Shown here one piece after another: positions 1-64,000 of a stretch of DNA of 64,000 bases; the first letter of the stretch is position 1, and each line of letters begins with the position of its first letter. This DNA is from a bacterium. GTDB lineage: Bacteria; Patescibacteriota; Patescibacteriia; Patescibacteriales; UBA12075. The DNA lies in assembly GCA_043820875.1 (NCBI GenBank), contig JBDRDI010000021.1, positions 91-64,090 of the forward strand, given 5' to 3'. A program made the position numbers and the translations under genes. Below the pieces are notes generated by a model that ran no database searches, had not been told where the DNA came from, and saw only the letters and a list, made by a program, of their open reading frames with translations.

Positions 1-569
1 GCAACGCCTTCCGCCACAACCAGTGTCCATCCTTGAGCCTTATCCTTGAACGTTCCAACCATTACAAGCTGACCGCTCAATTCCACCTCGCCCTGAGGAT
101 TTTCCATGGCCGCGATCAAGTCCGCTGTCAAACGTTCCTGGTCAACGACTTTGAAATTTCCGTTTCGGTCGGACACGGCGATCATTTCCGCAAATTTCTT
201 CACGGATATTTTCACCGCTTCCTCAAACGGAACAGTCGTCGGGTTGACCATGCTTCTCCGCTGCTTGGAAATTCTGATCCTGTTAGCAGGAAGCAGAACT
301 TTTTGACCACGTGAAACTTGTTCATCCAGACCGTTGTAATCGGCAACCTGCTTACAAGTCGCGTCATTCGCGCCCTTTACTTGGCTTTTCACAACCTTGC
401 AAAGGTCGCCGTTTCTTTTGACTTTGTACGTCCGAAAACTCTTGCCTTCGGGGCGCACAACTTCCATCTCAACGATGTATTCTTCGGTCGGCGCGCTTGT
501 TTGAGCAAGGGCGAGACCGGAGAACGAAAGCACCGCGACCATTGTGGCCGCTACAAACATATTCCTCAT
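1..569 (-). CDS. secreted protein of unknown function, 3'-truncated by the window edge (start ATG 569-567)
   Basis: Hand translation of the minus strand from ATG 569 gives MRNMFVAATMVAVLSFSGLALAQTSAPTEEY..., a signal peptide with an AxA site. I checked every codon down to position 3 and found no in-frame stop. The AGGAGG-like SD (revcomp of 574-580) lies 5 nt upstream. It is absent from the ORF track only because it runs off the edge. The + ORFs 33..314 and 318..635 are its shadows. GC-rich region. Confidence 0.5.
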   Translation of the reverse strand, partial: MRNMFVAATMVAVLSFSGLALAQTSAPTEEYIVEMEVVRPEGKSFRTYKVKRNGDLCKVVKSQVKGANDATCKQVADYNGLDEQVSRGQKVLLPANRIRISKQRRSMVNPTTVPFEEAVKISVKKFAEMIAVSDRNGNFKVVDQERLTADLIAAMENPQGEVELSGQLVMVGTFKDKAQGWTLVVAEGV

Positions 570-773
570 CTCGCCCTCCTTCGGGTTATTTTTTTGTTTT
601 TTAAATTAATTCTTAAGTTAAATTTAAGTGTCTAAGCTAACAACGAAACAATCCTGTCTTGCAAAAAATGACGATTTTTTGGGTGTTCGGCCTCTGTCCA
701 TAAACATCGCTGTTTATGTCCCGCTTATTAACCCTCTCGTTCTTTTTTCGCATGGAGCAATGATCTAAAACCA

Positions 774-1616
774 CTACTCCATGAAAGGATTGTTCAAGTT
801 CGGGTCGTCTTCCGGCCCGGAAATGATAATAATTGACTTCCTGCCTTTGACTTTTTTGCCTTCAGCAGTAAAGTAACCATTGTCTTCCTCGTACTGTTCA
901 AACTCTGATCTTGATCCAGTCATGTACGGGTTGTACAGATTCGGGTCATCATCATCCACGCGATAGGTGTCCTCTTCAGGAAAACTTTCTCGCTGTGGCT
1001 CAACAACGCTTTTGGCCTCTTCGGACGCAAGCTTTTCAGCCGGCGTCTCAACGGGCTTTGGCGTATTGATGGCAACCACCTCGGATAAGCACTGACGGAT
1101 AAAAATGTCAGCTTTTATTCCTTGTTGAATTGCCATGTGAAACCTCCCACTTTCACGAAGAGGTTTGTAATTGTTCCATTTAAATCCGTGAGAATAATCC
1201 TTCACGGTCATTATGTGTTGCTTTTCATCACCCACGGTGTGGACGGAATATTGATACAACTTTCCGTCATCCGCTCGGGATCCGAAATAACCTTTTCTAT
1301 TCGGATTTATTTTGTCGCCTTTGTACGCGACAACGAACCACCAGGCGTCATGAGCGTAACACCGTATCCCGTCTATGTATTCGTCGGAATACTCGTTATC
1401 GCCATGTCGGTCTGGCTCCAGATACAAACGATGACGCGCGCCGCGGCTTTCCCTCTCAACCAAACTGCTCGGTAGTCTTGAGGTAAAAACCTGGTACGAA
1501 TCACTGTTCAAGGTGAACGGTAAAGTCGTGGCTTCTCTGGCAGTCATGCTCGAGGCACAGCCGCCAAGTAAGCCACTAAGCAGCAGCATTCCTATTAACA
1601 CGACGAACCTCGGCAT
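774..1616 (-). CDS. lipoprotein of unknown function with C-terminal DDPNLxNP(Y/F)M repeats
   Basis: Start chosen at the internal ATG 1616 (MPRFVVLIGMLLLSGLLGGC lipobox), preceded by GGAGAGG SD. The track ORF 774..1688 extends further upstream without an SD. GC-rich codon usage unlike the rest of the window. Confidence 0.55.
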   Translation of the reverse strand: MPRFVVLIGMLLLSGLLGGCASSMTAREATTLPFTLNSDSYQVFTSRLPSSLVERESRGARHRLYLEPDRHGDNEYSDEYIDGIRCYAHDAWWFVVAYKGDKINPNRKGYFGSRADDGKLYQYSVHTVGDEKQHIMTVKDYSHGFKWNNYKPLRESGRFHMAIQQGIKADIFIRQCLSEVVAINTPKPVETPAEKLASEEAKSVVEPQRESFPEEDTYRVDDDDPNLYNPYMTGSRSEFEQYEEDNGYFTAEGKKVKGRKSIIIISGPEDDPNLNNPFME

Positions 1617-2688
1617 TTTTGCCTCTCCTTTCCAGCCTTCCTTCGGGAAAGCAGATAAAGTGTTCCACGACTTCTTCGGCGTTGACAAAAATTTCCGGCA
1701 TTCCTGGACACTCTCGAAGGTGCCTTCGGAACAAATTCTTTCCGAAAATATTCACTTTCGCCTGACCATTGTTGCAAACCGGGCACGACAGAGCCGCGTT
1801 GTAAAACGGACTCAAAACTTCCGTGCCATCTGTTGTCCGAAGCTTCCCTCTGATACTGACGGAAAGCTTGAACAGCGTCGCGAAATCCCGCGGCCAGTAT
1901 CCGGACTCCGAATCCCAGCTCACTTTGTTTCGCTTTCGCCAAGAAGCAATCGTCTCCACTTCGCGTCCTTTGTCCAAGGACGTCTGTATCGCGGTTCCGT
2001 TCTTCAGTCTTCTTTCAAAAACTTCAGGTACCGAACTCGCAACAGGTTGGGACGACGCTACTTTGCGTGGCACTATCTCCCGCACGTAAGAAATCTTCTG
2101 CTTTTCTTCAGCCGGTTTTGCTTCGCCTTTGACGGCAACCGCTTTACTCAGCTTGGTAATCGCACAATCATTCTTCGGCGGAGAAATTTTCCCGCTTCTA
2201 CCGATTGGTGGTGGTGGAGAAGGAAATATTGCAGGTCTTTGGAATTTGTTTTTCACTCCTTCCTCAGACTCAAAAATTACCTCAACTACCGGCTCGTCAC
2301 CTGCTGAATCAACAGCTGCTTCGAGCTCTTCAGCGCTAATATCTTCGTCAACGAGAAGCGAACTGTCCAACTCTTGCAATTCGTCTACCCTCAATGCTCT
2401 CGCGTTTTTGGCGCGAATTGATGAAGGCGATGTAGCTTCCTGAGCTTTTCTTGCTCGATATTCAGCCTCTTCCCTCCTCGTTTCTTCTTTCCTTCCGTCT
2501 TCAAACTCTCTATACTGCGTCTGAAGCTCCAAAAAATTTTCAAACTCACGAAACGCTTTTCCGTTTTCCTCTGCGCGATTGTAATTCAGACGGCGGTTTA
2601 TTCTTTCCTGCCTTTGCCGAGCAATCTCGACACTGTCGGCATCCCCTCTTTTGAAAACGCTCGTAATCGCTTCCATAATTCCTTTCAT
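1576..2688 (-). CDS. hypothetical protein, Glu/Arg-rich coiled-coil N-terminus and C-terminal Cys-rich (CPVCNNG...HLRECPG) zinc-ribbon-like region
   Basis: Start at ATG 2688 (MKGIMEAIT...) with AGGAGG SD 5-7 nt upstream. The track ORF starts earlier at 2754 without an SD. Overlaps the downstream lipoprotein gene by 41 nt. GC-rich. Confidence 0.5.
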   Translation of the reverse strand: MKGIMEAITSVFKRGDADSVEIARQRQERINRRLNYNRAEENGKAFREFENFLELQTQYREFEDGRKEETRREEAEYRARKAQEATSPSSIRAKNARALRVDELQELDSSLLVDEDISAEELEAAVDSAGDEPVVEVIFESEEGVKNKFQRPAIFPSPPPPIGRSGKISPPKNDCAITKLSKAVAVKGEAKPAEEKQKISYVREIVPRKVASSQPVASSVPEVFERRLKNGTAIQTSLDKGREVETIASWRKRNKVSWDSESGYWPRDFATLFKLSVSIRGKLRTTDGTEVLSPFYNAALSCPVCNNGQAKVNIFGKNLFRRHLRECPGMPEIFVNAEEVVEHFICFPEGRLERRGKNAEVRRVNRNAAA

Positions 2689-3052
2689 TGCTCTCCTCCT
2701 TCGTCTTAGCTTTTGAATTCTGGTTAGAGTTATCGTCTTGCTTGAAGCAAACACGATACGTCTTTTCCAGATTCATCATGCTAAAGCGAAGTGCTAAAAC
2801 AAAAAGAAGAAAGGAAAAGTCGTTGTGTAATTTTGGTTTATTTGGAATAAACCAATGCTTCGCGCAAGAAGAAGTTTTTTGTCGCAAGTCGCTACTCTGA
2901 CAAAAGGGTCCATAGCCTCGTTTATAATACAATCAAACTTAACTTATAGTTCATTCAATTGTCAAAGAGCCCTTTAGAATCTTCTGCTTGCATTAAGCGA
3001 AAGATCTGAACAGCACCCACGGGGGTAAGCCCGGGGGTGTCATCCAAATCAA

Positions 3053-3928
3053 TTACCTCAATACATTTTTTATATCTCCGTTGCGCAAAATATTTTGATA
3101 CACGGTTTGATATTCGCTATTTCCGGAAATATTTGAAAATTCTTGCTTTTCGGAATATTCTTTTTGTTCTTCGTTATCATGACCATTATCACGATATTCA
3201 TCATTCTGCATTTGAGAATTCACGGCTTGAAAAACAGGCGCGGCCACGCTTAAATCTTCGTCGAAATTTATTTTCGCTAAACGATCCTTTTTATTTGGTA
3301 AAAATTTAATATCGTATTTTTTTTCCGGATAAAGGTAGATGTAGCAAAGGCCGATGATCAGCCCGAAAATAGCACCCAAAGACAAATTCAAAATCACGTT
3401 CGGTTTGACCGGAAAATCAGAAGTAGTCGGTTGGTCAAGAATTTTGACGTCCAATCGATTGTTTGAACTATGATAATTTCCGTGCTTGGTTTTCAGAGTA
3501 TAGTTAATGCCTTGTACGATTTGTTCGGCTTGGTATTTATCTTTATGATAAACGGCTATCTCAATAATACCGGTGTCATTAATTGCTTTGGACTCCACGG
3601 TTTCGTCCCATTTTTTCATCTGCTTTTTAATATCACCTGAAAAATAATTTTTATTAATGCTATAACCGGAATCCATTACTTCGTTATAAAAAGAGTTGGA
3701 AGGAATAATTCTGGTCAATATTTCCCCTAAATACTCATTTGACTTGGCCATGGCGTATGGGTCCACTCCTTCTACGAAGTTTTGAACTATCATCAGACGA
3801 GTTTCTGTCGCATATTTAAACGGCTGGATAACCGTTAAAACGATAGACAGCGAAAGAAACACAATAACCACGGAAAGTATGGTCTGCTTCTTCTCTGTAA
3901 TTAGTTTTATAAATTCTCTTATTTCCAT
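3053..3928 (-). CDS. Wzz/chain-length-determinant-like polysaccharide biosynthesis protein (two TM segments)
   Basis: N-terminal TM (ILSVVIVFLSLSIVLTVI), a long periplasmic-type middle region, and a C-terminal Pro-containing stretch followed by a Gly-rich TM (PTTSDFPVKPNVILNLSLGAIFGLIIGL) typical of the Wzz/Cap5A family. Confidence 0.5.
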   Translation of the reverse strand: MEIREFIKLITEKKQTILSVVIVFLSLSIVLTVIQPFKYATETRLMIVQNFVEGVDPYAMAKSNEYLGEILTRIIPSNSFYNEVMDSGYSINKNYFSGDIKKQMKKWDETVESKAINDTGIIEIAVYHKDKYQAEQIVQGINYTLKTKHGNYHSSNNRLDVKILDQPTTSDFPVKPNVILNLSLGAIFGLIIGLCYIYLYPEKKYDIKFLPNKKDRLAKINFDEDLSVAAPVFQAVNSQMQNDEYRDNGHDNEEQKEYSEKQEFSNISGNSEYQTVYQNILRNGDIKNVLR

Positions 3929-4171
3929 AAGTTTTTTTTATTTAACATTATATACTATCAATTTTTTCGAAAAAAGTCAAGAGGAAAATCAAATAAATTA
4001 AGATAATTTTATTTTATCTAATATTAGACAAAATTTAATTTATCTTGACATTAAGCCAGATATTATTTATTAAAATAATTTTATAACGCTGAGAAGAGAA
4101 AAAAATAAAGAAATAAAAAAGAACGGAAAATCCGTTTCAAAATCACGTTAAATTGTTAATATAAACTTATT

Positions 4172-4795
4172 TTACAGACCAAGTTCATCAACTACAACCA
4201 TTTTTCGGCCATCAAGTATTTCAAACAAAAAAACATCAGTAATATCGCGTCGATATTTGAATTCACTTGAACTCATCACTGTATAATTCAATTCTCGACC
4301 AATATCCACCTCCAGTCCTTTGATCAACACGCCCAATTTATCTTTATTTAAAACGCCGACAATCAACAAGTCCGTACCTGAGTCAGCTCTGTTTATAAAA
4401 ATTCCGGTTAAAATCAAAAGTTTTATTTTTCCCGCTTTTTGAATATTCTCTACAAAATCTTTCTCATAAAGAATATGCGCCTTCATCATCAAGGCCTTTA
4501 TTTCATCAAACAAAATAAAATCGGGATCAACCCTGTAATATTTTTTATCGTGCTTTTCTTCAGCAACTTTTTTATTTTTATTTTTTTTGCCGTCTCCCTG
4601 CTCTGCGGTAATCGGCTCAGGACTTGACGTTAATAGCCCAAGTTTTTCCAAATTTTCCAGCTCCCTCCTCACGGAATTAACTTGAAGTTTCAAATCTCTG
4701 GAGATTTGTCGAATATAAAACTTTTTATCCGAGTTGGATAAAAAAAACTTTAATAGCTTCACTCTCGCGTTTGAACCGAACAATTTGCCAAGCAT
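4172..4795 (-). CDS. HTH-type transcriptional regulator-like protein
   Basis: N-terminal winged-helix-like segment (KFYIRQISRDLKLQVNSVRRELENLEKLGLL) followed by a Lys-rich linker and a C-terminal domain of unknown function. Confidence 0.45.
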   Translation of the reverse strand: MLGKLFGSNARVKLLKFFLSNSDKKFYIRQISRDLKLQVNSVRRELENLEKLGLLTSSPEPITAEQGDGKKNKNKKVAEEKHDKKYYRVDPDFILFDEIKALMMKAHILYEKDFVENIQKAGKIKLLILTGIFINRADSGTDLLIVGVLNKDKLGVLIKGLEVDIGRELNYTVMSSSEFKYRRDITDVFLFEILDGRKMVVVDELGL

Positions 4796-4871
4796 AAATA
4801 TATATTAAATTAAAATTTGATTATTAACCTAAATCTATAGTATAATAATAAAAGATAAAAGTCAAAAATTC

Positions 4872-7115
4872 ATGTCTCATAAAATAGCACAACTTGTCTT
4901 AACCCCAAATAAGCCCGGATCCACCGGTGAAATTTTTATTGCCCAACCTGACTCGGATATTGAGGCGCTTGCTGGTAAACTTTTTATTCTGGCCGAAATT
5001 GACTCCGGTAAAAATGCCAGTTTGAAAATAATTAATTTTTTAATAAACAGCGCCTACCGTAATTATTATCAAAACGAAAAAATAATTTTAAGAGAAAAAA
5101 TAAGCACTCTGAAGGTGGAGCATATTTTTGAAGCGGCTCTTACAAAAACCAATAAAAACTTTGCCGATTTTCTCGAAGAAGAAAAAATAAAAATTGATTT
5201 AAGCTCTCTGAATATCACGGTAGGAATAATCTATGAAGACGAACTGCACTTCTCCACCATGGGAAAAAATAAAGTGTTGCTTATTTATAAAAATAAAGGG
5301 GAGGAAAAAATAAGAAATGGGCAAAAAATAATATCCGGAAGCGAATATAAAGTTTCCGATATAGCAAAACGTTCCGACGCCAGCGAACCAAACGGAACTG
5401 AAGACAAACTTTTCGCCAATGTAATCAGCGGAAAAATTCCCAAAAAAGGCAACTTCGTTATTGCCAACGAGGCTCTTCCTGAATACATAGGAAATAAACA
5501 ACTTATCAATATCATCACCACCCTGCCCCCGAAAAGCGCGACCGAACAAATAAAAAATATTCTTTCCGGCATCAATTCTTATGTTTCTTTCTTTTTGATT
5601 ATAATAAAAAATTCCGAGCTGGAAACGGAGATCCCGCGCGAAACAAACATACGCAAAACGCAAGAATCCATCGTGCACCTTAATCAAACTGAAGAAACGG
5701 CCGAAAATCTTCTGGCTCCTTCCGGCATAATCAATCTCAAAAAAATGTCAGCTATTAAACAATTATGGGAGAGAAAAAGACCCGGAACCGAAAAAATCCT
5801 CATGTTTAAAGATAAAATAATCGCCCAAAAAAGAGGCCGACAAATATTCATTAAGACTGGGGAGGCAATAAGAATTTTCTTCATCTATTTATTTAATATT
5901 ATTTTTTATATATTGAAAACGATAACCAGTAAACAAAAATTAATAGATATTTTTTTCAATATTATTTACGGCGTAAAAAATTTCTTTATCTATGTAAAAA
6001 ATTTAAATAAAAAAAGTAGAATTCTTTTTGTGGTGGCAGCCACACTTTTGGTCTTGTTCTTTATTAATGTTTTGGTAATTAAAAATAGAAATAAAAAAAT
6101 AGCTGAAGAACAAAACTATTCCGACATTATCACCGATATTAAGCAGAAACAAAATCAAATAGACGCCAAACTGATTTATACTGACGATGAAGGAGCCTTG
6201 AAGCTGGCCAAGGAAAACGAGGATGTAATAAAAAATTTGCCCCAAGACGACGAAGAACAAAAAGAAAATTATAATAAATTTATAGAAAGTCTTAGTCGTC
6301 AATTGGAAAAAATAAGAAAAGTGGAACGAGTTGACGATCTTGAAAAAATGGCGAATTTAAACGCTTCAACCAATCCTCAAAATTTAATTTTTGCAAATGA
6401 TAAAATATATGTGGCGGATTCCAGCCAAAAATCAATATACATTTTGTCTGTTGCCGACAAATCAACAACCGTTTTTACTGATTCGCAGACGTCCATAACA
6501 AAATTTCAATCTCCATTTCTCTTAAATGACAATATTTATTATTACAACAACACGAACTTGCTGGAATTTGATACGGATAATCAAAAACTGAATACTATCT
6601 CTCTCAAAATCACAAATCCGGAAGATACGGCCGTCGTTAATATTTATAATAGCAATTTATATATTGTGGATAAAAAAGAAAATCAAATATATAAATTCGG
6701 AAAAATCGCGGGTGGTTTTGGCGCCGGTTCTGAGTGGCTCAAAGAAAATGCGGAAATTTCCAAAACAACAGACATGACCATTGACGGCAATATTTATATT
6801 TTGAAAAATAACGGCGAACTTTTAAAATTTTTGAAAGGCATGCAAGTTGACTTTAAATTAGATACAGTTGATCCGGAACTCAAAAATGCGACCAAATTAT
6901 ACATATCATCCGACGGCGACTCCATCTACGTCCTTGAACCTGCAAATAACCGCATCTTGGTTTTTGACAAAAAAGAAAATGAAAACGAAGGAAAATTCGT
7001 TTTACAATACTCTTCAAACAAATTCACGGATTTGAAAGACTTTACTGTGGATGAAAAAAATAAAATTATTTACATACTGAACGGCACTTCTGTCTACAAA
7101 TTGGAAATAAAATAA
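4872..7115 (+). CDS. large hypothetical membrane protein; central TM segments, C-terminal repeated beta-strand-rich (propeller-like) region
   Basis: 747-aa ORF with several hydrophobic helices around residues 330-400. The C-terminal half has repeated NxxYIL/IYIxD-type motifs. It ends at a strong bidirectional terminator. Confidence 0.6.
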   Translation: MSHKIAQLVLTPNKPGSTGEIFIAQPDSDIEALAGKLFILAEIDSGKNASLKIINFLINSAYRNYYQNEKIILREKISTLKVEHIFEAALTKTNKNFADFLEEEKIKIDLSSLNITVGIIYEDELHFSTMGKNKVLLIYKNKGEEKIRNGQKIISGSEYKVSDIAKRSDASEPNGTEDKLFANVISGKIPKKGNFVIANEALPEYIGNKQLINIITTLPPKSATEQIKNILSGINSYVSFFLIIIKNSELETEIPRETNIRKTQESIVHLNQTEETAENLLAPSGIINLKKMSAIKQLWERKRPGTEKILMFKDKIIAQKRGRQIFIKTGEAIRIFFIYLFNIIFYILKTITSKQKLIDIFFNIIYGVKNFFIYVKNLNKKSRILFVVAATLLVLFFINVLVIKNRNKKIAEEQNYSDIITDIKQKQNQIDAKLIYTDDEGALKLAKENEDVIKNLPQDDEEQKENYNKFIESLSRQLEKIRKVERVDDLEKMANLNASTNPQNLIFANDKIYVADSSQKSIYILSVADKSTTVFTDSQTSITKFQSPFLLNDNIYYYNNTNLLEFDTDNQKLNTISLKITNPEDTAVVNIYNSNLYIVDKKENQIYKFGKIAGGFGAGSEWLKENAEISKTTDMTIDGNIYILKNNGELLKFLKGMQVDFKLDTVDPELKNATKLYISSDGDSIYVLEPANNRILVFDKKENENEGKFVLQYSSNKFTDLKDFTVDEKNKIIYILNGTSVYKLEIK

Positions 7116-7123
7116 ATTCAAAT

Positions 7124-7187
7124 AAAAAATCCGCATTTTTGTAGAGACAGGTTTCAAACCTGTCTCTACAAAAATGCGGATTTTTTA
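7124..7187. terminator. bidirectional intrinsic terminator between convergent genes
   Basis: About 30-bp perfect inverted repeat aaaaaatccgcatttttgtagagacaggttt / aaacctgtctctacaaaaatgcggatttttt, with an A-tract on one side and a T-tract on the other. Confidence 0.85.
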
Positions 7188-7211
7188 TTTCTTGTAAATA
7201 CGAAACGACTT

Positions 7212-7616
7212 TTATTTCAAAGTCACTTTTCCACCGGCTTCTTCCAATTGCTTCTTAACATCTTCGGCATCTTCTTTCTTCAAGCCTTCTTTAATCATCT
7301 TTGGAGCGGCATCAACCAAATCTTTGGCATCTTTCAACCCCATTTCAGTAATGGCTCGCACAACTTTAATCACCGCGATTTTGTTCGCGCCTGCTTCAGT
7401 CAATTCCACATCAAAGCTGGTTTTTTCTTCAACCGCTTCGGTGGCAACACCAGGCATGGCACCCATCATCATGGCCGGAGCGGCTGCTGAAACTCCGAAT
7501 TTTTCTTCCAAAATTTTTACCAATTCAGCCAAGTCCAAAACTGACATTTTTTCAACTTCGGAAACGAGTGACTGAAATTTTTCAGGAACCTCTACTTCTT
7601 TTTTTTCTTCTGTCAT
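7212..7616 (-). CDS. rplL: 50S ribosomal protein L7/L12
   Basis: MTEEKKEV...[22 protein letters not shown]...[30 protein letters not shown], the classic L7/L12 sequence. Confidence 0.95.
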
Positions 7617-7764
7617 AACTTTTTATAAGATGCAAATCTACAAATGATATTCAAATCTACAAATAAAAAATTTTGTAAATTTGCGTGCATTTGTAAATTG
7701 GCATTATGTTTGTAAATTAATATTATATTTTATTTGTAGATTTGCATGCATTCGTAGATTCGCA
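7617..7764 (-). promoter_or_regulatory. rplJ-rplL spacer containing a family of 10-nt repeats TTTGTA(A/G)ATT in both orientations and a perfect TATAAT hexamer (minus strand)
   Basis: tttgtaaatt appears 3 times, tttgtagatt/ttcgtagatt twice, and the inverse aatctacaaa twice within 148 nt. On the minus strand ...caaatctacaaataaaaTATAATat. Confidence 0.35.
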
Positions 7765-8286
7765 TTATCTTTTTTCAATCGCTTTCAAAACGTTAACCAA
7801 ACCGCGCAAATTGCCAGTTAAACAATTTACAAACCCCGAAACAGGAGAATTGAGCGAACCGACCAGCTTTGCATAAAGCTCTTTTTTGCTTGGTAATTTT
7901 GACAGGCTATCCACTTCTTTTTCGGAAATAAATTTATTTTCCAATATTCCACCCGCAAAACTGATTTTTTCTTCGTGGTCTTTCTTGAATTTTCCGACAA
8001 TTTTTGCCGGCATAACTTCGTCGCCAAAACCAAAAATCGCCGCGATACGGCCTTCCAAATCTTTGATATTTAAATCTTTAATATTCGAATCTTTAAAAGA
8101 CAAATCAAATAATGTTTTTTTGGCAACATAATATTCGCTATTTTCAGCTTTGAGCTGTTTGCGAAGCTCCTCATTCTCTTTCACAGTCAGACCGTCAAAT
8201 TTCGCAAAAACAATTGAATTGGCTTTCTTGATTTTTTCTGATAGACTTCTTAATATTTCGCTTTTTTGTATTTTGGTTTTCGGCAT
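7765..8286 (-). CDS. rplJ: 50S ribosomal protein L10
   Basis: MPKTKIQKSEILRSLSEKIKKANSIVFAKFDGLTVKENEELRKQLK..., an L10 family sequence, immediately upstream of rplL. Confidence 0.9.
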   Translation of the reverse strand: MPKTKIQKSEILRSLSEKIKKANSIVFAKFDGLTVKENEELRKQLKAENSEYYVAKKTLFDLSFKDSNIKDLNIKDLEGRIAAIFGFGDEVMPAKIVGKFKKDHEEKISFAGGILENKFISEKEVDSLSKLPSKKELYAKLVGSLNSPVSGFVNCLTGNLRGLVNVLKAIEKR

Positions 8287-8462
8287 ATGTTTTAATAGTT
8301 ATTTAAATGAAATAAAAAAATCCGCGAATAAACCGCAGATTACAAAATCAAATAATTGAATATTTGTCTCGGCAGGAAATTAAGTCCGGATAAACGGGAC
8401 GCCTGCTGTCTGCGACTATTTAGTTTATATATCTATATTACCATAAAAATTATTCCTGTCAA
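8287..8462 (-). promoter_or_regulatory. rplJ promoter and structured L10 leader with a terminator-like attenuator hairpin
   Basis: On the minus strand: TTGACA(8462-8457), a 16-nt spacer, then TAATAT(8440-8435). About 150 nt of leader carries GC-rich pairing segments (gcagacagcaggcgtcccg / ccggacttaatttcctgccgagac). A hairpin aatctgcgg-tttatt-cgcggatt followed by TTTTTTT (8314-8342) sits about 30 nt before the ATG. Confidence 0.4.
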
Positions 8463-8496
8463 TAGAAAAAATATTGTTAAATATTAGCAACATATT

Positions 8497-10914
8497 TTAA
8501 TACTGCAATTTATCACTTTCCCGATAGTCAAAAATTGGACCAACGGCTAATATTTTTTTACCTTCTTTCTCATACACAACGGCTATGAGCTTTACGCCAT
8601 CAATTTTTTCATTCAAAAGATTTTCTTTTTTTTCGTATGTTTTTTCGCCACTCTTTTCCACAAAACGCAGTTTCAAAAACAAATTAAGATTGTTACAGTC
8701 CTCTTCGTTGATTACTTCGTTGGAAAGTTCTTTTTTGGATATTTTTATTATTTCATTTAAATATTTATTAAAATCAGTCAAAGAGATTACGGCGTCATTA
8801 GCCTCTTTGGACACACCCAGCTCTGACAAAATATCTATAAGCATGACATTTCTTGCAAGCATTTCTTTATACAGGGCGAGATTCGGTTCAATATAATTAT
8901 AATGATTGCACAAAGGTTCCTCCGCAGACAATCCCTTGGCTTCTTCTCCGCCGTAAAATTCCAACTTGTCCGCCGGCAAATGGATGTTCACCCAACTGCC
9001 CAAAAATGAGTTATAATTTTTTTCCTGTTCCCATTTCAAACTTCGGGAATAAGTTGGAGATTCATTTTGATTATACTGTAAAATTTTTCTACCCAAATCC
9101 AAAGACGCCCAATAAATGTTATCATTCCAAGTAAAATCATTGAAAACGGCTATCTTGTTTTTCAGTTCATTTATTTTCTTTCCATAATTATTATAATCAG
9201 TATTTCTAATGAAGTAATCGGCAGGGCTTTCAATCTCATATAAAATATTAACCAAATCAAGACCGGTGCCCTTGCATCTGTAAACCATCTTGTTGCCTTT
9301 GGCGTCTTTTTCCGAGCAAGATGACTCACTGCTTTGATTTTCCATCGCAGTCGACAAATCCTCTCCGGTAAGTTCATCAAAAATAAATCCGTTCGGCCAA
9401 TAAGGCTCCTGTAATATTCTCATACCAATATATGGAACGTATTTCGCATTTTCCTCATTAACGGATAAACCGATATCGCGTGGCAAGCCCCCTTCAATAT
9501 CTTTGAAATCATATTCGGCCAATTTCTTTTGGACACTGGCGATGTTCTCATCTCTCTTCGGGTTATCTGCTGCAAAAATATCTTCAATAACATAATTTTC
9601 GCCGAAAAGACCTGACATAACTTCATTGTTATGCAGATATGTTAAGTCATCTCGCAATCCGGAAAAAAATGAAATAAATTTATAGCATATCGCCCACTGA
9701 TTTTTTACTTCCTGATTTTGGGAAAAATCTTTTGACAAATAACTTGCGGCAATCAAATTGATTGTCCAATCATCTTTATCCAAAAGGCAATTCGGACATG
9801 TTTCACTTTTATAATACAATGGAAAAACAGAATTTGCCCACTTCATGGCTAAATAAAAATTATTTAATTTGGCGTTATTTTTATAATCGGCCGGCACAAG
9901 AAAAGATTTGTAATCACGCCCATAAAGCATTACAGGCGACTTGGATTCTTTTTTGGCTTCACGGATTAAATTAATCTCTGTGGCCACATCGTCAATCAAA
10001 AATGACGGAATATCAAAAACGAATTTTTCAGCCTCTTGCTTGGTAAATTTTCCTTTTTCATTAAGATTGGTATTCTCATTTATTTGACTGCTCATTGGCA
10101 TCAAAAGTTTCAGCACCACAGCCAAATAAGCCGTTTCCAGCCGCTCGGCTTCCAAAATCGGATCATTGATCATCTTTTTTTCGTTCGCTCTCAACTTATA
10201 TCTTGTTAAAGCATCGTCGTATAATTTTTTATTTATTGTCCAAACATTCTCATAAAAAGCGTTTTCTTCAATTTCCTTAAACGCTTGTTTTAAGGTATTT
10301 TGAAAATAATAAAAGAGGAAATCAGTGGTAGCGATAACCGGAAATCCTTTTTGCGATAGCAATCTGTTCATACCAAAAAAATCGTTTGCCTCGCCAATAA
10401 ATTGGTTGTCGATAACTGCAAATCCGTAGTTGTTCAAATCGTCAATATAAGGATCCAAATTAATTTTTCGAGAAGCTTCATAATAATTGGAAACGTCCGT
10501 TTTGACATTAATTGGCAGTTCAAAACTGCTGATGGTGGCGCGAAAATCATCTTTTGGTCTTTCATAAAAATTTCCAAAAGACAAATATTCAGCCTTTATC
10601 AAATCCGTGCTTGATCCAATTGCCATAACATCGCCGTTGCCATCAACCAAAATTTGGAAACCACGATATTCTGTGCTCGTAGCTTCAGGCTCAATTCCAA
10701 GGTTTTGTTGATTTTGTGTGCTATTTTCATCATTACGAGACTGGTTAATGCTATAAAAATAATAAAAAACTGAAATCACGGCAACAAATATTAAAATATA
10801 TATTAGATAAACATAAATCTTACCCGTGGAAAATTTATTCGGTCCGTGATTGAACGTATCCGGTGTCTCTGAAAATCGTTCTTGATTATTTTTTTGTTCA
10901 TTGTCTATAAACAT
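8497..10914 (-). CDS. large extracytoplasmic protein with N-terminal membrane anchor, function unknown
   Basis: 805-aa ORF. N-terminal TM (IYVYLIYILIFVAVISVFYYFY), then a long hydrophilic domain. No catalytic motif recognised. Confidence 0.6.
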   Translation of the reverse strand: MFIDNEQKNNQERFSETPDTFNHGPNKFSTGKIYVYLIYILIFVAVISVFYYFYSINQSRNDENSTQNQQNLGIEPEATSTEYRGFQILVDGNGDVMAIGSSTDLIKAEYLSFGNFYERPKDDFRATISSFELPINVKTDVSNYYEASRKINLDPYIDDLNNYGFAVIDNQFIGEANDFFGMNRLLSQKGFPVIATTDFLFYYFQNTLKQAFKEIEENAFYENVWTINKKLYDDALTRYKLRANEKKMINDPILEAERLETAYLAVVLKLLMPMSSQINENTNLNEKGKFTKQEAEKFVFDIPSFLIDDVATEINLIREAKKESKSPVMLYGRDYKSFLVPADYKNNAKLNNFYLAMKWANSVFPLYYKSETCPNCLLDKDDWTINLIAASYLSKDFSQNQEVKNQWAICYKFISFFSGLRDDLTYLHNNEVMSGLFGENYVIEDIFAADNPKRDENIASVQKKLAEYDFKDIEGGLPRDIGLSVNEENAKYVPYIGMRILQEPYWPNGFIFDELTGEDLSTAMENQSSESSCSEKDAKGNKMVYRCKGTGLDLVNILYEIESPADYFIRNTDYNNYGKKINELKNKIAVFNDFTWNDNIYWASLDLGRKILQYNQNESPTYSRSLKWEQEKNYNSFLGSWVNIHLPADKLEFYGGEEAKGLSAEEPLCNHYNYIEPNLALYKEMLARNVMLIDILSELGVSKEANDAVISLTDFNKYLNEIIKISKKELSNEVINEEDCNNLNLFLKLRFVEKSGEKTYEKKENLLNEKIDGVKLIAVVYEKEGKKILAVGPIFDYRESDKLQY

Positions 10915-11025
10915 ATATTATATTATAACATAATATTAAATTGTTAGAAACATTGACAAAATTAAATTAAAGTATTACTATGATTTTAATAATATTTATT
11001 TGTTCATTTTCAAAAGGAGCAAGAT

Positions 11026-11520
11026 GTGGAATCAACCATAAAAGTCTTCGTCGACTACGCCGAAAGCGTAAAAGGCATATTAGACAGATTAAGAGACGTA
11101 GAAAATATTTTTGTAAAAATAAATGTCGCCTGTTGTCTTTTACACGACAACATATTTCATGTTCCTGAAATAATTGGAAGCATGGAAATAGACATACATT
11201 TAAAAAAGATTCTTTATGAAGGTTCTTTCAGGGATGCTCAGGCAGAACTTGAAAAAATAAATTCTCAGGCGCCTCTTCTTTGGGAATTTTTAAACCTTGG
11301 AACAAAAATAGATTGGCAGTACTCTGTTGTGTCACTGCGTCCAATAAGAACGCGCACGCACGGCGATCTACTGTTGTGCTTTCATCTTGAAGAGGGCCGC
11401 CACACATTAAGTTTTTTGCCAATGAATCGTAAACAAAAAAATAATCTGTTCGCTACGGTAAAAAAAATAACGAAAGGCGGACTGTGCAGAAATCTTTCTT
11501 ATCGCCCTCCTGCGATATGA
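11026..11520 (+). CDS. hypothetical protein
   Basis: GTG start 5 nt after AAGGAG (11015-11020). 164 aa, no recognised motif. Confidence 0.4.
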   Translation: MESTIKVFVDYAESVKGILDRLRDVENIFVKINVACCLLHDNIFHVPEIIGSMEIDIHLKKILYEGSFRDAQAELEKINSQAPLLWEFLNLGTKIDWQYSVVSLRPIRTRTHGDLLLCFHLEEGRHTLSFLPMNRKQKNNLFATVKKITKGGLCRNLSYRPPAI

Positions 11521-11581
11521 AAAGAATGTTGCCAAAACCCGATCTCATCAGAGGTCGGGTTTTTCTATACCAATTAATATT

Positions 11582-13492
11582 TTACACCAACGCGCTCGTG
11601 TCTCCCGGGTCCAAACCAAGTTCTTGCGCTTTTAAAACTCGGCGCATAATTTTGCCACTTCTGGTTTTTGGTAATTTATCAACAAACGCGATATCTTTAA
11701 TAACCGCTACAGGACCGATATTTTTTCTGGCCTCTTTCCTCAACTCCAACTTTAACTCTTCGCTTGGCTCGTAGCCTTGTTTTAAAATTACAAATACTTT
11801 AATCACTTCGCCTTTTTCTTTGTCCGGAACTCCAATCACGGCCGCTTCGGCCACAGACTTGTGCGAAACAAAAGCACTTTCCACTTCAGCCGTGCCGATC
11901 CTGTGTCCGGCTATTTTTAAAACATCATCAGTTCGTCCTTGAATCCAAAAATATCCATCTTTATCCTTGAAGGCGACGTCACCGGAGAAATAAGATCCTT
12001 TTACTTGGCTCCAATACGTTTTTACGTAGCGATCCGGATTATTAAAAATGGTTCTGATCATGCTCGGCCATTGATTTTTAATTATCAAATATCCGCCTTT
12101 GCCTGTCGGCACTTTTTTTCCTTTTTTATCCACCACGTCGGCAATAATTCCCGGAAACGGTTTGCCTGCGCTACCCGCCTTGAGCGGAGCGCAAGGAAGA
12201 GGCGTAATCATATTCATTCCGGTTTCTGTTTGCCACCAAGTATCCATAATTGGGCATCTATTTTTTCCGATATAACGATAATACCACCGCCATGCTTCCG
12301 GATTAATCGGCTCGCCTACAGAACCAAGGATTGAAAGAGAGGACATTTTGTGAGCAGCAGGCCACTTGGAACCATATTTCATCATTGATCTGATTAAAGT
12401 CGGCGCGGTATAAAAAATATTCACCTTATATTTCTCAATTATTTTCCAGAGACGATCCGGCTTTGGCATGTCCGGCACGCCTTCATACATCAAGGTAGTG
12501 ATACCGGCAAGTAACGGACCATAAACGATATAACTATGCCCTGTAATCCAACCCGGATCGGCCGTACACCAAAATATCTCATCTCCGTGAATATCAAAAA
12601 CATATTTTAAAGTTTTTAAAACTCCCACTGGATATCCACCATGCACATGAATAACTCCTTTTGGTTTTGATGTTGTGCCTGATGTGTAGAGAACGAAAGC
12701 CGGATCTTCCGCAGACATAACAGCGCATTTGGCTTCTTCAGATTCATTTTTTATAAAATCATCGTACCAAACATCGCGCGGAGATTTAAAATTCACTTTC
12801 TTATTGTTATTTTTTATCACCACGACTTTTTTAATCGTCTTGCATTCCTTTAATGCGCCATCAGCCAAGTCTTTTAAATTTATTATTTTACCGCGCCTAA
12901 AACTCCCGTCAGCCGTAAAAAGCACTTTGGCTCGCGCATCGTTGATTCTATCCGCCAGCGCTTTGGAAGAATAGCCGGCGTAAACGACAGAATGCATAGC
13001 GCCAATTTTCACGCAAGCAAGCATGGCGAAAGCGGTTTCCGGAATATTGGGCATGTAAATTGCCACTCTATCCCCTTTTTTAACGCCGATTTTGCGTAAA
13101 GCATTGACCAATTTATTAACTTCCTTATAAGCCTGCAAATAAGTAAATTTTCTCGCTCGACCGGTTTCATCTTCAGCAAGAATTGCTATTTTATTTTTAT
13201 TGCCATTCTTCATGTGCCTATCCAGGGCATTATAAGCCAAATTACATTTTCCCCCGACAAACCATTTATAAAAAGGCTTTTTTGTCGCATCAAAAACTTT
13301 ATCCCAAGGCTTAAACCAATGCAAATCCAATGCCGCGTCCTCCCAAAATTTTACTGGACTTTTGCCGGCATCTTTTAAAACTTTTTCATAATTTTTCACA
13401 TTGGCACTGTCAATAATTTTTTTTGACGGCTTATATTTTTTCTGCGCTGTTGAGAGTACATCTGTAAGCTCTCTCTCTGTTTTTTTAGACAT
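11582..13492 (-). CDS. acs: acetyl-CoA synthetase (AMP-forming acetate-CoA ligase)
   Basis: FWEDAALDLHWFKPWDKVFD N-terminus. YTSGTTSKPKGV AMP-binding motif. Typical 636-aa length. Confidence 0.9.
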   Translation of the reverse strand: MSKKTERELTDVLSTAQKKYKPSKKIIDSANVKNYEKVLKDAGKSPVKFWEDAALDLHWFKPWDKVFDATKKPFYKWFVGGKCNLAYNALDRHMKNGNKNKIAILAEDETGRARKFTYLQAYKEVNKLVNALRKIGVKKGDRVAIYMPNIPETAFAMLACVKIGAMHSVVYAGYSSKALADRINDARAKVLFTADGSFRRGKIINLKDLADGALKECKTIKKVVVIKNNNKKVNFKSPRDVWYDDFIKNESEEAKCAVMSAEDPAFVLYTSGTTSKPKGVIHVHGGYPVGVLKTLKYVFDIHGDEIFWCTADPGWITGHSYIVYGPLLAGITTLMYEGVPDMPKPDRLWKIIEKYKVNIFYTAPTLIRSMMKYGSKWPAAHKMSSLSILGSVGEPINPEAWRWYYRYIGKNRCPIMDTWWQTETGMNMITPLPCAPLKAGSAGKPFPGIIADVVDKKGKKVPTGKGGYLIIKNQWPSMIRTIFNNPDRYVKTYWSQVKGSYFSGDVAFKDKDGYFWIQGRTDDVLKIAGHRIGTAEVESAFVSHKSVAEAAVIGVPDKEKGEVIKVFVILKQGYEPSEELKLELRKEARKNIGPVAVIKDIAFVDKLPKTRSGKIMRRVLKAQELGLDPGDTSALV

Positions 13493-13598
13493 AAATGATT
13501 TTAATTAATAACAAAACAAATGGCAAACGCTTCACACGTTACCAATTAATTAGCTTATTTTATTATAGCATATTTAAACTTTTTTAAAAAACAAAAAT

Positions 13599-15788
13599 CT
13601 ATTTTTTTAATTTTGTCTTTCTGGTACTTTTGGGGTGAGGCAAAATAACTAAATGCGAATAAGGTTTTATTTTTTTGCCAATCATATTCTTATCCAAAAT
13701 AACTTTCGCGTCCAACACCACGCCACCGTTTTCATCAACAGCAAAAGGGTTGATGTCCAACTCGGCGATTTCCGGAAAATCAGAAATTAAATAAGCGAAT
13801 TTATAAAGTAGAAACTGAATAGACTGAATATCAACTCCTGGCATGTTGCGATATCCTTTCAAAAGCCGATAAACTTTTGTGCCTTGAATCATGCGCAAAG
13901 CCAAAGACATATTCAGAGGCGGCAAACCCATTTCAATATCATTAAAGACTTCCACGGCCACGCCTCCCAGACCAAAAACAATTACTGGACCAAAAAGAGG
14001 ATCTTTGCGGCAACCGATAATCAATTCGTATTTTTTACTAATCATTTTTTCAATCGCCACGCCCTCTATTTTCGCTTCAGGGCAATTTTTTTTCGCTGCA
14101 GACATTATTTTTTTCCACGCATCTCCTGCTTCACGATTGGAATTTATATTCAATTCCACGCCACCAATGTTTGTTTTATGGACAATATCCGCGGAAGCTA
14201 TTTTCATCACCACCGGATAACCGATTTTTTCCGACACTTTTCCAGACTCTTTTTTAGATTTGGCAATCAAACTTTTCACAATCGGAATGTCGTAATTTTT
14301 TAAAAATTGTTTTGTTTCAGACTCGGTTAAAACCTCGCGTCCGGACAAAAAAACTTTTGCAACGATTTCTTTATTTTCTTTTGTTTTTGGATTTATGGCG
14401 TGTGGAACGGTTCCGGGCATTTCGTTCAGCATGCTCAAATTACGCGCGTAATTGTTAATGCTTACAAAACAACTAATGGCATCTTCCGGCGCTCTATATA
14501 TTGGTATATTTCCGGCTTCAAGAATTTTTCTCCCCTTTTCAACATTATTGCCACCCATCCACGCTGCCAATATTGTTTTATTGCTCTTATTTTTTATCTT
14601 CAATATTTCTTTCGCGACGACTATGGGGTCAGTCATGGCCTGCGGAGTAAGAATCACCAATACTGCGTCCGTATTTTTATCATCAAGGCAAATTTCCATT
14701 GCCTGTCGGTATCTCTTTGAATCAGCATCTCCCAAGATGTCAATCGGATTACCACGACTCCAAGCATGCGGTAAAAATTTATCCAATTTTAAAATTGTTT
14801 CTTTGGCTAACTTGGCCGAGTGTCCGCCTCCGCGCACCAAAGCGTCCACCGCGATAATTCCCGGTCCGCCCGCGTTTGTTACAATTCCCAAATTCGCGCC
14901 CGCAGGACGCGGCTGCATAGCCAATGTTTTTGCCACATGAAAAAGATTAACGATGGTGTCCACTCTGATTATTCCAGCCCTCTTAAAAGCGGCATTATAA
15001 ACTTTGTCGTTTCCGGTCAAACTTCCAGTATGTGATTTGGCAGCTGCTGCTCCGGCGGCGCTACGGCCGGATTTCAAAACGATAATCGGTTTGGAGTTGG
15101 AAAACGCGCGCGCGGCGCTCATAAATTTACGCACGTCGGAAATTGATTCCATATAAATCAAAATACTAGAGACGTTTGGATCTTTTCCAAAATAATCAAT
15201 CAAGTCATGGAAGCCGATGTCGGCCATCTCGCCAATGGAAACAAAATAACTGAATCCCACATTGTTTTTCTCGCCCCAATCTAAAATCGCGGTGCAAAGC
15301 GCGCCACTTTGAGAAATAAGCGCGACATGGCCTTTCTTCGCGGTTTGTTTGGCAAAACTCGCGTTCAAATTCAAAGACGGGTTGATAAAACCCAAACAAT
15401 TCGGTCCCAAAACTCTCATACTATACTTTTTGGCGATTTTAACTATCTTCTTACTTAAAATTTCGCCAGTCTTTCCTATTTCGGAAAAACCGGCAGAAAT
15501 TATAATCAAAGAAGAGACTCCTGCTTTTCCACATTCCAAAACAACTTGCGGGACTGATTCGGCCGGAATAGCGATAATAACCAAATCAATTTTTTCCGGC
15601 ACATCAGCAATCGTCGCGTAACATTTTATACTAAAAACTTCTTTTCTTTTGTCGCTCACCGGATAAACAATCCCGTTATAATCACTACCGGTCAAATTTT
15701 TCATCAAAGCCGCACCAATGTTCCCCTTCTTGTCACTCGCGCCGATTATGGCAATTGTTTTTGGCTTGAATAGTTTATCTAAATTCAT
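13599..15788 (-). CDS. acetyl-CoA synthetase (ADP-forming), fused alpha/beta subunits (NDP-forming acyl-CoA synthetase)
   Basis: N-terminal CoA-binding domain (KTIAIIGASDKKGNIGAALMKNL...LGPNCLGFINP). Succinyl-CoA-synthetase-like middle region and C-terminal ATP-grasp. 729 aa. Confidence 0.85.
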   Translation of the reverse strand: MNLDKLFKPKTIAIIGASDKKGNIGAALMKNLTGSDYNGIVYPVSDKRKEVFSIKCYATIADVPEKIDLVIIAIPAESVPQVVLECGKAGVSSLIIISAGFSEIGKTGEILSKKIVKIAKKYSMRVLGPNCLGFINPSLNLNASFAKQTAKKGHVALISQSGALCTAILDWGEKNNVGFSYFVSIGEMADIGFHDLIDYFGKDPNVSSILIYMESISDVRKFMSAARAFSNSKPIIVLKSGRSAAGAAAAKSHTGSLTGNDKVYNAAFKRAGIIRVDTIVNLFHVAKTLAMQPRPAGANLGIVTNAGGPGIIAVDALVRGGGHSAKLAKETILKLDKFLPHAWSRGNPIDILGDADSKRYRQAMEICLDDKNTDAVLVILTPQAMTDPIVVAKEILKIKNKSNKTILAAWMGGNNVEKGRKILEAGNIPIYRAPEDAISCFVSINNYARNLSMLNEMPGTVPHAINPKTKENKEIVAKVFLSGREVLTESETKQFLKNYDIPIVKSLIAKSKKESGKVSEKIGYPVVMKIASADIVHKTNIGGVELNINSNREAGDAWKKIMSAAKKNCPEAKIEGVAIEKMISKKYELIIGCRKDPLFGPVIVFGLGGVAVEVFNDIEMGLPPLNMSLALRMIQGTKVYRLLKGYRNMPGVDIQSIQFLLYKFAYLISDFPEIAELDINPFAVDENGGVVLDAKVILDKNMIGKKIKPYSHLVILPHPKSTRKTKLKK

Positions 15789-15902
15789 ATTTTAGTCATT
15801 AATCTGCCAGAAATAAATTTATTTAAAATATTTGAGTTATTTTATATTAAAAGTATAACAATGTTTATAGCGCTTGTCTATTTTTTTATTTCTGCAAGTC
15901 GC

Positions 15903-16802
15903 TTATTTCTGACACAATTTTAACACATCTTCCCTTAATTTATATCCCTCGCAATGTTTTAAAATCCCGCAATATGATTGCAGCGACTGATCAAAAGATT
16001 TTTTTGTCATCATTCCCTGTTTTAATTTTTCTTTATTTAATTTTATTTTCTTAAACATTCTTCTTTTGGTTTTTGTCCGTAAAACTGTATAATGCGGCAA
16101 AACGACATAGCCCAAGAAATCAATACCATGCCGGAATTTTCTGATTTCTTGTTTTTCAGGATGGAGCTGTAATGCCAATTTATATTCTAAAAATTTATTA
16201 ATTGATTTAACTAAATTTTTTAAATAGTTTTGATTATTGTTTACGATAACGAAATCATCCGTATAACGGAGATAATATTTTACTTTTAATTTTCTTTTGA
16301 TAAATTGGTCAAATTCGTTTAAATAAATGTTGGCAAACAGTTGGCTGGTGACATTGCCGAGCGGCAAACCCTTATTTTGATTTGCTTGGAAACTATCTAT
16401 AATTTTATCAATTATCCAAACGTCTTCTTGATCTAATTTTCTTTTTATCAGCGTCCGAAAAATGCCGTGATCAATGTTGTCAAAAAATTTTTTAATGTCG
16501 CACTTAAGGCAGTAAATATTTTCTTGGTAATTTTTACTTTCGCGCTTGCAAAAACGGCTTAATCTTTTTACCGCGCGGTGCGTCCCTTTTTTGTTCCGGC
16601 ACGAAAACGAATCGAAAATAAAATGTTTATCAAAAATATGATATAATACCCGATAGACAGCCTGATGGACTACGCGGTCGCGGATTGGCGCTTTATGGAT
16701 ATGCCTTAATTTCGGATCGCTCACATAAAAAGATTGATATGATAAAGGATGATAAATTTTATTTTTAAGCTCATTATGAATTTGAAATAAATTATCTTCC
16801 AA
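15903..16802 (-). CDS. DGR-type reverse transcriptase
   Basis: YTDDFVIV (YxDD) active site. LPLGNVTSQLFANIYL matches the DGR hallmark [IL]GxxxSQ (group II introns have QGxxxSP). Only 299 aa, with no maturase or endonuclease domain. TTG start. Confidence 0.85.
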   Translation of the reverse strand: MEDNLFQIHNELKNKIYHPLSYQSFYVSDPKLRHIHKAPIRDRVVHQAVYRVLYHIFDKHFIFDSFSCRNKKGTHRAVKRLSRFCKRESKNYQENIYCLKCDIKKFFDNIDHGIFRTLIKRKLDQEDVWIIDKIIDSFQANQNKGLPLGNVTSQLFANIYLNEFDQFIKRKLKVKYYLRYTDDFVIVNNNQNYLKNLVKSINKFLEYKLALQLHPEKQEIRKFRHGIDFLGYVVLPHYTVLRTKTKRRMFKKIKLNKEKLKQGMMTKKSFDQSLQSYCGILKHCEGYKLREDVLKLCQK

Positions 16803-16923
16803 ATAAAAAGAGAAATGTTGTACTTCCGCCTTTCTTGATTTACCACGCTTGAATTCGCGCCAAGCGGAAAATAAATTTTCTAAACTAATTATATTATTAA
16901 AAACATTATGACAATTAACATTA

Positions 16924-16933
16924 CCCCCCCCCC
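16924..16933. repeat. homopolymeric C10 tract in the divergent RT/avd promoter region
   Basis: ttaccccccccccaacg. A poly-C run is unusual in this AT-rich genome. It lies 12 nt upstream of the avd-like start. Confidence 0.7.
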
Positions 16934-16945
16934 AACGAGATTTCT

Positions 16946-17287
16946 TTGCCTATCGTGCATAAATTTGAAAACTTTTTTAAAAATTTATATTCTCTCGGCC
17001 GCACTTTGCCCAAAAACGACAAACTCGGAATTTATAACAGATTAGAACTAACGGCCTTAAATGTTTATGAATTATTGATAAGCGCCGCGTTTGCGCCAAA
17101 ACAAAGTAAATCAGTATTGCTGCAAAACATCAGAATAAAAGTTGAAATAACCAAAAGAATAATCAGACTGATGAGTGATTTAAAAATTATCAACAACAGA
17201 CAATATTATAATCTGCAAAACGATTTGCAGGAAATTTCCAAAATGGCTAATGGCTGGCAAAAATATCTTTCAATAAAAAAACCCTGA
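16946..17287 (+). CDS. Avd-like accessory protein (four-helix-bundle / 23S rRNA IVS protein family)
   Basis: 113 aa. The ...LELTALNVYELLISAAFAPKQSKSVLLQNIRIKVEITKRIIRLM...YNLQNDLQEISKMANGWQKYL pattern resembles the bAvd/IVS family (C-terminal ...L..EISKMLNGLI). TTG start, or GTG at 16955. It is on the strand opposite to RT, TR and VR. Confidence 0.6.
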   Translation: MPIVHKFENFFKNLYSLGRTLPKNDKLGIYNRLELTALNVYELLISAAFAPKQSKSVLLQNIRIKVEITKRIIRLMSDLKIINNRQYYNLQNDLQEISKMANGWQKYLSIKKP

Positions 17288-17308
17288 AAACAGAGCTTTT
17301 TTATTTTT

Positions 17309-17435
17309 GGAAACTTCTGGACGAGAGCACAAAATCCCATTCGCATTCAACGGATTGTACCAATTGGAGTTGAACTTGCCGTTCTCAACGTTGAAGTTGG
17401 CGTTCGGCACGTTGCCATCCGAGTAGCGCGAACCT
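17309..17435 (-). repeat. DGR template repeat (TR), sense on the minus strand
   Basis: 127 nt, homologous to 17704..17830. In the VR reading frame it reads GSRYSDGNVPNANFNVENGKFNSNWYNPLNANGILCSRPEVS, with 10 AAC/AAT codons. Confidence 0.85.
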
Positions 17436-17589
17436 CTTATTGACTGTCTTCCTCTTTATAAACCAAAAAACTTAAAAAAGATTTTTGGTCTCCCGCGCTT
17501 CAAGCGGGACGATGTTCGTGGGCTTTCCCAACCAAAGACAGACAAGCAGTTTCCTGAAAATGGCAAATCGTTATCCCTCCCTTCGCAAA

Positions 17590-17632
17590 AGGTGGAACCG
17601 ATTTTAGAACCTATATTTATTATAACAAAAAT
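17590..17632 (-). promoter_or_regulatory. putative extended -10 promoter (TGtTATAAT) driving TR transcription
   Basis: The minus strand reads ggatatttttgTTATAATaaatatagg immediately after the VR-downstream hairpin. Confidence 0.35.
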
Positions 17633-17663
17633 ATCCCTGCTTGCAAACTACGCAAGCAGGGAT
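17633..17663 (-). terminator. perfect 12-bp stem-loop 40 nt 3' of the VR (DGR-associated hairpin, also the target-gene terminator)
   Basis: atccctgcttgc-aaactac-gcaagcagggat, followed on the minus strand by ATTTTTGTT. Confidence 0.7.
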
Positions 17664-17697
17664 AAAATTAAAGGGAACAAGGGATAAGGAACAAGGG

Positions 17698-18453
17698 TTA
17701 GCAGGAAACTACTGGACGAGAGCACAAAAACCCATACGCACCCAACGGAGGGCACCAATCGGAGCCGAACCTGCCGCGCTCAACGCGGAAGTCGGCGCGC
17801 GGCACGCCGCCATCCGAGTCGCGCGAACCTGAACACAAAGTAACATTTTTTTGGTCTATCATCGCCTTGTGTTTCCACCAAGCAAATAAACCAAAGATTC
17901 CTCGCTCCATCCGCGTCATGGTCAAAATGCCCTGCTCGGCAATCCAGTTCGCGGACTTTTCCTTGTATATTTCATCCGCCTCGTAAGAACCACTGTGCCA
18001 AATGGCGTAGCTCTTTTCAGTCGTCCTTTCTTCTTTGGACATATCCATCATGGACGGCCAGTTTTTGTCCCAATCCCAGCATTTCGAATACTGCTTTTTC
18101 TCGACATTGTGGACATACTCATACGTCAGACCAGCCGGCATGAACTGCAGAAAATTAAGAAACTGGTTGGAGTTTTCCGGAATTTTCACGCCGGAGAAAT
18201 CAACTTCCAATCCGAAAACCTCTTTGTAAAACTTCTGCCATTCGCGGCGAGAAGCGGCGGAAGTGTCGGCTTGATCAAAAATAGCGTTAACTACTTTCAC
18301 GATCAAAGCGTCACTGGCCTTGCCCTCTTTTACAAGAGCATGAATGCAAGCATCGTCAATTCCGCGTCGGCGAGCTTCAACAATAATTCCGCTTGCCAAA
18401 CTGCCAATCCACCCGGCTCCGCTAACAATTAACGAAACGTTTTTTTTACTCAT
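17698..18453 (-). CDS. DGR variable (target) protein with C-terminal CLec/FGE-like variable region
   Basis: The C-terminus ...GGVPRADFRVERGRFGSDW...GFLCSRPVVSC resembles the RVxRGGSW...GFR ending of DGR C-type-lectin-fold targets. The N-terminus carries a GxGxxG-like LIVSGAGWIGS motif. SD AGGAGAAGG precedes the ATG. GC-rich. Confidence 0.75.
   Translation of the reverse strand: MSKKNVSLIVSGAGWIGSLASGIIVEARRRGIDDACIHALVKEGKASDALIVKVVNAIFDQADTSAASRREWQKFYKEVFGLEVDFSGVKIPENSNQFLNFLQFMPAGLTYEYVHNVEKKQYSKCWDWDKNWPSMMDMSKEERTTEKSYAIWHSGSYEADEIYKEKSANWIAEQGILTMTRMERGIFGLFAWWKHKAMIDQKNVTLCSGSRDSDGGVPRADFRVERGRFGSDWCPPLGAYGFLCSRPVVSC
17704..17830 (-). repeat. DGR variable repeat (VR) at the 3' end of the target gene
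   Basis: There are 22 differences from the TR. Of these, 21 fall where the TR (minus strand) has an A; the single exception is a T to G change. The VR ends 3 nt before the stop codon. Confidence 0.85.
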
Positions 18454-18689
18454 TATCCTTCTCCTTTTTTTGGCTCATCCCTCGCTTCAACACGATGTTG
18501 AAGCCCCGGACTCACCGTTATTATTACAGCTTGCAAAAAACTTTAAATAAAATTTCTTAAAAGCTGTAATAATTTGTGAATTTTAAAGAACACAAACTAA
18601 TCTTTAAGGATAGCACAAATATAAACAAATGTCAATATTAAAAACAATAGCTAATTTTAGCTATGTTTTCATTAAAAATTACTTAATTA

Positions 18690-19043
18690 CTATGTATTAT
18701 GCAAAATACGCTCTATATCTTTCTTCAATTTTGGCAAATCATTTTTAACGGTATCCCAAACTAACTTTAAGTCCACTCCAAAATAATGATGAATTAATTT
18801 ATCGCGCATTCTGGCTATTTTATTGAAATCCGCGTCTTTATTTTTTTTCACAAAATCTTTATCCAAATTTTTTACGGCCTCGCCGATTATCTCCATTCTT
18901 CTCACGACTGCGTCTTGAATGGTCATATTCCCGGAATATTCCGCTTCTGAAACATTTTTTAAAGTATTATTTATAATTTCAATGCTTCCCAAGGCATGCT
19001 TTAAAAATATTTTATTGTCTTTAACCATATATTTTAACTTCAT
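18690..19043 (-). CDS. hepT: HepT-like HEPN toxin (DUF86)
   Basis: R-x4-HxY motif RMRDKLIHHYFGVD. 117 aa. Overlaps the upstream MNT gene by 23 nt. Confidence 0.8.
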   Translation of the reverse strand: MKLKYMVKDNKIFLKHALGSIEIINNTLKNVSEAEYSGNMTIQDAVVRRMEIIGEAVKNLDKDFVKKNKDADFNKIARMRDKLIHHYFGVDLKLVWDTVKNDLPKLKKDIERILHNT

Positions 19044-19311
19044 CTCTTAAAATATTTTTTTTAAGCAAAGGATTAATAGAGTTGTAAGTGAGCAAGTCAA
19101 TTTTTCTTTTTACTTTCTTCTCCAATTCCATTTCCAGCCCGATTAAATCAAGCAAAGTCTTGCCATCTTTCAAGTCAACCAACATGTCAATATCGCTGTC
19201 TTTATTATTATCGCCACGAGCAAAAGAGCCGAAAATTGATGATTTTCTGACTTCATGTTTTTTAAGTATGGGTATTATTTTAAATTGTATTTCTTTGATT
19301 TTGTTGTTCAT
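19021..19311 (-). CDS. mntA: MntA-like minimal nucleotidyltransferase antitoxin
   Basis: GSFARGD...DSDIDMLVDL (GSxxRG and DxD motifs). 96 aa. Confidence 0.8.
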   Translation of the reverse strand: MNNKIKEIQFKIIPILKKHEVRKSSIFGSFARGDNNKDSDIDMLVDLKDGKTLLDLIGLEMELEKKVKRKIDLLTYNSINPLLKKNILRDEVKIYG

Positions 19312-19356
19312 ATATAATCAATATATCAAATAATTATCAAAAAAACAAGGAAAAAA

Positions 19357-20412
19357 TTATTTCAAATACCTCGCCTTATTATTCAAATGTTCATCATAGG
19401 TCTTGGCGAAAACAGTTTCGCCATTATCCGGCCGGCTTAGGAAATAATAATAATTCGTTTTTTCCGGATAAATCGCGGCGACAATTGCGTTGAGTCCCGG
19501 ATTACTGATCGGTCCGGGTGGCAAGCCATAATTTTGATAAGTATTGTACGGGGACTTGATTTTTGTGTCCTCAACGGAGTATTGCGGTTTGTTAACGCCA
19601 AGTATGTACGCCAAAGTCGCGCAAGATTCAAGGGGCTTATTAATTCCGATTCTGTTCCAAAATATTCCGGAAACGATTTTCATGTCTTCCACACTGCGCA
19701 CTTCTTTTTCAATAACAGAGGCCATAGTCATAATTTCAAAAATTGTCTTGTTCTGTCTCGCTATCTCGTCTTTCATTTCTTTTGTTAATTTTTTATCAAA
19801 ATTATTCAAAGTCTTTTCAACTATATCTTCGGCCGTGGAATCTTTAAAAATTTTATAAGTATCAGGGAAAATATATCCTTCCAATCCGGCGTTTTTGGGA
19901 GAGTCGCTTAAAAATTCATATTCTTCTTGATATTCTTTAAAATTATTTTTGGTGATTTGTATAAAATCTCCGCTTTGAATAATATTATTGGTTGACAAAT
20001 ATTTATCCATATCCGCGATACTCCATCCCTCAATTATTTTGATTGTCAGTTCGTCATCCACAACCTCTCCAGCAGTCAATAATTTTACAATTTCTTTTAT
20101 GTTCATAGACCGGCTTAATTCATATTCACCGGCTTGTACTTTTTTTTCCAAATTATTTTTCTTTAAATATAATTCAAAAAAATATTTTGATTTTATAAAT
20201 TCTTTATCTTCCAGATTTACGGCGATATTATTAACACTCTCCCCTTTCTCAATAACAAAAATTTCAGCATTATCATTTTCATCTACGGGCGTATTTATTA
20301 CTTTTTGATACGTCAACGCCCAGACAAAATAAATTGCCAAAAGAAAAACGAAAATTATAATTAAAGATTTTGTTGGTTTGCGCATATTTATATTATAAAT
20401 TTTATATTCCAA
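19357..20412 (-). CDS. mltG: endolytic murein transglycosylase MltG (YceG family)
   Basis: N-terminal TM, then the YceG-like domain with GEYEL, MASVIEKE and LPPGPISNPGLNAIVAAIYP motifs. Confidence 0.8.
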   Translation of the reverse strand: MEYKIYNINMRKPTKSLIIIFVFLLAIYFVWALTYQKVINTPVDENDNAEIFVIEKGESVNNIAVNLEDKEFIKSKYFFELYLKKNNLEKKVQAGEYELSRSMNIKEIVKLLTAGEVVDDELTIKIIEGWSIADMDKYLSTNNIIQSGDFIQITKNNFKEYQEEYEFLSDSPKNAGLEGYIFPDTYKIFKDSTAEDIVEKTLNNFDKKLTKEMKDEIARQNKTIFEIMTMASVIEKEVRSVEDMKIVSGIFWNRIGINKPLESCATLAYILGVNKPQYSVEDTKIKSPYNTYQNYGLPPGPISNPGLNAIVAAIYPEKTNYYYFLSRPDNGETVFAKTYDEHLNNKARYLK

Positions 20413-20414
20413 AT

Positions 20415-21455
20415 TTACAAATATTTTTCCTTCCCCTCTTCTTTCAACTTTTTAATCAATTCGGTAATGTGAACTACGTGATCTTTCGCGGCGACAATCA
20501 GAACATCGTCGGTGTTAACCACAACCATACCATCCAGACCGACTGCTGCAACCAATTTTCCTTCTTCGGTGTTGTAAATCAATGAATCAACCGTATTTAA
20601 GGAGCTGGCCAGACCTTCAACAACATTGTCTTTGTTACTTTTACCCAGTGCTTCTTTGAAGGCATATAGCGTTCCGGGATCGCTCCAGTCCATATTCGTT
20701 TTAATTACAACCGCGTTGGATAAATCAACTTTCTCAAGTATGGCGTTGTCAAAAGAAATGCTTTCCGCATCATCATATTTTTCGCTTTCAACACAATTAT
20801 ATATGTTCGGGGCCAAAAGTCGGTATTCTTTTTCCAAAAACTCAATAGAGGTGATAAAATATCCCGGGTTCCAATAATATTCTCCGGACTCAAACATGCG
20901 ACAACAATCTTCCGCCGGCGGTCTATACTTCCAACCGGCAAACTCAAAATAGTCAATTTCGTTTTTCATACCAATCTTCTGTCCGACTTTTATCCACCCC
21001 AAGTTGTTATTGGCAAAACGCGGTTTTTCTCCCAAAAAAACAAAACTTTCCGGACGTTCACTGATTATTTCTTCTCCCGATTGCAAGGCCTTTACAAATT
21101 CGTGGCTGTTTTCCATTAAATGATCTGACCAAAGAATCGCCATCGGACCTGCAAACCCGCGTTTTTTCAATTCCATGACCGTAAAACAAACAGCAGGACC
21201 CAAATTTCTGCGAGCCGGCTCAATAAAGATATTTTCGCGCGGCAATTTCGGAAGCTGTTCATGCACTATGTCAATATATTGAGCAACTGTTTGGACGCAA
21301 ATATCTTCAACAGGAAAAGCGGAGCTTACACGGTCAAAGGCTAATTGCAGAGTTGATTTTCCGGCAAAAATTTTATGAAATTGTTTCGGCGAATTTTCTC
21401 TTGATAATGGCCAAAGTCGCGTGCCAACACCGCCGGCAAAAATTACTAGTTTCAT
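20415..21455 (-). CDS. manC: mannose-1-phosphate guanylyltransferase
   Basis: MKLVIFAGGVGTRLWPLSRENSPKQF nucleotidyltransferase N-terminus typical of ManC/GMP. Confidence 0.75.
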   Translation of the reverse strand: MKLVIFAGGVGTRLWPLSRENSPKQFHKIFAGKSTLQLAFDRVSSAFPVEDICVQTVAQYIDIVHEQLPKLPRENIFIEPARRNLGPAVCFTVMELKKRGFAGPMAILWSDHLMENSHEFVKALQSGEEIISERPESFVFLGEKPRFANNNLGWIKVGQKIGMKNEIDYFEFAGWKYRPPAEDCCRMFESGEYYWNPGYFITSIEFLEKEYRLLAPNIYNCVESEKYDDAESISFDNAILEKVDLSNAVVIKTNMDWSDPGTLYAFKEALGKSNKDNVVEGLASSLNTVDSLIYNTEEGKLVAAVGLDGMVVVNTDDVLIVAAKDHVVHITELIKKLKEEGKEKYL

Positions 21456-22273
21456 AATTTTACAATATACCAGATTACAAGCGCAAAGGCCAGCGCAAAT
21501 CTATAATAAGCGAATACGTTTAATTTATTATTTCTTGAAAACAAAAGAAGATATTTAATAGCCGCGAGTCCGGCAAAAAAACAAAAGACAAAAGCGACCG
21601 CGGCGATTTTTAATTCTTCCGCGTTCATTCCGGCGTTGAACATATCTGGAAAATTTTTCACGCTTGCTCCAAAAATGATGGGCATAGACAAAAGAAAAGA
21701 AAATTTAACCGCCTCTTCTCTCTTTAAATTTACAAACAATCCTGATATAATAGTAATGCCGGATCGAGAAACTCCCGGAATCAAGGCGATTGCTTGTGAG
21801 AAACCAATTAAAATTGATTTTTTCTGATTCAATTCCGAGATAGCGCTTATTTTTTTACTATATTTTTCAGCAAGAATAAACAAGGCTCCCACCACGGCCA
21901 TGGCAATTGCCACGATAAGAATGGCGGAAGATCCTTCATGTAAATTTTTTTCAATATAATCGTTGAAAAGCAAACCAAAAATAACCGCCGGAATGGTAGC
22001 GACAAAAATAAGCCACGACAATTTGCTTGCTTCGCTTTTTTTACCAACGAAACTCAATACCCATGATTTTAATAACAACCAAACGTCTTTTCTAAAAAAA
22101 TACAATAACGATAAAAGCGTTGCCAAATGCAAAAAGACATCAAAAGCCATCTCGTCTCTTATCGGAATCTTTATAATATTATGCAAAATAACAAGATGGC
22201 CAGAACTGGAAATCGGCAAAAATTCAGTGATACCTTGCACTATGCCAAAAATTATAGAATATAAATAATTCAT
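21452..22273 (-). CDS. uppP: undecaprenyl-diphosphatase
   Basis: GITEFLPISSSGHL signature and multiple TM helices. 273 aa. Confidence 0.9.
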   Translation of the reverse strand: MNYLYSIIFGIVQGITEFLPISSSGHLVILHNIIKIPIRDEMAFDVFLHLATLLSLLYFFRKDVWLLLKSWVLSFVGKKSEASKLSWLIFVATIPAVIFGLLFNDYIEKNLHEGSSAILIVAIAMAVVGALFILAEKYSKKISAISELNQKKSILIGFSQAIALIPGVSRSGITIISGLFVNLKREEAVKFSFLLSMPIIFGASVKNFPDMFNAGMNAEELKIAAVAFVFCFFAGLAAIKYLLLFSRNNKLNVFAYYRFALAFALVIWYIVKL

Positions 22274-22284
22274 AAATTAAGTTC

Positions 22285-22354
22285 GTTAAATTTTTATTTT
22301 GTTTGTTAGACTGGGTTTTAAAACCCAGCCTAACAAACAAAATAAAAATTTAAC
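22285..22354. repeat. 70-bp near-perfect palindrome between divergent uppP and DUF212 gene starts
   Basis: Arms gttaaatttttattttgtttgttagactgggtttt / aaaacccagcctaacaaacaaaataaaaatttaac with 1 mismatch in 35. It lies 12-13 nt from each start codon. Confidence 0.8.
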
Positions 22355-22366
22355 AAATTAAAAATT

Positions 22367-22801
22367 ATGTTACCAATTTTACTGCCGCCAATCATTGCCG
22401 GCATTATTGCTCAAACGAGCAAATTCTTTATTAAATCCAATCATCTAAAATTCAAAAGAAAAGAATTAATGTCTTATTCCGGTATGCCTTCCGGACACGC
22501 GGCCATTGTCATATCACTCTCTGTCAGCATTTTATTAAATGAAGGACTCGGATCTCCTCTCTTTGCCATCAGTTCTGTTGTGGCCCTGGTTGTAATCAGA
22601 GATGCCATGGGTATCAGACGATATCTCGGCCAACACGGACGAACTCTCAATATTTTGGTAAAAGATTTAAGCGATGACAATGTTTTGGATAAAAACTATC
22701 CGCACCTATTGGAAAGAATCGGTCATACGCCGGCGCAAATTATTGTCGGCACGGCAATCGGTCTTGTTGTAAGCTTGGCGTATTATTTTTTACTATATTA
22801 A
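22367..22801 (+). CDS. divergent PAP2 family protein (DUF212/YuiD-like)
   Basis: GMPSGHAAIV...RD..G..R...GH motif pattern, with small TM helices. 144 aa. Confidence 0.65.
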   Translation: MLPILLPPIIAGIIAQTSKFFIKSNHLKFKRKELMSYSGMPSGHAAIVISLSVSILLNEGLGSPLFAISSVVALVVIRDAMGIRRYLGQHGRTLNILVKDLSDDNVLDKNYPHLLERIGHTPAQIIVGTAIGLVVSLAYYFLLY

Positions 22802-24406
22802 ACTTATTCCCTTCATTTCGTCCGGCTTTTTTAAGCCCATAATTTTTAAAATTGTCGGCGCAACATCGGCCAAAATTCCTTGCGATTTAATCATGCTCAA
22901 ATCACTGTCCACGACATTCGGCCATCCAAAATTTTGTCCCTGATATTCATTGCTGACAATAACAAACGGCACAGGATCGGATGAATGCTTTTTATCAATC
23001 TGCCCGGTCTGCATATTAATCATCACATCGGCATTACCGTGATCAGCAGTGATGATTGTCATGCCATTTTTTGCCAAACACGCGCTGGTTATTCTTTCCA
23101 CGCATTTGTCCAAAATTTCAATCGCCTTAACGGTTGCTTCCATGTTTCCGGTGTGACCAACCATATCAGCATTCGGATAATTAATCAAAATAAAATCATA
23201 TTTATCCGACTCAATCGCTTCTAAAACTTTTTTTGTAAGCTCACCGGACGACATTTCCGGTTTTTGGTCATAACTTGATACCTGCGGAGATGGAACTAAA
23301 CAATGATCCTCGCCGCTACTCTTTTCTTCATGTCCGCCATTAAAAAAATACGTCACATGCGCGTATTTTTCCGTTTCTGAAATTCTTAATTGTTGCAAAC
23401 CAGCCGTAGAAAAAATTTCTCCAAGAGAATTGTCGGTTTTTTCAGATGGAAAAGCAACTTTAACCGACAAACCTTTTTCATATTCGGTAAAACAAGTAAA
23501 ATTCAAATTCTTTAATATTCTTCTTTCAAATTTGTCAAAATCGGACGCAGTAAAAGCTTTTGTAATTTGTCTGGCTCTGTCCGCTCGGAAATTAAAAAAT
23601 ATTACTGAATCATTATCGGAAATGATATTCGGCTTCTCACCTTCTTTGGCAATCACAGTGGGGATAAATTCTTCATCATAAATTTTTTTCTGATAACTTT
23701 CTTCTACTGCTTTTGAAGGATCTTCCGCACTGTTGCCGTTTCCACCCACCATGGCCGAATAAGCCTTAAACGTTCTGTCCCAATTATTATTTCTATCCAT
23801 TGTATAAAATCTTCCGGAAATCGTGGCGATTTTACCTATACCATATTCTGATATGGCACGCTCTACGTCTCTGATAAAATTAAATCCGCTATTATACGGA
23901 GAATCGCGACCGTCCAATATGGCGTGTATATAAACTCTATCAAATTGTTCTTTCTTTAATAGTGACAATAAAACATAGAGGTGCTCAATGGAAGCATGAA
24001 CCGATCCGCCGGAGATAAGACCCATGAGGTGCAATTTGGAATTATTTTTTTTGGCATGTTCAATCGCCTCAAGAAGCGCCGGATTTTTGAAGAAATTGCC
24101 GTCATTGATGTCTTTAATAATGCGCGGTAAATCTTGATACAATATTCTACCCAATCCCAAGCTGATATGTCCCACTTCACTGTTGCCAGACTCTCCCCAC
24201 GGCAAACCAACCGCCTCGCCACTCGCACGTAAAGTTGTTGACGGATATTCGGCAATCAATTTCTTTATATTCGGAGTGTTTGCTTGAGTAATAGCATTAC
24301 CGACATATGACTGATTCACTCCCCAGCCATCCAAAATAACCAAAACAACCGGCTTGGGACGCTTAAAAGATTCTTCTTCTTTATTATTTATTATTGTTTC
24401 TTTCAT
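22793..24406 (-). CDS. gpmI: 2,3-bisphosphoglycerate-independent phosphoglycerate mutase (iPGM), copy 1
   Basis: VVLVILDGWGV..., GNSEVGH, a middle phosphotransferase domain, and ...ADHGNAD metal-binding motifs. 537 aa. Confidence 0.9.
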   Translation of the reverse strand: MKETIINNKEEESFKRPKPVVLVILDGWGVNQSYVGNAITQANTPNIKKLIAEYPSTTLRASGEAVGLPWGESGNSEVGHISLGLGRILYQDLPRIIKDINDGNFFKNPALLEAIEHAKKNNSKLHLMGLISGGSVHASIEHLYVLLSLLKKEQFDRVYIHAILDGRDSPYNSGFNFIRDVERAISEYGIGKIATISGRFYTMDRNNNWDRTFKAYSAMVGGNGNSAEDPSKAVEESYQKKIYDEEFIPTVIAKEGEKPNIISDNDSVIFFNFRADRARQITKAFTASDFDKFERRILKNLNFTCFTEYEKGLSVKVAFPSEKTDNSLGEIFSTAGLQQLRISETEKYAHVTYFFNGGHEEKSSGEDHCLVPSPQVSSYDQKPEMSSGELTKKVLEAIESDKYDFILINYPNADMVGHTGNMEATVKAIEILDKCVERITSACLAKNGMTIITADHGNADVMINMQTGQIDKKHSSDPVPFVIVSNEYQGQNFGWPNVVDSDLSMIKSQGILADVAPTILKIMGLKKPDEMKGISLI

Positions 24407-25977
24407 AAATTTATTTTCCCATAAAACAAGCTCTCTCCGTTCATTTCTGTCGGTTTCTTATGATTTAATAAATCCAATATGGTCGGAGAAATATCACTCA
24501 ACGCGCCTTGTTTTTTTAATTTTATTTTATTTTTTAATTTGTCGTTAACAATAACAAATGGAACTTTATTGACGGTGTGCTCCGTAAACAATTCTCCGGT
24601 TTTTAAATCAATCATCTTTTCAACATTTCCGTGATCGGCTGTAATTATTATCGTGCCTTTCTCTTTCAAATAATCTTTTACTATCCGGCCAACGCATTTA
24701 TCAACTGCCTCGCAACAAGCAATAGACGCCACCAAATTTCCAGTATGACCGACCATGTCCGGCGCCGCAAAATTCACTGTTATAAAATCAAATTTTTTCT
24801 TTTTTAAATCTTCTAAAACTATTTCAGTAATTTTAAGCGAGCTCATGGCTGGAGTAATATCGTAAGACCGGACATTCGGCGACGATACCATTATTCTTTT
24901 TTCTTTATCAACTAAATCGCGATAACCGCCGTTAAAAAAATAGGTGACATGCGCGTATTTTTCACTTTCCGCGATGTATAATTGTTTAATGTCGCGCAGA
25001 ACCATGGGCAAAGTATTTTCCAAATCAATATCCGGAAAAGCCGTAATAACATTATCCAACTCTAAACCGAAATTAGTCAAGGAAACAAAATAAATTCTTT
25101 TTAATTCTTTAACGCGCTTAAATTCATAATTTTCTTCATTGAAATTTTTTTGCGCGAATACTCTTGACAATTGTCTGGCGCGATCAGATCTTAAGTTGAA
25201 AAAAATAATACTGTCTTTGTCTTCAATTCTGGAATTTTCTTTATTGTTTTCTATAATACACGGATCAATAAATTCATCACTATCGCCTTCTCCATAAGAA
25301 GCGGCAATTGCCCCAGAAGCGCTTTTCGCTTTCTTTCCTTCACCCGCGACAAGCGCGTTGTAGGCCTTCATTGTTCTTCCCCATTCCTGTTTTCTGTCCA
25401 TGGCATAAAACCGACCGATAATGGTGGCAATTTTAAATTTATTCCCGTATTTTTTTTCAAAAGCACGCACCAATTTCAAAGCGGAATATTGGGGAGAATC
25501 TCTGCCGTCTGTAAAAAAATGCAAATAAACTTTTTTAATTTTATGTTCTTCTAAAAATTTTAGCAAATTATAAAGATGCTCAGGGTCAACGTGCGGACTT
25601 GATTTGGAAGATAATAAACCGATTAAATGCAATTTGGAATCCAGTTCTTTTACATGCCTGACAGCGCCCAAAAAAGCCGGATTCTTTTCAAAGGTACCGT
25701 CTTTAATCGCTTTATTAATTTTAACACTATCTTGCAAAACCATCCTGCCGGCGCCGATATTCATGTGTCCCGCTTCGCTGTTTCCAGGCTGGTTCGCAGG
25801 CAATCCGACATGTTTGCCATGAGCAAACAATTCCGTGTGCGGATATTTTTTATACAGCCAATCCATCACCGGCGTATCAGCCGATTCAACAGCATTCCCC
25901 TTGTTCGGCTCTGCCAATCCCCAGCCATCCAAGATAATTAAAATCAACGGTGTATTTTGTTTGTTTGATTTTTTCAT
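24403..25977 (-). CDS. gpmI: 2,3-bisphosphoglycerate-independent phosphoglycerate mutase (iPGM), tandem paralog
   Basis: LILIILDGWGL, GNSEAGHMNIGAGR, ...ADHGN motifs. 524 aa. A 4-nt overlap with copy 1. Confidence 0.85.
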   Translation of the reverse strand: MKKSNKQNTPLILIILDGWGLAEPNKGNAVESADTPVMDWLYKKYPHTELFAHGKHVGLPANQPGNSEAGHMNIGAGRMVLQDSVKINKAIKDGTFEKNPAFLGAVRHVKELDSKLHLIGLLSSKSSPHVDPEHLYNLLKFLEEHKIKKVYLHFFTDGRDSPQYSALKLVRAFEKKYGNKFKIATIIGRFYAMDRKQEWGRTMKAYNALVAGEGKKAKSASGAIAASYGEGDSDEFIDPCIIENNKENSRIEDKDSIIFFNLRSDRARQLSRVFAQKNFNEENYEFKRVKELKRIYFVSLTNFGLELDNVITAFPDIDLENTLPMVLRDIKQLYIAESEKYAHVTYFFNGGYRDLVDKEKRIMVSSPNVRSYDITPAMSSLKITEIVLEDLKKKKFDFITVNFAAPDMVGHTGNLVASIACCEAVDKCVGRIVKDYLKEKGTIIITADHGNVEKMIDLKTGELFTEHTVNKVPFVIVNDKLKNKIKLKKQGALSDISPTILDLLNHKKPTEMNGESLFYGKINL

Positions 25978-26029
25978 TATTTTATTTCGTATTTTTGATA
26001 ATCTATATTTTTTATGTTTTTATTATTTT

Positions 26030-26125
26030 TTGTTCCGGCAGAGTCTCCTCGCAAGGGACTCTGCCGCGGTTTTACTTTCACCGCCACGTCGTAGTCCTCT
26101 GCGGAGAGACTACGACGGAACAAGC
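26030..26125 (-). other. two tandem GC-rich stem-loops downstream of eno (terminator/structured element)
   Basis: ggcagagtc-tcctcgcaagg-gactctgcc and cgtcgtagtc-ctctgcggagag-actacgacg. Both are GC-rich in AT-rich surroundings. Neither has a clean U-tract. Confidence 0.4.
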
Positions 26126-26141
26126 AAAATAAATAATAAAA

Positions 26142-27401
26142 TTATTTCAACCCCTCCTCAATCTCCATTAATCTATTATATTTTGCCAATCTCTCTCCGC
26201 GGGACAAAGAGCCTGATTTGATATAATCCGCGCGGACGGCGACTGCCAAGTCGGCGATAAAGTCGTCGCAGGTTTCGCCACTGCGATGTGAAACCATGAC
26301 CTTATAATTATGCTTTTGAGCAAGCTGAATACAGGAGATTGTTTCTGTCAAAGTACCGACTTGATTCGGCTTTATTAAAATAGCATTTGCGGCTCGTTCT
26401 TTCAACCCCTTTCTGAGGCGATCAATATTGGTCACAAACAAATCATCACCAATCAAAAGTATTTCTTTGCCAAGCTCTTTGGTAAGTTCGGCCCACCCTT
26501 CCCAATCATCTTCACCCAAACCATCTTCAACTGAAATAATAGGAAATTTTCTAAACCATTCATTATATAATCCAATCAAATCGGTATTCGCGAAACGCGC
26601 GTGATCAAGCTTAAAAATATATTTTTTTGATTCCGAATTATACAGTTCCGAGGAGCCAACATCAATTCCCAAACCGATTTCTTTTCCTGGTTTATATCCG
26701 GCATTAACAACCGCGGCAATAATCAACTCAATCGCTTGCACGCTGGAGTGAATGTCCGGAGCGTAGCCACCCTCGTTGCCAACGTCTGTGTCAAGACCGG
26801 CGCGCTTCAAAACTGTTCCCAGTTCGTGAAATATTTCCGCGCCCATCCTTGTCTTTTCCTCAAAACTTGTTTTTTTGAGTGGCATGATCATAAATTCCTG
26901 AAAGTCCAAATTTGTATCCGCATGCTTGCCACCGTTGAATATATTAAAAGACGGTGTCGGCATTAAATAATCCTCTCGGCCGAAATTAAAAGTTTTGGAA
27001 ATATATTCAAACAATTCCATCTTACTGTCCAGCGCCGCCGCGCGCGCGGTTGCAAGGGAAACAGAAAGTATGGCGTTCGCGCCAAGCTTTTTTTTGTTTG
27101 CCGTACCATCAAGTTTAATCATCATATCATCAATTTTTTCTTGCTGTTTTACATCTGCTCCTCCCAACTCTTTATCTATTTTTGTATTCACGTTTTTCAC
27201 GGCGTTCAAAACCCCTTGTCCGTTATATCTTTTTTTATCGCCATCACGCAATTCACAAGCTTCGTGCACACCGGTTGAAGCGCCACTCGGAACACTGGCC
27301 TTGGCACATGTGCCGTTTTCAAGAGTCACCATTGTTTCTATTGTCGGATTGCCACGCGAATCCAATATTTCTCTGGCTCTAATTTTTTTAATTTTAGACA
27401 T
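26142..27401 (-). CDS. eno: enolase
   Basis: IRAREILDSRGNPTIE...SVPSGASTG..., the canonical enolase sequence. 419 aa. Confidence 0.95.
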   Translation of the reverse strand: MSKIKKIRAREILDSRGNPTIETMVTLENGTCAKASVPSGASTGVHEACELRDGDKKRYNGQGVLNAVKNVNTKIDKELGGADVKQQEKIDDMMIKLDGTANKKKLGANAILSVSLATARAAALDSKMELFEYISKTFNFGREDYLMPTPSFNIFNGGKHADTNLDFQEFMIMPLKKTSFEEKTRMGAEIFHELGTVLKRAGLDTDVGNEGGYAPDIHSSVQAIELIIAAVVNAGYKPGKEIGLGIDVGSSELYNSESKKYIFKLDHARFANTDLIGLYNEWFRKFPIISVEDGLGEDDWEGWAELTKELGKEILLIGDDLFVTNIDRLRKGLKERAANAILIKPNQVGTLTETISCIQLAQKHNYKVMVSHRSGETCDDFIADLAVAVRADYIKSGSLSRGERLAKYNRLMEIEEGLK

Positions 27402-27413
27402 ATAAATATTTTA

Positions 27414-28583
27414 TTATTTTATTATTTTTTTCAATCCCGGCATATTTTCACCGCTTAAATATGAAAGCATGGCCCCTCCGCCGGTGGAAACCCAGTCAAT
27501 ATATTGTGTCATCTTCGTAAGCTTCAAAGCCTCAATCGTTTCTCCCCCGCCAGCGACTCCAAAAATTTTTCCGGATGACTGACTGGCGATTACTCGCGCC
27601 AAAGCCAATGTGCCGTGTTTATATTTTCCGATCTCAAACATACCCATGGGGCCGTTCCAAATTATTGATTTGGCATTTTTAATAAAACCGGCGTAAAGGC
27701 GAACTGTTTGCGGCCCAATATCAAAAATATAATCGCCCTTACTGACCTCATCCAAATTTTTAACTGTTGTTTCGTGCTTTGAACGGCTATTGCTCACAAC
27801 AACATCCACGGGCAACAATATTTTTTCTTTTTTTATTTTTTTAATAATTTTTATGCTTTTTGCGTCAATCAATGACTTGCCGGTTGCAAAACCGCGCGCA
27901 ACCAGAAAACTGTTGGCCAACGCGCCACCGATTAAAATTCGTGATGATTTTTTATAAAGTTTTTTTATTAATGGAACTCTGGTTTCCGCCTTTACTCCGC
28001 CAAGAATCACCACGAGCGGCTCTTTGGGGCTTAATATTTTATTCAAATTCTCAATTTCTTTTTCCAAAAGCAATCCGGCATACGAAGGTAAATATTTTTG
28101 GATTGCCACCACGGACGCGTGTTCGCGATGACTGGAGGCAAACGCATCCAGAACATAAACGTCAGCCAACTTTGCCAAATCACGCGCCAAGCGTGAATCA
28201 TTTTTCTTTTCCCCTTTCTCAAATCTGATATTTTCCAACATCACGGCTTCGCCCGGCTTCATTTTGCTTATTGCGGTTCCGGTTTTAAAATCACGGCACA
28301 ATCCCAAAACTTTTATCTTCTTATCTAATAACTTTCCAGCTCGCGCAGCCAAAGGCTTTACGGAAAATTCAGACGTAATTTTCCCCGCTTCCGGCCGACT
28401 TAAATGGGTCATTAAAATCACTCGGCACTTATTTTTCAACAAAAATTTAATTGTGGGCAATTGAACGACTATCTTATAATCATCAAGTATTTTCCCTTTC
28501 TTTATCGGCACATTAAAATCCACCCGCAAAAGGACTTTTTTGCCGGAAAGATTCTTATTTTGTTTTATGGATTTTATCTTCAT
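27414..28583 (-). CDS. pgk: phosphoglycerate kinase
   Basis: KKVLLRVDFNVP N-terminal motif, and the C-terminal GGGA/GGGE nucleotide-binding motifs. 389 aa. Confidence 0.9.
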   Translation of the reverse strand: MKIKSIKQNKNLSGKKVLLRVDFNVPIKKGKILDDYKIVVQLPTIKFLLKNKCRVILMTHLSRPEAGKITSEFSVKPLAARAGKLLDKKIKVLGLCRDFKTGTAISKMKPGEAVMLENIRFEKGEKKNDSRLARDLAKLADVYVLDAFASSHREHASVVAIQKYLPSYAGLLLEKEIENLNKILSPKEPLVVILGGVKAETRVPLIKKLYKKSSRILIGGALANSFLVARGFATGKSLIDAKSIKIIKKIKKEKILLPVDVVVSNSRSKHETTVKNLDEVSKGDYIFDIGPQTVRLYAGFIKNAKSIIWNGPMGMFEIGKYKHGTLALARVIASQSSGKIFGVAGGGETIEALKLTKMTQYIDWVSTGGGAMLSYLSGENMPGLKKIIK

Positions 28584-28623
28584 ATAATTATTTATTATAA
28601 CATAATCAACTCAAAACGAACAA

Positions 28624-30321
28624 TCAAATCCCCCTTGCTTCTCCTCTGTCTCCTGTCTCAACTTTCTTCCAAGGAATACGTCGGCGGAATGAACTCCAGA
28701 AAGAGAATAATTCTTCACTCTTAAATAATAAACAGAATAATATATAAACCAAAATACCAAAAATTCCGGCTGTAAATCCTTGTGTGAAAACTCCCCATGT
28801 TTTTTCCATGTCCGCGTAGTGGCCAACAATTAATTTCGTTATTTGGACTGTTATGCCGCAAGCCAGAGAAGCCAAGGTGAATTTTACGGCTGATTTCAAA
28901 ATGCGCGCTTCGTCCAAGTCGCCCACTTCAAATCTCAAGGCAATCCAAAGCATAATAAAATTCAAAATACTAGAGATAGAAAAAGCCAAGGCAAGTCCGG
29001 CCACGCCCAGCGGTTGACACTGCGAAACCAATGATTCTCCAACGCCAATAATTGTTTGGCAAGCAACTATTTTTGGTAAAAAAAGAATTAATACAATATT
29101 GGATGCAACTGAAAAAAGCCCGATAAAAAATGGCGTCTTGGAATTATGCCGAGCATAAAACATTCTTACCATAAGAGGCAAAGCGGCTTGCGCAAAAAGA
29201 GAAATCGTAAAAAAACTCAAAGCATTGATAGTCAAGATTGTGTCTTCCCAGTCAAAGTTTCCGGCGCCAAGAACGACTCTAATAATTTGCGCGCGCAAAG
29301 TGAGCAGTAAAACCGTGAACGGCGCGATAAAAAAAAGTATTTGCCGAAAGATATTGGAAAAATTTTCCACCAGCTTCTCCTTTCGAAATGCAACAGCAGC
29401 CATGGTAGGAAAGGCCGCCACGGCAAAAGATATGCCAAAAATGCCGACCGGAAAAGATTGCAAATTATTGGCCAAAGTAAAAATGGTCAAAGAGCCGCTT
29501 TGAAGCGTTGAAGCCACAATTGTAATCGCCACCAAATTAATCTGTGAAATCGCCAAGCTCATCGTGCGTGGCACCATCATTACGCATATTTCTCGGACAT
29601 TTTTATTTTTAAAATCAATTCGCGGAAAATATTTAAATCCCAAACTCATGGTTGCCGGCAATTGGACGAGCATGTGCAAAAACGCTCCCAAAACAACGCC
29701 CCATGCCAAGCCGTATATTCCCCAGCGCGGAACAAAATAAAGAGCGCCAATAATGATACCAATATTATAAAGAATGGGAGACAGCGAATAAACGAAAAAT
29801 CTTTTGAAAGACTGTAAGACTCCGCCCAGAATGCCGGATATGCCCAAAAAAATCGGCGATAAAAACATAATGCGAGTAATACTGATAGTGATATCTTGTT
29901 TTGAAGGTGAAAAACCGGGAGAAATAATCTTTACAATAATTGGCGAAAAAATAATGCCCAAAACGCTTAAAAAAAGAAGCGCCAGCATCATAATATTTAA
30001 TACGTTGCTGGCCAAAATCCACGCCTCTTTATTCGGTTCTTTAGAAAAAAAGGAGCTTTCGCCATCTTTTGCTTTTATCAAACCGGTGAAAATGGGAATA
30101 AATCCGGCTGACAAAGCGCCAAGAATTAATAAATTAAAAATCAAATCCGGCACGCGAAAACTAGCATAGTAAATATCCAAAATGTCGCCGGCGCCAAATT
30201 CGCCGGCCAAAATTCTGTCTCGAAAAATTCCAAGTATTCGCGAGAGCAAAGAAGACAGCGCCACTAAAAGCGCTGCTACAGTGATACTGTTAATTTGTCC
30301 GGAAAAAAGTTTTCTGATCAT
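28624..30321 (-). CDS. murJ: lipid II flippase MurJ
   Basis: SLLSRILGIFRDRILAGEFGAG...D..Y.AFR.P N-terminus and about 14 TM helices. 565 aa. Confidence 0.85.
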   Translation of the reverse strand: MIRKLFSGQINSITVAALLVALSSLLSRILGIFRDRILAGEFGAGDILDIYYASFRVPDLIFNLLILGALSAGFIPIFTGLIKAKDGESSFFSKEPNKEAWILASNVLNIMMLALLFLSVLGIIFSPIIVKIISPGFSPSKQDITISITRIMFLSPIFLGISGILGGVLQSFKRFFVYSLSPILYNIGIIIGALYFVPRWGIYGLAWGVVLGAFLHMLVQLPATMSLGFKYFPRIDFKNKNVREICVMMVPRTMSLAISQINLVAITIVASTLQSGSLTIFTLANNLQSFPVGIFGISFAVAAFPTMAAVAFRKEKLVENFSNIFRQILFFIAPFTVLLLTLRAQIIRVVLGAGNFDWEDTILTINALSFFTISLFAQAALPLMVRMFYARHNSKTPFFIGLFSVASNIVLILFLPKIVACQTIIGVGESLVSQCQPLGVAGLALAFSISSILNFIMLWIALRFEVGDLDEARILKSAVKFTLASLACGITVQITKLIVGHYADMEKTWGVFTQGFTAGIFGILVYILFCLLFKSEELFSFWSSFRRRIPWKKVETGDRGEARGI

Positions 30322-30327
30322 TTTTAA

Positions 30328-31314
30328 TTATTTAAAAATTTGTTTTTTTGTCAGAAGTCCCGTTTGAGCGCCCATATGAGCAACCACCGAAGCGGTATTT
30401 CTTACGCCCAATTCCATGGCCTTTTGAATATCGCCCTTGAACAACTCCAACCCGGCTGTAAAAGTTGAGCCAAATGCGTCCCCTACGCCTGTTGTATTAA
30501 TGCGCCGTTTTTCTTTCAATATTTTTTGATGGTAAAACTTCTGGCCATCATAAGCGTCCGCTCCGTATTTACCGTTTGTTATCACAACGATTTTCGGGCC
30601 CCACGACTTTATAATCTCAAGTAAATTTTTTGAATTATTTAAAAACTTATCGCCTTTATTTTTGTAATCAGGGTGCGACAAAACCAATTCCGTTGCCTCG
30701 TCTTTATTAACCGTGAGCATTTCCGTTTTCTTCAAATATTTTTGAAGAGCGGGGTAGCCAAGGTGCAGTTGAATATGACCGGGATTCCATGACACCCTGG
30801 GTCCTTTAACGGCAAAAACTTTGCGCAAAATTTCTTCCCAATTTCCGGATAAAGAAGTCATATAAATCCATTTTGCTTTTTTAAGTTCCGTTGATTCTTT
30901 CTTTCCAATACAAAGAAACGAATTTGCGGCTCGATTTGAAAAAACAACATGTTCATTCCCCTGCCCAACAATCAAACAAGAAAATCCTGTTTCTTTTTCT
31001 TTTATTTTTTCTATTAAATTAACGGCTACTTTGTTTTTCTTGAAATTTTTAATAATTGACTCTCCTCGGCCGTCTTCCCCAATCGCAACCAAAGCCGCGG
31101 GAGAATACCCGAGACGAGCCAAGGAAACCGCGGCATTGGCCGCTCCTCCGCCAAAAGTGGAAAAAGATTTATCAACTTTCAACTTGGCGCCGTATTCAAA
31201 AGCAAATAATTTTTGTCTCAATATGTCTTTTTTATTATCAATTAATATCCCTTCGCTAGTATAGAGAGAGATGTCTTCAGTTGCCCCTCCAACAGTAATA
31301 AAATCATATTTCAT
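30328..31314 (-). CDS. PfkB-family carbohydrate kinase (ribokinase-like)
   Basis: ITVGGATEDI... start, GGGAANAAV, and the C-terminal TTGVGDAFGSTFTAGL anion-hole motif. Confidence 0.75.
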   Translation of the reverse strand: MKYDFITVGGATEDISLYTSEGILIDNKKDILRQKLFAFEYGAKLKVDKSFSTFGGGAANAAVSLARLGYSPAALVAIGEDGRGESIIKNFKKNKVAVNLIEKIKEKETGFSCLIVGQGNEHVVFSNRAANSFLCIGKKESTELKKAKWIYMTSLSGNWEEILRKVFAVKGPRVSWNPGHIQLHLGYPALQKYLKKTEMLTVNKDEATELVLSHPDYKNKGDKFLNNSKNLLEIIKSWGPKIVVITNGKYGADAYDGQKFYHQKILKEKRRINTTGVGDAFGSTFTAGLELFKGDIQKAMELGVRNTASVVAHMGAQTGLLTKKQIFK

Positions 31315-31433
31315 AATTTTTTGTTTATACTTTATTTATATCAACTACTTATATCAACATTATAACATATCAAAACAAAAATTTATAGATTAAAAAAACA
31401 AACCTCCTCTTGAAAGTTTGATTTTTTTATCTT

Positions 31434-31697
31434 TTATTTATCCGAGTTTTCCTTTATTTTTTCAATCAAATCTTCCTTGTTTTGCACGCCCATAAGACGC
31501 AAAATTTCATTGCTGTTTTTGTCTAGAAAAATAAAGACAGGGACATCTTTCACGTTGTATTTTTCTAAAATTTCCGGATTGTCGTCGGCGTCATAATACT
31601 CGGTTTTCAGTTTCATTTCATTTTCAATTTCTTCCCATTTGGATTTCATAACCAAGCAATCTTTACACCAAATTGCGCCGAATTTTAAAATCTTCAT
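31434..31697 (-). CDS. thioredoxin-like protein with CKDC active-site variant
   Basis: FGAIWCKDCLVMK in the thioredoxin fold position. 87 aa. Confidence 0.55.
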   Translation of the reverse strand: MKILKFGAIWCKDCLVMKSKWEEIENEMKLKTEYYDADDNPEILEKYNVKDVPVFIFLDKNSNEILRLMGVQNKEDLIEKIKENSDK

Positions 31698-31712
31698 AAT
31701 TATAATACCAAT

Positions 31713-33260
31713 CTATAAATCATCTTCAAATTTTTTTCTCCTTCTCGCAAAATATCTTCCCAGTCCGAAAATAATTACAAGCGTGCTGGCGCCAAAAATA
31801 TTTCCGTATCTGATAAAATTTCTTTTCGCGTCTGAAAGTTCTTCGCCTTTATTAATCGGCCTTACTGTCGCGTTTTTGGCCCGAATACCGGTTAATTCAT
31901 TGCCCATACTGAGATTATCAACCAAATTTTGAAACAAAATTAAATTTTGAGGATTATCCATTAAAAATCCATCAACCACAAAATCACTGTCGCCAACAAT
32001 AACGACCCGACCGGAAATCACGTCATCTTCCTTCCCTTCTTCCGGATAGACGCTTTTAAGTCCATTATTTACGGCCACAGCCAGATTATACCGCCCTTCA
32101 GCCAAAGAAATTCCAATGCTAGGGTCAACATTAAACTGATCTGTTTCGTGCCAAGCTTTTTCAGTTGTAAAAATCAAATAAGAAATATTTTCTTTGCCGA
32201 TTTTCTCCTCATCAGCTGACACACTGCTCACCCACGGTAAAATAACATTTTCCAAGTTTGATACCGCACCGAAATTTTCATTAAAACCGTCTTTCATTAT
32301 CTTCGGCCAAAGAGGATAATTGGAAACTACGGAAAACGGCAAATTGCCCTGCCGATAAGAAATCAGTCCCATGCGTGTGTCACCCACGAGATCGCCATTA
32401 ATTTTAATGCCATATTTATTCAACAAGTCGTTAAAATTTGAATTATTTAAACTGGCTTCAAGAGATTGCGAAACCAACACGCCGTCGGATAAAACCAAAA
32501 GCGAACCGCCACCGGTTAAAAAAGAATCAATATTTTTAAATTGATCTTCGGTGAATTCTTCCGTTGGTCCGGCAATGATTAAGGTATCAACTTGCGGAGA
32601 AAGCCCTTCGTCTGTAAAAACCACCTCTCCGACATCATAAAGCTCGCTCAACATTTCTCCGGCATATCTTAATTTTTCATTCAATATGGCAGTTCCCGCT
32701 CCGGATAAAAAACCAACTTTTATAATTTTATCATTGGTAACCTTTTTAATGGCCGCGGTAATTCTATATTCCAAGTCTCCAGTGTCTTGTCCAACGGCCG
32801 GAATTGCTTCTTCGTTCTCTTTATAATTCATGACCAGAGCCATATAACCTTGTCCGGCCTGCGCCTTGTCTTTCTCAAATATTTGAAAAGGTATGGGATA
32901 AATACCCATCATGGCCAAATCGTTGAAAGTTTGGTTAGAATCGTCAGGGCTTGTAAACTCAAATTTTATTTTTCCTTTTCCGTAATTTTCATATTCATTT
33001 AAAATATCTTCGGTCTCTTGTCGGATATAAGCGAATTGCGAAGGCAAGTCGACGCTGAAATATGCCTTGATCTCCACGGTATCCTCCAATTCACCAACAA
33101 TCTTTTTGCTGGCGTCAGATATTGAATATATTTTATTTTCCGTAAGATCCAGCCGCGCAAAATATCTATAAGACAAATAATTGATTCCAATCAAAACCAC
33201 GACCAGTACTATGGCGGAAATTGATAATTTGGTTGTTTTTATTATTTTATTTAATAGCAT
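31713..33260 (-). CDS. GldG-like ABC-2 transporter auxiliary component
   Basis: N- and C-terminal TM anchors with a large extracytoplasmic domain. Cotranscribed with the ABC-2 permease and ATPase. 515 aa. Confidence 0.6.
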   Translation of the reverse strand: MLLNKIIKTTKLSISAIVLVVVLIGINYLSYRYFARLDLTENKIYSISDASKKIVGELEDTVEIKAYFSVDLPSQFAYIRQETEDILNEYENYGKGKIKFEFTSPDDSNQTFNDLAMMGIYPIPFQIFEKDKAQAGQGYMALVMNYKENEEAIPAVGQDTGDLEYRITAAIKKVTNDKIIKVGFLSGAGTAILNEKLRYAGEMLSELYDVGEVVFTDEGLSPQVDTLIIAGPTEEFTEDQFKNIDSFLTGGGSLLVLSDGVLVSQSLEASLNNSNFNDLLNKYGIKINGDLVGDTRMGLISYRQGNLPFSVVSNYPLWPKIMKDGFNENFGAVSNLENVILPWVSSVSADEEKIGKENISYLIFTTEKAWHETDQFNVDPSIGISLAEGRYNLAVAVNNGLKSVYPEEGKEDDVISGRVVIVGDSDFVVDGFLMDNPQNLILFQNLVDNLSMGNELTGIRAKNATVRPINKGEELSDAKRNFIRYGNIFGASTLVIIFGLGRYFARRRKKFEDDL

Positions 33261-33275
33261 ATATTGTGTTGTTTT

Positions 33276-34004
33276 TTATTTTCCTCCTCTGTTCCTAATC
33301 ACTCGTACGTTCAGCCATAAAAATATAAAAATAAATGAACAGTAGTAAATTATATCTTTGGAATCAATCACGCCCCTGGCGATGCTGTAAAAATGACTGC
33401 CGGCTCCCAAAAATTTCATGATTGGCGCCAAAAATTTCGGCGCACCCATTAATGTAAATTCCATACCGACCATAAATAACGTGAAAGACACAAGAAGCGC
33501 CAAAATAAAAGCAATAATTTGATTTTTAGTCAATGAAGAAATAAATAATCCCAAAGCCAAATATGCTCCGCCCAAAAACAAAGAACCGATATATCCGCCA
33601 ATAATCGGACCAATGTCAGGTTCACCAAGTGTAAATAGGGTGAGTGGGATAGTCATGGTCAAAACAAGCATGGACGCAAGAAACACCAAACTGCCCAAAA
33701 ATTTTGCCCACACCACCTGCCAATCTGTTACCGGCAAGGTCAATAAAAATTCAATAGTACCGCCTCTCTTCTCCTCGGCCCAAAGACGCATGGTGATAGC
33801 GGGAGCTAAAACAACAAATATCCACGGTAAAAGCTCAAAATAACTCCTCATTGATAATTGTCCTGAGAGGAAAAAAGTCTTGAAGAAAATCCAATTACCA
33901 ACAATCAAAAAAACACCGCTAAAAATATAAGCGATCGGAGAATTAAAATAGCTCATCAACTCTTTCTTAAATAAAATATATATTGTTTTGATATATTGTT
34001 TCAT
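33276..34004 (-). CDS. ABC-2 family transporter permease (GldF-like)
   Basis: Six predicted TM helices. Adjacent to the ATPase. Confidence 0.7.
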   Translation of the reverse strand: MKQYIKTIYILFKKELMSYFNSPIAYIFSGVFLIVGNWIFFKTFFLSGQLSMRSYFELLPWIFVVLAPAITMRLWAEEKRGGTIEFLLTLPVTDWQVVWAKFLGSLVFLASMLVLTMTIPLTLFTLGEPDIGPIIGGYIGSLFLGGAYLALGLFISSLTKNQIIAFILALLVSFTLFMVGMEFTLMGAPKFLAPIMKFLGAGSHFYSIARGVIDSKDIIYYCSFIFIFLWLNVRVIRNRGGK

Positions 34005-34006
34005 AA

Positions 34007-34954
34007 TTATTTTGTCAAATCTCTAAATACATCCTCCAACGACACCTGCTTGCCGCGAAATTCCAAGATGCTCCAACCAGCGCGCGTGATTGCCGATGAC
34101 AAACTTTCCCGTGCGTCAACGTTCGGCTTAGGCGTCACTTCATATTCATAAATATCGCCCGCTTCGCTTGTTTTCACTTCCGCTTTTTCAATCTCTTGAA
34201 CGCCGTGCAAAACTTTCAAAATTTCTTCGCGCTGTCCTTTTATTTTTATATATAACATTGTCTTCGCTCCTCTTTGCTTAATCAACTCATCAGGTGTGCC
34301 TTGCGCCACAATTCTGCCATTGTTAATAATAATGGCACGATCGCAAGTGGCGCTCACTTCGCTTAAAATATGAGTGGAAAAAATAACTGTTTTCTCTTTT
34401 CCAAGTTTTTTAATCAAATCTCGAATCTCCACAATCTGATTCGGATCAAGGCCAGTGGTTGGTTCGTCTAAAATCAAAATATCCGGCTCGTGGATAATCG
34501 CTTGCGCCAAACCGACTCTTTGACGATACCCTTTGGACAATTCGTCAATCGGTTTTTTAATTACTTTTTGCAAGGCGCAAGCCTCAACGGTTTCTTTAAT
34601 TCTTTTTTTTATATTTTCCTTTTTGATTCCCCGTACTTCAGCCACAAATTTCAAATATTCATAAACTCGCATATCGTCATACAAAGGAACATTTTCCGGC
34701 AGATAACCGATTCTGGCTCTTGTTTGCAAAGATTTTTTAGCAACGTCCAAACCACCGACTTCCACCTTGCCGGTAGTCGGCGTCCAAAAAGACGTGATAA
34801 TTTTCATGGTTGTTGTTTTGCCGGCGCCATTCGGACCCAAAAATCCCAATATCTCTCCCTTCTTCACGGAAAAATTCAAATTATCCAGCACAACATTGTG
34901 GCCAAATTTTTTTGATAAATTTTTTATTTCAATCATAATAATATTATAATACAT
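34007..34954 (-). CDS. ABC transporter ATP-binding protein (GldA-like)
   Basis: Walker A GPNGAGKTT, LSKGYRQRVGLAQAI signature, and Walker B ILILDEPT. The true start may be the internal M of MIEIKNLSKKFG (34936). Confidence 0.85.
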   Translation of the reverse strand: MYYNIIMIEIKNLSKKFGHNVVLDNLNFSVKKGEILGFLGPNGAGKTTTMKIITSFWTPTTGKVEVGGLDVAKKSLQTRARIGYLPENVPLYDDMRVYEYLKFVAEVRGIKKENIKKRIKETVEACALQKVIKKPIDELSKGYRQRVGLAQAIIHEPDILILDEPTTGLDPNQIVEIRDLIKKLGKEKTVIFSTHILSEVSATCDRAIIINNGRIVAQGTPDELIKQRGAKTMLYIKIKGQREEILKVLHGVQEIEKAEVKTSEAGDIYEYEVTPKPNVDARESLSSAITRAGWSILEFRGKQVSLEDVFRDLTK

Positions 34955-35049
34955 ATAAAAAATCCCGCAAGTAGGGACGAAAACATTGACAAAATCAGCA
35001 AACTATAATATGATATCAACAATATCAATCTTCACGGAGGGGGAAGAGC

Positions 35050-35196
35050 ATGGGCATTATAAAATTTGTCTATGACAATATTGGTCTTTCACACTCAAAA
35101 AAAGAAATGAAAACTATAGACCTTGTCTGCATCACCGTTTTAGCGGGAATTGTTGCTTACATTTTCGTCATGGTAATTTTCAATTATCCAAGATAG
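35050..35196 (+). CDS. small membrane protein (48 aa)
   Basis: ATG preceded by GGAGGGGG. MGIIKFVYDNIGLSHSKKEMKTIDLVCITVLAGIVAYIFVMVIFNYPR with one TM helix. Below the track size cutoff. Confidence 0.35.
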   Translation: MGIIKFVYDNIGLSHSKKEMKTIDLVCITVLAGIVAYIFVMVIFNYPR

Positions 35197-35213
35197 CTCA
35201 AGGAGACAAAGGA

Positions 35214-35411
35214 ATGTTTTCACCAGGATCCAGTTCATTGAAAATACTTTTTCGTTTTTTTATGTTTATGGGAGGCATAATTGCACTTCTTCCTATCGGC
35301 ATCTTTTTTCGATTACATTTGGATATAATGGGGAGATGCTTTTTTAGCACCTTGTGCGTTTTTGCATCGTGTAACTTTTTCAGCATCTTTTTGAACAGTT
35401 TCAAAAAATAA
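35214..35411 (+). CDS. small hydrophobic protein (65 aa)
   Basis: AAGGAG upstream. Hydrophobic. Followed by a terminator hairpin. Preferred over the overlapping minus ORF 35198..35443, which has no SD and would begin inside the terminator. Confidence 0.35.
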   Translation: MFSPGSSSLKILFRFFMFMGGIIALLPIGIFFRLHLDIMGRCFFSTLCVFASCNFFSIFLNSFKK

Positions 35412-35426
35412 ATGCCCATTCTCAAT

Positions 35427-35460
35427 AAAACCCTTCGCGTCAAAAGACGAAAGGGTTTTT
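35427..35460. terminator. bidirectional intrinsic terminator
   Basis: aaaacccttcg-cgtcaaaaga-cgaaagggtttt flanked by A/T runs, lying between the + small ORFs and htrA. Confidence 0.6.
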
Positions 35461-35476
35461 AAATTTTATAAAACTA

Positions 35477-36601
35477 CTATTTCATCTCCTGCAAAACAAC
35501 TATTCTGATAAATATCTTGCTTCCCCTCTGTACTTTTAAGCCAATTCTCGCGCCGGCCCGGTATTTTTGAATTACAGAAGATAGGGTGGTGTCTTCATTT
35601 AATTTAATTCCGTTGATTTCAAAAATAATATCACCCGGCAAAAATCCAGCCGCTTCCGCCGGCGAACCGGCAACAATGGAGAGTAAATCCTCTGTCTGCG
35701 GAACAATCCATGCTCCATCCTGTCTGGACAAATTATTTTCCGCTGCCAAATCAGGAGTAAGCATAATGTACCTCACTCCAAGCATGGGACGAATAATTCT
35801 ACCGTATTCAATTACGGTCCGAATAGCTGATTTAATATCATTGACCGGAATTGCAAAACCGACCGAGGTTCCGGCAGAGTCAATGGCCACATTGATTCCG
35901 ACAACTTGACCGTTCAAATTCACAAGCGGACCGCCTGAATTCCCGTAATTTATTTCCGCGTCTGTTTGAATGACATCTTCCAAATTTTCACTTTTTCCTG
36001 CGCCTCCGTAAATGTTCAAATCGCGTTTCAGTCCACTCACTATTCCCTTGGTGGCGCTATTTTGATATTTGCCCAAGACATTGCCGATTGCCACAACCGT
36101 TGAACCGATTTCCAATTTATCGCTGTCTCCCAATTCAACAAAAGGTAAATCTTTTTCAAAAATTTTTAAAACCGCCAAATCGCTCATAAAATCTTTGCTT
36201 ACAAACTGCGCCAAATATTCTTTGTTATTGTTCAACACCACTTTATACTCTGCCTTTTTATTGCTTGCCGTTTCAATCACGTGCTTGTTGGTCATAATAT
36301 ATCCGTCTGAAGAAAATATAAATCCGGTGCCGTTGCCGATAACGCTATTTTCTTTCTTGATTTCGCTCTCTCCCGTGTTTAAATCCACACTGACCACATC
36401 CCTGGTTTCGGAAACAACGATGTTAACGACAGCCGGGCTTACTTTTTTTATGGCGCGAATCGTGGCTTCTTGCTCGTTAAATTCTAAATTGTCGGCAACA
36501 ACTTGCTTTTCATTTTGAGAAAAAAAATAAATAAAAAATCCAAAACTAATACTGACCGATAAAATCAAAATTAAGCTTGAGACAAACTTTCTATTAAACA
36601 T
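35477..36601 (-). CDS. htrA: HtrA/DegP-family serine protease with PDZ domain
   Basis: Trypsin-like GNSGGPLVNLNGQVVGIN active-site serine motif and a C-terminal PDZ. N-terminal TM. Confidence 0.85.
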   Translation of the reverse strand: MFNRKFVSSLILILSVSISFGFFIYFFSQNEKQVVADNLEFNEQEATIRAIKKVSPAVVNIVVSETRDVVSVDLNTGESEIKKENSVIGNGTGFIFSSDGYIMTNKHVIETASNKKAEYKVVLNNNKEYLAQFVSKDFMSDLAVLKIFEKDLPFVELGDSDKLEIGSTVVAIGNVLGKYQNSATKGIVSGLKRDLNIYGGAGKSENLEDVIQTDAEINYGNSGGPLVNLNGQVVGINVAIDSAGTSVGFAIPVNDIKSAIRTVIEYGRIIRPMLGVRYIMLTPDLAAENNLSRQDGAWIVPQTEDLLSIVAGSPAEAAGFLPGDIIFEINGIKLNEDTTLSSVIQKYRAGARIGLKVQRGSKIFIRIVVLQEMK

Positions 36602-36623
36602 AAAAAAATAATTTTAAACTTTT

Positions 36624-37031
36624 TTATTCGTCTACTTGTCGAACTTCATGATAAGTACCCCTGCCTTTGGCATCCCGCATCATCCCTTCTTTTTCTCGTT
36701 TTGAAAAAATACTCTTGCTTGCGTTCTTTTCTTTTTCCGGCAACACTGGCAAGTCGCCTCTCTCTCTTCTTTCTCTGTCTATTTCATATAATATCTCGCA
36801 CACTTCTCTGTGCAAAATCGTAATTTCCTCAAGTTCTTTTTTGGGATGAATATCAAGCACGATTTTTGTGAATTTCGGTGTTCCGATTCCAAAATCTTTT
36901 TTAATTTTTTCATCTTGAGCCAAATCTTCTATTCTTTTTTTTAAAGCTTCTCGACCACCCTTAAAAAACTTTTCCCACGCAGACGGTGGAGTCTCTTGAT
37001 TCTCTGAAAAATTTATTTGTTCTGACACCAT
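36624..37031 (-). CDS. hypothetical protein
   Basis: 135-aa charged protein between htrA and dnaJ. No motif recognised. Confidence 0.4.
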   Translation of the reverse strand: MVSEQINFSENQETPPSAWEKFFKGGREALKKRIEDLAQDEKIKKDFGIGTPKFTKIVLDIHPKKELEEITILHREVCEILYEIDRERRERGDLPVLPEKEKNASKSIFSKREKEGMMRDAKGRGTYHEVRQVDE

Positions 37032-37041
37032 ATTGTTATGA

Positions 37042-38130
37042 TTATTGATTCAGCTCTTTTAATAGTTCTTTTTGCTTTCTCGTTAAGCTCCGCGGAGTTT
37101 TGATAATAACCTCAACCATCTGGTCGCCACGACCGATACCGCGAAGCTTGGCTATACCGTAACCCCGCAATTTAAAAATTGTTCCTGATTGAGTACCTGA
37201 CGGAATTTTAAGATTACTGGGACCATTAATCGTGTCTATACTTATTTTATCACCTAATGCGGCTTGTGTAAAACTTATTTCCGCTTTTGATTTTATGTCG
37301 TATCCATCGCGCACAAAACGATTGTCTTGGTTGATTTTTATTTTTAAATATAAGTCTCCGCTCGATCCATGTTTTTCACCTGCCTCACCCTGTCCGCTCA
37401 AGCGGATCGCTTCACCTTCATCAATGCCGGCTGGAATTTTTATTCTCAACGATACTTGATCATTAACAGTTCCGGAGCCGGAACACTGGGCGCATTTTTG
37501 ACTATATGTTTTTCCTTCACCATCGCAATTTGAACAGATGGATTGAATACGCATATTTCCCAATATTGTCCTTTGAGTTTTCATTTCTTTCCCTGTACCG
37601 CGACAAACTTGGCAAGTCTCAATTTTTGCTCCAGGCTCAGCGCCATTTCCGCCACAACGGTTACATGATATTTTTTTTCGCAATTTGATTTCTTTTTCCG
37701 CGCCAAAAACGGCGTCATGAAAATCAATTGAAAGAGACATCTGAATATCTCTTCCTCTATGCTGTCCTGTTTTCCCGCCGGAGCCCTGCGAACCAAATCC
37801 AAACATATCTCCGATTCCGCCGAAAAGATCACCCAAGTCGTCCATGTCTATATTAATGTTTTGTCCGCCAAACCCGGAGAATCCTTGAAAGCCGGAGAAA
37901 CCGTTGCTTGCGCCATTACCAAAAGCCGCGGATCCAAACTGGTCATATCTGGCACGCTTATCTTTGTCACCTAAAACTTGGTAGGCTTCATTAATCTCTT
38001 TAAATTTGGCTTCATTGCCGGTGGCTTTATCCGGATGAAATTCATGGGCCTTTTTATGAAAAGCTTTTTTGACTTCATCATGGGAAGAACCACGAGACAC
38101 GCCTAAAACGTCATAATAATCTTTGGACAT
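37042..38130 (-). CDS. dnaJ: chaperone DnaJ
   Basis: J domain DYYDVLGV...HPDK. G/F-rich region. Four CxxCxGxG zinc-finger repeats. Confidence 0.9.
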   Translation of the reverse strand: MSKDYYDVLGVSRGSSHDEVKKAFHKKAHEFHPDKATGNEAKFKEINEAYQVLGDKDKRARYDQFGSAAFGNGASNGFSGFQGFSGFGGQNINIDMDDLGDLFGGIGDMFGFGSQGSGGKTGQHRGRDIQMSLSIDFHDAVFGAEKEIKLRKKISCNRCGGNGAEPGAKIETCQVCRGTGKEMKTQRTILGNMRIQSICSNCDGEGKTYSQKCAQCSGSGTVNDQVSLRIKIPAGIDEGEAIRLSGQGEAGEKHGSSGDLYLKIKINQDNRFVRDGYDIKSKAEISFTQAALGDKISIDTINGPSNLKIPSGTQSGTIFKLRGYGIAKLRGIGRGDQMVEVIIKTPRSLTRKQKELLKELNQ

Positions 38131-38158
38131 ATTGTAAAATGCAAATTTGCATCATTCT

Positions 38159-38452
38159 TTAAGCTTTAAATCCGATTTCTCCGTCTGTTTGAGACAATTC
38201 TTTTATCTCTCCGAAATTTTCTTCGTATTTTTTCAAATTTTCTTGCAAAGCCGCGACCATTCTTTTAAAATGTCCCGGGCTGGAAATTATTTTTCCGGAT
38301 ACTCTTCCGGCTCCGCCCAAGATATTAAAAAAAATCATCTGAAATTCATCTTTGTTATGATTCACTTGCATGGCATTCGCATATTCCGCTCCCGGAATAT
38401 TATCTGCGATTTTTATTTCCATTTTTGGAGGTTGATTTGGTTGTTGAGACAT
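38159..38452 (-). CDS. hypothetical protein encoded between dnaK and dnaJ
   Basis: 97-aa ORF, no motif recognised. Confidence 0.4.
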   Translation of the reverse strand: MSQQPNQPPKMEIKIADNIPGAEYANAMQVNHNKDEFQMIFFNILGGAGRVSGKIISSPGHFKRMVAALQENLKKYEENFGEIKELSQTDGEIGFKA

Positions 38453-38475
38453 ATTGTTGTTTTAAATATTTATAT

Positions 38476-40383
38476 TTATTTTTTATCTTCCACTTCTCCT
38501 TCCACCACATTTTCTTTTTCATCTTTACCTTCCTCTTTATTTTCCTCTTTAGCCTTTTCTGTCGGATTCTGATTTGAGTCGGCAGATGCTTGATACATGG
38601 CTGCGCCGATTTTTTGAGCAACTGCGTTCATTTCTTCCAAACTCTTTTTTATTTCTTCAATTTTATCGCTGTCTTTTATTTTTTTCAGCGCTTCTTTTTT
38701 CTCTTCCAAGTCTTTTTTATCTTCCTCTTTCATTTTGTCGCCGGATTCTTTGATTAATTTTTCAGTTTGAAAGATAACTGCGTCCGCTTGATTTTTTATT
38801 TCAATCAATTCTTTTTTATTTTTATCTTCTTCCGCGTGCACTTCCGCGTCTTTTCTCATTTTTTCCACTTCTTCCTTGGAAAGCGATGAAGAAGCGGCAA
38901 TGGTAATCTTCTGTTCTTTGCCGCTCGCCTTGTCAGCGGCTTTAACATTTAAAATTCCATTGGCATCAATATCAAAAGAAACTTCAATTTGCGGGATTCC
39001 TCTGGGAGCCGGCGGCAAGCCGTCCAAAATAAATTTGCCCAAAGTTTTGTTATCCGCGGCCATTGGTCTCTCTCCTTGCACAACGTTAATTTCAACACTC
39101 GCTTGACCGTCTGCGGCCGTGGAAAAAATTTGTGATTTTGATGTTGGGACAGTTGTATTTCTTTCAATCAAAGGAGTCGCTACACTGCCCAATGTTTCAA
39201 TACCCAGTGTCAAAGGAGTAACGTCAAGAAGCAATACGTCTTTCACGTCTCCTTGTAGAACTCCGGCTTGAACCGCGGCGCCGTCCGCGACAACTTCGTC
39301 CGGATTAACGCCCAGGTGCGGCTCTTTGCCAAAAAATTCTTTTACTTTTTTCTGCACCAACGGCATACGGGTCATTCCTCCCACCATAATAACTTCTTCA
39401 ATCTCTTTGGCATCCATACCAGCATCTTTCAAGGCGTCACGACATGGTTCCATGGTTTTTTCAACCAAGTCATAAATCAACTCTTCCAATTTTGCCCTGG
39501 ATAATTTCAAAACCAAATGTTTCGGACCGTTTTCATCGGTGGCGATAAAGGGCTGATTGATTTCCGTTTCATTGGTTGTGGATAATTCAATTTTTGCTTT
39601 TTCCGCCGCTTCTTTGATTCTTTGTTTGGCCAATGGATCTTTGGACAAATCAATGCCTTGGTCTTTCTTAAATTCATCAACAATCCATTGAATAATTTTT
39701 TGATCAAAATCTTCACCCCCTAAATGAGTATCACCGTTGGTTGATTTTACTTCCACCGTATCAGAGCTGATATCCAAAATGGAAATATCAAAAGTTCCGC
39801 CGCCCAAGTCATAAACCGCGATTTGCTGTCCTTTTTTCTTTTCAAATCCATACGCCAAAGCCGCGGCTGTCGGCTCATTAATTATTCTCTTGACGTCCAA
39901 TCCGGCGATTCTTCCTGCGTCTTTTGTGGCCTGCCTTTGCGAGTCATCAAAATAAGCCGGCACAGTAATTACTGCTTCGGTAATTTTTTCACCCAGCTTG
40001 GCCTCGGCATCTGTTTTAAGCTTTGTAAGAATCATAGCCGATATTTCTTCAGGGGAATATTCTTTGTCGCCCATTTTTACTTTGACTGCCTCGCCTGCTT
40101 TAACAATTTTATACGGTACCACATCAATGTCTTTACCGACTTCTGGATCATTAAACTTACGACCGATTAAACGTTTAACTGCAAAAACCGTGTTTTCCGG
40201 ATTGATTACTGCTTGGCGCTTGGCTGTTTGACCAACCAAACGTTCACCGTTTTTGGAGATAGCGACCACAGAAGGCGTTGTACGATTTCCTTCAGCGTTT
40301 TCCAAAATTCTCGTTTTACCGCCCTCAATAATTGCCATGGCGCTATTGGTTGTGCCCAAGTCTATTCCTAATATTTTGCTCAT
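38476..40383 (-). CDS. dnaK: chaperone DnaK (Hsp70)
   Basis: [18 protein letters not shown], and a C-terminal EEVD-like acidic tail. 635 aa. Confidence 0.95.
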
Positions 40384-40472
40384 AAAAATAAATGTAATAG
40401 ATATTAACGCGACGTGTTTTTAATTTTAGCCGCTTTAATATTTATCTTAGTAAATTTATAATTTAATATTTT

Positions 40473-40901
40473 TTATTTTTTAGTTTCAATTTTAATTGTT
40501 TTTTCTTCATCTGTAGGCGCCTTAGGTACGGAAATTTTTAAAACTCCATCCTCGGCTACCGCAGTTGCTTTGTCATTTATGACATGCGCGGGCAATTGCA
40601 CACTCCTGAAAAAACTACCACGTCTGATTTCTTTCCGATAATAGTTTTTATCGTCCACTTCACTTTTTTTCTCACCCTCTCCCCTTATGCATAAAACATC
40701 ATTCTTGATTGAAATATCAACTTTGTCCGGATCAATTCCGGCCAGCTGAGTTTCCACAATCACGTTTTCTTTATCTTCATACATGTCAATCGCCGGAACA
40801 AATCCGGCTTTCCCGCCATATGGCGCTGGCGCGAGTTCTGAAAATATTTTCTCCATATCTTCGAAATCGCTAAAAAAAGGTGACCATTTGATTAAAGACA
40901 T
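40473..40901 (-). CDS. Hsp20/alpha-crystallin small heat shock protein
   Basis: PAIDMYEDKENVIVETQLAGIDPDKVDISI...GVLKISVPK, an alpha-crystallin domain. Confidence 0.8.
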   Translation of the reverse strand: MSLIKWSPFFSDFEDMEKIFSELAPAPYGGKAGFVPAIDMYEDKENVIVETQLAGIDPDKVDISIKNDVLCIRGEGEKKSEVDDKNYYRKEIRRGSFFRSVQLPAHVINDKATAVAEDGVLKISVPKAPTDEEKTIKIETKK

Positions 40902-40939
40902 ATGCTTTGTTTTTTAAATAGTTAAAAAAATATTTATCA

Positions 40940-41437
40940 TTATTCTAAAACGACTTTTGCCGGAACAATCACTCTTCCGTTTAACTTATGGCCGGATTTT
41001 ATTTCGTTTTTCACTTTATCGCCTTCTCCATCTATTGCCTCCATGAATTCGGGATCAAATTTTTCTTTTTCTGTTTTTATTTTTTCTACTCCAAAGTTTT
41101 TTAAAACATCTTCAAATTGTTTGATAACATATCCAACTCCTTCAGCCCATGCGCTTTTTTTCGCCTCTTCGTCAAGATGCTCCATGGAAATTTTTAAATT
41201 ATCATAAACCGGCAGAATAGCAAGTATTAATTCTTCGTTGGCATATTTTACAAATTCTGTTTTTTCTTCCGCGCTTCTTTTTAATAAATTTTGATAATCC
41301 GCCAACGCCCGCAAATATTTTTCACTCGCCTCTTTCACCTCTGCTTTAAAAATTTCTTCCGTTTTTATTTTTTCTATTTTATTTTCCTTGCCACGCGATA
41401 GCGAAGCCATTTTGCGCGGTTTTTTTCCGTCATCCAT
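40940..41437 (-). CDS. grpE: nucleotide exchange factor GrpE
   Basis: Coiled-coil N-terminus, then a GrpE C-terminal pattern (GHKLNGRVIVPAKV). Confidence 0.8.
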   Translation of the reverse strand: MDDGKKPRKMASLSRGKENKIEKIKTEEIFKAEVKEASEKYLRALADYQNLLKRSAEEKTEFVKYANEELILAILPVYDNLKISMEHLDEEAKKSAWAEGVGYVIKQFEDVLKNFGVEKIKTEKEKFDPEFMEAIDGEGDKVKNEIKSGHKLNGRVIVPAKVVLE

Positions 41438-41442
41438 AAATA

Positions 41443-42132
41443 TTAATCATTAAATTTATTATTTATAATATTCGCTAAAGACAAATTCTTTTCATAGTCC
41501 ATTCTCATGGGTCCCAATATTCCAAATAAGCCTATATTATCTTCCAATTTATATTTTACCAAAATGGCGCTACAAAAATTTCCAAAAGGATTTTCCGAGC
41601 CAATAAAAACATTTTTTCCTTTCTGCACTCCGTCAAAAATTTCACCAATGATTTCGTCAATGCGGTCTATAACGAGAGAAATGTCGTAAATAGTTTCCAA
41701 TTCTTGAAACTCCGGCTGTTGGAACAAATTGGAAATACCGGTATAATATATATCTTGTTTATGAAACGCCCAAAAAACAGCATTACCGGAAAGTTGAGAT
41801 ATTTGTTTGGCAGCGATTTTTAAATTTTCCCTTTCTTTGCTTCGCAAAATCAATTCTATCTCTTTTGTTTTTTTATCAGACAAATTTTTTCCGCTTAAAT
41901 TTTCCAAATAAATTCTATACGCTTTCTCGGCCGGTATGCGACCGGCAGAAGTATGCGGCTGAATAATATATCCGGCTTCTTCCAATTCAACCATTTCTTT
42001 GCGAACCGTGGCCGGCGAAATGTTCAAATTATATTTATCAACCAAAACGCCTGAACCAACCGGCGAACCGGTTAAAATATGCTCTTTGATAATGGTATTT
42101 AATATTAATAGTTTTCGTTCGCTGATTTTCAT
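41443..42132 (-). CDS. hrcA: heat-inducible transcription repressor HrcA (short form)
   Basis: MKISERKLLILNTIIKEHILTGSPVGSGVL, the HrcA N-terminal winged helix. A CIRCE element sits immediately upstream. Confidence 0.75.
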   Translation of the reverse strand: MKISERKLLILNTIIKEHILTGSPVGSGVLVDKYNLNISPATVRKEMVELEEAGYIIQPHTSAGRIPAEKAYRIYLENLSGKNLSDKKTKEIELILRSKERENLKIAAKQISQLSGNAVFWAFHKQDIYYTGISNLFQQPEFQELETIYDISLVIDRIDEIIGEIFDGVQKGKNVFIGSENPFGNFCSAILVKYKLEDNIGLFGILGPMRMDYEKNLSLANIINNKFND

Positions 42133-42150
42133 AATTTTATATTACCACCA

Positions 42151-42177
42151 TTAGCACTCTCTCGTCAAGAGTGCTGA
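42151..42177 (-). promoter_or_regulatory. CIRCE operator (HrcA binding site)
   Basis: TTAGCACTC-tctcgtcaa-GAGTGCTgA matches the CIRCE consensus TTAGCACTC-N9-GAGTGCTAA with one mismatch. 19 nt upstream of the hrcA start. Confidence 0.85.
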
Positions 42178-42194
42178 ATAATAATATTTTTATT

Positions 42195-42230
42195 AAAAAA
42201 TCCCGCCAGAGGTCTTGCGACTTGGCGGGA
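42195..42230 (-). terminator. intrinsic terminator after the 68-aa gene
   Basis: tcccgccag-aggtcttgcgact-tggcggga, followed on the minus strand by TTTTTT. Confidence 0.6.
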
Positions 42231-42254
42231 GAAAATAATGAAACTGCGGAGTTG

Positions 42255-42461
42255 TCAGCGCAAACAGCTCCTTACCGCTTTAATGCTATCGGCAAGGGCA
42301 CGTTCCTTTTCTTCCTTAACGACGACACTCCATTCTCGAAAAAAAATGTGGTCGCCGGAATATAGCTCATAAAAAACAGCAAAAACGATTTCCTTGGCCA
42401 GGTCATCAAGTTTCTTTCCCTGCTTATATTCCGAAAGTTCACTCAGCAATGACATCACCAT
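42255..42461 (-). CDS. hypothetical protein (68 aa)
   Basis: Overlaps the upstream 171-aa ORF by 7 nt (atggtga). No motif recognised. Confidence 0.4.
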   Translation of the reverse strand: MVMSLLSELSEYKQGKKLDDLAKEIVFAVFYELYSGDHIFFREWSVVVKEEKERALADSIKAVRSCLR

Positions 42462-42970
42462 CCTCCTTCCGCAGAGCAGAACACTCGACTGTCCTCATAC
42501 CATTCGTATGAATCTTTAACAGAACGAACGCTTATACGCCAACCGCCGTATTTTTGATCAACGATCACCGGACAAAGAATCCCTTTGTTGTTGAGAATAT
42601 AAAATATATTTGCGCTCCAGAGAGAAAGCGCGCCTTCTTCCAAGTTGGGCTGTTTTTTCAAAACGCCCCACAATTCAGGAAGGGTGGTTCTTACTTTTTT
42701 CTCTCCGCCGAGTTTAGCAATAATCAAACCGTCTTTAGATGGCTCCCACAATTCTCCGTATGAAAGCATCATTCTTGATCGATTGTCATTATCGGGAAAC
42801 TGCGACAAAAAACCATCTTCCAAACAAGAAATCTTTACTTCTGCCCCGTCCTCTACAAAATATACATCATCTGCGAACGACGACATATTTGGAGAAATTT
42901 CCACTTCGGCAAGAAATAAAAATAACGGATCAATTTCTCTAGCTCTGGACTCCGAAACGGCTCTTGGCAT
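42455..42970 (-). CDS. hypothetical protein (171 aa)
   Basis: ORF downstream of mrdA on the same strand. No motif recognised. Slightly higher GC. Confidence 0.45.
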   Translation of the reverse strand: MPRAVSESRAREIDPLFLFLAEVEISPNMSSFADDVYFVEDGAEVKISCLEDGFLSQFPDNDNRSRMMLSYGELWEPSKDGLIIAKLGGEKKVRTTLPELWGVLKKQPNLEEGALSLWSANIFYILNNKGILCPVIVDQKYGGWRISVRSVKDSYEWYEDSRVFCSAEGGW

Positions 42971-43082
42971 ATTGCTCCTCTTTTCTTGGTTTTGCTATAC
43001 TATTTAGTCATTTTCATTATAACTTTAAAAGAACTGCTTGTACTGATTAATTATCATATATATAAAATAATTTTCTGTCAAA

Positions 43083-43186
43083 TGTTAATTCTCAACCGCT
43101 TTCTTGTATTCCCCAAAATACCAAGTCAAAAATTCTCTGGCCACTGGCACGGCGTTAATGTTCCCCTCCCCCTTCTCCGATTAAAA
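43083..43186 (-). pseudogene. duplicated remnant of the mrdA 3' end (left direct repeat of the cassette)
   Basis: 43083..43156 is about 96% identical (3 mismatches in 74 nt) to 45827..45900. The minus-strand translation gives ...NAVPVAREFLTWYFGEYKKAVEN*, against the real PBP2 C-terminus ...NAVPVAREFLTWYFGEYKKAVDD*. It has no start codon. Confidence 0.8.
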
Positions 43187-43220
43187 CTTTTTATTTCAAC
43201 TCTATAAATACCGGCCATTC

Positions 43221-43249
43221 TTGACAAAACAGATATGGAAGTGTAAGAT
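43221..43249 (+). promoter_or_regulatory. sigma70-like promoter for the radical SAM gene
   Basis: TTGACA, a 17-nt spacer, then TAAGAT, about 60 nt upstream of the ATG. Confidence 0.5.
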
Positions 43250-43308
43250 TTTAAAAAATAAAATAAAAATCGTTCATTAACAATAAAACATAAAAGGAAA
43301 TATTGAAA

Positions 43309-44703
43309 ATGAATAAACAATATTCGATTAATCTAAGAGTCGGCTGGAGATATATTGATTCCGAAATAGTTACATTTAATTGTGCAAATCAAGAAATTGC
43401 CATTTGGAATGAGACAGCTTCTTTTTTGTGGAAAAAAATATACGAAGGCGCGACCAATCTTGATGATTTAGTAAGGCTTTTTGCCGATGAATATTCTATT
43501 GACAAAAAAATGGCAAAACGAGATATCACCGTTTTTCTTCAAGAAGCTGTTTCTCTTGATTTTATTAATTATCCAGATAACAAGCTGGAATTAAAATCAA
43601 AAGACCAAAACGACGATGGCGGAGAAAATGTTTTATTAGCCATCGAAATGAAAGCTATTGAAAAATTTATTCCTTTCGCCATAACTTTTGAAACGACTTA
43701 TTCTTGCAACGAAAAATGTGTTCATTGCTATATGGATCGTAATAAACATTCTCTTTCGTTCAACGAAGTTAAGAGAATTCTTGACGAAATCGCGGCCGAA
43801 GGTTGCTTGTTTGTCTCTTTTACCGGCGGGGAATTTTTTACTCGCGACGACGCTATGGAAATTGTGGAGTACGCCGACAAATTACATTTTGTTGTTGATA
43901 TTCTTAGCAACGGCACTCTAGTTACCGAGGACAAGGCAAACATGCTCGCACTACGTTCCGTAAGACGCGTTCAAGTAAGTCTTTACGGAGCAACCCCTGA
44001 GACACACGACTCAATTACTCGTTTATCTGGTTCGTTTAAAAAGACCTTGCAAGGTATAAATTTTTTAACCAAGGCGGGAATAAAAGTAGAAATTGCTTTT
44101 CCGCTAATGCAAATAAACTTTCATGAACGCTATCTCTTGAAAGATCTTGCCAAATCTTTAGGTTGTTTAATGTCGCCGAGTCATGTTATCACCGCTCGTA
44201 ATAGCGGGGAACAAGATACTTTTTCTTTCCGATTGAACGATGAGCAGCTAAAATTGTTTTTAGAAGATAAAGATTTATCCTCTCTTTATGCGGGACGTAA
44301 ACCATTTCAAGATCATCAATTTTATTTTGGATTTTCTGATTTAACAAGCGCTGCCCCTTGTTATAGCGGGTTTAACAGTTGTGCAATTACGCCTTCGGGC
44401 GAAGTTTTACCTTGCAATCAGCTTCTTTATAAAGTCGGCGATTTGAGGGAAAAAAACTTTTCGGGAATTTGGAACAACTCCCCACAAATTAAACATCTTC
44501 GTAATTTAACTATCGGGAATCTTCCGATATGCTCCAGTTGCCCGACTTTGTCATTTTGCGCTCGTTGTCCGGGGCTAGCCCTATTGGAAGGAGGTGATCT
44601 CTTGGGGCCATCGCCGGAGAACTGTCGAATAACAACAACCTTTGTTTCAGGGAAAGGAGGTGAAATTCATGAAAAGGAAAAACTACATTCCGCCTCGCGC
44701 TAG
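43309..44703 (+). CDS. radical SAM/SPASM-domain peptide-modifying enzyme with N-terminal PqqD-like RiPP recognition element
   Basis: N-terminal IAIWNETASFLWKKIYEGATNLDDLVRLFADEYSIDKKMAKRDITVFLQEAVSLDFI, a PqqD/RRE pattern. CNEKCVHC is the CxxxCxxC rSAM cluster. The C-terminal Cys-rich SPASM (CYSGFNSC...LPCNQ...CSSCPTLSFCARCPG). Start at ATG 43309 with AAGGAAA SD (the track starts at TTG 43303). Confidence 0.75.
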   Translation: MNKQYSINLRVGWRYIDSEIVTFNCANQEIAIWNETASFLWKKIYEGATNLDDLVRLFADEYSIDKKMAKRDITVFLQEAVSLDFINYPDNKLELKSKDQNDDGGENVLLAIEMKAIEKFIPFAITFETTYSCNEKCVHCYMDRNKHSLSFNEVKRILDEIAAEGCLFVSFTGGEFFTRDDAMEIVEYADKLHFVVDILSNGTLVTEDKANMLALRSVRRVQVSLYGATPETHDSITRLSGSFKKTLQGINFLTKAGIKVEIAFPLMQINFHERYLLKDLAKSLGCLMSPSHVITARNSGEQDTFSFRLNDEQLKLFLEDKDLSSLYAGRKPFQDHQFYFGFSDLTSAAPCYSGFNSCAITPSGEVLPCNQLLYKVGDLREKNFSGIWNNSPQIKHLRNLTIGNLPICSSCPTLSFCARCPGLALLEGGDLLGPSPENCRITTTFVSGKGGEIHEKEKLHSASR

Positions 44704-44704
44704 G

Positions 44705-44788
44705 ATGAAAGGCAATACAAAGTTGCTGATCATAGCAGCCATCCACAAAGGATGCACTTCATCCTCGTCCAGGGTTAAGAAGGGTTAA
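44705..44788 (+). CDS. 27-aa peptide ORF translationally coupled to the rSAM stop (speculative)
   Basis: gcTAGgATG arrangement. MKGNTKLLIIAAIHKGCTSSSSRVKKG. No proper SD. Confidence 0.15.
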   Translation: MKGNTKLLIIAAIHKGCTSSSSRVKKG

Positions 44789-44800
44789 TACCGATTATCC

Positions 44801-44840
44801 GCCCTGTCCAAATCTAACAATTTGGGCAGGGCTTTTCTAT
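44801..44840. terminator. intrinsic terminator between the convergent rSAM and transglutaminase-like genes
   Basis: gccctgtccaaat-ctaacaa-tttgggcagggc (13-bp stem with one G.U), followed by TTTTCT. Confidence 0.75.
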
Positions 44841-45754
44841 ATCAACTCAATATTGTTTTCAAACTTAATATTTTTCAAAGAAGCAAACACGATCGGTTGC
44901 AAAGTCTGAACCGAATTATTAGTCAAGGGTAAACCAAGTTTATTCCAATAGTTAATTTGAAAATTTTTGGGTATAACTGGTTTTAAAAAAATATTAAATC
45001 CATTTATAAAAACTATCCTGTAATCTCTCCTTTGAGCAAAATATTTTTCTCGCTTTTTTCCATTTTCCAAAGACGCATATTGCGTGTCAAAATCCAGCCA
45101 GCCAAAAGAATTAAAATACGCGCTTGCCCAGCCGTGCTCGGCAATCTTTTTTTGTTTTGGAAAAATAACAAAACCGGTATTGTTCCTAGCAGGTATCTTT
45201 AAAATTCTGCACATCGCCACAAATAAACTTGAGTATTCTCCGCAATCGCCCTCGGGCTCAGTCAAATCTAAATGCTTCACACCTCTTTGCTTAACGGGAT
45301 AACAATATCTGAAATTTTTTACAATAAAATTAAAAACGGATTGAACATTGTCTAAAATAGGATTATCGTCGTTAATTATTTTTCTAGTTAACTTTTTCAG
45401 CGCAGGAGTCTGCTCTAAAAATTTTTCATTTTTAATATATTGTTGAAACGATTTGGCAAAATACATTGGTGATAAAAAATTTTCTTTTTTCAAATCAATT
45501 TTATTTTTCCAAATAGTCGCCTTAATATTCATTTCTATGTTAATATTTTTTTCGTTTTTGAATTCAAAATACAAAATTTTATTTCCTTTATCGTCTTTAT
45601 AATATTTCGATGGTGCTGGCAAAATTGAAAAAGATTCTACTTTTTGCGTTATAGAATTTAAAGGTTGGGCTACCCAAACTTTTACAATATTATTATCTGA
45701 ACTTTTTAAAACAGCTCTGTATCTGATATGAAATTTTTTAGGAGAGTAAGTCAT
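44837..45754 (-). CDS. transglutaminase-like cysteine peptidase family protein
   Basis: GDCGEYSSLFVAMCRILKIPAR (catalytic Cys), EHGWASAY (His), GWLDFD (Asp), the transglutaminase-core triad arrangement. 305 aa. Confidence 0.65.
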   Translation of the reverse strand: MTYSPKKFHIRYRAVLKSSDNNIVKVWVAQPLNSITQKVESFSILPAPSKYYKDDKGNKILYFEFKNEKNINIEMNIKATIWKNKIDLKKENFLSPMYFAKSFQQYIKNEKFLEQTPALKKLTRKIINDDNPILDNVQSVFNFIVKNFRYCYPVKQRGVKHLDLTEPEGDCGEYSSLFVAMCRILKIPARNNTGFVIFPKQKKIAEHGWASAYFNSFGWLDFDTQYASLENGKKREKYFAQRRDYRIVFINGFNIFLKPVIPKNFQINYWNKLGLPLTNNSVQTLQPIVFASLKNIKFENNIELI

Positions 45755-45828
45755 ATTTTACAAAAATTTATTTTAATAAATTAACTAACATAAATATACA
45801 ATAAAACAATCACACAATCAATAGAGTG

Positions 45829-47832
<2,004 letters not shown>

Positions 47833-47872
47833 GTTTTTTATTTTTAAAAATGTTTTGCGTCAAATTGTGAGT

Positions 47873-48397
47873 CTATCTGAAGAAAGCCGGCCTTAACTTT
47901 TTTACCGCTTTGCTTAACAAATAAAAAATTATAGCCACTCCTACTGAATTTATGGCCAAAAAAATAAATTCGGAAAAGAAAAAACTTTTATCCATAATAA
48001 ACGGGAAATCTTTTTTTTCAAGAAAAAATAACAAAAAAATCAACAAATAAACAAAAAATTTATAAATAAAGCCGGCAAAAAGACATAATGTTAAAAAAGA
48101 ATATAACGACCTGTTGGTGATAAAATTAACAAGCAAAAATTTTGTCAAAAGAATCATGGCAGAAAAAGAAACTATATATATGCCGAAGGGATAAAATGAA
48201 AAAAAATCAAAAAGCACGCCAACGCCAGCGGCCCACCATATTGCCAGCCAATCGTCTCTCAGGCCGAGCATAAAAATTAAAACAATAATAACTAGGCTGA
48301 AATTGCCGAATGGCCGAGGCAGGCTATTCAAAAATGAAAGCTGTAAGGCCGTCAAGGTTATTAAAAAAATTATGTTTAAAAATATTTTTCCGTACAT
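47873..48397 (-). CDS. mreD: rod shape-determining protein MreD
   Basis: 174-aa polytopic membrane protein immediately downstream of mreC. Confidence 0.65.
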   Translation of the reverse strand: MYGKIFLNIIFLITLTALQLSFLNSLPRPFGNFSLVIIVLIFMLGLRDDWLAIWWAAGVGVLFDFFSFYPFGIYIVSFSAMILLTKFLLVNFITNRSLYSFLTLCLFAGFIYKFFVYLLIFLLFFLEKKDFPFIMDKSFFFSEFIFLAINSVGVAIIFYLLSKAVKKLRPAFFR

Positions 48398-48408
48398 AAA
48401 ATTATAAA

Positions 48409-49233
48409 CTATCTTTCACCTGCCGGAAGAATAACCGACACAACAACCATATCTTCAAACTCAGACATCGGCTCAATTACAGCATCTTGCCACATTTCAT
48501 TATTTTCTTTATTTACCGCGGATATTTTTCCAATAATCAAACCGCGCGGAACAAAACTTTCCAATCCGGAAGTAACAACAATGTCGCTCGGATTTATTTC
48601 AGCGCTTTGAGGAATAAACCCCATTTTTATAGTCAAACCAAGATCTCCTTCGGTAATACCGTTTGTTTTTTCCGAACCGAAAATCGCAGCCGCCAATTTA
48701 CATCCGCTATTGCTCGTCAAATAAACTTTGGAAATTTTACCTTTCACTTCCATAATTTTTCCAACGATAACTCCTCGACCAGATACGACTCCCAGCCCCT
48801 CATACAAACCATCATCTGACCCCTTGTCAATTATTATTGTTTCTGTCCGACCCGACAAATCGATTCCGTCTCCTCTGGAGATGACATTACTCATGACATA
48901 TTGATATTGGCTTTGTGATAAAAAATTCAGGTGTTCACGCAAAATTTTGTTTTCATCTTCCAAAATTTTTAATCTGACATTCTCTTCCGTTAAGTCGGCA
49001 ACTTGAACTTCAAACTCTTTTAATTTTTCTTTTAAATTTTCTTCACTTGTTTTTTGACCGAAAGTCGCTCCGATATTTGAGCCCATGGAATAAAATCCGG
49101 AGAATATCGGATTCAAAACATTGGCCGCCATTTTTTCAACGGAAGTCAAAGCGCCAAGCTGGTATAAAAAAATGAGCAGCCCAATAACTGCTATCAAAAT
49201 AAATGTTTTCTGTTTGCCAACTTTTTTAAACAT
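48409..49233 (-). CDS. mreC: rod shape-determining protein MreC
   Basis: N-terminal TM, a coiled-coil, then a beta-rich C-terminal domain. Between mreB and mreD. Confidence 0.8.
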   Translation of the reverse strand: MFKKVGKQKTFILIAVIGLLIFLYQLGALTSVEKMAANVLNPIFSGFYSMGSNIGATFGQKTSEENLKEKLKEFEVQVADLTEENVRLKILEDENKILREHLNFLSQSQYQYVMSNVISRGDGIDLSGRTETIIIDKGSDDGLYEGLGVVSGRGVIVGKIMEVKGKISKVYLTSNSGCKLAAAIFGSEKTNGITEGDLGLTIKMGFIPQSAEINPSDIVVTSGLESFVPRGLIIGKISAVNKENNEMWQDAVIEPMSEFEDMVVVSVILPAGER

Positions 49234-49244
49234 AGGAACGGAGT

Positions 49245-50288
49245 CTAAAGTTCTTCAGCGCGGGGTGACAAAACTCTTTCCAGAAGTTCCGCGTCACTCA
49301 ACAAAATACCCGTGCCTCTTACCACACAAGTTAAAGGATCGTCAGCGACGTGTACTGGTATTTTTGTGGCCTGAGCAATTTCTTTGTCCAACCCGCGAAT
49401 CAATGCTCCTCCACCGGACAACACTATGCCATGTTCATAAATATCCGAGACCAATTCGGGCGGAGTAATTTCCAAAGTGGTTTTAATATTTTCAATTATT
49501 TGTTTTGTAGTCTTACTTATCGCTTCTCTGATTTGACTGTCAGAAATTGCCACGGCTCTTGGAAGTCCATTTATCAAATCCCGACCCTTTACTTCCATTT
49601 CTATCGGCTCTTTCAATGGCGCGGCGGAACCAATTTTCATTTTGATATTTTCAGAGACCTGTTCTCCGATTAATATATTAAATTCTTCCCTGACATATTG
49701 GATAATATTATTGTCCAACTCATTTCCGGCAAGACGCAAAGATTTCCAAGTTACGACTCCGCCCAAAGATATGACAGAAATTTCCGTGGTTCCTCCGCCA
49801 ATATCCACAATCATTGTGGCAGTAGGATCACTTACCGGCAAACGGGCGCCGATAGCGGCGGCCATTGATTCTTCAATTAAATAAACCTGGCGTGCGCCTG
49901 CTGACTTTGCCGCGTCTTCCACGGCTTTTTTTTCAACTTCTGTAATGTCCAGAGGTATCCCAATCACCACGCGCGGACGCGGAATCAAAGTAAAGCTTTC
50001 ACTGTGAACTTTATCAATAAAATATTTAAGCATTTTTTCCGTCACTTCAAAATCGGAAATAACACCGTCAACCAATGGCCTGATAGCTTGAATGTGACCA
50101 GGGGTTTTTCCAACCATTTTTCTCGCCTCTTCGCCCACGGCTAAAATTTCTTCGGTTCGCATATTCACTGCCACCACCGAAGGCTCATTAATAACTATGC
50201 CTTTGTCGCTGGTATAAACCAAGGTATTTTTTGTTCCAAGATCAATGCCGAGGTCTTTACTAAATTTTCCCAAAAATTTATTAAACAT
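49245..50288 (-). CDS. mreB: rod shape-determining protein MreB (actin homolog)
   Basis: DLGIDLGTKNTLVY and VVAVNMRTEEILAVGEEA, the actin-fold phosphate motifs. 347 aa. Confidence 0.95.
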   Translation of the reverse strand: MFNKFLGKFSKDLGIDLGTKNTLVYTSDKGIVINEPSVVAVNMRTEEILAVGEEARKMVGKTPGHIQAIRPLVDGVISDFEVTEKMLKYFIDKVHSESFTLIPRPRVVIGIPLDITEVEKKAVEDAAKSAGARQVYLIEESMAAAIGARLPVSDPTATMIVDIGGGTTEISVISLGGVVTWKSLRLAGNELDNNIIQYVREEFNILIGEQVSENIKMKIGSAAPLKEPIEMEVKGRDLINGLPRAVAISDSQIREAISKTTKQIIENIKTTLEITPPELVSDIYEHGIVLSGGGALIRGLDKEIAQATKIPVHVADDPLTCVVRGTGILLSDAELLERVLSPRAEEL

Positions 50289-50309
50289 AACTACGAAGTC
50301 GACTGATAT

Positions 50310-51539
50310 TTATTTGATTTTTTTGACTATATCTTTGAATTTAATTAATTCACATTCATTGCTGTTTCGCTTTTTTATTTCTACGGCGTTTTCTTTTATT
50401 GTTTTTTCGCTTACCACCACTCTCCACGGGCATCCAATTAAATCGGCATCAGCGAATTTTTGTCCAGCTGAAATATCGTCACGGTCGTCGTATAAAACTT
50501 CTACACCGTTATTTAACAACTCTTGATACATTTTTTCCGCTTCGTCATTCTGTTTAATAGAAATTAAATTTATCTTAAACGGCGCGACATTTTCCGGCCA
50601 AACAACTCCCCTTTCATCATTATTTATCTCTACGATTGTCCCTATTAATCTTTGCAAGCCAATGCCGAAACAACCCATAATCACATTTTTCTTCTCGCCG
50701 TTTTTATCCAAATATTTCAGATCAAACGGTTCTGAAAATTTTGCGCCCAATTTGAAAATATTTCCGACTTCTACGGCTTTTTCCTCACGCAATTTATTAC
50801 TCCCACATTCTGGGCATTTATTTTCTTGGTCTTTTATAATTTCTTTATTGATTGCTATTTGGCATTTGTCGCAAATATAAATCAAATCTTCACCTGCCTT
50901 AGTCAGGGTTTGAAATTCGTGCGAATATTTTGCGAAGCTTCCGCCGGAGGCATATGTTAAATATGTAATATCACCAATACCGCAACGATTAAAAATATTT
51001 TTATAAGCGGTAATAATTTTTTCATAATAACTATCCAAATCTTCCTGACTGGCATGAAAAGAATAAAAATCTTTCATCACAAATTCACGACCACGCATTA
51101 ATCCTGACTTGGCGCGCTTCTCGTTTCTGAATTTATTTTGAAACTGATAAACATATTTCGGCAAATCTTTATAGGAAGAAATAAATCTTTTGGCCAAAGG
51201 AGTGATTATTTCTTCATGAGTCGGTCCGATTGCAAATTCTTTATCATCAACTTTCAACTGAAAAAGATCATCCATGCCTGTCCATCGTCCGGTTTTTTCC
51301 CAATTTTCTTTGGGATGTAAACTGGGTAAAAATAATTCTTGTCCGCCAACCGCGTTCATTTCTTCCCTGATAATCTGTTCAACTTTTTTGTACACCTTAA
51401 ATCCAAGTGGCAACAATGTATAAACGCCAGCCATTACTTTATCCACAAATCCGCCCTGAATCAAAAGTTTTGCGTTTAAACTAACTTCGTCTTTCGGAAT
51501 CTGCTTGATTGTTTTTGTGAAATTTTGAGATTGCCGCAT
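50310..51539 (-). CDS. proS: prolyl-tRNA synthetase, short form lacking the editing insertion, with an inserted CxxC...CxxC zinc ribbon
   Basis: MRQSQNFTKT..P..EVSLNAKLLIQGGFV...GVYTLLPLG N-terminus, class II motifs, and the ICDKCQ...KCPECGS insert. 409 aa. Confidence 0.8.
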   Translation of the reverse strand: MRQSQNFTKTIKQIPKDEVSLNAKLLIQGGFVDKVMAGVYTLLPLGFKVYKKVEQIIREEMNAVGGQELFLPSLHPKENWEKTGRWTGMDDLFQLKVDDKEFAIGPTHEEIITPLAKRFISSYKDLPKYVYQFQNKFRNEKRAKSGLMRGREFVMKDFYSFHASQEDLDSYYEKIITAYKNIFNRCGIGDITYLTYASGGSFAKYSHEFQTLTKAGEDLIYICDKCQIAINKEIIKDQENKCPECGSNKLREEKAVEVGNIFKLGAKFSEPFDLKYLDKNGEKKNVIMGCFGIGLQRLIGTIVEINNDERGVVWPENVAPFKINLISIKQNDEAEKMYQELLNNGVEVLYDDRDDISAGQKFADADLIGCPWRVVVSEKTIKENAVEIKKRNSNECELIKFKDIVKKIK

Positions 51540-51663
51540 ACGTGCTATTTTTTTATTTATTTATATTATTATATTACATTAAAATATGAGAGTTTGTCAA
51601 AATACATAAAATATAAAAGAGGGAAAAATATTTTTCCCTCTTCATGCATTAACGGAAAATAAT

Positions 51664-52686
51664 CTATATTCTGCTCAATTTGTTGCAAACCGCCAGAATC
51701 GGACTGGCCAAAAAAATTGATGAATATGCTCCAAAAAAGACGCCGATTATCAGTGCCAGTACAAAACTTCTAATTGACTCTCCTCCAAAAATAAAAATAG
51801 AAAGCAAGCAAATCAACGTGGTCATAGAAGTATTGATTGATCGCCTAATTATTTGGTTAACACTAGTGTTGACTGTCTCTTCAAAACTGTCATCGCTTTT
51901 TGGCAAATTCTCTCTAATACGGTCAAACACAACGATTGTATCCATAACCGAATATCCTAGAACAGTCAAAATCGCGGCTACAAAAGGAGTGTTGATTTCT
52001 ATATTTAAAAATCTTCCAAGTACAGCAAAAATACCGATTGTTATCGTAACATCGTGGACCAAGGCGATAATAGCCGCCAAACCGTATTTCCAAGAAGCCA
52101 CCGGCTTGGAAACTTTTCTGAATGACCAAGCGATGAACAACATAATAAAAATCAAAACTACAATAATCGCGTTTAATGATTTTGTTTTTAATTCTTGGCC
52201 TATCGTCCCGCCAACCGAATCATATCTCAGTTCTTCAACAAGTTTATTTTCGAAATCAGTCTGTATTATTACCGCGGTTGTTGTTCCGCTCCCTGCCACA
52301 ATATCCAAGTCAATATCAACACTTTCAGTTCCTGTCGCGGTTGCTGATTCATCCTCCAAATTTTCTGTATTATTTTTTTGAACCAATTCTTCCAATTTTT
52401 CTAAAGTTTTTTGGTGTTTTTCTTGGCTTGTATTTTGAAAACGCAAAATCACGCCGTCTTCTCCCACTGACTGTACTATCAAGCTACCCAAGTCCAAATC
52501 ACGGACAGCTTCTTCAATATCGCTATTAGCCGGTCTATCCGTATTAAATTTTACTTCCAATAAACTACCTCCGGTAAAATCAATACCAAGTTTTAATCCC
52601 CAAACTAAAATAGCCAAAACGGAAACAGCGACAAGAAAACCGGAAAACGACAACCAGATTTTTCTTTTTTGAATTATATCAAACAT
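51664..52686 (-). CDS. secF: protein translocase subunit SecF
   Basis: LGIDFTGGS start of the periplasmic domain and six TM helices. Downstream of secD. Confidence 0.85.
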   Translation of the reverse strand: MFDIIQKRKIWLSFSGFLVAVSVLAILVWGLKLGIDFTGGSLLEVKFNTDRPANSDIEEAVRDLDLGSLIVQSVGEDGVILRFQNTSQEKHQKTLEKLEELVQKNNTENLEDESATATGTESVDIDLDIVAGSGTTTAVIIQTDFENKLVEELRYDSVGGTIGQELKTKSLNAIIVVLIFIMLFIAWSFRKVSKPVASWKYGLAAIIALVHDVTITIGIFAVLGRFLNIEINTPFVAAILTVLGYSVMDTIVVFDRIRENLPKSDDSFEETVNTSVNQIIRRSINTSMTTLICLLSIFIFGGESIRSFVLALIIGVFFGAYSSIFLASPILAVCNKLSRI

Positions 52687-52709
52687 ACTTATTAATTATT
52701 TTTTACTAA

Positions 52710-54770
52710 TTATTTCTTAATAGAAAAAAGCCACATTCTTTTTTCAAGCCATTTCCCAATAACAACCTTTAATAATATTTTTGTGATTATTATTGCTGAA
52801 AACATGGAAATGGAAACGCCCAGAAACAAAGTGACGGCAAATCCTTTTACTATGCTGGTTGAAAACATATATAAAATAACGCAAGTCAGCAAAGTGGAAA
52901 TATTACCATCGCGAATAGACGGCCAAGCGCGAGAAAAAGAATTTTCCAAAGCTTCATTCAACGGCATTCCGTCTTTTAATTCTTCTTTCAATCTTTCAAA
53001 TATCAAAACATTCGCGTCCACGGCCATACCTATTGATAAAATAAATCCGGCCACTCCCGACAAAGTAAGCGTTACCGGCCAAATTTTGAATATAGCCAAA
53101 ACTAAAACTCCGTAAATAGTCAGAGAAAAAACAGATACAATACCAGGCAACCGATAGAGCAAAACCATAAACAGCGCCACAAACATTATACCGATCGCAC
53201 CGGCGCGCAAACTGGCCAGAAGCGACGCTTTCCCCAAACTCGCGCCGACTGTTTGTTGACTTAATAAATAAATTGGCACAGGCAATGCTCCGGCATTAAG
53301 ATATTTTTTCAATTCCTTGGCTTCATTAACATTAAACTTTCCGGATATTACCGCCTCCCCGCCGCTAATTTTTTCATTTACTGTCGGCATGCTGATTGCG
53401 TTTCCATCCAAAAATATACCGACCACCTTACCAACATTACGCTCTGTGATATTCTCAAACAAATCCGCGCCTTCTTTGTCAAACTTTAAAACAACTTCCG
53501 GCGAACTGTCGTTCGGATTGAATTGGACCTCGGAACCTTCCAAATTTTTTCCGGTAAGCTCGGTTAATTTCCATTCTCTTTGGTCTCCCAATATGTCGCT
53601 CTCGCTTATTGTGGCAAAAAACATATGACTCAAGCGATATTCATCAATATCTCTTTCATCTTCTTTATAAATAATATGATAACCGAATTTTGTTTCCACA
53701 ACATAAGAAATGGTTCCCTTTGTTTGATTATCAAAAACCGTATCGGAAAAAGGTTCAACCATCATTTCTTGCGCAAACCATCCCAGCTCTCCGCCATTTG
53801 ACGCACTTCCCATATCCGTGGAATATTTTTCCGCTAAACTCGCAAAATTTTTCGGAGTAGCCTGATTTTTTATTTCTTTTATTTTTGCGTACGCCTCTTC
53901 TTTGCTGATTGCGTCCTGACATCCTTCAGCGTCTTGATAACAAACCAATATATGGCTTGCTTTTACTTCTTTTTCAACTTTTGTTTCATCAAAAGGATTA
54001 GTTTTTTTTCTTTTATCAGTCAATTTTAATATTTGGTAACCATTGGTTCTTTCTTCTATATCAGTTATGTCTCCCACTTTTAAATTTTTCACGCTTGTCG
54101 TCATTTGAAAACTGTCTTGAGCCGTAATCCAACCAAGGTCACCACCGATTTCTTTGGTTTTTTCGTCATCGCCGTAATCTCTGGCCAAAGAAGCGAAATC
54201 CCCGCCGGAAAGCAATTTGCCCAAAACTTCTTCTGCTTTTTTCTTTTTTTCATTATTATATTCTTCCATTTGTTCCGCTTCCTCGGCAGTAAGCTCGCGC
54301 TCGTTTTCAGCTTGTTCTTTAAATTCCAAAAGAGGAGTTTCACCAATCATTCTGATTGCTTCATTAACATCTTTTATTCCGGCCAATTCCACCACGATTC
54401 GATAATCTCCTCCAGAAGTGCTGGTTTGCACAATCGGTTCGCTGACTCCGTACGCGTTTACTCGGCGCTCTATAACGTCTCTCACGCCCTCCAACGCGCT
54501 TGATCTGTCTGCAGAGTCTATATTCGCCATATCGGCTTGATACACCATGTGACTGCCACCCAACAAATCAAGTCCCAAACGAAATGGAATCTCTTTTGTG
54601 TGTGGAAGCGTAAAATTTATTCTATCGCTGATATAATCCGCTGCCGTATTATATTTTTCTCCAACATCAATAAGAAGTCCGGCAACAACCAAAATAATTA
54701 TAAAAACAAAAGATCTCCAGACACGCCCGCGCTGGCTTGGTTGAAATATTTTTTCTATGATATTGGGCAT
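52710..54770 (-). CDS. secD: protein translocase subunit SecD carrying an inserted tandem parvulin-type PPIase module
   Basis: LGLDLLGGSHMVYQA and the C-terminal 6-TM domain identify SecD. Residues ~150-385 insert two PpiC/parvulin-like domains: ...GGDLGWIT...GYQILKL and ASHILV...GGELGWFAQ...GYHIIYK. Confidence 0.85.
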   Translation of the reverse strand: MPNIIEKIFQPSQRGRVWRSFVFIIILVVAGLLIDVGEKYNTAADYISDRINFTLPHTKEIPFRLGLDLLGGSHMVYQADMANIDSADRSSALEGVRDVIERRVNAYGVSEPIVQTSTSGGDYRIVVELAGIKDVNEAIRMIGETPLLEFKEQAENERELTAEEAEQMEEYNNEKKKKAEEVLGKLLSGGDFASLARDYGDDEKTKEIGGDLGWITAQDSFQMTTSVKNLKVGDITDIEERTNGYQILKLTDKRKKTNPFDETKVEKEVKASHILVCYQDAEGCQDAISKEEAYAKIKEIKNQATPKNFASLAEKYSTDMGSASNGGELGWFAQEMMVEPFSDTVFDNQTKGTISYVVETKFGYHIIYKEDERDIDEYRLSHMFFATISESDILGDQREWKLTELTGKNLEGSEVQFNPNDSSPEVVLKFDKEGADLFENITERNVGKVVGIFLDGNAISMPTVNEKISGGEAVISGKFNVNEAKELKKYLNAGALPVPIYLLSQQTVGASLGKASLLASLRAGAIGIMFVALFMVLLYRLPGIVSVFSLTIYGVLVLAIFKIWPVTLTLSGVAGFILSIGMAVDANVLIFERLKEELKDGMPLNEALENSFSRAWPSIRDGNISTLLTCVILYMFSTSIVKGFAVTLFLGVSISMFSAIIITKILLKVVIGKWLEKRMWLFSIKK

Positions 54771-54871
54771 AAATAAATTAAAAATAAAAATAGCTCACGG
54801 CTAATATAATTATATTAAACCAAAACAAAAAAAGGCGCAATATTGACAAAATGGAAAAAGATGTTTTAATT

Positions 54872-54912
54872 AAAAAAACCGCAAATTCCTCCTTTGTTTG
54901 CGGTTTTGTTTT
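54872..54912 (-). terminator. intrinsic terminator after the DHH gene
   Basis: aaaaccgcaaa-ttcctccttg-tttgcggtttt, followed on the minus strand by a T-run. Confidence 0.6.
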
Positions 54913-54937
54913 GAGATTCTTTTGAAAATTGCGCGAC

Positions 54938-55942
54938 TTACTCGCTATAGAAACGCCTTAACTCCGACGCTAACTTTTCTACAAATTGCGGAAAAGACGC
55001 GGCGTTTACTTTTCCACCCATATTCTTTACGCCGAATCCTCCCTTGCCATCTCTTCCTCCTCCACCCATGTGCTTGCAAAAAGAAACGCTGTCTATCTTG
55101 CTATCCGGATGCTTGAAAAATAACACGTTATTAGTTGGCGGACCAAAAGCGATTATATATCCGTCCGCGCATTCTCCCACGTCTCTTATAAATCCTTCCA
55201 CGGTTTCTTTGCTGTGAAACAACGAGCTCGCATAGCTGACAAGAAAACTAAGGTCAGAGAAAGAAAACCTTCTGACGTTGCGCAGGAGAGAATCAGATTC
55301 CTTTTGGATACTTTCCTTATAGCTTTCAACTAGCCGAGAATAAAAAATTGAACCGAACAATTCTTCTCTGGCCAATTCGCGAACAATCTGCTCCAGGGCT
55401 GATTTCATACCCGGATAGCTGTTTAAAAACGATATGGCATTCTGCAGTTTCTTCCCCTCTTCAAAACATGAATTGCTTGCGCCGGAAATTTCGCAAAGGC
55501 GATCTCCCTCCTCCGGATAATCACTGCACTGAGCGATGTCAGCCAACTTTTCTGCATAGCTGTCATCGCTAAGTGTATTTGATCTATGAATAAGCATGGC
55601 GGCACAGACACCTTTACCCACAGCGTAATTATAGTGAAATTCGTCAAGAGTTATTTGATTATCTATCGTATCTTGATGGTGGTCAATCCACATCACATAG
55701 CAAGGCGAGGAAGAATAAACCCGCCTGATAAATTCGGTCTTCGCAGATAAATCAGCAACAAAAATATTCCTGCCCTTAAGGCTTACCAAAAGATCAAACA
55801 TCTTTTCTTCTTCGCTGTGCGCGATTAATATTATTTTTGTTTTAGCACATTCTTCTTTTCCAATCTTTCGAAGAAGAAGGGCCGCGGAGATTATACCATC
55901 AACATCTTCTGCATGCGAGACGATAATATTGTCGTATTTCAC
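54938..55942 (-). CDS. DHH-family phosphoesterase (NrnA-like)
   Basis: DVDGIISAALL (motif I/II), WIDHHQ (DHH), and the C-terminal DHHA1 Gly-rich HMGGGGRDGKGG. GC content above the window average. Confidence 0.7.
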   Translation of the reverse strand: MKYDNIIVSHAEDVDGIISAALLLRKIGKEECAKTKIILIAHSEEEKMFDLLVSLKGRNIFVADLSAKTEFIRRVYSSSPCYVMWIDHHQDTIDNQITLDEFHYNYAVGKGVCAAMLIHRSNTLSDDSYAEKLADIAQCSDYPEEGDRLCEISGASNSCFEEGKKLQNAISFLNSYPGMKSALEQIVRELAREELFGSIFYSRLVESYKESIQKESDSLLRNVRRFSFSDLSFLVSYASSLFHSKETVEGFIRDVGECADGYIIAFGPPTNNVLFFKHPDSKIDSVSFCKHMGGGGRDGKGGFGVKNMGGKVNAASFPQFVEKLASELRRFYSE

Positions 55943-56000
55943 TTCTCAACCTCCCTTTGGTTGTTTTAAAGTACAGTAATAACTATTAGAATATTTTATA

Positions 56001-56630
56001 TTATATTAAATTTATGGTTTTGTCAAGTATATTTCTCACTTCTCTTGACCTTGTTTTTTTATCGCCTGAGATACGATAATATGGAATATTTAATTCCATC
56101 AAGAGATCGAGAATAACATCATCTATGTCTTTTTGAAATTTTGGATCAGTGGAACGCATGCCGTTGTCTTCAATCGGAAATTCACCGGTTGGCAAATATA
56201 TTACCAAATCATAATTAATATTTTTTTTAATCATTTCTCCGGCCACGCGCAAAAACTCTGGCTCGTGTTGAAATAAGAAATGAGCGTAAGCCAGAATATC
56301 AATCAAACATTTATCCGCCACCCACGGTTGAGGCGTTAAAAGTTCAAGTTCAATTTGTTTTGCAATAATCCACCATTCCGATTCAACGGAAGTTATATCG
56401 TTCACTGGAAATCCTTTTTGCAATGCCTCAATCGGCCCATCCGGCAGATATTTCCAACGAAGATGCTGACCGCTGATTGTTTTTGCCAAAACAGTCTTAT
56501 CTGGATTATTTATTCCGTCCACCAAAACACCGCCCACCCGAGTTGTATATTTCTCTCGCAAATATTTGTGCAACTCCTGCGCTATTGTTGTTTTACCGGT
56601 CCCATGAGAACCGAGGATAACGATTTTCAT
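56001..56630 (-). CDS. P-loop NTPase (AAA_28/NadR-C-like ATPase or kinase)
   Basis: Walker A ILGSHGTGKTT. 209 aa. Confidence 0.5.
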   Translation of the reverse strand: MKIVILGSHGTGKTTIAQELHKYLREKYTTRVGGVLVDGINNPDKTVLAKTISGQHLRWKYLPDGPIEALQKGFPVNDITSVESEWWIIAKQIELELLTPQPWVADKCLIDILAYAHFLFQHEPEFLRVAGEMIKKNINYDLVIYLPTGEFPIEDNGMRSTDPKFQKDIDDVILDLLMELNIPYYRISGDKKTRSREVRNILDKTINLI

Positions 56631-56687
56631 ATTTTTATTTTAAAAAATTATTTCCTACAACATTTTTTATATTTCTTGACCGTCTCG

Positions 56688-57113
56688 TTATTTATAAGCT
56701 TGTTTAACTTGTTCTTTGGTTAAATAAAGATAAGACAGGTCGGGATCGCAATAGTGCCTTCCTTTTTTTATTTTCCCATTTTGCATTTCTAAAATAATCA
56801 CCAACGGGGTTCTATATACTTTTTTCGTCTTCGGATCGGGATAGCTCTCAATCATTTCAATCATAACCACGCCGTCTCCTTCAGCTACGTGCTTTATGTC
56901 GTACTCACGATTTTTAATCAAGTATACTTCCTCTAACTTTTTCCGCAGATTCTTTCTTGTTCTCGGAAATATCTTCCCTTTTTTCGTTCTATACATCCAT
57001 GTCATTGAGTAATCATCTGCAAGTTTTTTTAAAGCCGCTTTAACATTGCCGCTTGTCTCATCCCGCAATATTTCCAAAACGGTCTTTATATTTTTACTTA
57101 ATTTTTTCCGCAT
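56688..57113 (-). CDS. hypothetical protein (possibly NTF2-like fold)
   Basis: 141 aa, no clear motif. Confidence 0.35.
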   Translation of the reverse strand: MRKKLSKNIKTVLEILRDETSGNVKAALKKLADDYSMTWMYRTKKGKIFPRTRKNLRKKLEEVYLIKNREYDIKHVAEGDGVVMIEMIESYPDPKTKKVYRTPLVIILEMQNGKIKKGRHYCDPDLSYLYLTKEQVKQAYK

Positions 57114-57132
57114 AAATTTACTTTATTAAATT

Positions 57133-59952
57133 TTATTTCCAGCAGCACTTCTTATACTTCTTCCCGCTCCCGCATGGACAAGGATCGTTACGGCCGATTT
57201 TGTTTCCACTTTCGTCTTTTAATTTTTCTTTGCTTATCATGTCCACAGTTCCGTTTCCGTTTTTTCCCCCTGTCTTGTATCCGGAAAAAGAAGAAGTGTT
57301 TTTTCCGGCAGTTTTGAGCGGAGCGCTGAATTCTTTGGCGCGATCCGCAAGGCTCGGTTCGGAAAAACCTTTTTCTGCATGGTCGTCCATCATGCCGACT
57401 TTATATATACTATAAACAATTTTCTTTTGAATCAAGCTATTCAGTTCACCATACAATCGGTATCCTTCCCTTTTATATTCCACCAGAGGGTCGCGCTGGC
57501 CGTAGCCTCGCAGGCCAATACCCTGTCGCAAGCTAGCCATCGCTTCCAAGTGCTCAATCCATAAATTATCAATAGAGCGGATCAAAACAGCTTTCTCAAC
57601 TTCATGCCAAGGAACACCTGCTTGCTTGGCGCTTATTTTTATTTTTTCATAAATTTCTTTTGCCAATCCTTCCAGATGCTCAATGATTTTCGTCCGCGCT
57701 GCGGCTTTGTCCAATTTATGAGTTTCGTTTTTGGCAAACTCGCTCAAGTCGCTTTTCAATTTCTTCTCCACCGGAAAGATCGTTGAAACCACTTCGTAAA
57801 TTTCTTCCAAATTCCAATCTTTCATGTAATCGGAAGCCGTATGAAAGCAAACCACTTGCTCAATTTCCTGTCGCACTTTTTCAAAAATAATTTCCGAGAG
57901 TTTTTGTTTATCCGGCGCTTTTTCCGCGATCTCCAATATATCTCTTCTTTGTTTATAAATTGCTTCGCGATGCTTGTTAATCACGTCATCATATTCCACT
58001 AAATGTTTTCTAATATCAAAATTATTTCCTTCAACTTTGGTCTGGGCGGATTCAATTGATTTGGAAATCATTTTATTTTCAATCGGCATATCTTCCGGAA
58101 CTTTCAAGCTGGACATGATTGACTTCATTCTGTCGCCACCAAAGACGCGCATTAAATCGTCTTCCATGGAAATATAAAATTGTGAAGAACCAGGGTCGCC
58201 TTGCCTTCCGGCGCGTCCGCGTAATTGGTTGTCAATGCGTCGCGCTTCGTGCCGTTCTGTACCAACCACATGCAAACCACCTGCGGCTAAAACTTTTTCC
58301 CTGCTTCTTTTCCAGTCAGCATGCTCTTCACTTTCTTCACCATTTTCCGATTCACTTGAAAAGTCGGGTTCTGTTCCTCCAAGCATAATATCCACACCCC
58401 TACCAGCCATATTGGTTGCGATAGTAATTGCTCCAAGCTTGCCGGCATCCGCGATGATTTTTGCTTCTTTCTCGTGGTTCTTTGCGTTCAAAAGTTGAGA
58501 CTTTAATCCTTCACGCTCCATAATTCCAACCAGCAATTCGTTTTTTTCTATGGAAATTGTGCCAATTAAAATCGGTTGTCCATTCTCATGTCTTTTTTTC
58601 ACGTCCGCAATAACAGCCTTGTATTTTCCTTCCTCTGAAGCGTAAATCAAATCATTCATGTTTTTTCTGACCATTGGTCGATGAGTGGGTATGGTCATGG
58701 TTTCCAAGCTATAAATTTTGGCAAACTCTTCGGCTTCTGTCACGGCCGTACCGGTCATACCGGAAAGTTTTTTATACATTCTAAAATAATTTTGAAAAGT
58801 AATAGTCGCGAGAGTTTCAGATTCCCTCTGAATTTTTACACCCTCCTTCGCTTCAATGGCCTGATGCAAGCCATCGCCATAGCGTCGTCCATGCATCAAA
58901 CGCCCTGTAAATTCATCAACAATAATCACTTCGCCTTCCTGCACAATATAATCCCGATCCAGTTTGAACAAAGCATGCGCTTTCAAGGCTTGCTCAATAT
59001 GGTGCACTTCTCTAATACCTCCGCTGGTATAAATATTTTCCACGCCTAAAGCTTTTTCCATTTTTGATACTCCTGACTCGGATAAAGTGGCAGCTTTCAT
59101 TTTTTCATCAACATTATAATCCACGTTTTCTTCCAACCGACTAACAAGTTCCGCGAATTTATAATATTTATCCGTGGACTCTTCAGCCGGCGCGGAAATA
59201 ATCAACGGGGTACGCGCTTCGTCAATCAAAATTGAGTCAACTTCATCCACAATCGCGTAATAAAGTTCTCTTTGCGACATACGCTCCAAATTCGGCACCA
59301 TATTATCGCGCAAATAATCAAATCCAAACTCATTATTTGTGCCATATAAAATATCGCATTCATAAGCTTCCCGGCGACTGATTTTTTTGAAACGTTGCAG
59401 GCGTTGGTCGTATTGCGAATCATCCGAATATTCCGGATCATAAATATACGCGGCGTCATGCACAATAACGCCGGTGGAAAGCCCTAAAAAATGATAGACC
59501 GGTGCCATCCAGCCCGCGCCGACGCGCGACAAATAATCATTAACGGTTACAAGGTGAACACTACGTCCGGCCAATGCGTTCAAATAAAGAGGCAGGGTGG
59601 CAACCAAAGTTTTTCCTTCTCCGGTTTTCATTTCAGCGATTTGTCCGCGATGCAGAACAATTCCGCCGATAAGTTGAACATCAAAATGCCGTTGGCCAAT
59701 GACGCGCCAAGCCGCTTCGCGAACGGCCGCAAAAGCTTCCGGCAATATTTCATCTGTTTTTTTATTTAACTCTTCCTGCACTTTATCTTTCAATAAATCT
59801 TGAAACCGAGCCGTTATTTTTTTAAATTCTTTATCATCTATTTTCTTGAATTTCGGCTCTATTTCATTGATTTTATTTATAATCGGCCTAATTTGCTTTA
59901 ATACTTTTTCGTTTGGATCTCCCAATATTTTAGTTAATAAACTCATAAACAA
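57133..59952 (-). CDS. secA: preprotein translocase ATPase SecA
   Basis: DEAD-like motor (GEGKTL, DEVDSILIDEARTPLIIS) and the C-terminal zinc finger CPCGSGKKYKKCC. 939 aa. Confidence 0.95.
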   Translation of the reverse strand: MFMSLLTKILGDPNEKVLKQIRPIINKINEIEPKFKKIDDKEFKKITARFQDLLKDKVQEELNKKTDEILPEAFAAVREAAWRVIGQRHFDVQLIGGIVLHRGQIAEMKTGEGKTLVATLPLYLNALAGRSVHLVTVNDYLSRVGAGWMAPVYHFLGLSTGVIVHDAAYIYDPEYSDDSQYDQRLQRFKKISRREAYECDILYGTNNEFGFDYLRDNMVPNLERMSQRELYYAIVDEVDSILIDEARTPLIISAPAEESTDKYYKFAELVSRLEENVDYNVDEKMKAATLSESGVSKMEKALGVENIYTSGGIREVHHIEQALKAHALFKLDRDYIVQEGEVIIVDEFTGRLMHGRRYGDGLHQAIEAKEGVKIQRESETLATITFQNYFRMYKKLSGMTGTAVTEAEEFAKIYSLETMTIPTHRPMVRKNMNDLIYASEEGKYKAVIADVKKRHENGQPILIGTISIEKNELLVGIMEREGLKSQLLNAKNHEKEAKIIADAGKLGAITIATNMAGRGVDIMLGGTEPDFSSESENGEESEEHADWKRSREKVLAAGGLHVVGTERHEARRIDNQLRGRAGRQGDPGSSQFYISMEDDLMRVFGGDRMKSIMSSLKVPEDMPIENKMISKSIESAQTKVEGNNFDIRKHLVEYDDVINKHREAIYKQRRDILEIAEKAPDKQKLSEIIFEKVRQEIEQVVCFHTASDYMKDWNLEEIYEVVSTIFPVEKKLKSDLSEFAKNETHKLDKAAARTKIIEHLEGLAKEIYEKIKISAKQAGVPWHEVEKAVLIRSIDNLWIEHLEAMASLRQGIGLRGYGQRDPLVEYKREGYRLYGELNSLIQKKIVYSIYKVGMMDDHAEKGFSEPSLADRAKEFSAPLKTAGKNTSSFSGYKTGGKNGNGTVDMISKEKLKDESGNKIGRNDPCPCGSGKKYKKCCWK

Positions 59953-60046
59953 AAATAGCAGTATTTTTCAGTACCACTTAATTAATAAATAACATATTTA
60001 TTATAATTTTTATTCACAAAAAAATCAAGTTTAAATTTTTTTGCGC

Positions 60047-60086
60047 AAAAAAAAGAGGGGTTCGTTTGTGAGACGATCCCCCTCAA
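60047..60086 (-). terminator. intrinsic terminator after the GC-rich gene
   Basis: gaggggttcg-tttgtgaga-cgatcccc(c)tc hairpin, followed on the minus strand by TTTTTTTT. Confidence 0.55.
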
Positions 60087-60212
60087 TTAGAATGTGCAGT
60101 TAATGCCAGCTCATAGGCCCTTTATTACTTTTTGTTTCTGGTTATGGGACGCTTGTCCCTGCCTGTGAATTGCTTTAGACTACAACTGTTTCTTTTTCTT
60201 TTTTTCCTTTTT

Positions 60213-61013
60213 CTATTTGCGGTTCTGACGAGGCTTCCCTTTGGCGTCATCGTCCTTCTTCTCAACGACCACGGTGGCGAGAGGCGTGCGAAAATCCTTC
60301 GCTACCTTCTTGTTGCGGGCGAGAAGGAGAAGCTTTGCCTCGGCATCCTCATTTCGTCTCGCTTCTTCCTCGGCCGCTTTTTCCTCACTTACCTGCCTGA
60401 ACGCCTTATAAGCAGCGTTCAAAACGATGCCGGCGGGGATATTCATTTCCCCGATAGGGATGAGACTTCTCTCATCCAGCTTTCTGTACGCGGAAACATC
60501 CACACGGCCTTTCCTTGCCTTTTTGAGAAAGTATTCGTAAGCGTAGGTACGCGCCCGCTTTTCCATTCTCTGGACTTCCTCGTCTAACTCATTCTGGACC
60601 ACCCATTCCACTCCTCGGTCGCGACCGATGATGCGGTAGCCGCGATCCTGCTTCTCGTAGCCAGCGAACACCACGCCGACGATCTCGGAAAAGTTCTGTC
60701 CCGCGAATTCGTCCGAACGAACGAACCCACAGATGATTTTCCTGATCTCCTGAGCGTCTTCGGGCAGGAGGTAGCGCGAGATTGCGGACTGCTCTTTCCG
60801 AGAAAGCTCGTGGAAGCACTTGGAACAAAGATGCTTCTTCTCTTCACACCCGCAGGCGACGCAGCACTTCAGCTCTCCTCCGCGCTCCTTCCGAAGCATG
60901 ATGTCGCGAAGGTAACCCTCAACGACGTCCTTACGGAAGCTATCGTGCTTCTTCTCGGTCGGCGGCTCGGTCTTGGTTTCGATTTGCAAAGCAGCGTTAC
61001 TATTTGTAGTCAT
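60213..61013 (-). CDS. hypothetical protein with Cys cluster (CCVACGCEEKKHLCSKCFHE), encoded on a GC-rich island
   Basis: 266-aa ORF at about 55% GC in about 33% GC surroundings. Lys/Glu/Arg-rich. A probable zinc-ribbon. Confidence 0.55.
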   Translation of the reverse strand: MTTNSNAALQIETKTEPPTEKKHDSFRKDVVEGYLRDIMLRKERGGELKCCVACGCEEKKHLCSKCFHELSRKEQSAISRYLLPEDAQEIRKIICGFVRSDEFAGQNFSEIVGVVFAGYEKQDRGYRIIGRDRGVEWVVQNELDEEVQRMEKRARTYAYEYFLKKARKGRVDVSAYRKLDERSLIPIGEMNIPAGIVLNAAYKAFRQVSEEKAAEEEARRNEDAEAKLLLLARNKKVAKDFRTPLATVVVEKKDDDAKGKPRQNRK

Positions 61014-61383
61014 CTCTACCTACCTTCTTTCTTCTAACAATTTTTTTGAAAACATTAAACTACTTGTCAAGGTACTACCTAAAAAACCCTCCGATACCAT
61101 TATCAGAGAGAATAATGAAGAGAAAATCACGGGCAGTGATCGAGTGTTGTTTAAAATTTTATTATAGACCCATCAAGCGGCCCGCTTTTTTAACTCTAAT
61201 TTATCTCGCTTATTGCAGATCACTCCGCATTAACAAAGAAAAAATTAGCCTCCTCTCCATTATTCTTTCCAATAATTTTTAAAAAACAAATTCAATATAT
61301 CAATATAGCATATTTTTAATTTTCTGTCAAGAGTACTTTCTTTTAATTATACTTTTTGTTTAATATCAGGGAAAATAAAATAA

Positions 61384-61416
61384 TAAAAAATCACCTCTTT
61401 TTCAAGAGATGATTTC
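61384..61416 (-). terminator. intrinsic terminator after hpf
   Basis: aaatcacctc-tttttcaag-agatgattt (one mismatch), followed on the minus strand by TTTATTATTTT. Confidence 0.5.
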
Positions 61417-61439
61417 ATATTTTCTTATTATTCCGATTA

Positions 61440-61763
61440 TTACGCTCTTCTTTTCATGTCTATTTTCTTTTCTTTATACCTCACGATAGAGCGCGCCAAG
61501 TGATCTTTTACTTTATCAATTGCTTTATACAACTCTTTTTCTGTTTTTTCCACACGTAATAACTTGCCAGCAAGTTGTAAATTGACTTCGGCGCGAAAAA
61601 TCTCACCTTTATTGTGACGCGCTGTCGTCATTCCCACTTCCACGTCGCACCCCAACGGATCAATGCTTCCTAAAAATTTATCCAACATATCCATCTTTAT
61701 TTGAACATAATCTCGAATACTATCTGTCAATTCAATTTGTGTCGCTTTAATATTTATTTGCAT
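61440..61763 (-). CDS. hpf: ribosome hibernation promoting factor (HPF/RaiA family)
   Basis: MQINIKATQIELTDSIRDYVQIKMDMLDKF, the sigma-54 modulation/YfiA family pattern. 107 aa. Confidence 0.85.
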   Translation of the reverse strand: MQINIKATQIELTDSIRDYVQIKMDMLDKFLGSIDPLGCDVEVGMTTARHNKGEIFRAEVNLQLAGKLLRVEKTEKELYKAIDKVKDHLARSIVRYKEKKIDMKRRA

Positions 61764-61783
61764 ATTGTTTATATTATCAATAA

Positions 61784-62944
61784 TTAAAATATTTTACTCC
61801 AAATAATTTTCAGTACTCCGGCGTGCCGTGCGATGTCATTATAGGTCACGGCAACGACGAAAACCATGAGTAATGCAAATCCGATATAATGGATTGTCCC
61901 TTCCAGCTCGCGCTTCACCGGACGGCCTTTTATTTTTTCAATGATTAAAAATAAAATTCTACCGCCGTCCAATGCCGGGAATGGCAAGCCGTTCAAGATG
62001 GCCAAATTAATGGAAAGAATCGCGGTGAAATTTAATAAATAGGCAAAACCCATTTGAGCGGCTTGTGCGGTCACTTCCGCAATTCTGACCGGCCCGCCGA
62101 TACTGTCTCCAAGACCCTGACCGACAAACAATCCCTTAATCAATCCACAAAATGCCATAAATATCGCCACTGTAAGAAAACAAGTGATTTTTATTCCATT
62201 CCAAATCGCCAAATGAATAGGATATCTTACTGTTCCTATTTCCGCGATGGCAATTCCTACTCCGCCCATACCTGTGTCTTTAATAATTTCCGGCTTAATT
62301 TTTTTTTCAATTTTCTCTCTACCTCTTTTAATAATATAAGTAAGGTCATCACCTACGCGCTTGTTGGTATATTCCATTAAGGAAGAGGCAAAATTTATTT
62401 TCACGCCGTCAACGCTTAAAATAATATCTCCGGTTTTAAGTCCGGCTGACTTGGCCGGAGAATCCGGTAAAACTTCCAAAACTTGAACTTGATGATTTTT
62501 GATAATCGCGCCATTGATTCCATCTTCGGGAAGCTGTTGAGGTAGACCAACCATAAATCCAAAAGAAAAAATAACCATGGCCAAAACAATATTCATTGTT
62601 ACCCCGGCCAAAAGTATCGCCGCTCTTTGCCAGATTGGCTTATTTCCAAAGTGGTTAGAGTTTTCTCCAGGTTCTTCATCTTCACCCAAATCAACAAATC
62701 CGCCCAATGGAATCCAATTTATTGAATAGATGGTATCAACAGCATCGGTAACTTCACGACTGCCGTGGGAAATTTTCCATTTCCCGTCCGCTGTTTTATA
62801 AATTCCAAGAGCACGCGGTTTGAATCCGAATCCAAACTCTCGTGGCCGCAATCCATAACGCCGAGCAACCCAAAAATGCCCAAGCTCATGAACAAGAACT
62901 AATACTGACAAAACTATAATAAATGTAATAACAGTAATAAACAT
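61784..62944 (-). CDS. rseP: RseP-like site-2 zinc metalloprotease (M50) with PDZ domain
   Basis: VLVHELGHFWVA HExxH motif in the first TM, an internal PDZ (GLKTGDIILSVDG), and a C-terminal LDGG motif. Confidence 0.85.
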   Translation of the reverse strand: MFITVITFIIVLSVLVLVHELGHFWVARRYGLRPREFGFGFKPRALGIYKTADGKWKISHGSREVTDAVDTIYSINWIPLGGFVDLGEDEEPGENSNHFGNKPIWQRAAILLAGVTMNIVLAMVIFSFGFMVGLPQQLPEDGINGAIIKNHQVQVLEVLPDSPAKSAGLKTGDIILSVDGVKINFASSLMEYTNKRVGDDLTYIIKRGREKIEKKIKPEIIKDTGMGGVGIAIAEIGTVRYPIHLAIWNGIKITCFLTVAIFMAFCGLIKGLFVGQGLGDSIGGPVRIAEVTAQAAQMGFAYLLNFTAILSINLAILNGLPFPALDGGRILFLIIEKIKGRPVKRELEGTIHYIGFALLMVFVVAVTYNDIARHAGVLKIIWSKIF

Positions 62945-63003
62945 AAAAATTATTATAATCTAAAAACCGACGACTGATGACTTTAGACTTTCGACTATTG
63001 TGA

Positions 63004-63558
63004 CTATATCGTCATAATATCTTCTTCTTTTTTATCTCTAATTTCTTTCAAATTTTCGTTTTGCTTTTGAGTCTCTTCATCAAGCTCTTTAAGAAATCTA
63101 AATTTGTCGTCTTCATTAACCTCTTTTTCTTCTTTTGCTTTCTCAATACTTTGCTTAATTTCATCTCTTATTTTTCTGATTGAAACGCGTGCGTCTTCTG
63201 TTTTTTCATTTATTTTTTTTACCAACTCTTTTCTGTTTTCCTCTGTCATGCGCGGTACAGTAATCCTAATTTTATCACCCTCATTAACAACTCCCACTCC
63301 CAAATTCGCCTCCACAATTGCCTTTTCCACGTCTTTCATTACATTTTTGTCCCAAGGAGATACAACAAGACTCTGGCCGTCAGGCACGTTGATACTGGCC
63401 AAGCTGTTCATCGGCGTTCGCACTCCGTAAGAATCAACCATTACGCCGTCCAAGATCATGGGGTTGGCGCGTCCAGTTCTGATATTTAAAATTTCTTTCT
63501 TAAAAAATTCAATCACCTTCTCAAACTCACCTTGTTTTGATTTTATATACTGATTCAT
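63004..63558 (-). CDS. frr: ribosome recycling factor
   Basis: FKKEILNIRTGRANPMILDGVMVDSYG, the canonical RRF. 184 aa. Confidence 0.95.
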   Translation of the reverse strand: MNQYIKSKQGEFEKVIEFFKKEILNIRTGRANPMILDGVMVDSYGVRTPMNSLASINVPDGQSLVVSPWDKNVMKDVEKAIVEANLGVGVVNEGDKIRITVPRMTEENRKELVKKINEKTEDARVSIRKIRDEIKQSIEKAKEEKEVNEDDKFRFLKELDEETQKQNENLKEIRDKKEEDIMTI

Positions 63559-63619
63559 AAATTTAAATATATATTATTAGATAACTAGAGACTTTAGACT
63601 TTATACTTTCGACTTTAGA

Positions 63620-64000
63620 CTATTTTGTTATTTGTCTTGGCGCTAAGTATATCACATTAGGATTTATCGGGTCAACCAAAAGCTTCCAACCAGCTCTGGT
63701 TGTCGGCAATTTTGATGTGGACCAACTTTTTCCACCGTCAAACGATTTATAAAAAACAGTATTGGTCACATAATAAATTTCTTGACTATTTTTCGGATTA
63801 ATCGCCAGCGCGTTAATCATAGCCTGCGCTTCAGGCAAAAGTATTTCAATTTTTTCCCAAGTCTCTCCGTTGTTTCCCGTTTTTAATATTCCTTGATAAG
63901 TGGCTGCAAACATGACGCCTGTTTTTTCTTTATCAATAATCAAATTTTTAATATCATATCCGAGTTTATTTTCATCAATGGCATTTCTCAACCCAACAAA
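63620..64000 (-). CDS. BNR/Asp-box repeat (Ycf48-like) protein, probably 5'-truncated by the window edge
   Basis: GGKSWSTS and NGETWEKI Asp-box-like motifs. The ORF is open to the end of the window. Confidence 0.5.
   Translation of the reverse strand, partial: FVGLRNAIDENKLGYDIKNLIIDKEKTGVMFAATYQGILKTGNNGETWEKIEILLPEAQAMINALAINPKNSQEIYYVTNTVFYKSFDGGKSWSTSKLPTTRAGWKLLVDPINPNVIYLAPRQITK

Follow-up and report, generated by a model that had tools for sequence, protein, structure and literature searches.

Maturases of the SkfB/SkfA and CteB/SCIFF type join an N-terminal RRE to a radical SAM (rSAM) core and a C-terminal Fe–S domain, and a short Cys-containing precursor is encoded beside the enzyme. 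SkfB reportedly makes a single Cys thioether, and auxiliary cluster I of CteB has an open site that binds the substrate Cys. In lasso pathways, discrete RREs recognise the leader motif [Y/W]xxPx[L/V/I/F/A] (PMC13381572), leaders carry a Thr at position −2 (PMC10368454) and the leader peptidases are transglutaminase-like proteases that require an RRE (PMC10885120). Linear polyphosphorylated peptides (LPP) of Bacillota are non-lasso RiPPs that also have YxxP leaders and a lasso-like RRE (PMC13381572).

Here we describe a three-gene cassette in the window (the whole stretch of 64,000 nucleotides that was analysed) that can be set against each of these systems. Like the SkfB- and CteB-type maturases, its enzyme has an N-terminal RRE, an rSAM core and a C-terminal Fe–S domain, and a short Cys-containing precursor is encoded next to it; SkfB, CteB and SuiB are its top full-length fold matches, yet their identity to it is only 16–18%. 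It departs from that group in a substrate with one Cys only, in an enzyme cysteine (C358) absent in CteB, in a partner that is a transglutaminase-fold enzyme and not the usual protease/ABC exporter, and in its occurrence in Patescibacteria only. With lasso pathways the cassette shares an RRE most similar to the B1 proteins TbiB1, TfuB1 and 9x90_B, for which leader binding is predicted, a leader carrying YxxPx[A/I/V] with a near-invariant Thr downstream, and, as its sole other protein, a Cys-His-Asp transglutaminase-fold enzyme comparable to B2. Unlike the lasso proteins, however, its RRE is fused to the rSAM enzyme, and its transglutaminase-fold protein is of the PF08379 + PF01841 type rather than the PF13471 type (Transglut_core3, MEROPS C96) of B2; the asparagine-synthetase-like lasso cyclase (C protein) is neither in the module nor common to the flanks of 11 loci. 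The LPP family likewise reuses the lasso-type YxxP motif outside lasso peptides, but there kinases modify the peptide and a signal-peptidase-like protease cuts it, with no rSAM or transglutaminase-fold enzyme and in another phylum (PMC13381572).

The cassette represents a new and as yet uncharacterised family of systems for modifying ribosomal peptides, in which a lasso-type leader/RRE pair appears grafted onto radical SAM chemistry. We consider it probable that the three genes form a self-contained RiPP-type unit in which the RRE-guided rSAM enzyme would modify the Cys of the peptide and the transglutaminase-fold enzyme would trim the product; we infer both the chemistry and the protease role. 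A literature search on rSAM enzymes, RiPPs, ranthipeptides and transglutaminases in Patescibacteria, Parcubacteria and CPR found nothing specific to the cassette family, possibly the first family of rSAM RiPPs peculiar to episymbiotic Patescibacteria. With only an enzyme, a 39-aa substrate and a putative protease, it offers a compact RiPP system open to direct testing.

Layout and co-inheritance of the cassette

The rSAM and transglutaminase-fold genes are convergent, with one terminator between them, an arrangement that the initial annotation had not stated. The features of the locus are as follows.

43083..43186, − strand: left flanking direct repeat (repeat search, translations, blastn)
43221..43249, + strand: predicted promoter (−35/−10) of the rSAM-peptide unit, sigma-70-like TTGACA-17-TAAGAT (consensus scan)
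43309..44703, + strand: RRE–radical SAM–SPASM gene, 464 aa (Pfam, 26-homologue alignment, AlphaFold, Foldseek)
44653..44662, + strand: AAAGGAGGTG, the Shine–Dalgarno sequence that serves the peptide gene, within the 3′ end of the rSAM gene
44669..44788, + strand: precursor peptide gene, 39 aa (conservation, coding signature, alignments)
44801..44832, + strand: intrinsic terminator hairpin between the convergent units, 13-bp stem and T tract
44837..45754, − strand: transglutaminase-fold Cys-His-Asp gene, 305 aa (Pfam, 32-homologue alignment, AlphaFold)
45793..45821, − strand: predicted promoter of the transglutaminase-like gene, sigma-70-like TTGATT-17-TATATT (consensus scan), within the insert
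45827..45932, − strand: right flanking direct repeat, the functional PBP2 gene 3′ end (repeat search, translations, blastn)
45829..47832, − strand: PBP2 gene (Pfam Transpeptidase and PBP_dimer)

The rSAM ORF has an in-frame TTG at 43303, and NCBI protein P0001 begins at the ATG at 43309. Alignment of upstream regions recovered the −35 box TTGACAAAA 5′ of the rSAM gene at other loci, and the terminator hairpin has a folding energy of −22.7 kcal/mol (z = −6).

Comparison of related loci bears out the functional pairing that had been proposed for the two enzymes, for which co-occurrence in related genomes had been named as a check. The convergent pair was retained, despite differing surroundings, in all 17 related loci that reach far enough; locus L010, which stops just past the peptide gene, was left out of this count (17 rather than 18). 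Of the distinct related loci, 18 have sequence just beyond the rSAM gene, and in each of these the peptide ORF follows that gene directly. No further gene within 6 kb was common to three or more of the 11 loci tested, and the genes around the cassette are otherwise unrelated between loci. As far as databases show, the three-gene cassette is restricted to Patescibacteria.

The peptide gene and its leader motif

The rSAM enzyme had initially been read as an orphan without a convincing precursor ORF, its substrate perhaps being encoded elsewhere or being a protein. The only candidate then named, a 27-aa ORF (44705..44788), is indeed the precursor but was read from the wrong start codon, and represents the C-terminal two-thirds of a 39-aa ORF (44669..44788) that encodes MKRKNYIPPRARMKGNTKLLIIAAIHKGCTSSSSRVKKG. 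All related loci examined conserve this longer ORF. It shares 35 nt with the rSAM 3′ end, in a different frame, and its consensus Shine–Dalgarno sequence sits 6 nt 5′ of the ATG. A GGAG-containing site, mostly AAAGGAGG(T), occurs no more than 25 nt upstream of the peptide start in 12 of 13 loci. Differences at the three codon positions (590/284/1211) are as expected for coding sequence, with third-position changes exceeding second-position changes by about 4:1. The peptide gene is real, has the look of a translated sequence and is inherited strictly together with both enzymes, and this combination of co-inheritance, coding signature and Shine–Dalgarno sequence speaks against a substrate encoded elsewhere.

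Gene callers left the ORF uncalled in most assemblies, and each of its 35 database homologues is either ‘hypothetical’ or without a name. Such clusters would routinely be scored ‘orphan’ because most gene callers miss the peptide. Scans of Pfam and NCBIfam found no family for it, and searching 1.84 billion representatives exhaustively with an HMM recovered only about nine clusters, all of 34–42 aa. Three long repeat-containing proteins that matched the peptide profile (P0279, P0280 and P0282) have the appearance of tandem DNA repeats in translation and were set aside.

The peptide has a net charge of about +11. Its leader carries Y6-x-x-P9-x-A, conforming to the motif YxxPx[A/I/V] of the family, and a near-invariant T17. 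The peptide also has a hydrophobic LLIIAAI stretch. The core reads H26-K27-G-C29-x-S31...R35-x-K37-K38-G39, with the family form HKGC-x-S-(S/T)-x-x-(R/K)-x-KKG. Among 35 peptide sequences, P9, H26, K27 and C29 are invariant, and Y6, T17, S31 and KKG are conserved in at least 90%. The core contains a single Cys, whose spacing from the invariant KKG end does not vary. The spacing from Pro to Thr in the lasso motif is 12 residues, against 8 from P9 to T17 here, so any cleavage site placed in the peptide is a guess.

The rSAM enzyme and its predicted chemistry

The initial annotation had assigned the enzyme a PqqD-like RRE, a CxxxCxxC radical SAM core and a SPASM domain, and all three Pfam domains score above their gathering thresholds: PqqD at aa 26–88 (37.7 bits against 23.4), Radical_SAM at aa 130–269 (72 bits) and SPASM at aa 353–414 (43 bits against 21.5). 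The RRE spans aa 1–95 (nt 43309–43593). The CxxxCxxC motif occupies aa 133–140 (nt 43705–43728), with C133, C137 and C140 invariant in 26 homologues. In the same alignment eight SPASM cysteines are conserved across aa 351–439 (nt 44359–44625), comprising a seven-Cys motif (C351, C369, C408, C411, C417, C420 and C439) and the extra C358. The AlphaFold model (pLDDT 88.6) has an RRE of β3–α3 topology and, together with Foldseek, agrees with a partial TIM barrel.

Architecture, RRE and fold matches each support the RiPP-maturase reading that had been put forward. The best full-length Foldseek matches are SuiB, CteB, SkfB and TigE, and the solved maturase nearest in sequence is SkfB (profile E of 3e-22). 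When a profile of the RRE only was searched against the PDB, the matches were lasso RREs only (TbiB1 at 2.8e-9, 9x90_B and TfuB1). The enzyme matched 63 NCBIfam families, none of whose models claims it, and the sactisynthase models all fall far under their cut-offs (AlbA 97.5/850, StsB 84/625 and SkfB 68.6/300 bits). A family name was also sought through distant full-length relatives in Acidobacteriota and Rokubacteria (33–38% identity), but these are unnamed too; they have PqqD as a separate gene and lack both the peptide and the transglutaminase-fold gene. On sequence criteria, the combination of rSAM motif, SPASM domain, RRE and co-encoded peptide would class the enzyme as a generic RRE-dependent radical SAM/SPASM RiPP maturase. 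Its assignment to anSME-type or cofactor rSAM enzymes lacking an RRE, which had been named as the outcome that would overturn this reading, does not hold: the RRE is genuine, the enzyme reaches none of the cut-offs of the AhbD, NirJ, MftC and PqqE models, and the best 25 of the 63 NCBIfam families matched include no anSME model.

In the mechanism that we favour, one promoter would drive the rSAM gene and the peptide, the latter being translated from the strong ribosome-binding site within the rSAM 3′ end. The N-terminal lasso-B1-type RRE would bind the leader motif Y-x-x-P-x-(A/I/V), and the rSAM core would abstract a hydrogen atom within the invariant core, installing one modification centred on the sole cysteine. 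Judging from the single invariant Cys and from the enzyme's relatives, the most likely product would be a single intramolecular thioether ring, of sactionine or ranthionine type, closing onto the invariant C-terminal segment. Auxiliary cluster I may be fully ligated, unlike that of CteB, because the extra C358 stands where CteB has Leu; this counts against the proposed mechanism.

The same core could instead undergo a different reaction, in which Cys29 or Ser31 is oxidised to formylglycine, as by an anaerobic sulfatase-maturase (anSME), or another change that forms no cross-link, such as epimerisation, takes place. The segment S31-x-[S/A/T/G]-x-[R/K] recalls the sulfatase motif (C/S)-x-(P/A)-x-R, the eight conserved SPASM cysteines including C358 are similar to the clusters of anSMEs, whose auxiliary clusters are fully ligated, and the structure of anSMEcpe aligns well with the core and SPASM domains (TM 0.68, r.m.s.d. 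of about 5 Å). The motif resemblance is loose, however, and the strictly invariant residue is the Cys rather than Ser31. anSMEs lack an RRE and their substrates are sulfatases bearing (C/S)xPxR, their models are absent from the best 25 of the 63 NCBIfam families matched, and the top full-length fold matches are cross-linking RiPP maturases. We consider this chemistry unlikely.

A further reading keeps the three genes but, by the logic of PQQ or mycofactocin, has the peptide sacrificed as a scaffold on which a small molecule or cofactor is made: residues close to the invariant C terminus would be cross-linked or oxidised by the rSAM enzyme, and the modified piece would be cut out by the Cys protease. 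In MftA and PqqA the C-terminal region is the reaction site, and the invariance of the peptide extends to its last residues, KKG; the module moreover contains a peptidase and lacks an exporter. Models of the MftC, PqqE and AhbD type are among the top partial NCBIfam matches, and MftC aligns over positions 11–331 of 339. These models nevertheless score far under their cut-offs (MftC 131.7 against 265 bits, PqqE 83.7 against 381), further tailoring genes (MftD/F or PqqB/C, for example) are not co-inherited, and a patchy, mobile insert with a GC content below that of its surroundings is unlike core cofactor pathways. The cognate peptides of the mycofactocin and PQQ pathways have a C-terminal GVY or E-x3-Y, whereas the cassette peptide ends in KKG and its core has no conserved Tyr or Glu and no Tyr at all. 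A scaffold role is quite improbable on this evidence.

It is very unlikely that the small ORF is incidental and that the enzyme really acts on a protein or on a peptide from another locus, the transglutaminase-like protein being one possibility. The ORF is uncalled in most assemblies and overlaps the rSAM gene in the window, but it holds the same position at every locus with the recurrent Shine–Dalgarno site and codon-position bias described above, its leader motif suits the kind of RRE that the enzyme carries, and nothing else is co-inherited. An AhbD/NirJ-type heme synthase can be dismissed almost entirely, in spite of AhbD being the top NCBIfam match (148.8 bits) and JGI naming some homologues ‘AdoMet-dependent heme synthase’, since membership is refuted by a cut-off of 500 bits (NirJ2 reaches 137.9 of its 500), the highest-scoring stretch of AhbD covers the N-terminal half of the model only (positions 2–170 of 339), an RRE and a dedicated peptide are present, and RiPP maturases lead the fold search.

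The transglutaminase-fold enzyme

The proposed maturation of the peptide at its Cys would be completed by the second enzyme. Its description as a transglutaminase-fold Cys-His-Asp protein is confirmed by a Transglut_core match of 61 bits against 23 (Pfam), accompanied by a Bact_transglu_N domain, and by a triad conserved in 32 homologues: His207 (codon 45134–45136) and Asp223 (45086–45088) are invariant, and Cys171 (45242–45244) is kept in at least 90%, with one homologue bearing Trp in place of the catalytic Cys. PF01841 is found in 32 of 32 family members, PF08379 also in 17 and PF13471 in one (E of 0.19). The AlphaFold model has a pLDDT of 91.6, and its top fold match is the putative cysteine protease 3isr of Cytophaga hutchinsonii (TM 0.67–0.71, E of 8e-17; sequence E of 6.7e-6), which shares the two-domain Bact_transglu_N + Transglut_core fold. 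At 13% identity to the cassette protein and as a structural-genomics entry without known function, 3isr gives no mechanism. No relatives turned up when IMG/VR viral contigs were searched with the profile of this enzyme.

The 305-aa protein has no signal peptide. Acting in the cytoplasm and expressed from its own convergent promoter, it would then remove the leader, a role that we infer from the comparison with lasso pathways, where the transglutaminase-like B2 protease depends on an RRE. Its separate transcription, its distance from the lasso B2 family PF13471 and the uncharacterised nature of its best structural match point against a leader-peptidase role, and the lack of an exporter in the module is a point against the cassette model. 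Enzymes of this Bact_transglu_N type may not previously have been tied to RiPPs; Bact_transglu_N/Transglut_core proteins, which are widespread and functionally obscure, here gain a concrete candidate substrate.

Mobility of the module

The module is accessory and moves by horizontal transfer. It is patchily distributed, has a GC content below that of its surroundings and includes no exporter or immunity gene of its own. Because of this accessory, mobile character, a competitive, signalling or host-interaction role is likelier than a housekeeping one; strict conservation of a mobile three-gene cassette suggests a function worth its cost, in competition, signalling or host-cell interaction. A known defence system or a phage origin is unsupported, as PADLOC and PHROGs, run on the module and on neighbouring orphan ORFs, gave generic rSAM-core matches only; in PADLOC, the rSAM enzyme matches viperin models by such core similarity and the transglutaminase-fold protein has no match.

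In seven loci the 2.6–2.9 kb module is bounded by 36–144 nt duplications of the local target. In the window, the left repeat is a displaced pseudo-copy of the last ~35 PBP2 codons, whose translation after an in-frame stop ends in ...GEGNINAVPVAREFLTWYFGEYKKAVEN and a stop codon, and it is 92% identical to the right repeat over 95 nt (blastn). An origin of the repeats as the template and variable repeats of a DGR was rejected, since their mismatches are not confined to adenines and a reverse transcriptase is absent. We likewise rejected an integron-like or att-site element: apart from a piece of promoter common to L170 and L171, the repeats differ wholly between loci, and the module has no recombinase. 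These long target duplications at the cassette edges pose a separate puzzle about DNA movement in Patescibacteria. The module may follow an insertion route that duplicates 36–144 nt of any gene end or intergenic terminator that it hits, at times stacking several cassettes per site. That the cassette combines a new RiPP class (a polycationic peptide, an rSAM-installed Cys-centred modification of unseen type and Bact_transglu_N-type processing) with an undescribed insertion route is a joint proposal that we make only tentatively.

A precursor peptide gene overlapping the maturase gene

The initial annotation described a radical SAM (rSAM) enzyme and a transglutaminase-fold protein (TGase) as an orphan pair with no convincing precursor, the sole candidate being a 27-aa ORF beginning at 44705. 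That frame in fact opens at an ATG at 44669 and encodes a 39-aa peptide that is conserved and carries a coding signature.

Features of the module (rSAM, peptide and TGase genes) and its surroundings in the window
42255..42461, minus strand: orphan ORF, 68 aa, between hrcA and the left repeat
42455..42970, minus strand: orphan ORF, 171 aa, between hrcA and the left repeat
43081-43053, minus strand: strong promoter-like site, TTGACA-17-TATGAT, adjoining the left repeat copy
43083-43186: left copy of a direct repeat (104 nt, 92% identical) bracketing the module
43221-43249, plus strand: predicted sigma-70-like promoter, rSAM side (consensus match only)
43309..44703, plus strand: rSAM gene, 464 aa; Pfam PqqD (aa 26-88), Radical_SAM (aa 130-269), SPASM (aa 353-414)
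44669..44788, plus strand: peptide ORF, 39 aa, translation MKRKNYIPPRARMKGNTKLLIIAAIHKGCTSSSSRVKKG
44801-44832: terminator-like hairpin, 13-bp stem then T tract (-22.7 kcal/mol, z = -6 versus shuffles)
44837..45754, minus strand: Transglut_core protein gene (Pfam), 305 aa, convergent with the rSAM gene
45821-45793, minus strand: predicted sigma-70-like promoter, TGase side (consensus match only)
45827-45932: right copy of the direct repeat

The peptide gene is real. The first 35 nt of its ORF are shared with the rSAM 3′ end in a different frame, and ORFs of 39-40 aa had already been called directly 3′ of the rSAM gene in three homologous loci, with translations that align with it. When all six frames were scanned for the motif, every close locus whose sequence continues past the rSAM gene yielded this ORF, and none of the roughly 150 loci with distant rSAM relatives did; the ORF is also present in six further loci, including those of the most divergent enzymes (45-51% identity). 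A GGAG-containing Shine-Dalgarno site, in most cases AAAGGAGG(T), lies just 5′ of the start codon in 12 of 13 loci. Pairwise differences across the final 24 codons number 590/284/1211 at codon positions 1/2/3, a clear coding signature.

Profile searching across 5.8 billion proteins yielded 35 homologues of 34-55 aa, each unnamed or labelled 'hypothetical protein'. When 1.84 billion cluster representatives were scanned exhaustively by HMM, only about nine clusters proved genuine. Neither Pfam nor NCBIfam contains a curated model for the peptide. In the 35-sequence alignment P9, H26, K27 and C29 are invariant, and conservation reaches at least 90% at Y6, G15, T17, A24, S31, K37, K38 and G39. All members but one keep the same Cys-to-KKG distance. 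Among three extra members from the exhaustive scan, one has Asn for H26 and one Arg for K27. The peptide contains 11 Lys/Arg and no acidic residues. Three weak profile matches, P0279 (152 aa), P0280 (752 aa) and P0282 (317 aa), consist of tandem repeats such as (GNHKGCPYVSSRTEQ)n and are probably spurious ORFs translated from tandem DNA repeats rather than family members.

In most assemblies the ORF (34-41 aa) is present but uncalled by gene callers, so automated BGC tools would report such clusters as precursor-less. Uncalled copies occupy the rSAM–TGase intergenic space of loci L004, L166, L167 and L168-L171.

An RRE-bearing rSAM/SPASM enzyme of the maturase type

The RRE–rSAM–SPASM architecture read initially from the sequence holds: all three Pfam domains score above the gathering threshold, and the AlphaFold model (pLDDT 88.6) comprises a beta3-alpha3 N-terminal domain, a linker, an rSAM barrel and a SPASM domain. 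The best full-length Foldseek matches are the three-domain RiPP maturases SuiB, CteB, SkfB and TigE, and SkfB is the closest solved relative by sequence. The first 100 residues alone, searched as a profile against the PDB, matched four chains in total, of which three are lasso-pathway RREs: TbiB1 (2.8e-9, end to end), TfuB1 and 9x90_B, labelled 'lasso peptide biosynthesis PqqD family chaperone'. The fourth, 9x8z_B, is an unnamed PqqD family protein.

Alignment of 26 homologues showed C133-x3-C137-x2-C140 to be invariant and the SPASM cysteines C351, C369, C408, C411, C417, C420 and C439 to be conserved. An eighth conserved cysteine, C358 (nt 44380-44382), falls between canonical C351 and C369, where CteB has Leu and PqqE has Met. 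Its presence points tentatively to full Cys ligation of auxiliary cluster I, and since it replaces the Leu of CteB, a CteB-style open site may be absent.

Classification as a cofactor-biosynthesis rSAM enzyme without an RRE, envisaged at the outset, was not borne out: the RRE is present, and no NCBIfam model reached its cut-off. The top scores (bits/cut-off) were AhbD 149/500, NirJ2 138/500, MftC 132/265 and ScmE 118/400, and the sactisynthase models AlbA, StsB and SkfB fell far short. The JGI label 'AdoMet-dependent heme synthase' on homologues P0026, P0028 and P0037 is an over-annotation of partial AhbD similarity. A separate unnamed family, sharing 33-38% identity with the rSAM enzyme, is found in Acidobacteriota, Rokubacteria and elsewhere (L012 and about 150 further loci, L012-L085 and L090-L165), and these loci lack both the peptide and TGase genes. 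In L012, the one examined in detail, a discrete PqqD gene (4926..5258) precedes the rSAM gene (5262..6437). By its sequence features, the cassette appears to belong among RRE-dependent rSAM/SPASM RiPP systems; no paper describing the peptide–rSAM–TGase family was found in the literature searched.

Leader recognition and proposed maturation

The peptide motif Y6-x-x-P9-x-(A/I/V/T) fits [Y/W]xxPx[L/V/I/F/A], which is recognized by discrete lasso RREs and whose YxxP lasso-type form is reused by the LPP family of Bacillota (PMC13381572). Together with the lasso-B1-like RRE, this motif marks the N-terminal third of the peptide as the likely leader. The Pro-to-Thr spacing in lasso leaders is 12 residues, whereas P9 and the near-invariant T17 are 8 apart, so cleavage after K18 is offered only as a hypothesis. 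T17 itself recalls the penultimate Thr that lasso leaders have (PMC10368454).

The TGase family comprises 122 proteins, all of about 300 aa and all from Patescibacteria wherever the source names an organism. Many of them are encoded on contigs whose lengths equal those of contigs bearing the rSAM hits. Among 32 homologues His207 and Asp223 are invariant and Cys171 is present in at least 90%, one member having Trp. Direct reading of the N terminus revealed no signal peptide. The top structural match to the model (pLDDT 91.6) is 3isr, an uncharacterized 'putative cysteine protease'. In lasso pathways the known leader peptidases are RRE-dependent transglutaminase-like cysteine proteases (PMC10885120); the trimming role proposed here draws on that precedent, although the Bact_transglu_N plus Transglut_core architecture is not that of the lasso B2 family.

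We propose that the RRE would bind the YxxP leader, that the rSAM enzyme would make one modification centred on Cys29 and that the TGase would trim the peptide. By analogy with SkfB and CteB, the modification would most plausibly be a thioether ring onto the invariant C-terminal segment. Alternatively, the enzyme may carry out an FGly-type oxidation, an option we retain because the core loosely resembles the sulfatase motif (C/S)x(P/A)xR. A role for the peptide as a PQQ or mycofactocin-like scaffold is possible but disfavoured, as the module is mobile and contains no further genes.

The three genes move as a block

Maturase, peptide and TGase-fold enzyme form a co-inherited three-gene unit. 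In all 17 loci extending far enough, the TGase gene lies convergent and directly beyond the peptide gene. No gene is common to at least three of 11 loci within 6 kb on either side, and the gene neighbourhood varies among the other loci examined as well. In the window the module lies between mreB-mreC-(mreD)-PBP2 and hrcA-grpE-hsp20-dnaK, amid almost exclusively minus-strand housekeeping genes. The 171-aa and 68-aa orphan ORFs matched nothing in Pfam, PADLOC or PHROGs, nor did the 171-aa ORF in NCBIfam.

Of 18 distinct loci, 7 (the window and six others) have long direct repeats flanking the module.

Repeat coordinates in the other six loci
L003: 5742-5830/8491-8552/9411-9499
L007: 1511-1561/4476-4526
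L008: 4674-4783/7460-7525
L167: 4575-4717/7650-7784
L170: 896-996/3585-3685/4684-4782
L171: 3831-3927/6514-6609

These repeats (36-144 nt, 84-100% identical) duplicate the local target, which is the 3′ end of a gene in some loci and a terminator/promoter in others. In the window, PBP2 has its true 3′ end in the right copy, and the left copy is a displaced pseudo-3′ end. The repeats enclose 2.6-2.9 kb containing the module alone (repeat-to-repeat spacing 2.68-3.08 kb); in the window this includes both predicted promoters, one per gene. Module GC is 34.6% versus 38-39% in the flanks. Their length far exceeds that of transposon target-site duplications. The repeat sequence changes from locus to locus, with no shared core except a promoter piece common to L170 and L171. 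The module, by contents, has no recombinase gene, and no relatives were found on IMG/VR viral contigs.

Extra genes near the module in L166, L168 and L170 are not conserved across loci. L168 carries a second rSAM/SPASM gene, a ThiF-like gene and two MFS transporter genes (1-125, 1230-3348, 6902-8125), and in L166 an MFS gene (7572-8819) lies directly upstream of the TGase gene. L003 and L170 each contain a third copy of the repeat, which brackets another cassette unrelated to the first; the adjacent cassette in L170 includes another rSAM gene (4885-6303).

What the first reader, a model, noticed from the sequence alone, without database searches (positions are those of the whole stretch)
53615..54320. 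SecD with a tandem parvulin-type PPIase module inserted in its periplasmic head domain
SecD here is 686 aa. Between the conserved P1 segments (…GETPLLEF and REWKLTELTG…) lie ~235 residues forming two PpiC/parvulin-like domains (GGDLGWIT…GYQILKL, and ASHILV…GGELGWFAQ…GYHIIYK). This would tether a PrsA/SurA-like foldase directly to the Sec translocon motor, a fusion I do not recognise from characterised SecD proteins. It may compensate for the lack of separate periplasmic chaperones in a reduced genome.
Basis: partly seen in the sequence, partly recalled or inferred. Interest (0 to 1): 0.6.

Follow-up and report, generated by a model that had tools for sequence, protein, structure and literature searches.

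The report
SecD with built-in nested parvulin foldases
This candidate-phyla bacterium's SecD, the proton-driven helper of the protein-export channel, carries two prolyl-isomerase (parvulin) domains nested inside its outward-facing arm; the design is conserved across many such lineages, seems undescribed in the literature, and hard-wires a chaperone-translocon partnership that other bacteria form non-covalently.

Summary
ORF 52710..54770 (-) encodes a 686-aa SecD with an intact motor and about 235 extra residues (aa ~153-387) between the P1 base/hinge strand (LLEFKE) and the P1 head. Pfam finds two parvulin domains there (E 3e-43). It is not an assembly artefact: an identical protein is in NCBI, synteny is conserved, and hundreds of clusters share the architecture. 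The "tandem" description needs refining. Covariation and AlphaFold models indicate a nested arrangement. Parvulin 1 is circularly permuted: its beta1 strand (aa 376-387) follows parvulin 2, and it lacks the catalytic histidines. Parvulin 2 (aa 267-375) is canonical, keeps the full catalytic set in ~98% of 283 homologues, and in this lineage carries a strictly co-occurring Cys pair. Variants with one, two or three parvulin units, in SecD or fused SecDF, occur in Moranbacteria, Falkowbacteria/Parcubacteria and Peregrinibacteria; Azambacteria have none. The most likely function is a translocon-tethered foldase/holdase riding on SecD's mobile head, a covalent version of the SurA-SecDF, PpiD-SecYEG and Mycoplasma "dome" associations. 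The "compensates for missing chaperones" idea is untested. I found no paper describing the fusion or a permuted parvulin. Verdict: a new variant of known kinds.

The parts
52710..54770 (-). secD coding sequence, 686 aa plus stop
   Evidence: ORF. TIGR01129 scores 366.7 bits against a cutoff of 244.4. An identical protein, P0001, is in an NCBI MAG.
54666..54722 (-). TM1 of SecD (aa ~17-35), which places the following P1 domain outside the cytoplasm
   Evidence: Hydrophobic stretch VWRSFVFIIILVVAGLLIDVG; helix 13-33 in the model; topology inferred by homology to SecDF structures.
54309..54488 (-). P1 base, N-terminal part (Pfam SecD_1st, aa 95-154)
   Evidence: aligns to T. thermophilus SecDF 30-116.
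54300..54332 (-). Strand S (aa 147-157, LLEFKEQAENE): the SecD base-to-head connecting strand and entry point of the insert
   Evidence: L148, E149, F150, K151 and E152 are invariant in 77 sequences. It couples with the first head strand (L147/I142/E144-L410) and not with the parvulin 1 sheet.
54003..54299 (-). Parvulin 1 body (aa 158-256: alpha1-alpha3, beta2, alpha4, beta3, beta4); catalytically degenerate
   Evidence: Rotamase_2 39.8 bits; secondary structure; the Pin1 H157-equivalent position 246 is E/Q/Y/F and never His in 283 sequences.
53973..54002 (-). Linker between parvulin 1 beta4 and parvulin 2 beta1 (aa 257-266), with conserved P259 and F260
53646..53972 (-). Parvulin 2 (aa 267-375): canonical order beta1 to beta4, with H273, D319, L329, M337, F341, T360, H365 and the C277-x6-C284 pair
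   Evidence: Rotamase_3 147 bits. Alignment to Pin1/Par10. Conservation. Covariation of beta1a with this unit's beta4 and helices. Foldseek TM 0.82-0.85 at 2.0-2.9 A to PrsA and SurA-P2 parvulins. Cys co-occurrence.
53610..53645 (-). Strand R (aa 376-387, EYRLSHMFFAT; family consensus VSHILI): the displaced beta1 strand of parvulin 1 and exit point of the insert
   Evidence: It covaries with parvulin 1 beta4, beta2 and alpha2 (G244-F384, Q246-H382, T251-R379, R254-E377, K255-D376, D211-R379, A196-M383). It is homologous to the conserved ...ASHILF... strand that follows beta4 in single-parvulin SecDs.
53277..53609 (-). Short helix (aa 388-397) and the P1 head subdomain (aa 398-498)
   Evidence: SecDF_P1_head 97.8 bits; aligns to Tt SecDF from residue 160; W400, T403, L405 and G407 are invariant.
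52713..53264 (-). SecD membrane domain (aa 503-686) with the conserved proton-path Asp (D585 in AVDANV)
   Evidence: SecD_SecF_C. Alignment to the Tt SecDF motif AVDGNV. D585 is invariant in 77 sequences.
51664..52686 (-). secF (340 aa), the partner subunit, 23 nt downstream
   Evidence: TIGR00966 scores 280.9 bits against a cutoff of 160; Pfam.
57133..59952 (-). secA (939 aa) upstream on the same strand; context only
   Evidence: Pfam SecA domains; the same neighbourhood occurs in L012.

Best explanation
The gene encodes a functional SecD, the proton-driven accessory motor of the Sec translocon. Its extracytoplasmic P1 domain carries a rigid two-parvulin module spliced between the base-to-head connecting strand and the head. 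The module is nested. The chain leaves SecD strand S and builds the body of parvulin 1 (alpha1 to beta4). It then runs through a complete canonical parvulin 2. It returns as strand R, which fills the central beta1 position of parvulin 1, and finally enters the P1 head. Parvulin 1 is therefore circularly permuted. It has lost the catalytic histidines and most likely acts as a structural adaptor and/or substrate-binding surface, like the inactive SurA P1 and PpiD parvulin domains. Parvulin 2 keeps every residue needed for prolyl isomerisation and, in this lineage, a disulfide-stapled beta1-alpha1 loop. The module is attached where the substrate-binding head swings about 100 degrees during the proton cycle. 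Unfolded secretory chains emerging from SecYEG and captured by the head would therefore meet a tethered foldase/holdase at once. The gene, domain identities, insertion point, conservation and distribution are shown. The nested topology is strongly supported but comes from covariation plus predicted structure. Isomerase/chaperone activity and coupling to the SecDF cycle are inferred.
For: The gene is intact: ORF; secD equivalog above cutoff; invariant proton-path Asp D585; adjacent secF. It is not an artefact: an identical NCBI protein on a 98-kb contig and 120/120 best hits share the Pfam architecture at 59-66% identity from NCBI, JGI, ENA and Logan assemblies; SecA..SecD-SecF-ProRS-MreB-MreC synteny recurs on a 1.27-Mb contig. 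Parvulin identity: Pfam E 3e-43; a collinear match to SurA P1+P2, E 4e-18; Foldseek TM 0.82-0.85 at 2.0-2.9 A to PrsA and SurA-P2 PPIase domains. Nested topology: mean-field DCA on 283 sequences (Meff 222) gives 9 top-70 pairs linking aa 267-277 to parvulin 2 elements against 1 to parvulin 1, and 8 pairs linking aa 376-387 to parvulin 1 elements against 1 to parvulin 2. These include A196-M383, the exact positional counterpart of A313-I274. Single-parvulin SecDs have the canonical ASHIL beta1 motif after beta4, at least 90% conserved, and it covaries with beta2, beta4 and alpha4. Only one non-strand residue separates 363-374 from 376-386, so the two are not a hairpin. The insert-only model has pLDDT 94.2 and pTM 0.82. 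Catalytic set: Pin1 H59/C113/M130/F134/T152/H157 correspond to H273/D319/M337/F341/T360/H365. The two His are kept in 278 and 281 of 283 sequences and an acidic residue in 257 of 283. Parvulin 1 has 0/283 His at 246 and 63/283 at 382. Disulfide: C277 and C284 are both present in 132 sequences, both absent in 151, never alone, and always 6 residues apart. Functional precedent: SurA binds the E. coli holo-translocon, and all AlphaFold models put SurA's P1/P2 parvulin domains on the SecDF P1 head (PMC9987972). PrsA-like PPIase lipoproteins form a complex with SecDF/SecYEG in M. pneumoniae, with substrate density contacting the active PPIase domain. The P1 head binds substrate and rotates about 100 degrees with proton flow.
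Against: No activity was or could be measured. In SurA and PrsA the chaperone function is largely separable from PPIase activity (my knowledge of that literature, not tested here), so conserved catalytic residues do not prove that isomerisation is the selected function. The full-length model has pTM 0.40, so the position of the module relative to the head, base, SecF P4 and SecYEG is unknown. Meff is modest: 222 for the two-parvulin set and 77 for the single-parvulin set. Some Patescibacteria (Azambacteria) have plain SecD, so the module is not indispensable for the clade.
Confidence: 0.7

Rival explanations
1. Holdase or adaptor only. The parvulin folds serve as a non-catalytic substrate-binding or spacer platform that enlarges the P1 head. 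Prolyl isomerisation is irrelevant, and the conserved 'catalytic' residues are kept for fold stability or peptide binding.
For: Parvulin 1 has clearly lost the His pair in all lineages yet is retained, so a non-catalytic role exists for at least one unit. The closest sequence relative, SurA, has an inactive P1 domain. PpiD's parvulin domain also appears among the fold hits (8zht). From my own knowledge, chaperone activity of SurA and PrsA is largely independent of PPIase activity, and the parvulin dual-His motif has a structural role.
Against: Parvulin 2 retains the entire catalytic and proline-pocket set (H273, D/E319, L329, M337, F341, T360, H365) across two lineages at only 25-35% overall identity. 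Single-parvulin SecDs keep both histidines at 90% or more despite the permutation. Meanwhile parvulin 1 drifted freely at the same positions. That contrast is what is expected if catalysis is under selection in one unit only.
Confidence: 0.2
2. Docking module. The parvulin pair mainly recruits another envelope machine or structure (for example YidC, signal peptidase, sortase, a protease, the cell wall or S-layer, or the host-cell surface in an episymbiont) rather than acting on translocating substrates.
For: The module is rigid (pTM 0.82) and exposed. A free-standing TM + P1-head + parvulin paralogue sits directly downstream of a trypsin-like protease gene in three contigs, hinting at partnerships with quality-control factors. 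In E. coli, SecDF periplasmic domains are proposed to contact other machines.
Against: There is no direct evidence for any partner. The conserved surface features found are those of the parvulin active site. The functional precedents for parvulins at the translocon all concern nascent secretory chains.
Confidence: 0.07
3. Artefact. A separate ppiC/prsA gene was fused to secD by mis-assembly, a frameshift or a gene-calling error.
For: None found. The sequence comes from a metagenome-assembled genome, where chimeras do occur.
Against: The insert lies in the middle of the SecD P1 domain, with SecD sequence in frame on both sides. It shares its first strand with SecD and its last strand completes parvulin 1. 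The architecture recurs in hundreds of 90% clusters and at least 80 of the 150 listed 50%-identity representatives, from independent assemblies, including contigs of 0.5-1.4 Mb. Synteny is conserved.
Confidence: 0.01

Closest known systems
SecDF of Thermus thermophilus / Deinococcus radiodurans (PDB 3AQP, 5YHF, 5XAM/5XAN) and E. coli SecD (5MG3_D)
   Same: It shares the family and domain order: TM1, P1 base, connecting strand LEF(R/K), P1 head, six-helix membrane domain with the conserved proton-path Asp (D585 here), and a partner SecF.
   Different: In all three solved proteins only ~38-55 residues separate the LEFR strand from the head. Here ~250 residues forming two parvulin domains occupy that position. 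E. coli's extra P1 residues lie elsewhere, in the base.
E. coli SurA (PDB 1M5Y), tandem parvulin domains P1 (inactive) and P2 (active)
   Same: It is the best solved sequence relative of the insert. One collinear alignment runs through P1 and P2 (E 4e-18). The pattern is the same: first unit degenerate, second catalytic. SurA's parvulin domains are predicted to dock on the SecDF P1 head, and SurA binds the holo-translocon (PMC9987972).
   Different: The insert has no SurA N-/C-terminal chaperone core. The NCBIfam SurA model scores 86 bits against a cutoff of 394. The first unit lacks an N-terminal beta1 and is completed by a strand after the second unit. The two-domain geometry does not superpose (rmsd ~12 A over 225 columns). 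The attachment is covalent, not a transient interaction. SurA serves outer-membrane proteins, which these organisms are not expected to have.
PrsA foldase lipoproteins of Firmicutes (PDB 4WO7, 2JZV, 6XD8)
   Same: Both are extracytoplasmic parvulin foldases acting at the membrane-wall interface of monoderm bacteria. The PPIase domains superpose on parvulin 2 at TM 0.83-0.85 with 34-39% identity. One single-parvulin SecD is even auto-annotated 'foldase protein PrsA precursor'.
   Different: PrsA is a separate lipoprotein whose parvulin is inserted in an NC chaperone domain. Here the host is SecD itself. NCBIfam PrsA models score 81-89 bits against cutoffs of 343-361.
PpiD-YfgM at the E. coli SecYEG translocon (PDB 8ZHT; PMC9643414)
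   Same: PpiD is a membrane-anchored protein containing a parvulin fold, stationed at the exit of the Sec channel to receive translocating chains. A non-catalytic parvulin is used as part of a chaperone.
   Different: PpiD is a separate protein anchored by its own TM helix and binds SecY/YfgM. It has one inactive parvulin plus chaperone domains. The NCBIfam PpiD-type model scores 72 bits against a cutoff of 493.
Mycoplasma pneumoniae 'dome' translocation-folding complex (Mdp444/436/489 with SecDF-SecYEG-SecA; bioRxiv 10.1101/2025.04.25.650208 and 10.1101/2024.09.05.611430)
   Same: It occurs in a genome-reduced monoderm bacterium and physically couples PrsA-like parvulin domains (one active, the others degenerate) to SecDF and the Sec channel. 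Substrate density contacts the active PPIase domain.
   Different: It is a non-covalent assembly of large lipoproteins forming a chamber. Here the parvulins are part of the SecD polypeptide, and no trigger-factor/SurA-type helical chaperone domain is present.

Membership tests
SecD (TIGR01129 / Pfam SecD_1st + SecDF_P1_head + SecD_SecF_C) | Score above the curated family thresholds | tested here: met
   TIGR01129 scores 366.7 bits against a cutoff of 244.4. Pfam: SecD_1st 64.4 (cutoff 27), P1_head 97.8 (27), SecD_SecF_C 49.4 (20.5), Sec_GG 20.8 (20.3).
SecD (TIGR01129 / Pfam SecD_1st + SecDF_P1_head + SecD_SecF_C) | Conserved membrane-domain Asp of the proton path, and a partner SecF | tested here: met
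   D585 in AVDANV aligns with the Tt SecDF motif AVDGNV and is invariant in 77 homologues. secF lies 23 nt downstream; TIGR00966 scores 280.9 against a cutoff of 160.
SecD (TIGR01129 / Pfam SecD_1st + SecDF_P1_head + SecD_SecF_C) | PMF-dependent stimulation of protein export | not testable with these tools
   This needs genetics or biochemistry.
Parvulin PPIase (Pfam PF00639/PF13616): parvulin 2, aa 267-375 | Family score above threshold and the parvulin fold in canonical strand order | tested here: met
   Rotamase_3 scores 147.3 bits (cutoff 22.5) and Rotamase 130.2 (21.7). Foldseek gives TM 0.82-0.85 over the full length of PrsA and SurA-P2 domains. beta1a covaries with this unit's beta4 and helices.
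Parvulin PPIase (Pfam PF00639/PF13616): parvulin 2, aa 267-375 | Catalytic and proline-pocket residues (Pin1 H59, C113/Asp, L122, M130, F134, T152, H157) | tested here: met
   H273, D319, L329, M337, F341, T360 and H365 by alignment to verified Pin1/Par10 sequences. Conservation.
Parvulin PPIase (Pfam PF00639/PF13616): parvulin 2, aa 267-375 | Measured cis-trans isomerase activity | not testable with these tools
   This needs an enzyme assay.
Parvulin fold: parvulin 1, aa 158-256 + 376-387 | Family score above threshold | tested here: met
   Rotamase_2 scores 39.8 bits against a cutoff of 27, covering profile positions 26-120 only, so beta1 is not covered.
Parvulin fold: parvulin 1, aa 158-256 + 376-387 | Canonical sequence order beta1-alpha1-alpha2-alpha3-beta2-alpha4-beta3-beta4 | tested here: not met
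   No beta1 precedes alpha1. The strand with the beta1 motif (consensus VSHILI) follows parvulin 2 and covaries with beta4, beta2 and alpha2 of parvulin 1. The same displaced strand is seen in single-parvulin SecDs.
Parvulin fold: parvulin 1, aa 158-256 + 376-387 | Catalytic histidine pair | tested here: not met
   Position 246 is His in 0 of 283 sequences. Position 382 is His in 63 of 283, and only in SecD-only forms.
SurA | Family score, and an N-terminal plus C-terminal chaperone core flanking the parvulins | tested here: not met
   NF008038 scores 86.4 bits against a cutoff of 394. No SurA_N-type domain was found by Pfam. The flanks are SecD.
PrsA | Family score, a lipoprotein, and an NC chaperone domain hosting one parvulin | tested here: not met
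   NF002827, NF002846 and NF002824 score 81-89 bits against cutoffs of 343-361. The host is a polytopic SecD.
PpiD | Family score, and a single N-terminal TM anchor plus chaperone domains | tested here: not met
   NF008054 scores 71.7 bits against a cutoff of 493.

The most novel reading that the evidence does not exclude
The nested parvulin module is mechanically coupled to the proton-driven swing of the SecD P1 head, making SecD an 'active foldase'. In each proton cycle the head would capture the emerging chain, present it to the tethered catalytic parvulin, and release it. Export, prolyl isomerisation and hand-off would then be timed by one motor. On this reading the permuted outer parvulin is not a relic but the lever that transmits head motion. 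The CPR fusions would also be a natural Rosetta-stone proof that the SecDF head is the general docking site for parvulin chaperones (SurA, PrsA, PpiD) in all bacteria.
Probability: 0.2. Interest if true: 0.8.

Novelty: new variant of a known kind. Interest (0 to 1): 0.6.

Why it matters
How unfolded proteins leaving SecYEG are handed to folding factors, and whether SecDF recruits those factors, is an open question. In E. coli it is currently addressed with low-resolution EM and AlphaFold docking (SurA on the SecDF head). In Mycoplasma it is addressed with in-cell tomography.

A conserved natural fusion of parvulins to exactly that part of SecD is independent evolutionary evidence for the partnership. 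It also gives a compact, single-polypeptide system to test it, through a structure of the P1 domain, PPIase and holdase assays, and chimeras in B. subtilis or E. coli.

It further provides what appears to be the first example of a circularly permuted parvulin, with a second parvulin nested inside it (and seemingly a third layer in some lineages). That is of interest for protein-fold evolution and domain-insertion engineering.

For CPR biology, it flags a lineage-variable trait of the export machinery with 0, 1, 2 or 3 units. It also warns that 'PrsA' calls in CPR gene inventories may partly be SecD itself.

Tried and rejected
1. Canonical tandem with SecD strand S as beta1 of parvulin 1. Rejected: the extension of S (KEQAENE) is polar, S shows no covariation with the parvulin 1 sheet, and S is largely unstructured in the confident insert-only model while R stays a strand.

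2. Double-permuted tandem (body 1 + aa 267-276; body 2 + R). Rejected: covariation assigns 267-277 to parvulin 2 and 376-387 to parvulin 1. Only one non-strand residue lies between 363-374 and 376-386. H273 and H365 are co-invariant. Full-length sequential superposition of canonical parvulins is possible.

3. The LEFR-to-head junction as a general insertion hot spot, explaining E. coli's long SecD. Rejected: in E. coli the junction is only ~38 residues and the extra residues lie in the base.

4. Assembly artefact. Rejected.

An alignment query would have been better.

6. Cluster look-ups gave few organism names.

8. Literature searches for the fusion or for a permuted parvulin found nothing. 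This is absence in the searchable open-access library, not proof of absence.

9. An HMM search of the six-frame window for a second parvulin or P1-head domain found none.

10. The NJ tree of the SecD core shows the classes cluster but are not monophyletic. It has no bootstrap, so I draw no conclusion on the number of gains and losses.
Full report
OBSERVATION. The window holds an uninterrupted 686-aa ORF at 52710..54770 on the minus strand, followed 23 nt downstream by a 340-aa ORF. NCBIfam identifies them as SecD (TIGR01129, 366.7 bits against a cutoff of 244.4) and SecF (TIGR00966, 280.9 against 160). Pfam places SecD_1st at aa 95-154, Rotamase_2 at 167-264, Rotamase/Rotamase_3 at 260-370 (two stretches, E 3e-43), SecDF_P1_head at 403-498 and the SecD/SecF membrane domain at 503-669. 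Against T. thermophilus SecDF, residues 60-151 align with Tt 30-116 (ending ...LEFR) and residues 405 onwards align with Tt 160 onwards (LTGADL...). About 45 Thermus residues are therefore replaced by about 250.

NOT AN ARTEFACT. An identical protein is in NCBI from a MAG, on a 98-kb contig. All 120 best database hits (59-66% identity, ~690 aa, from NCBI, JGI, ENA and Logan assemblies, some on contigs of 0.3-1.3 Mb) carry the same Pfam architecture. A homologue on a 1.27-Mb contig has the same neighbourhood as the window: SecA ... SecD-SecF-ProRS-MreB-MreC. SecD sequence flanks the insert in frame on both sides. The motor looks intact: the proton-path Asp (D585 in AVDANV, aligned to Tt AVDGNV) is invariant in 77 homologues.

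ANATOMY: NESTED, NOT TANDEM. The full-length AlphaFold model is confident over the insert (pLDDT 85-93). Its secondary structure shows two sets of alpha1-alpha2-alpha3-beta2-alpha4-beta3-beta4, one beta1-like strand between them (267-276, KASHILVCY) and another after the second set (376-386). Three topologies were possible.
- The first clue came from single-parvulin SecDs found in the exhaustive search. They read SecD strand LEFKE, then alpha1...beta4 (FGYHII), then ~12 residues, then ...ASHILF..., then the head. The canonical parvulin beta1 motif therefore follows beta4, and both the GWHIIK and HIL motifs are at least 90% conserved in 139 such proteins.
- In the window protein the corresponding strand is aa 376-387 (family consensus V-S-H-I-L-I).
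- Mean-field DCA on 283 two-parvulin inserts (Meff 222) then separated the models. Among the 70 strongest pairs, aa 267-277 couples 9 times with parvulin 2 elements (E268-R373, K270-D371, S272-E370 with beta4; I274-A313, V276-K296, A271-F341 with helices) and once with parvulin 1.
- In the same analysis, aa 376-387 couples 8 times with parvulin 1 elements (G244-F384, Q246-H382, T251-R379, R254-E377, K255-D376 with beta4; D211-R379 with beta2; A196-M383 with alpha2) and once with parvulin 2.
- A196-M383 is the exact positional counterpart of A313-I274: the FASLA helix against the residue after the beta1 His.
- SecD strand S (147-157) couples with the first head strand, not with the parvulin sheet.
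- The same analysis on single-parvulin forms (Meff 77) couples the displaced strand with beta2, beta4, alpha1, alpha2 and alpha4.
- Only one non-strand residue separates 363-374 from 376-386 in both models, which excludes a hairpin.
- The insert-only model has pLDDT 94.2 and pTM 0.82, so it is a rigid unit, and R remains a strand although S is mostly unstructured.
- Canonical parvulins (S. aureus and Bacillus PrsA, Salmonella SurA P2, Pin1) superpose over their full length at 2.0-2.9 A with TM 0.75-0.85. Whole SurA does not superpose (rmsd ~12 A).
The chain path is therefore: SecD strand S, parvulin 1 body (158-256), complete parvulin 2 (267-375), strand R (376-387) filling the beta1 slot of parvulin 1, a short helix, then the P1 head. 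Parvulin 1 is circularly permuted, opened at the beta1-alpha1 loop, and it hosts parvulin 2.

ACTIVE-SITE STATUS. Pin1 H59, C113, L122, M130, F134, T152 and H157 correspond to H273, D319 (one-residue-longer loop, as in SurA P2), L329, M337, F341, T360 and H365 in parvulin 2. Across 283 sequences from two lineages, H273 is kept in 278, H365 in 281, an acidic residue at 319 in 257, and T/S360 in 280. H273, L275, G327, F341, G363 and H365 are invariant in a 97-sequence alignment reaching 25% identity. In parvulin 1, position 246 is never His (E/Q/S/A or Y/F) and position 382 is His in only 63 of 283. In the SecD-only lineage the beta1-alpha1 loop of parvulin 2 carries C277-x6-C284. The two cysteines are both present in 132 sequences, both absent in 151 and never alone, always six residues apart. 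That is the signature of a disulfide in an extracytoplasmic domain.

DISTRIBUTION. An exhaustive HMMER search of 1.84 billion 50%-identity representatives, using the P1 region with its insert as query, found 224 representatives at E<=1e-30. Of the best 150, local domain mapping gave 42 with two parvulins, 24 with one, 14 with longer inserts, 37 with none and 33 fragments.

Class | Length (aa) | Named sources | Calls
SecD + 2 parvulins | ~690 | Falkowbacteria, Parcubacteria, 'Patescibacteria group' | 6, 29
Fused SecDF + 2 parvulins | ~1000-1120 | Peregrinibacteria, Abawacabacteria | 30
SecD + 1 permuted, catalytically complete parvulin | ~560-590 | Moranbacteria / Parcubacteria group (one annotated 'foldase protein PrsA precursor'; some from the 2012 ACD metagenomes) | 57
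Plain SecD, no insert | 471-476 | Azambacteria | 56

NCBI taxonomy puts Falkow-, Moran- and Azambacteria in the Parcubacteria group and Peregrinibacteria in a separate candidate phylum. The longer class has three parvulin-like bodies, two degenerate and one catalytic. At least in P0199 there are two hydrophobic return strands after the catalytic unit, as expected for one more nesting layer. This was only partly followed up. On an NJ tree of the SecD core (insert removed), the classes cluster much better than chance (20 state changes against 31-39 for shuffled labels) but are not monophyletic. The number of units seems labile, but the tree has no support values.

MECHANISM (INFERRED). By the established SecDF model, the P1 head binds the emerging chain and swings about 100 degrees between the F and I forms, driven by proton flow through the membrane domain (reviews PMC6028853 and PMC8669966). 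The module is spliced into the strand that leads from the base into the head. A catalytically complete parvulin, held on a degenerate parvulin 'socket', is therefore stationed where unfolded chains are captured and released. I propose a tethered foldase/holdase: parvulin 2 isomerises Xaa-Pro bonds of exported proteins, and parvulin 1 provides rigidity and possibly a peptide-binding surface. Shown: gene, domains, insertion point, conservation pattern. Strongly supported: the nested topology. Inferred: activity, substrate contact and coupling to the motor.

COMPARISON WITH WHAT IS KNOWN. It is a member of SecD and contains members of the parvulin fold. It is not a member of SurA, PrsA or PpiD: scores are far below the curated cutoffs and the chaperone core domains are missing. 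Functionally it resembles three known arrangements.
- SurA-holo-translocon binding, where all AlphaFold models put SurA's P1 and P2 parvulin domains on the SecDF P1 head (PMC9987972). The CPR fusion makes exactly this pairing covalent.
- PpiD-YfgM at SecYEG (PMC9643414).
- The M. pneumoniae 'dome' complex, in which PrsA-like lipoproteins (one active, the others degenerate) sit on SecDF/SecYEG and substrate density touches the active PPIase domain.
None of these papers mentions a SecD-parvulin fusion.

The domain call and the tethered-foldase idea hold. 'Tandem' and 'in the head' need the refinements above. 'Periplasmic' is loose for organisms predicted to be Gram-positive-like. The compensation hypothesis is not supported by anything I could test. 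A CPR survey reports PrsA in all CPR classes, although some of those calls may be SecD itself. Free-standing TM + P1-head + parvulin proteins exist in relatives. The window holds no other parvulin, but it covers only 64 kb.

NOVELTY AND SCORE. The proteins have been in public databases for years, annotated simply as SecD, with Pfam domains assigned automatically. Six full-text searches over 8 million papers found no description of the fusion, and none combining 'circular permutation' with 'parvulin'. I therefore rate it a new variant of known kinds: a Sec accessory motor plus translocon-associated parvulin chaperones. The new elements are the covalent fusion and the nested, permuted parvulin. 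Interest is 0.6. It is not revolutionary, but a Sec specialist would want to know it. It gives independent evolutionary support to a currently model-based interaction and a compact system to test it.

LIMITS. No coordinates were available, so topology rests on DCA and secondary-structure strings. The full-length model has pTM 0.40, so the module's orientation is unknown. Organism names cover only part of the hits. Two structure libraries were unavailable. No function was measured.

Noticed in passing
Related loci L009 3947-4807, L010 3529-4389, L011 2707-3567; proteins P0192, P0216, P0222, P0234: These are free-standing ~280-286-aa proteins made of an N-terminal TM helix, a SecDF-P1-head-like domain and a canonical parvulin, with the same ASHLLxC-x6-C motif as the window's parvulin 2. 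They have no SecD membrane domain, and the order is head then parvulin, the reverse of SecD. P0222 is a complete ORF 17 nt downstream of a 298-aa trypsin-like (Trypsin_2) protease gene in three independent contigs. This suggests the P1 head and the parvulin work as a unit even away from the motor, possibly with a quality-control protease.
   Followed up: partly
Proteins P0162, P0182, P0189, P0193, P0199, P0205, P0251 (775-830 aa): A 'longer insert' class of SecD has three parvulin-like bodies (two degenerate, one catalytic). In P0199 there are two hydrophobic return strands (LYSLQKIVVQK and LTYERIFYST) after the catalytic unit, consistent with a third nesting layer.
   Followed up: partly
window 50310..51539 (-): The prolyl-tRNA synthetase ORF is only 409 aa, with tRNA-synt_2b and HGTP_anticodon domains. 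The syntenic ProRS next to the homologous SecD in L012 (9601-11031) is 476 aa and also has the ProRS-C_1 domain. The window enzyme lacks that C-terminal domain.
   Followed up: no
window 54938..57113 (-): Three small genes lie between secD and secA: a DHH-like protein (334 aa, below the Pfam cutoff), an AAA_28 P-loop protein (209 aa) and a weak SnoaL-like protein (141 aa). In the relative L012 the interval instead holds a nitroreductase and a Bac_transf gene, so this spacer is variable.
   Followed up: no
window 8304..8433 (-): A ribosomal protein L10 leader (RF00557, 56.6 bits against a gathering score of 44) lies upstream of the presumed rplJ-rplL genes. It is the only Rfam hit in the window at gathering threshold.
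   Followed up: no
window 1..64000: Nearly all long ORFs are on the minus strand, and GC skew is negative in every 2-kb bin (-0.08 to -0.25). This fits a single replichore with strong strand bias. GC is about 0.35-0.42, apart from 0.48 in the first 2 kb.
   Followed up: no
Protein P0471 and paper PMC9166423: One single-parvulin SecD is auto-annotated 'foldase protein PrsA precursor'. Gene-inventory statements that CPR classes encode PrsA may therefore partly reflect the parvulin module inside SecD rather than a separate PrsA.
   Followed up: no
window 51664..52686 (-), SecF aa ~95-140: The SecF P4 region contains a low-complexity acidic/Thr-rich stretch (NTENLEDESATATGTESVDIDLDIVAGSGTTTAV), which makes this SecF (340 aa) longer than the 279-position TIGR00966 model.
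   Followed up: no
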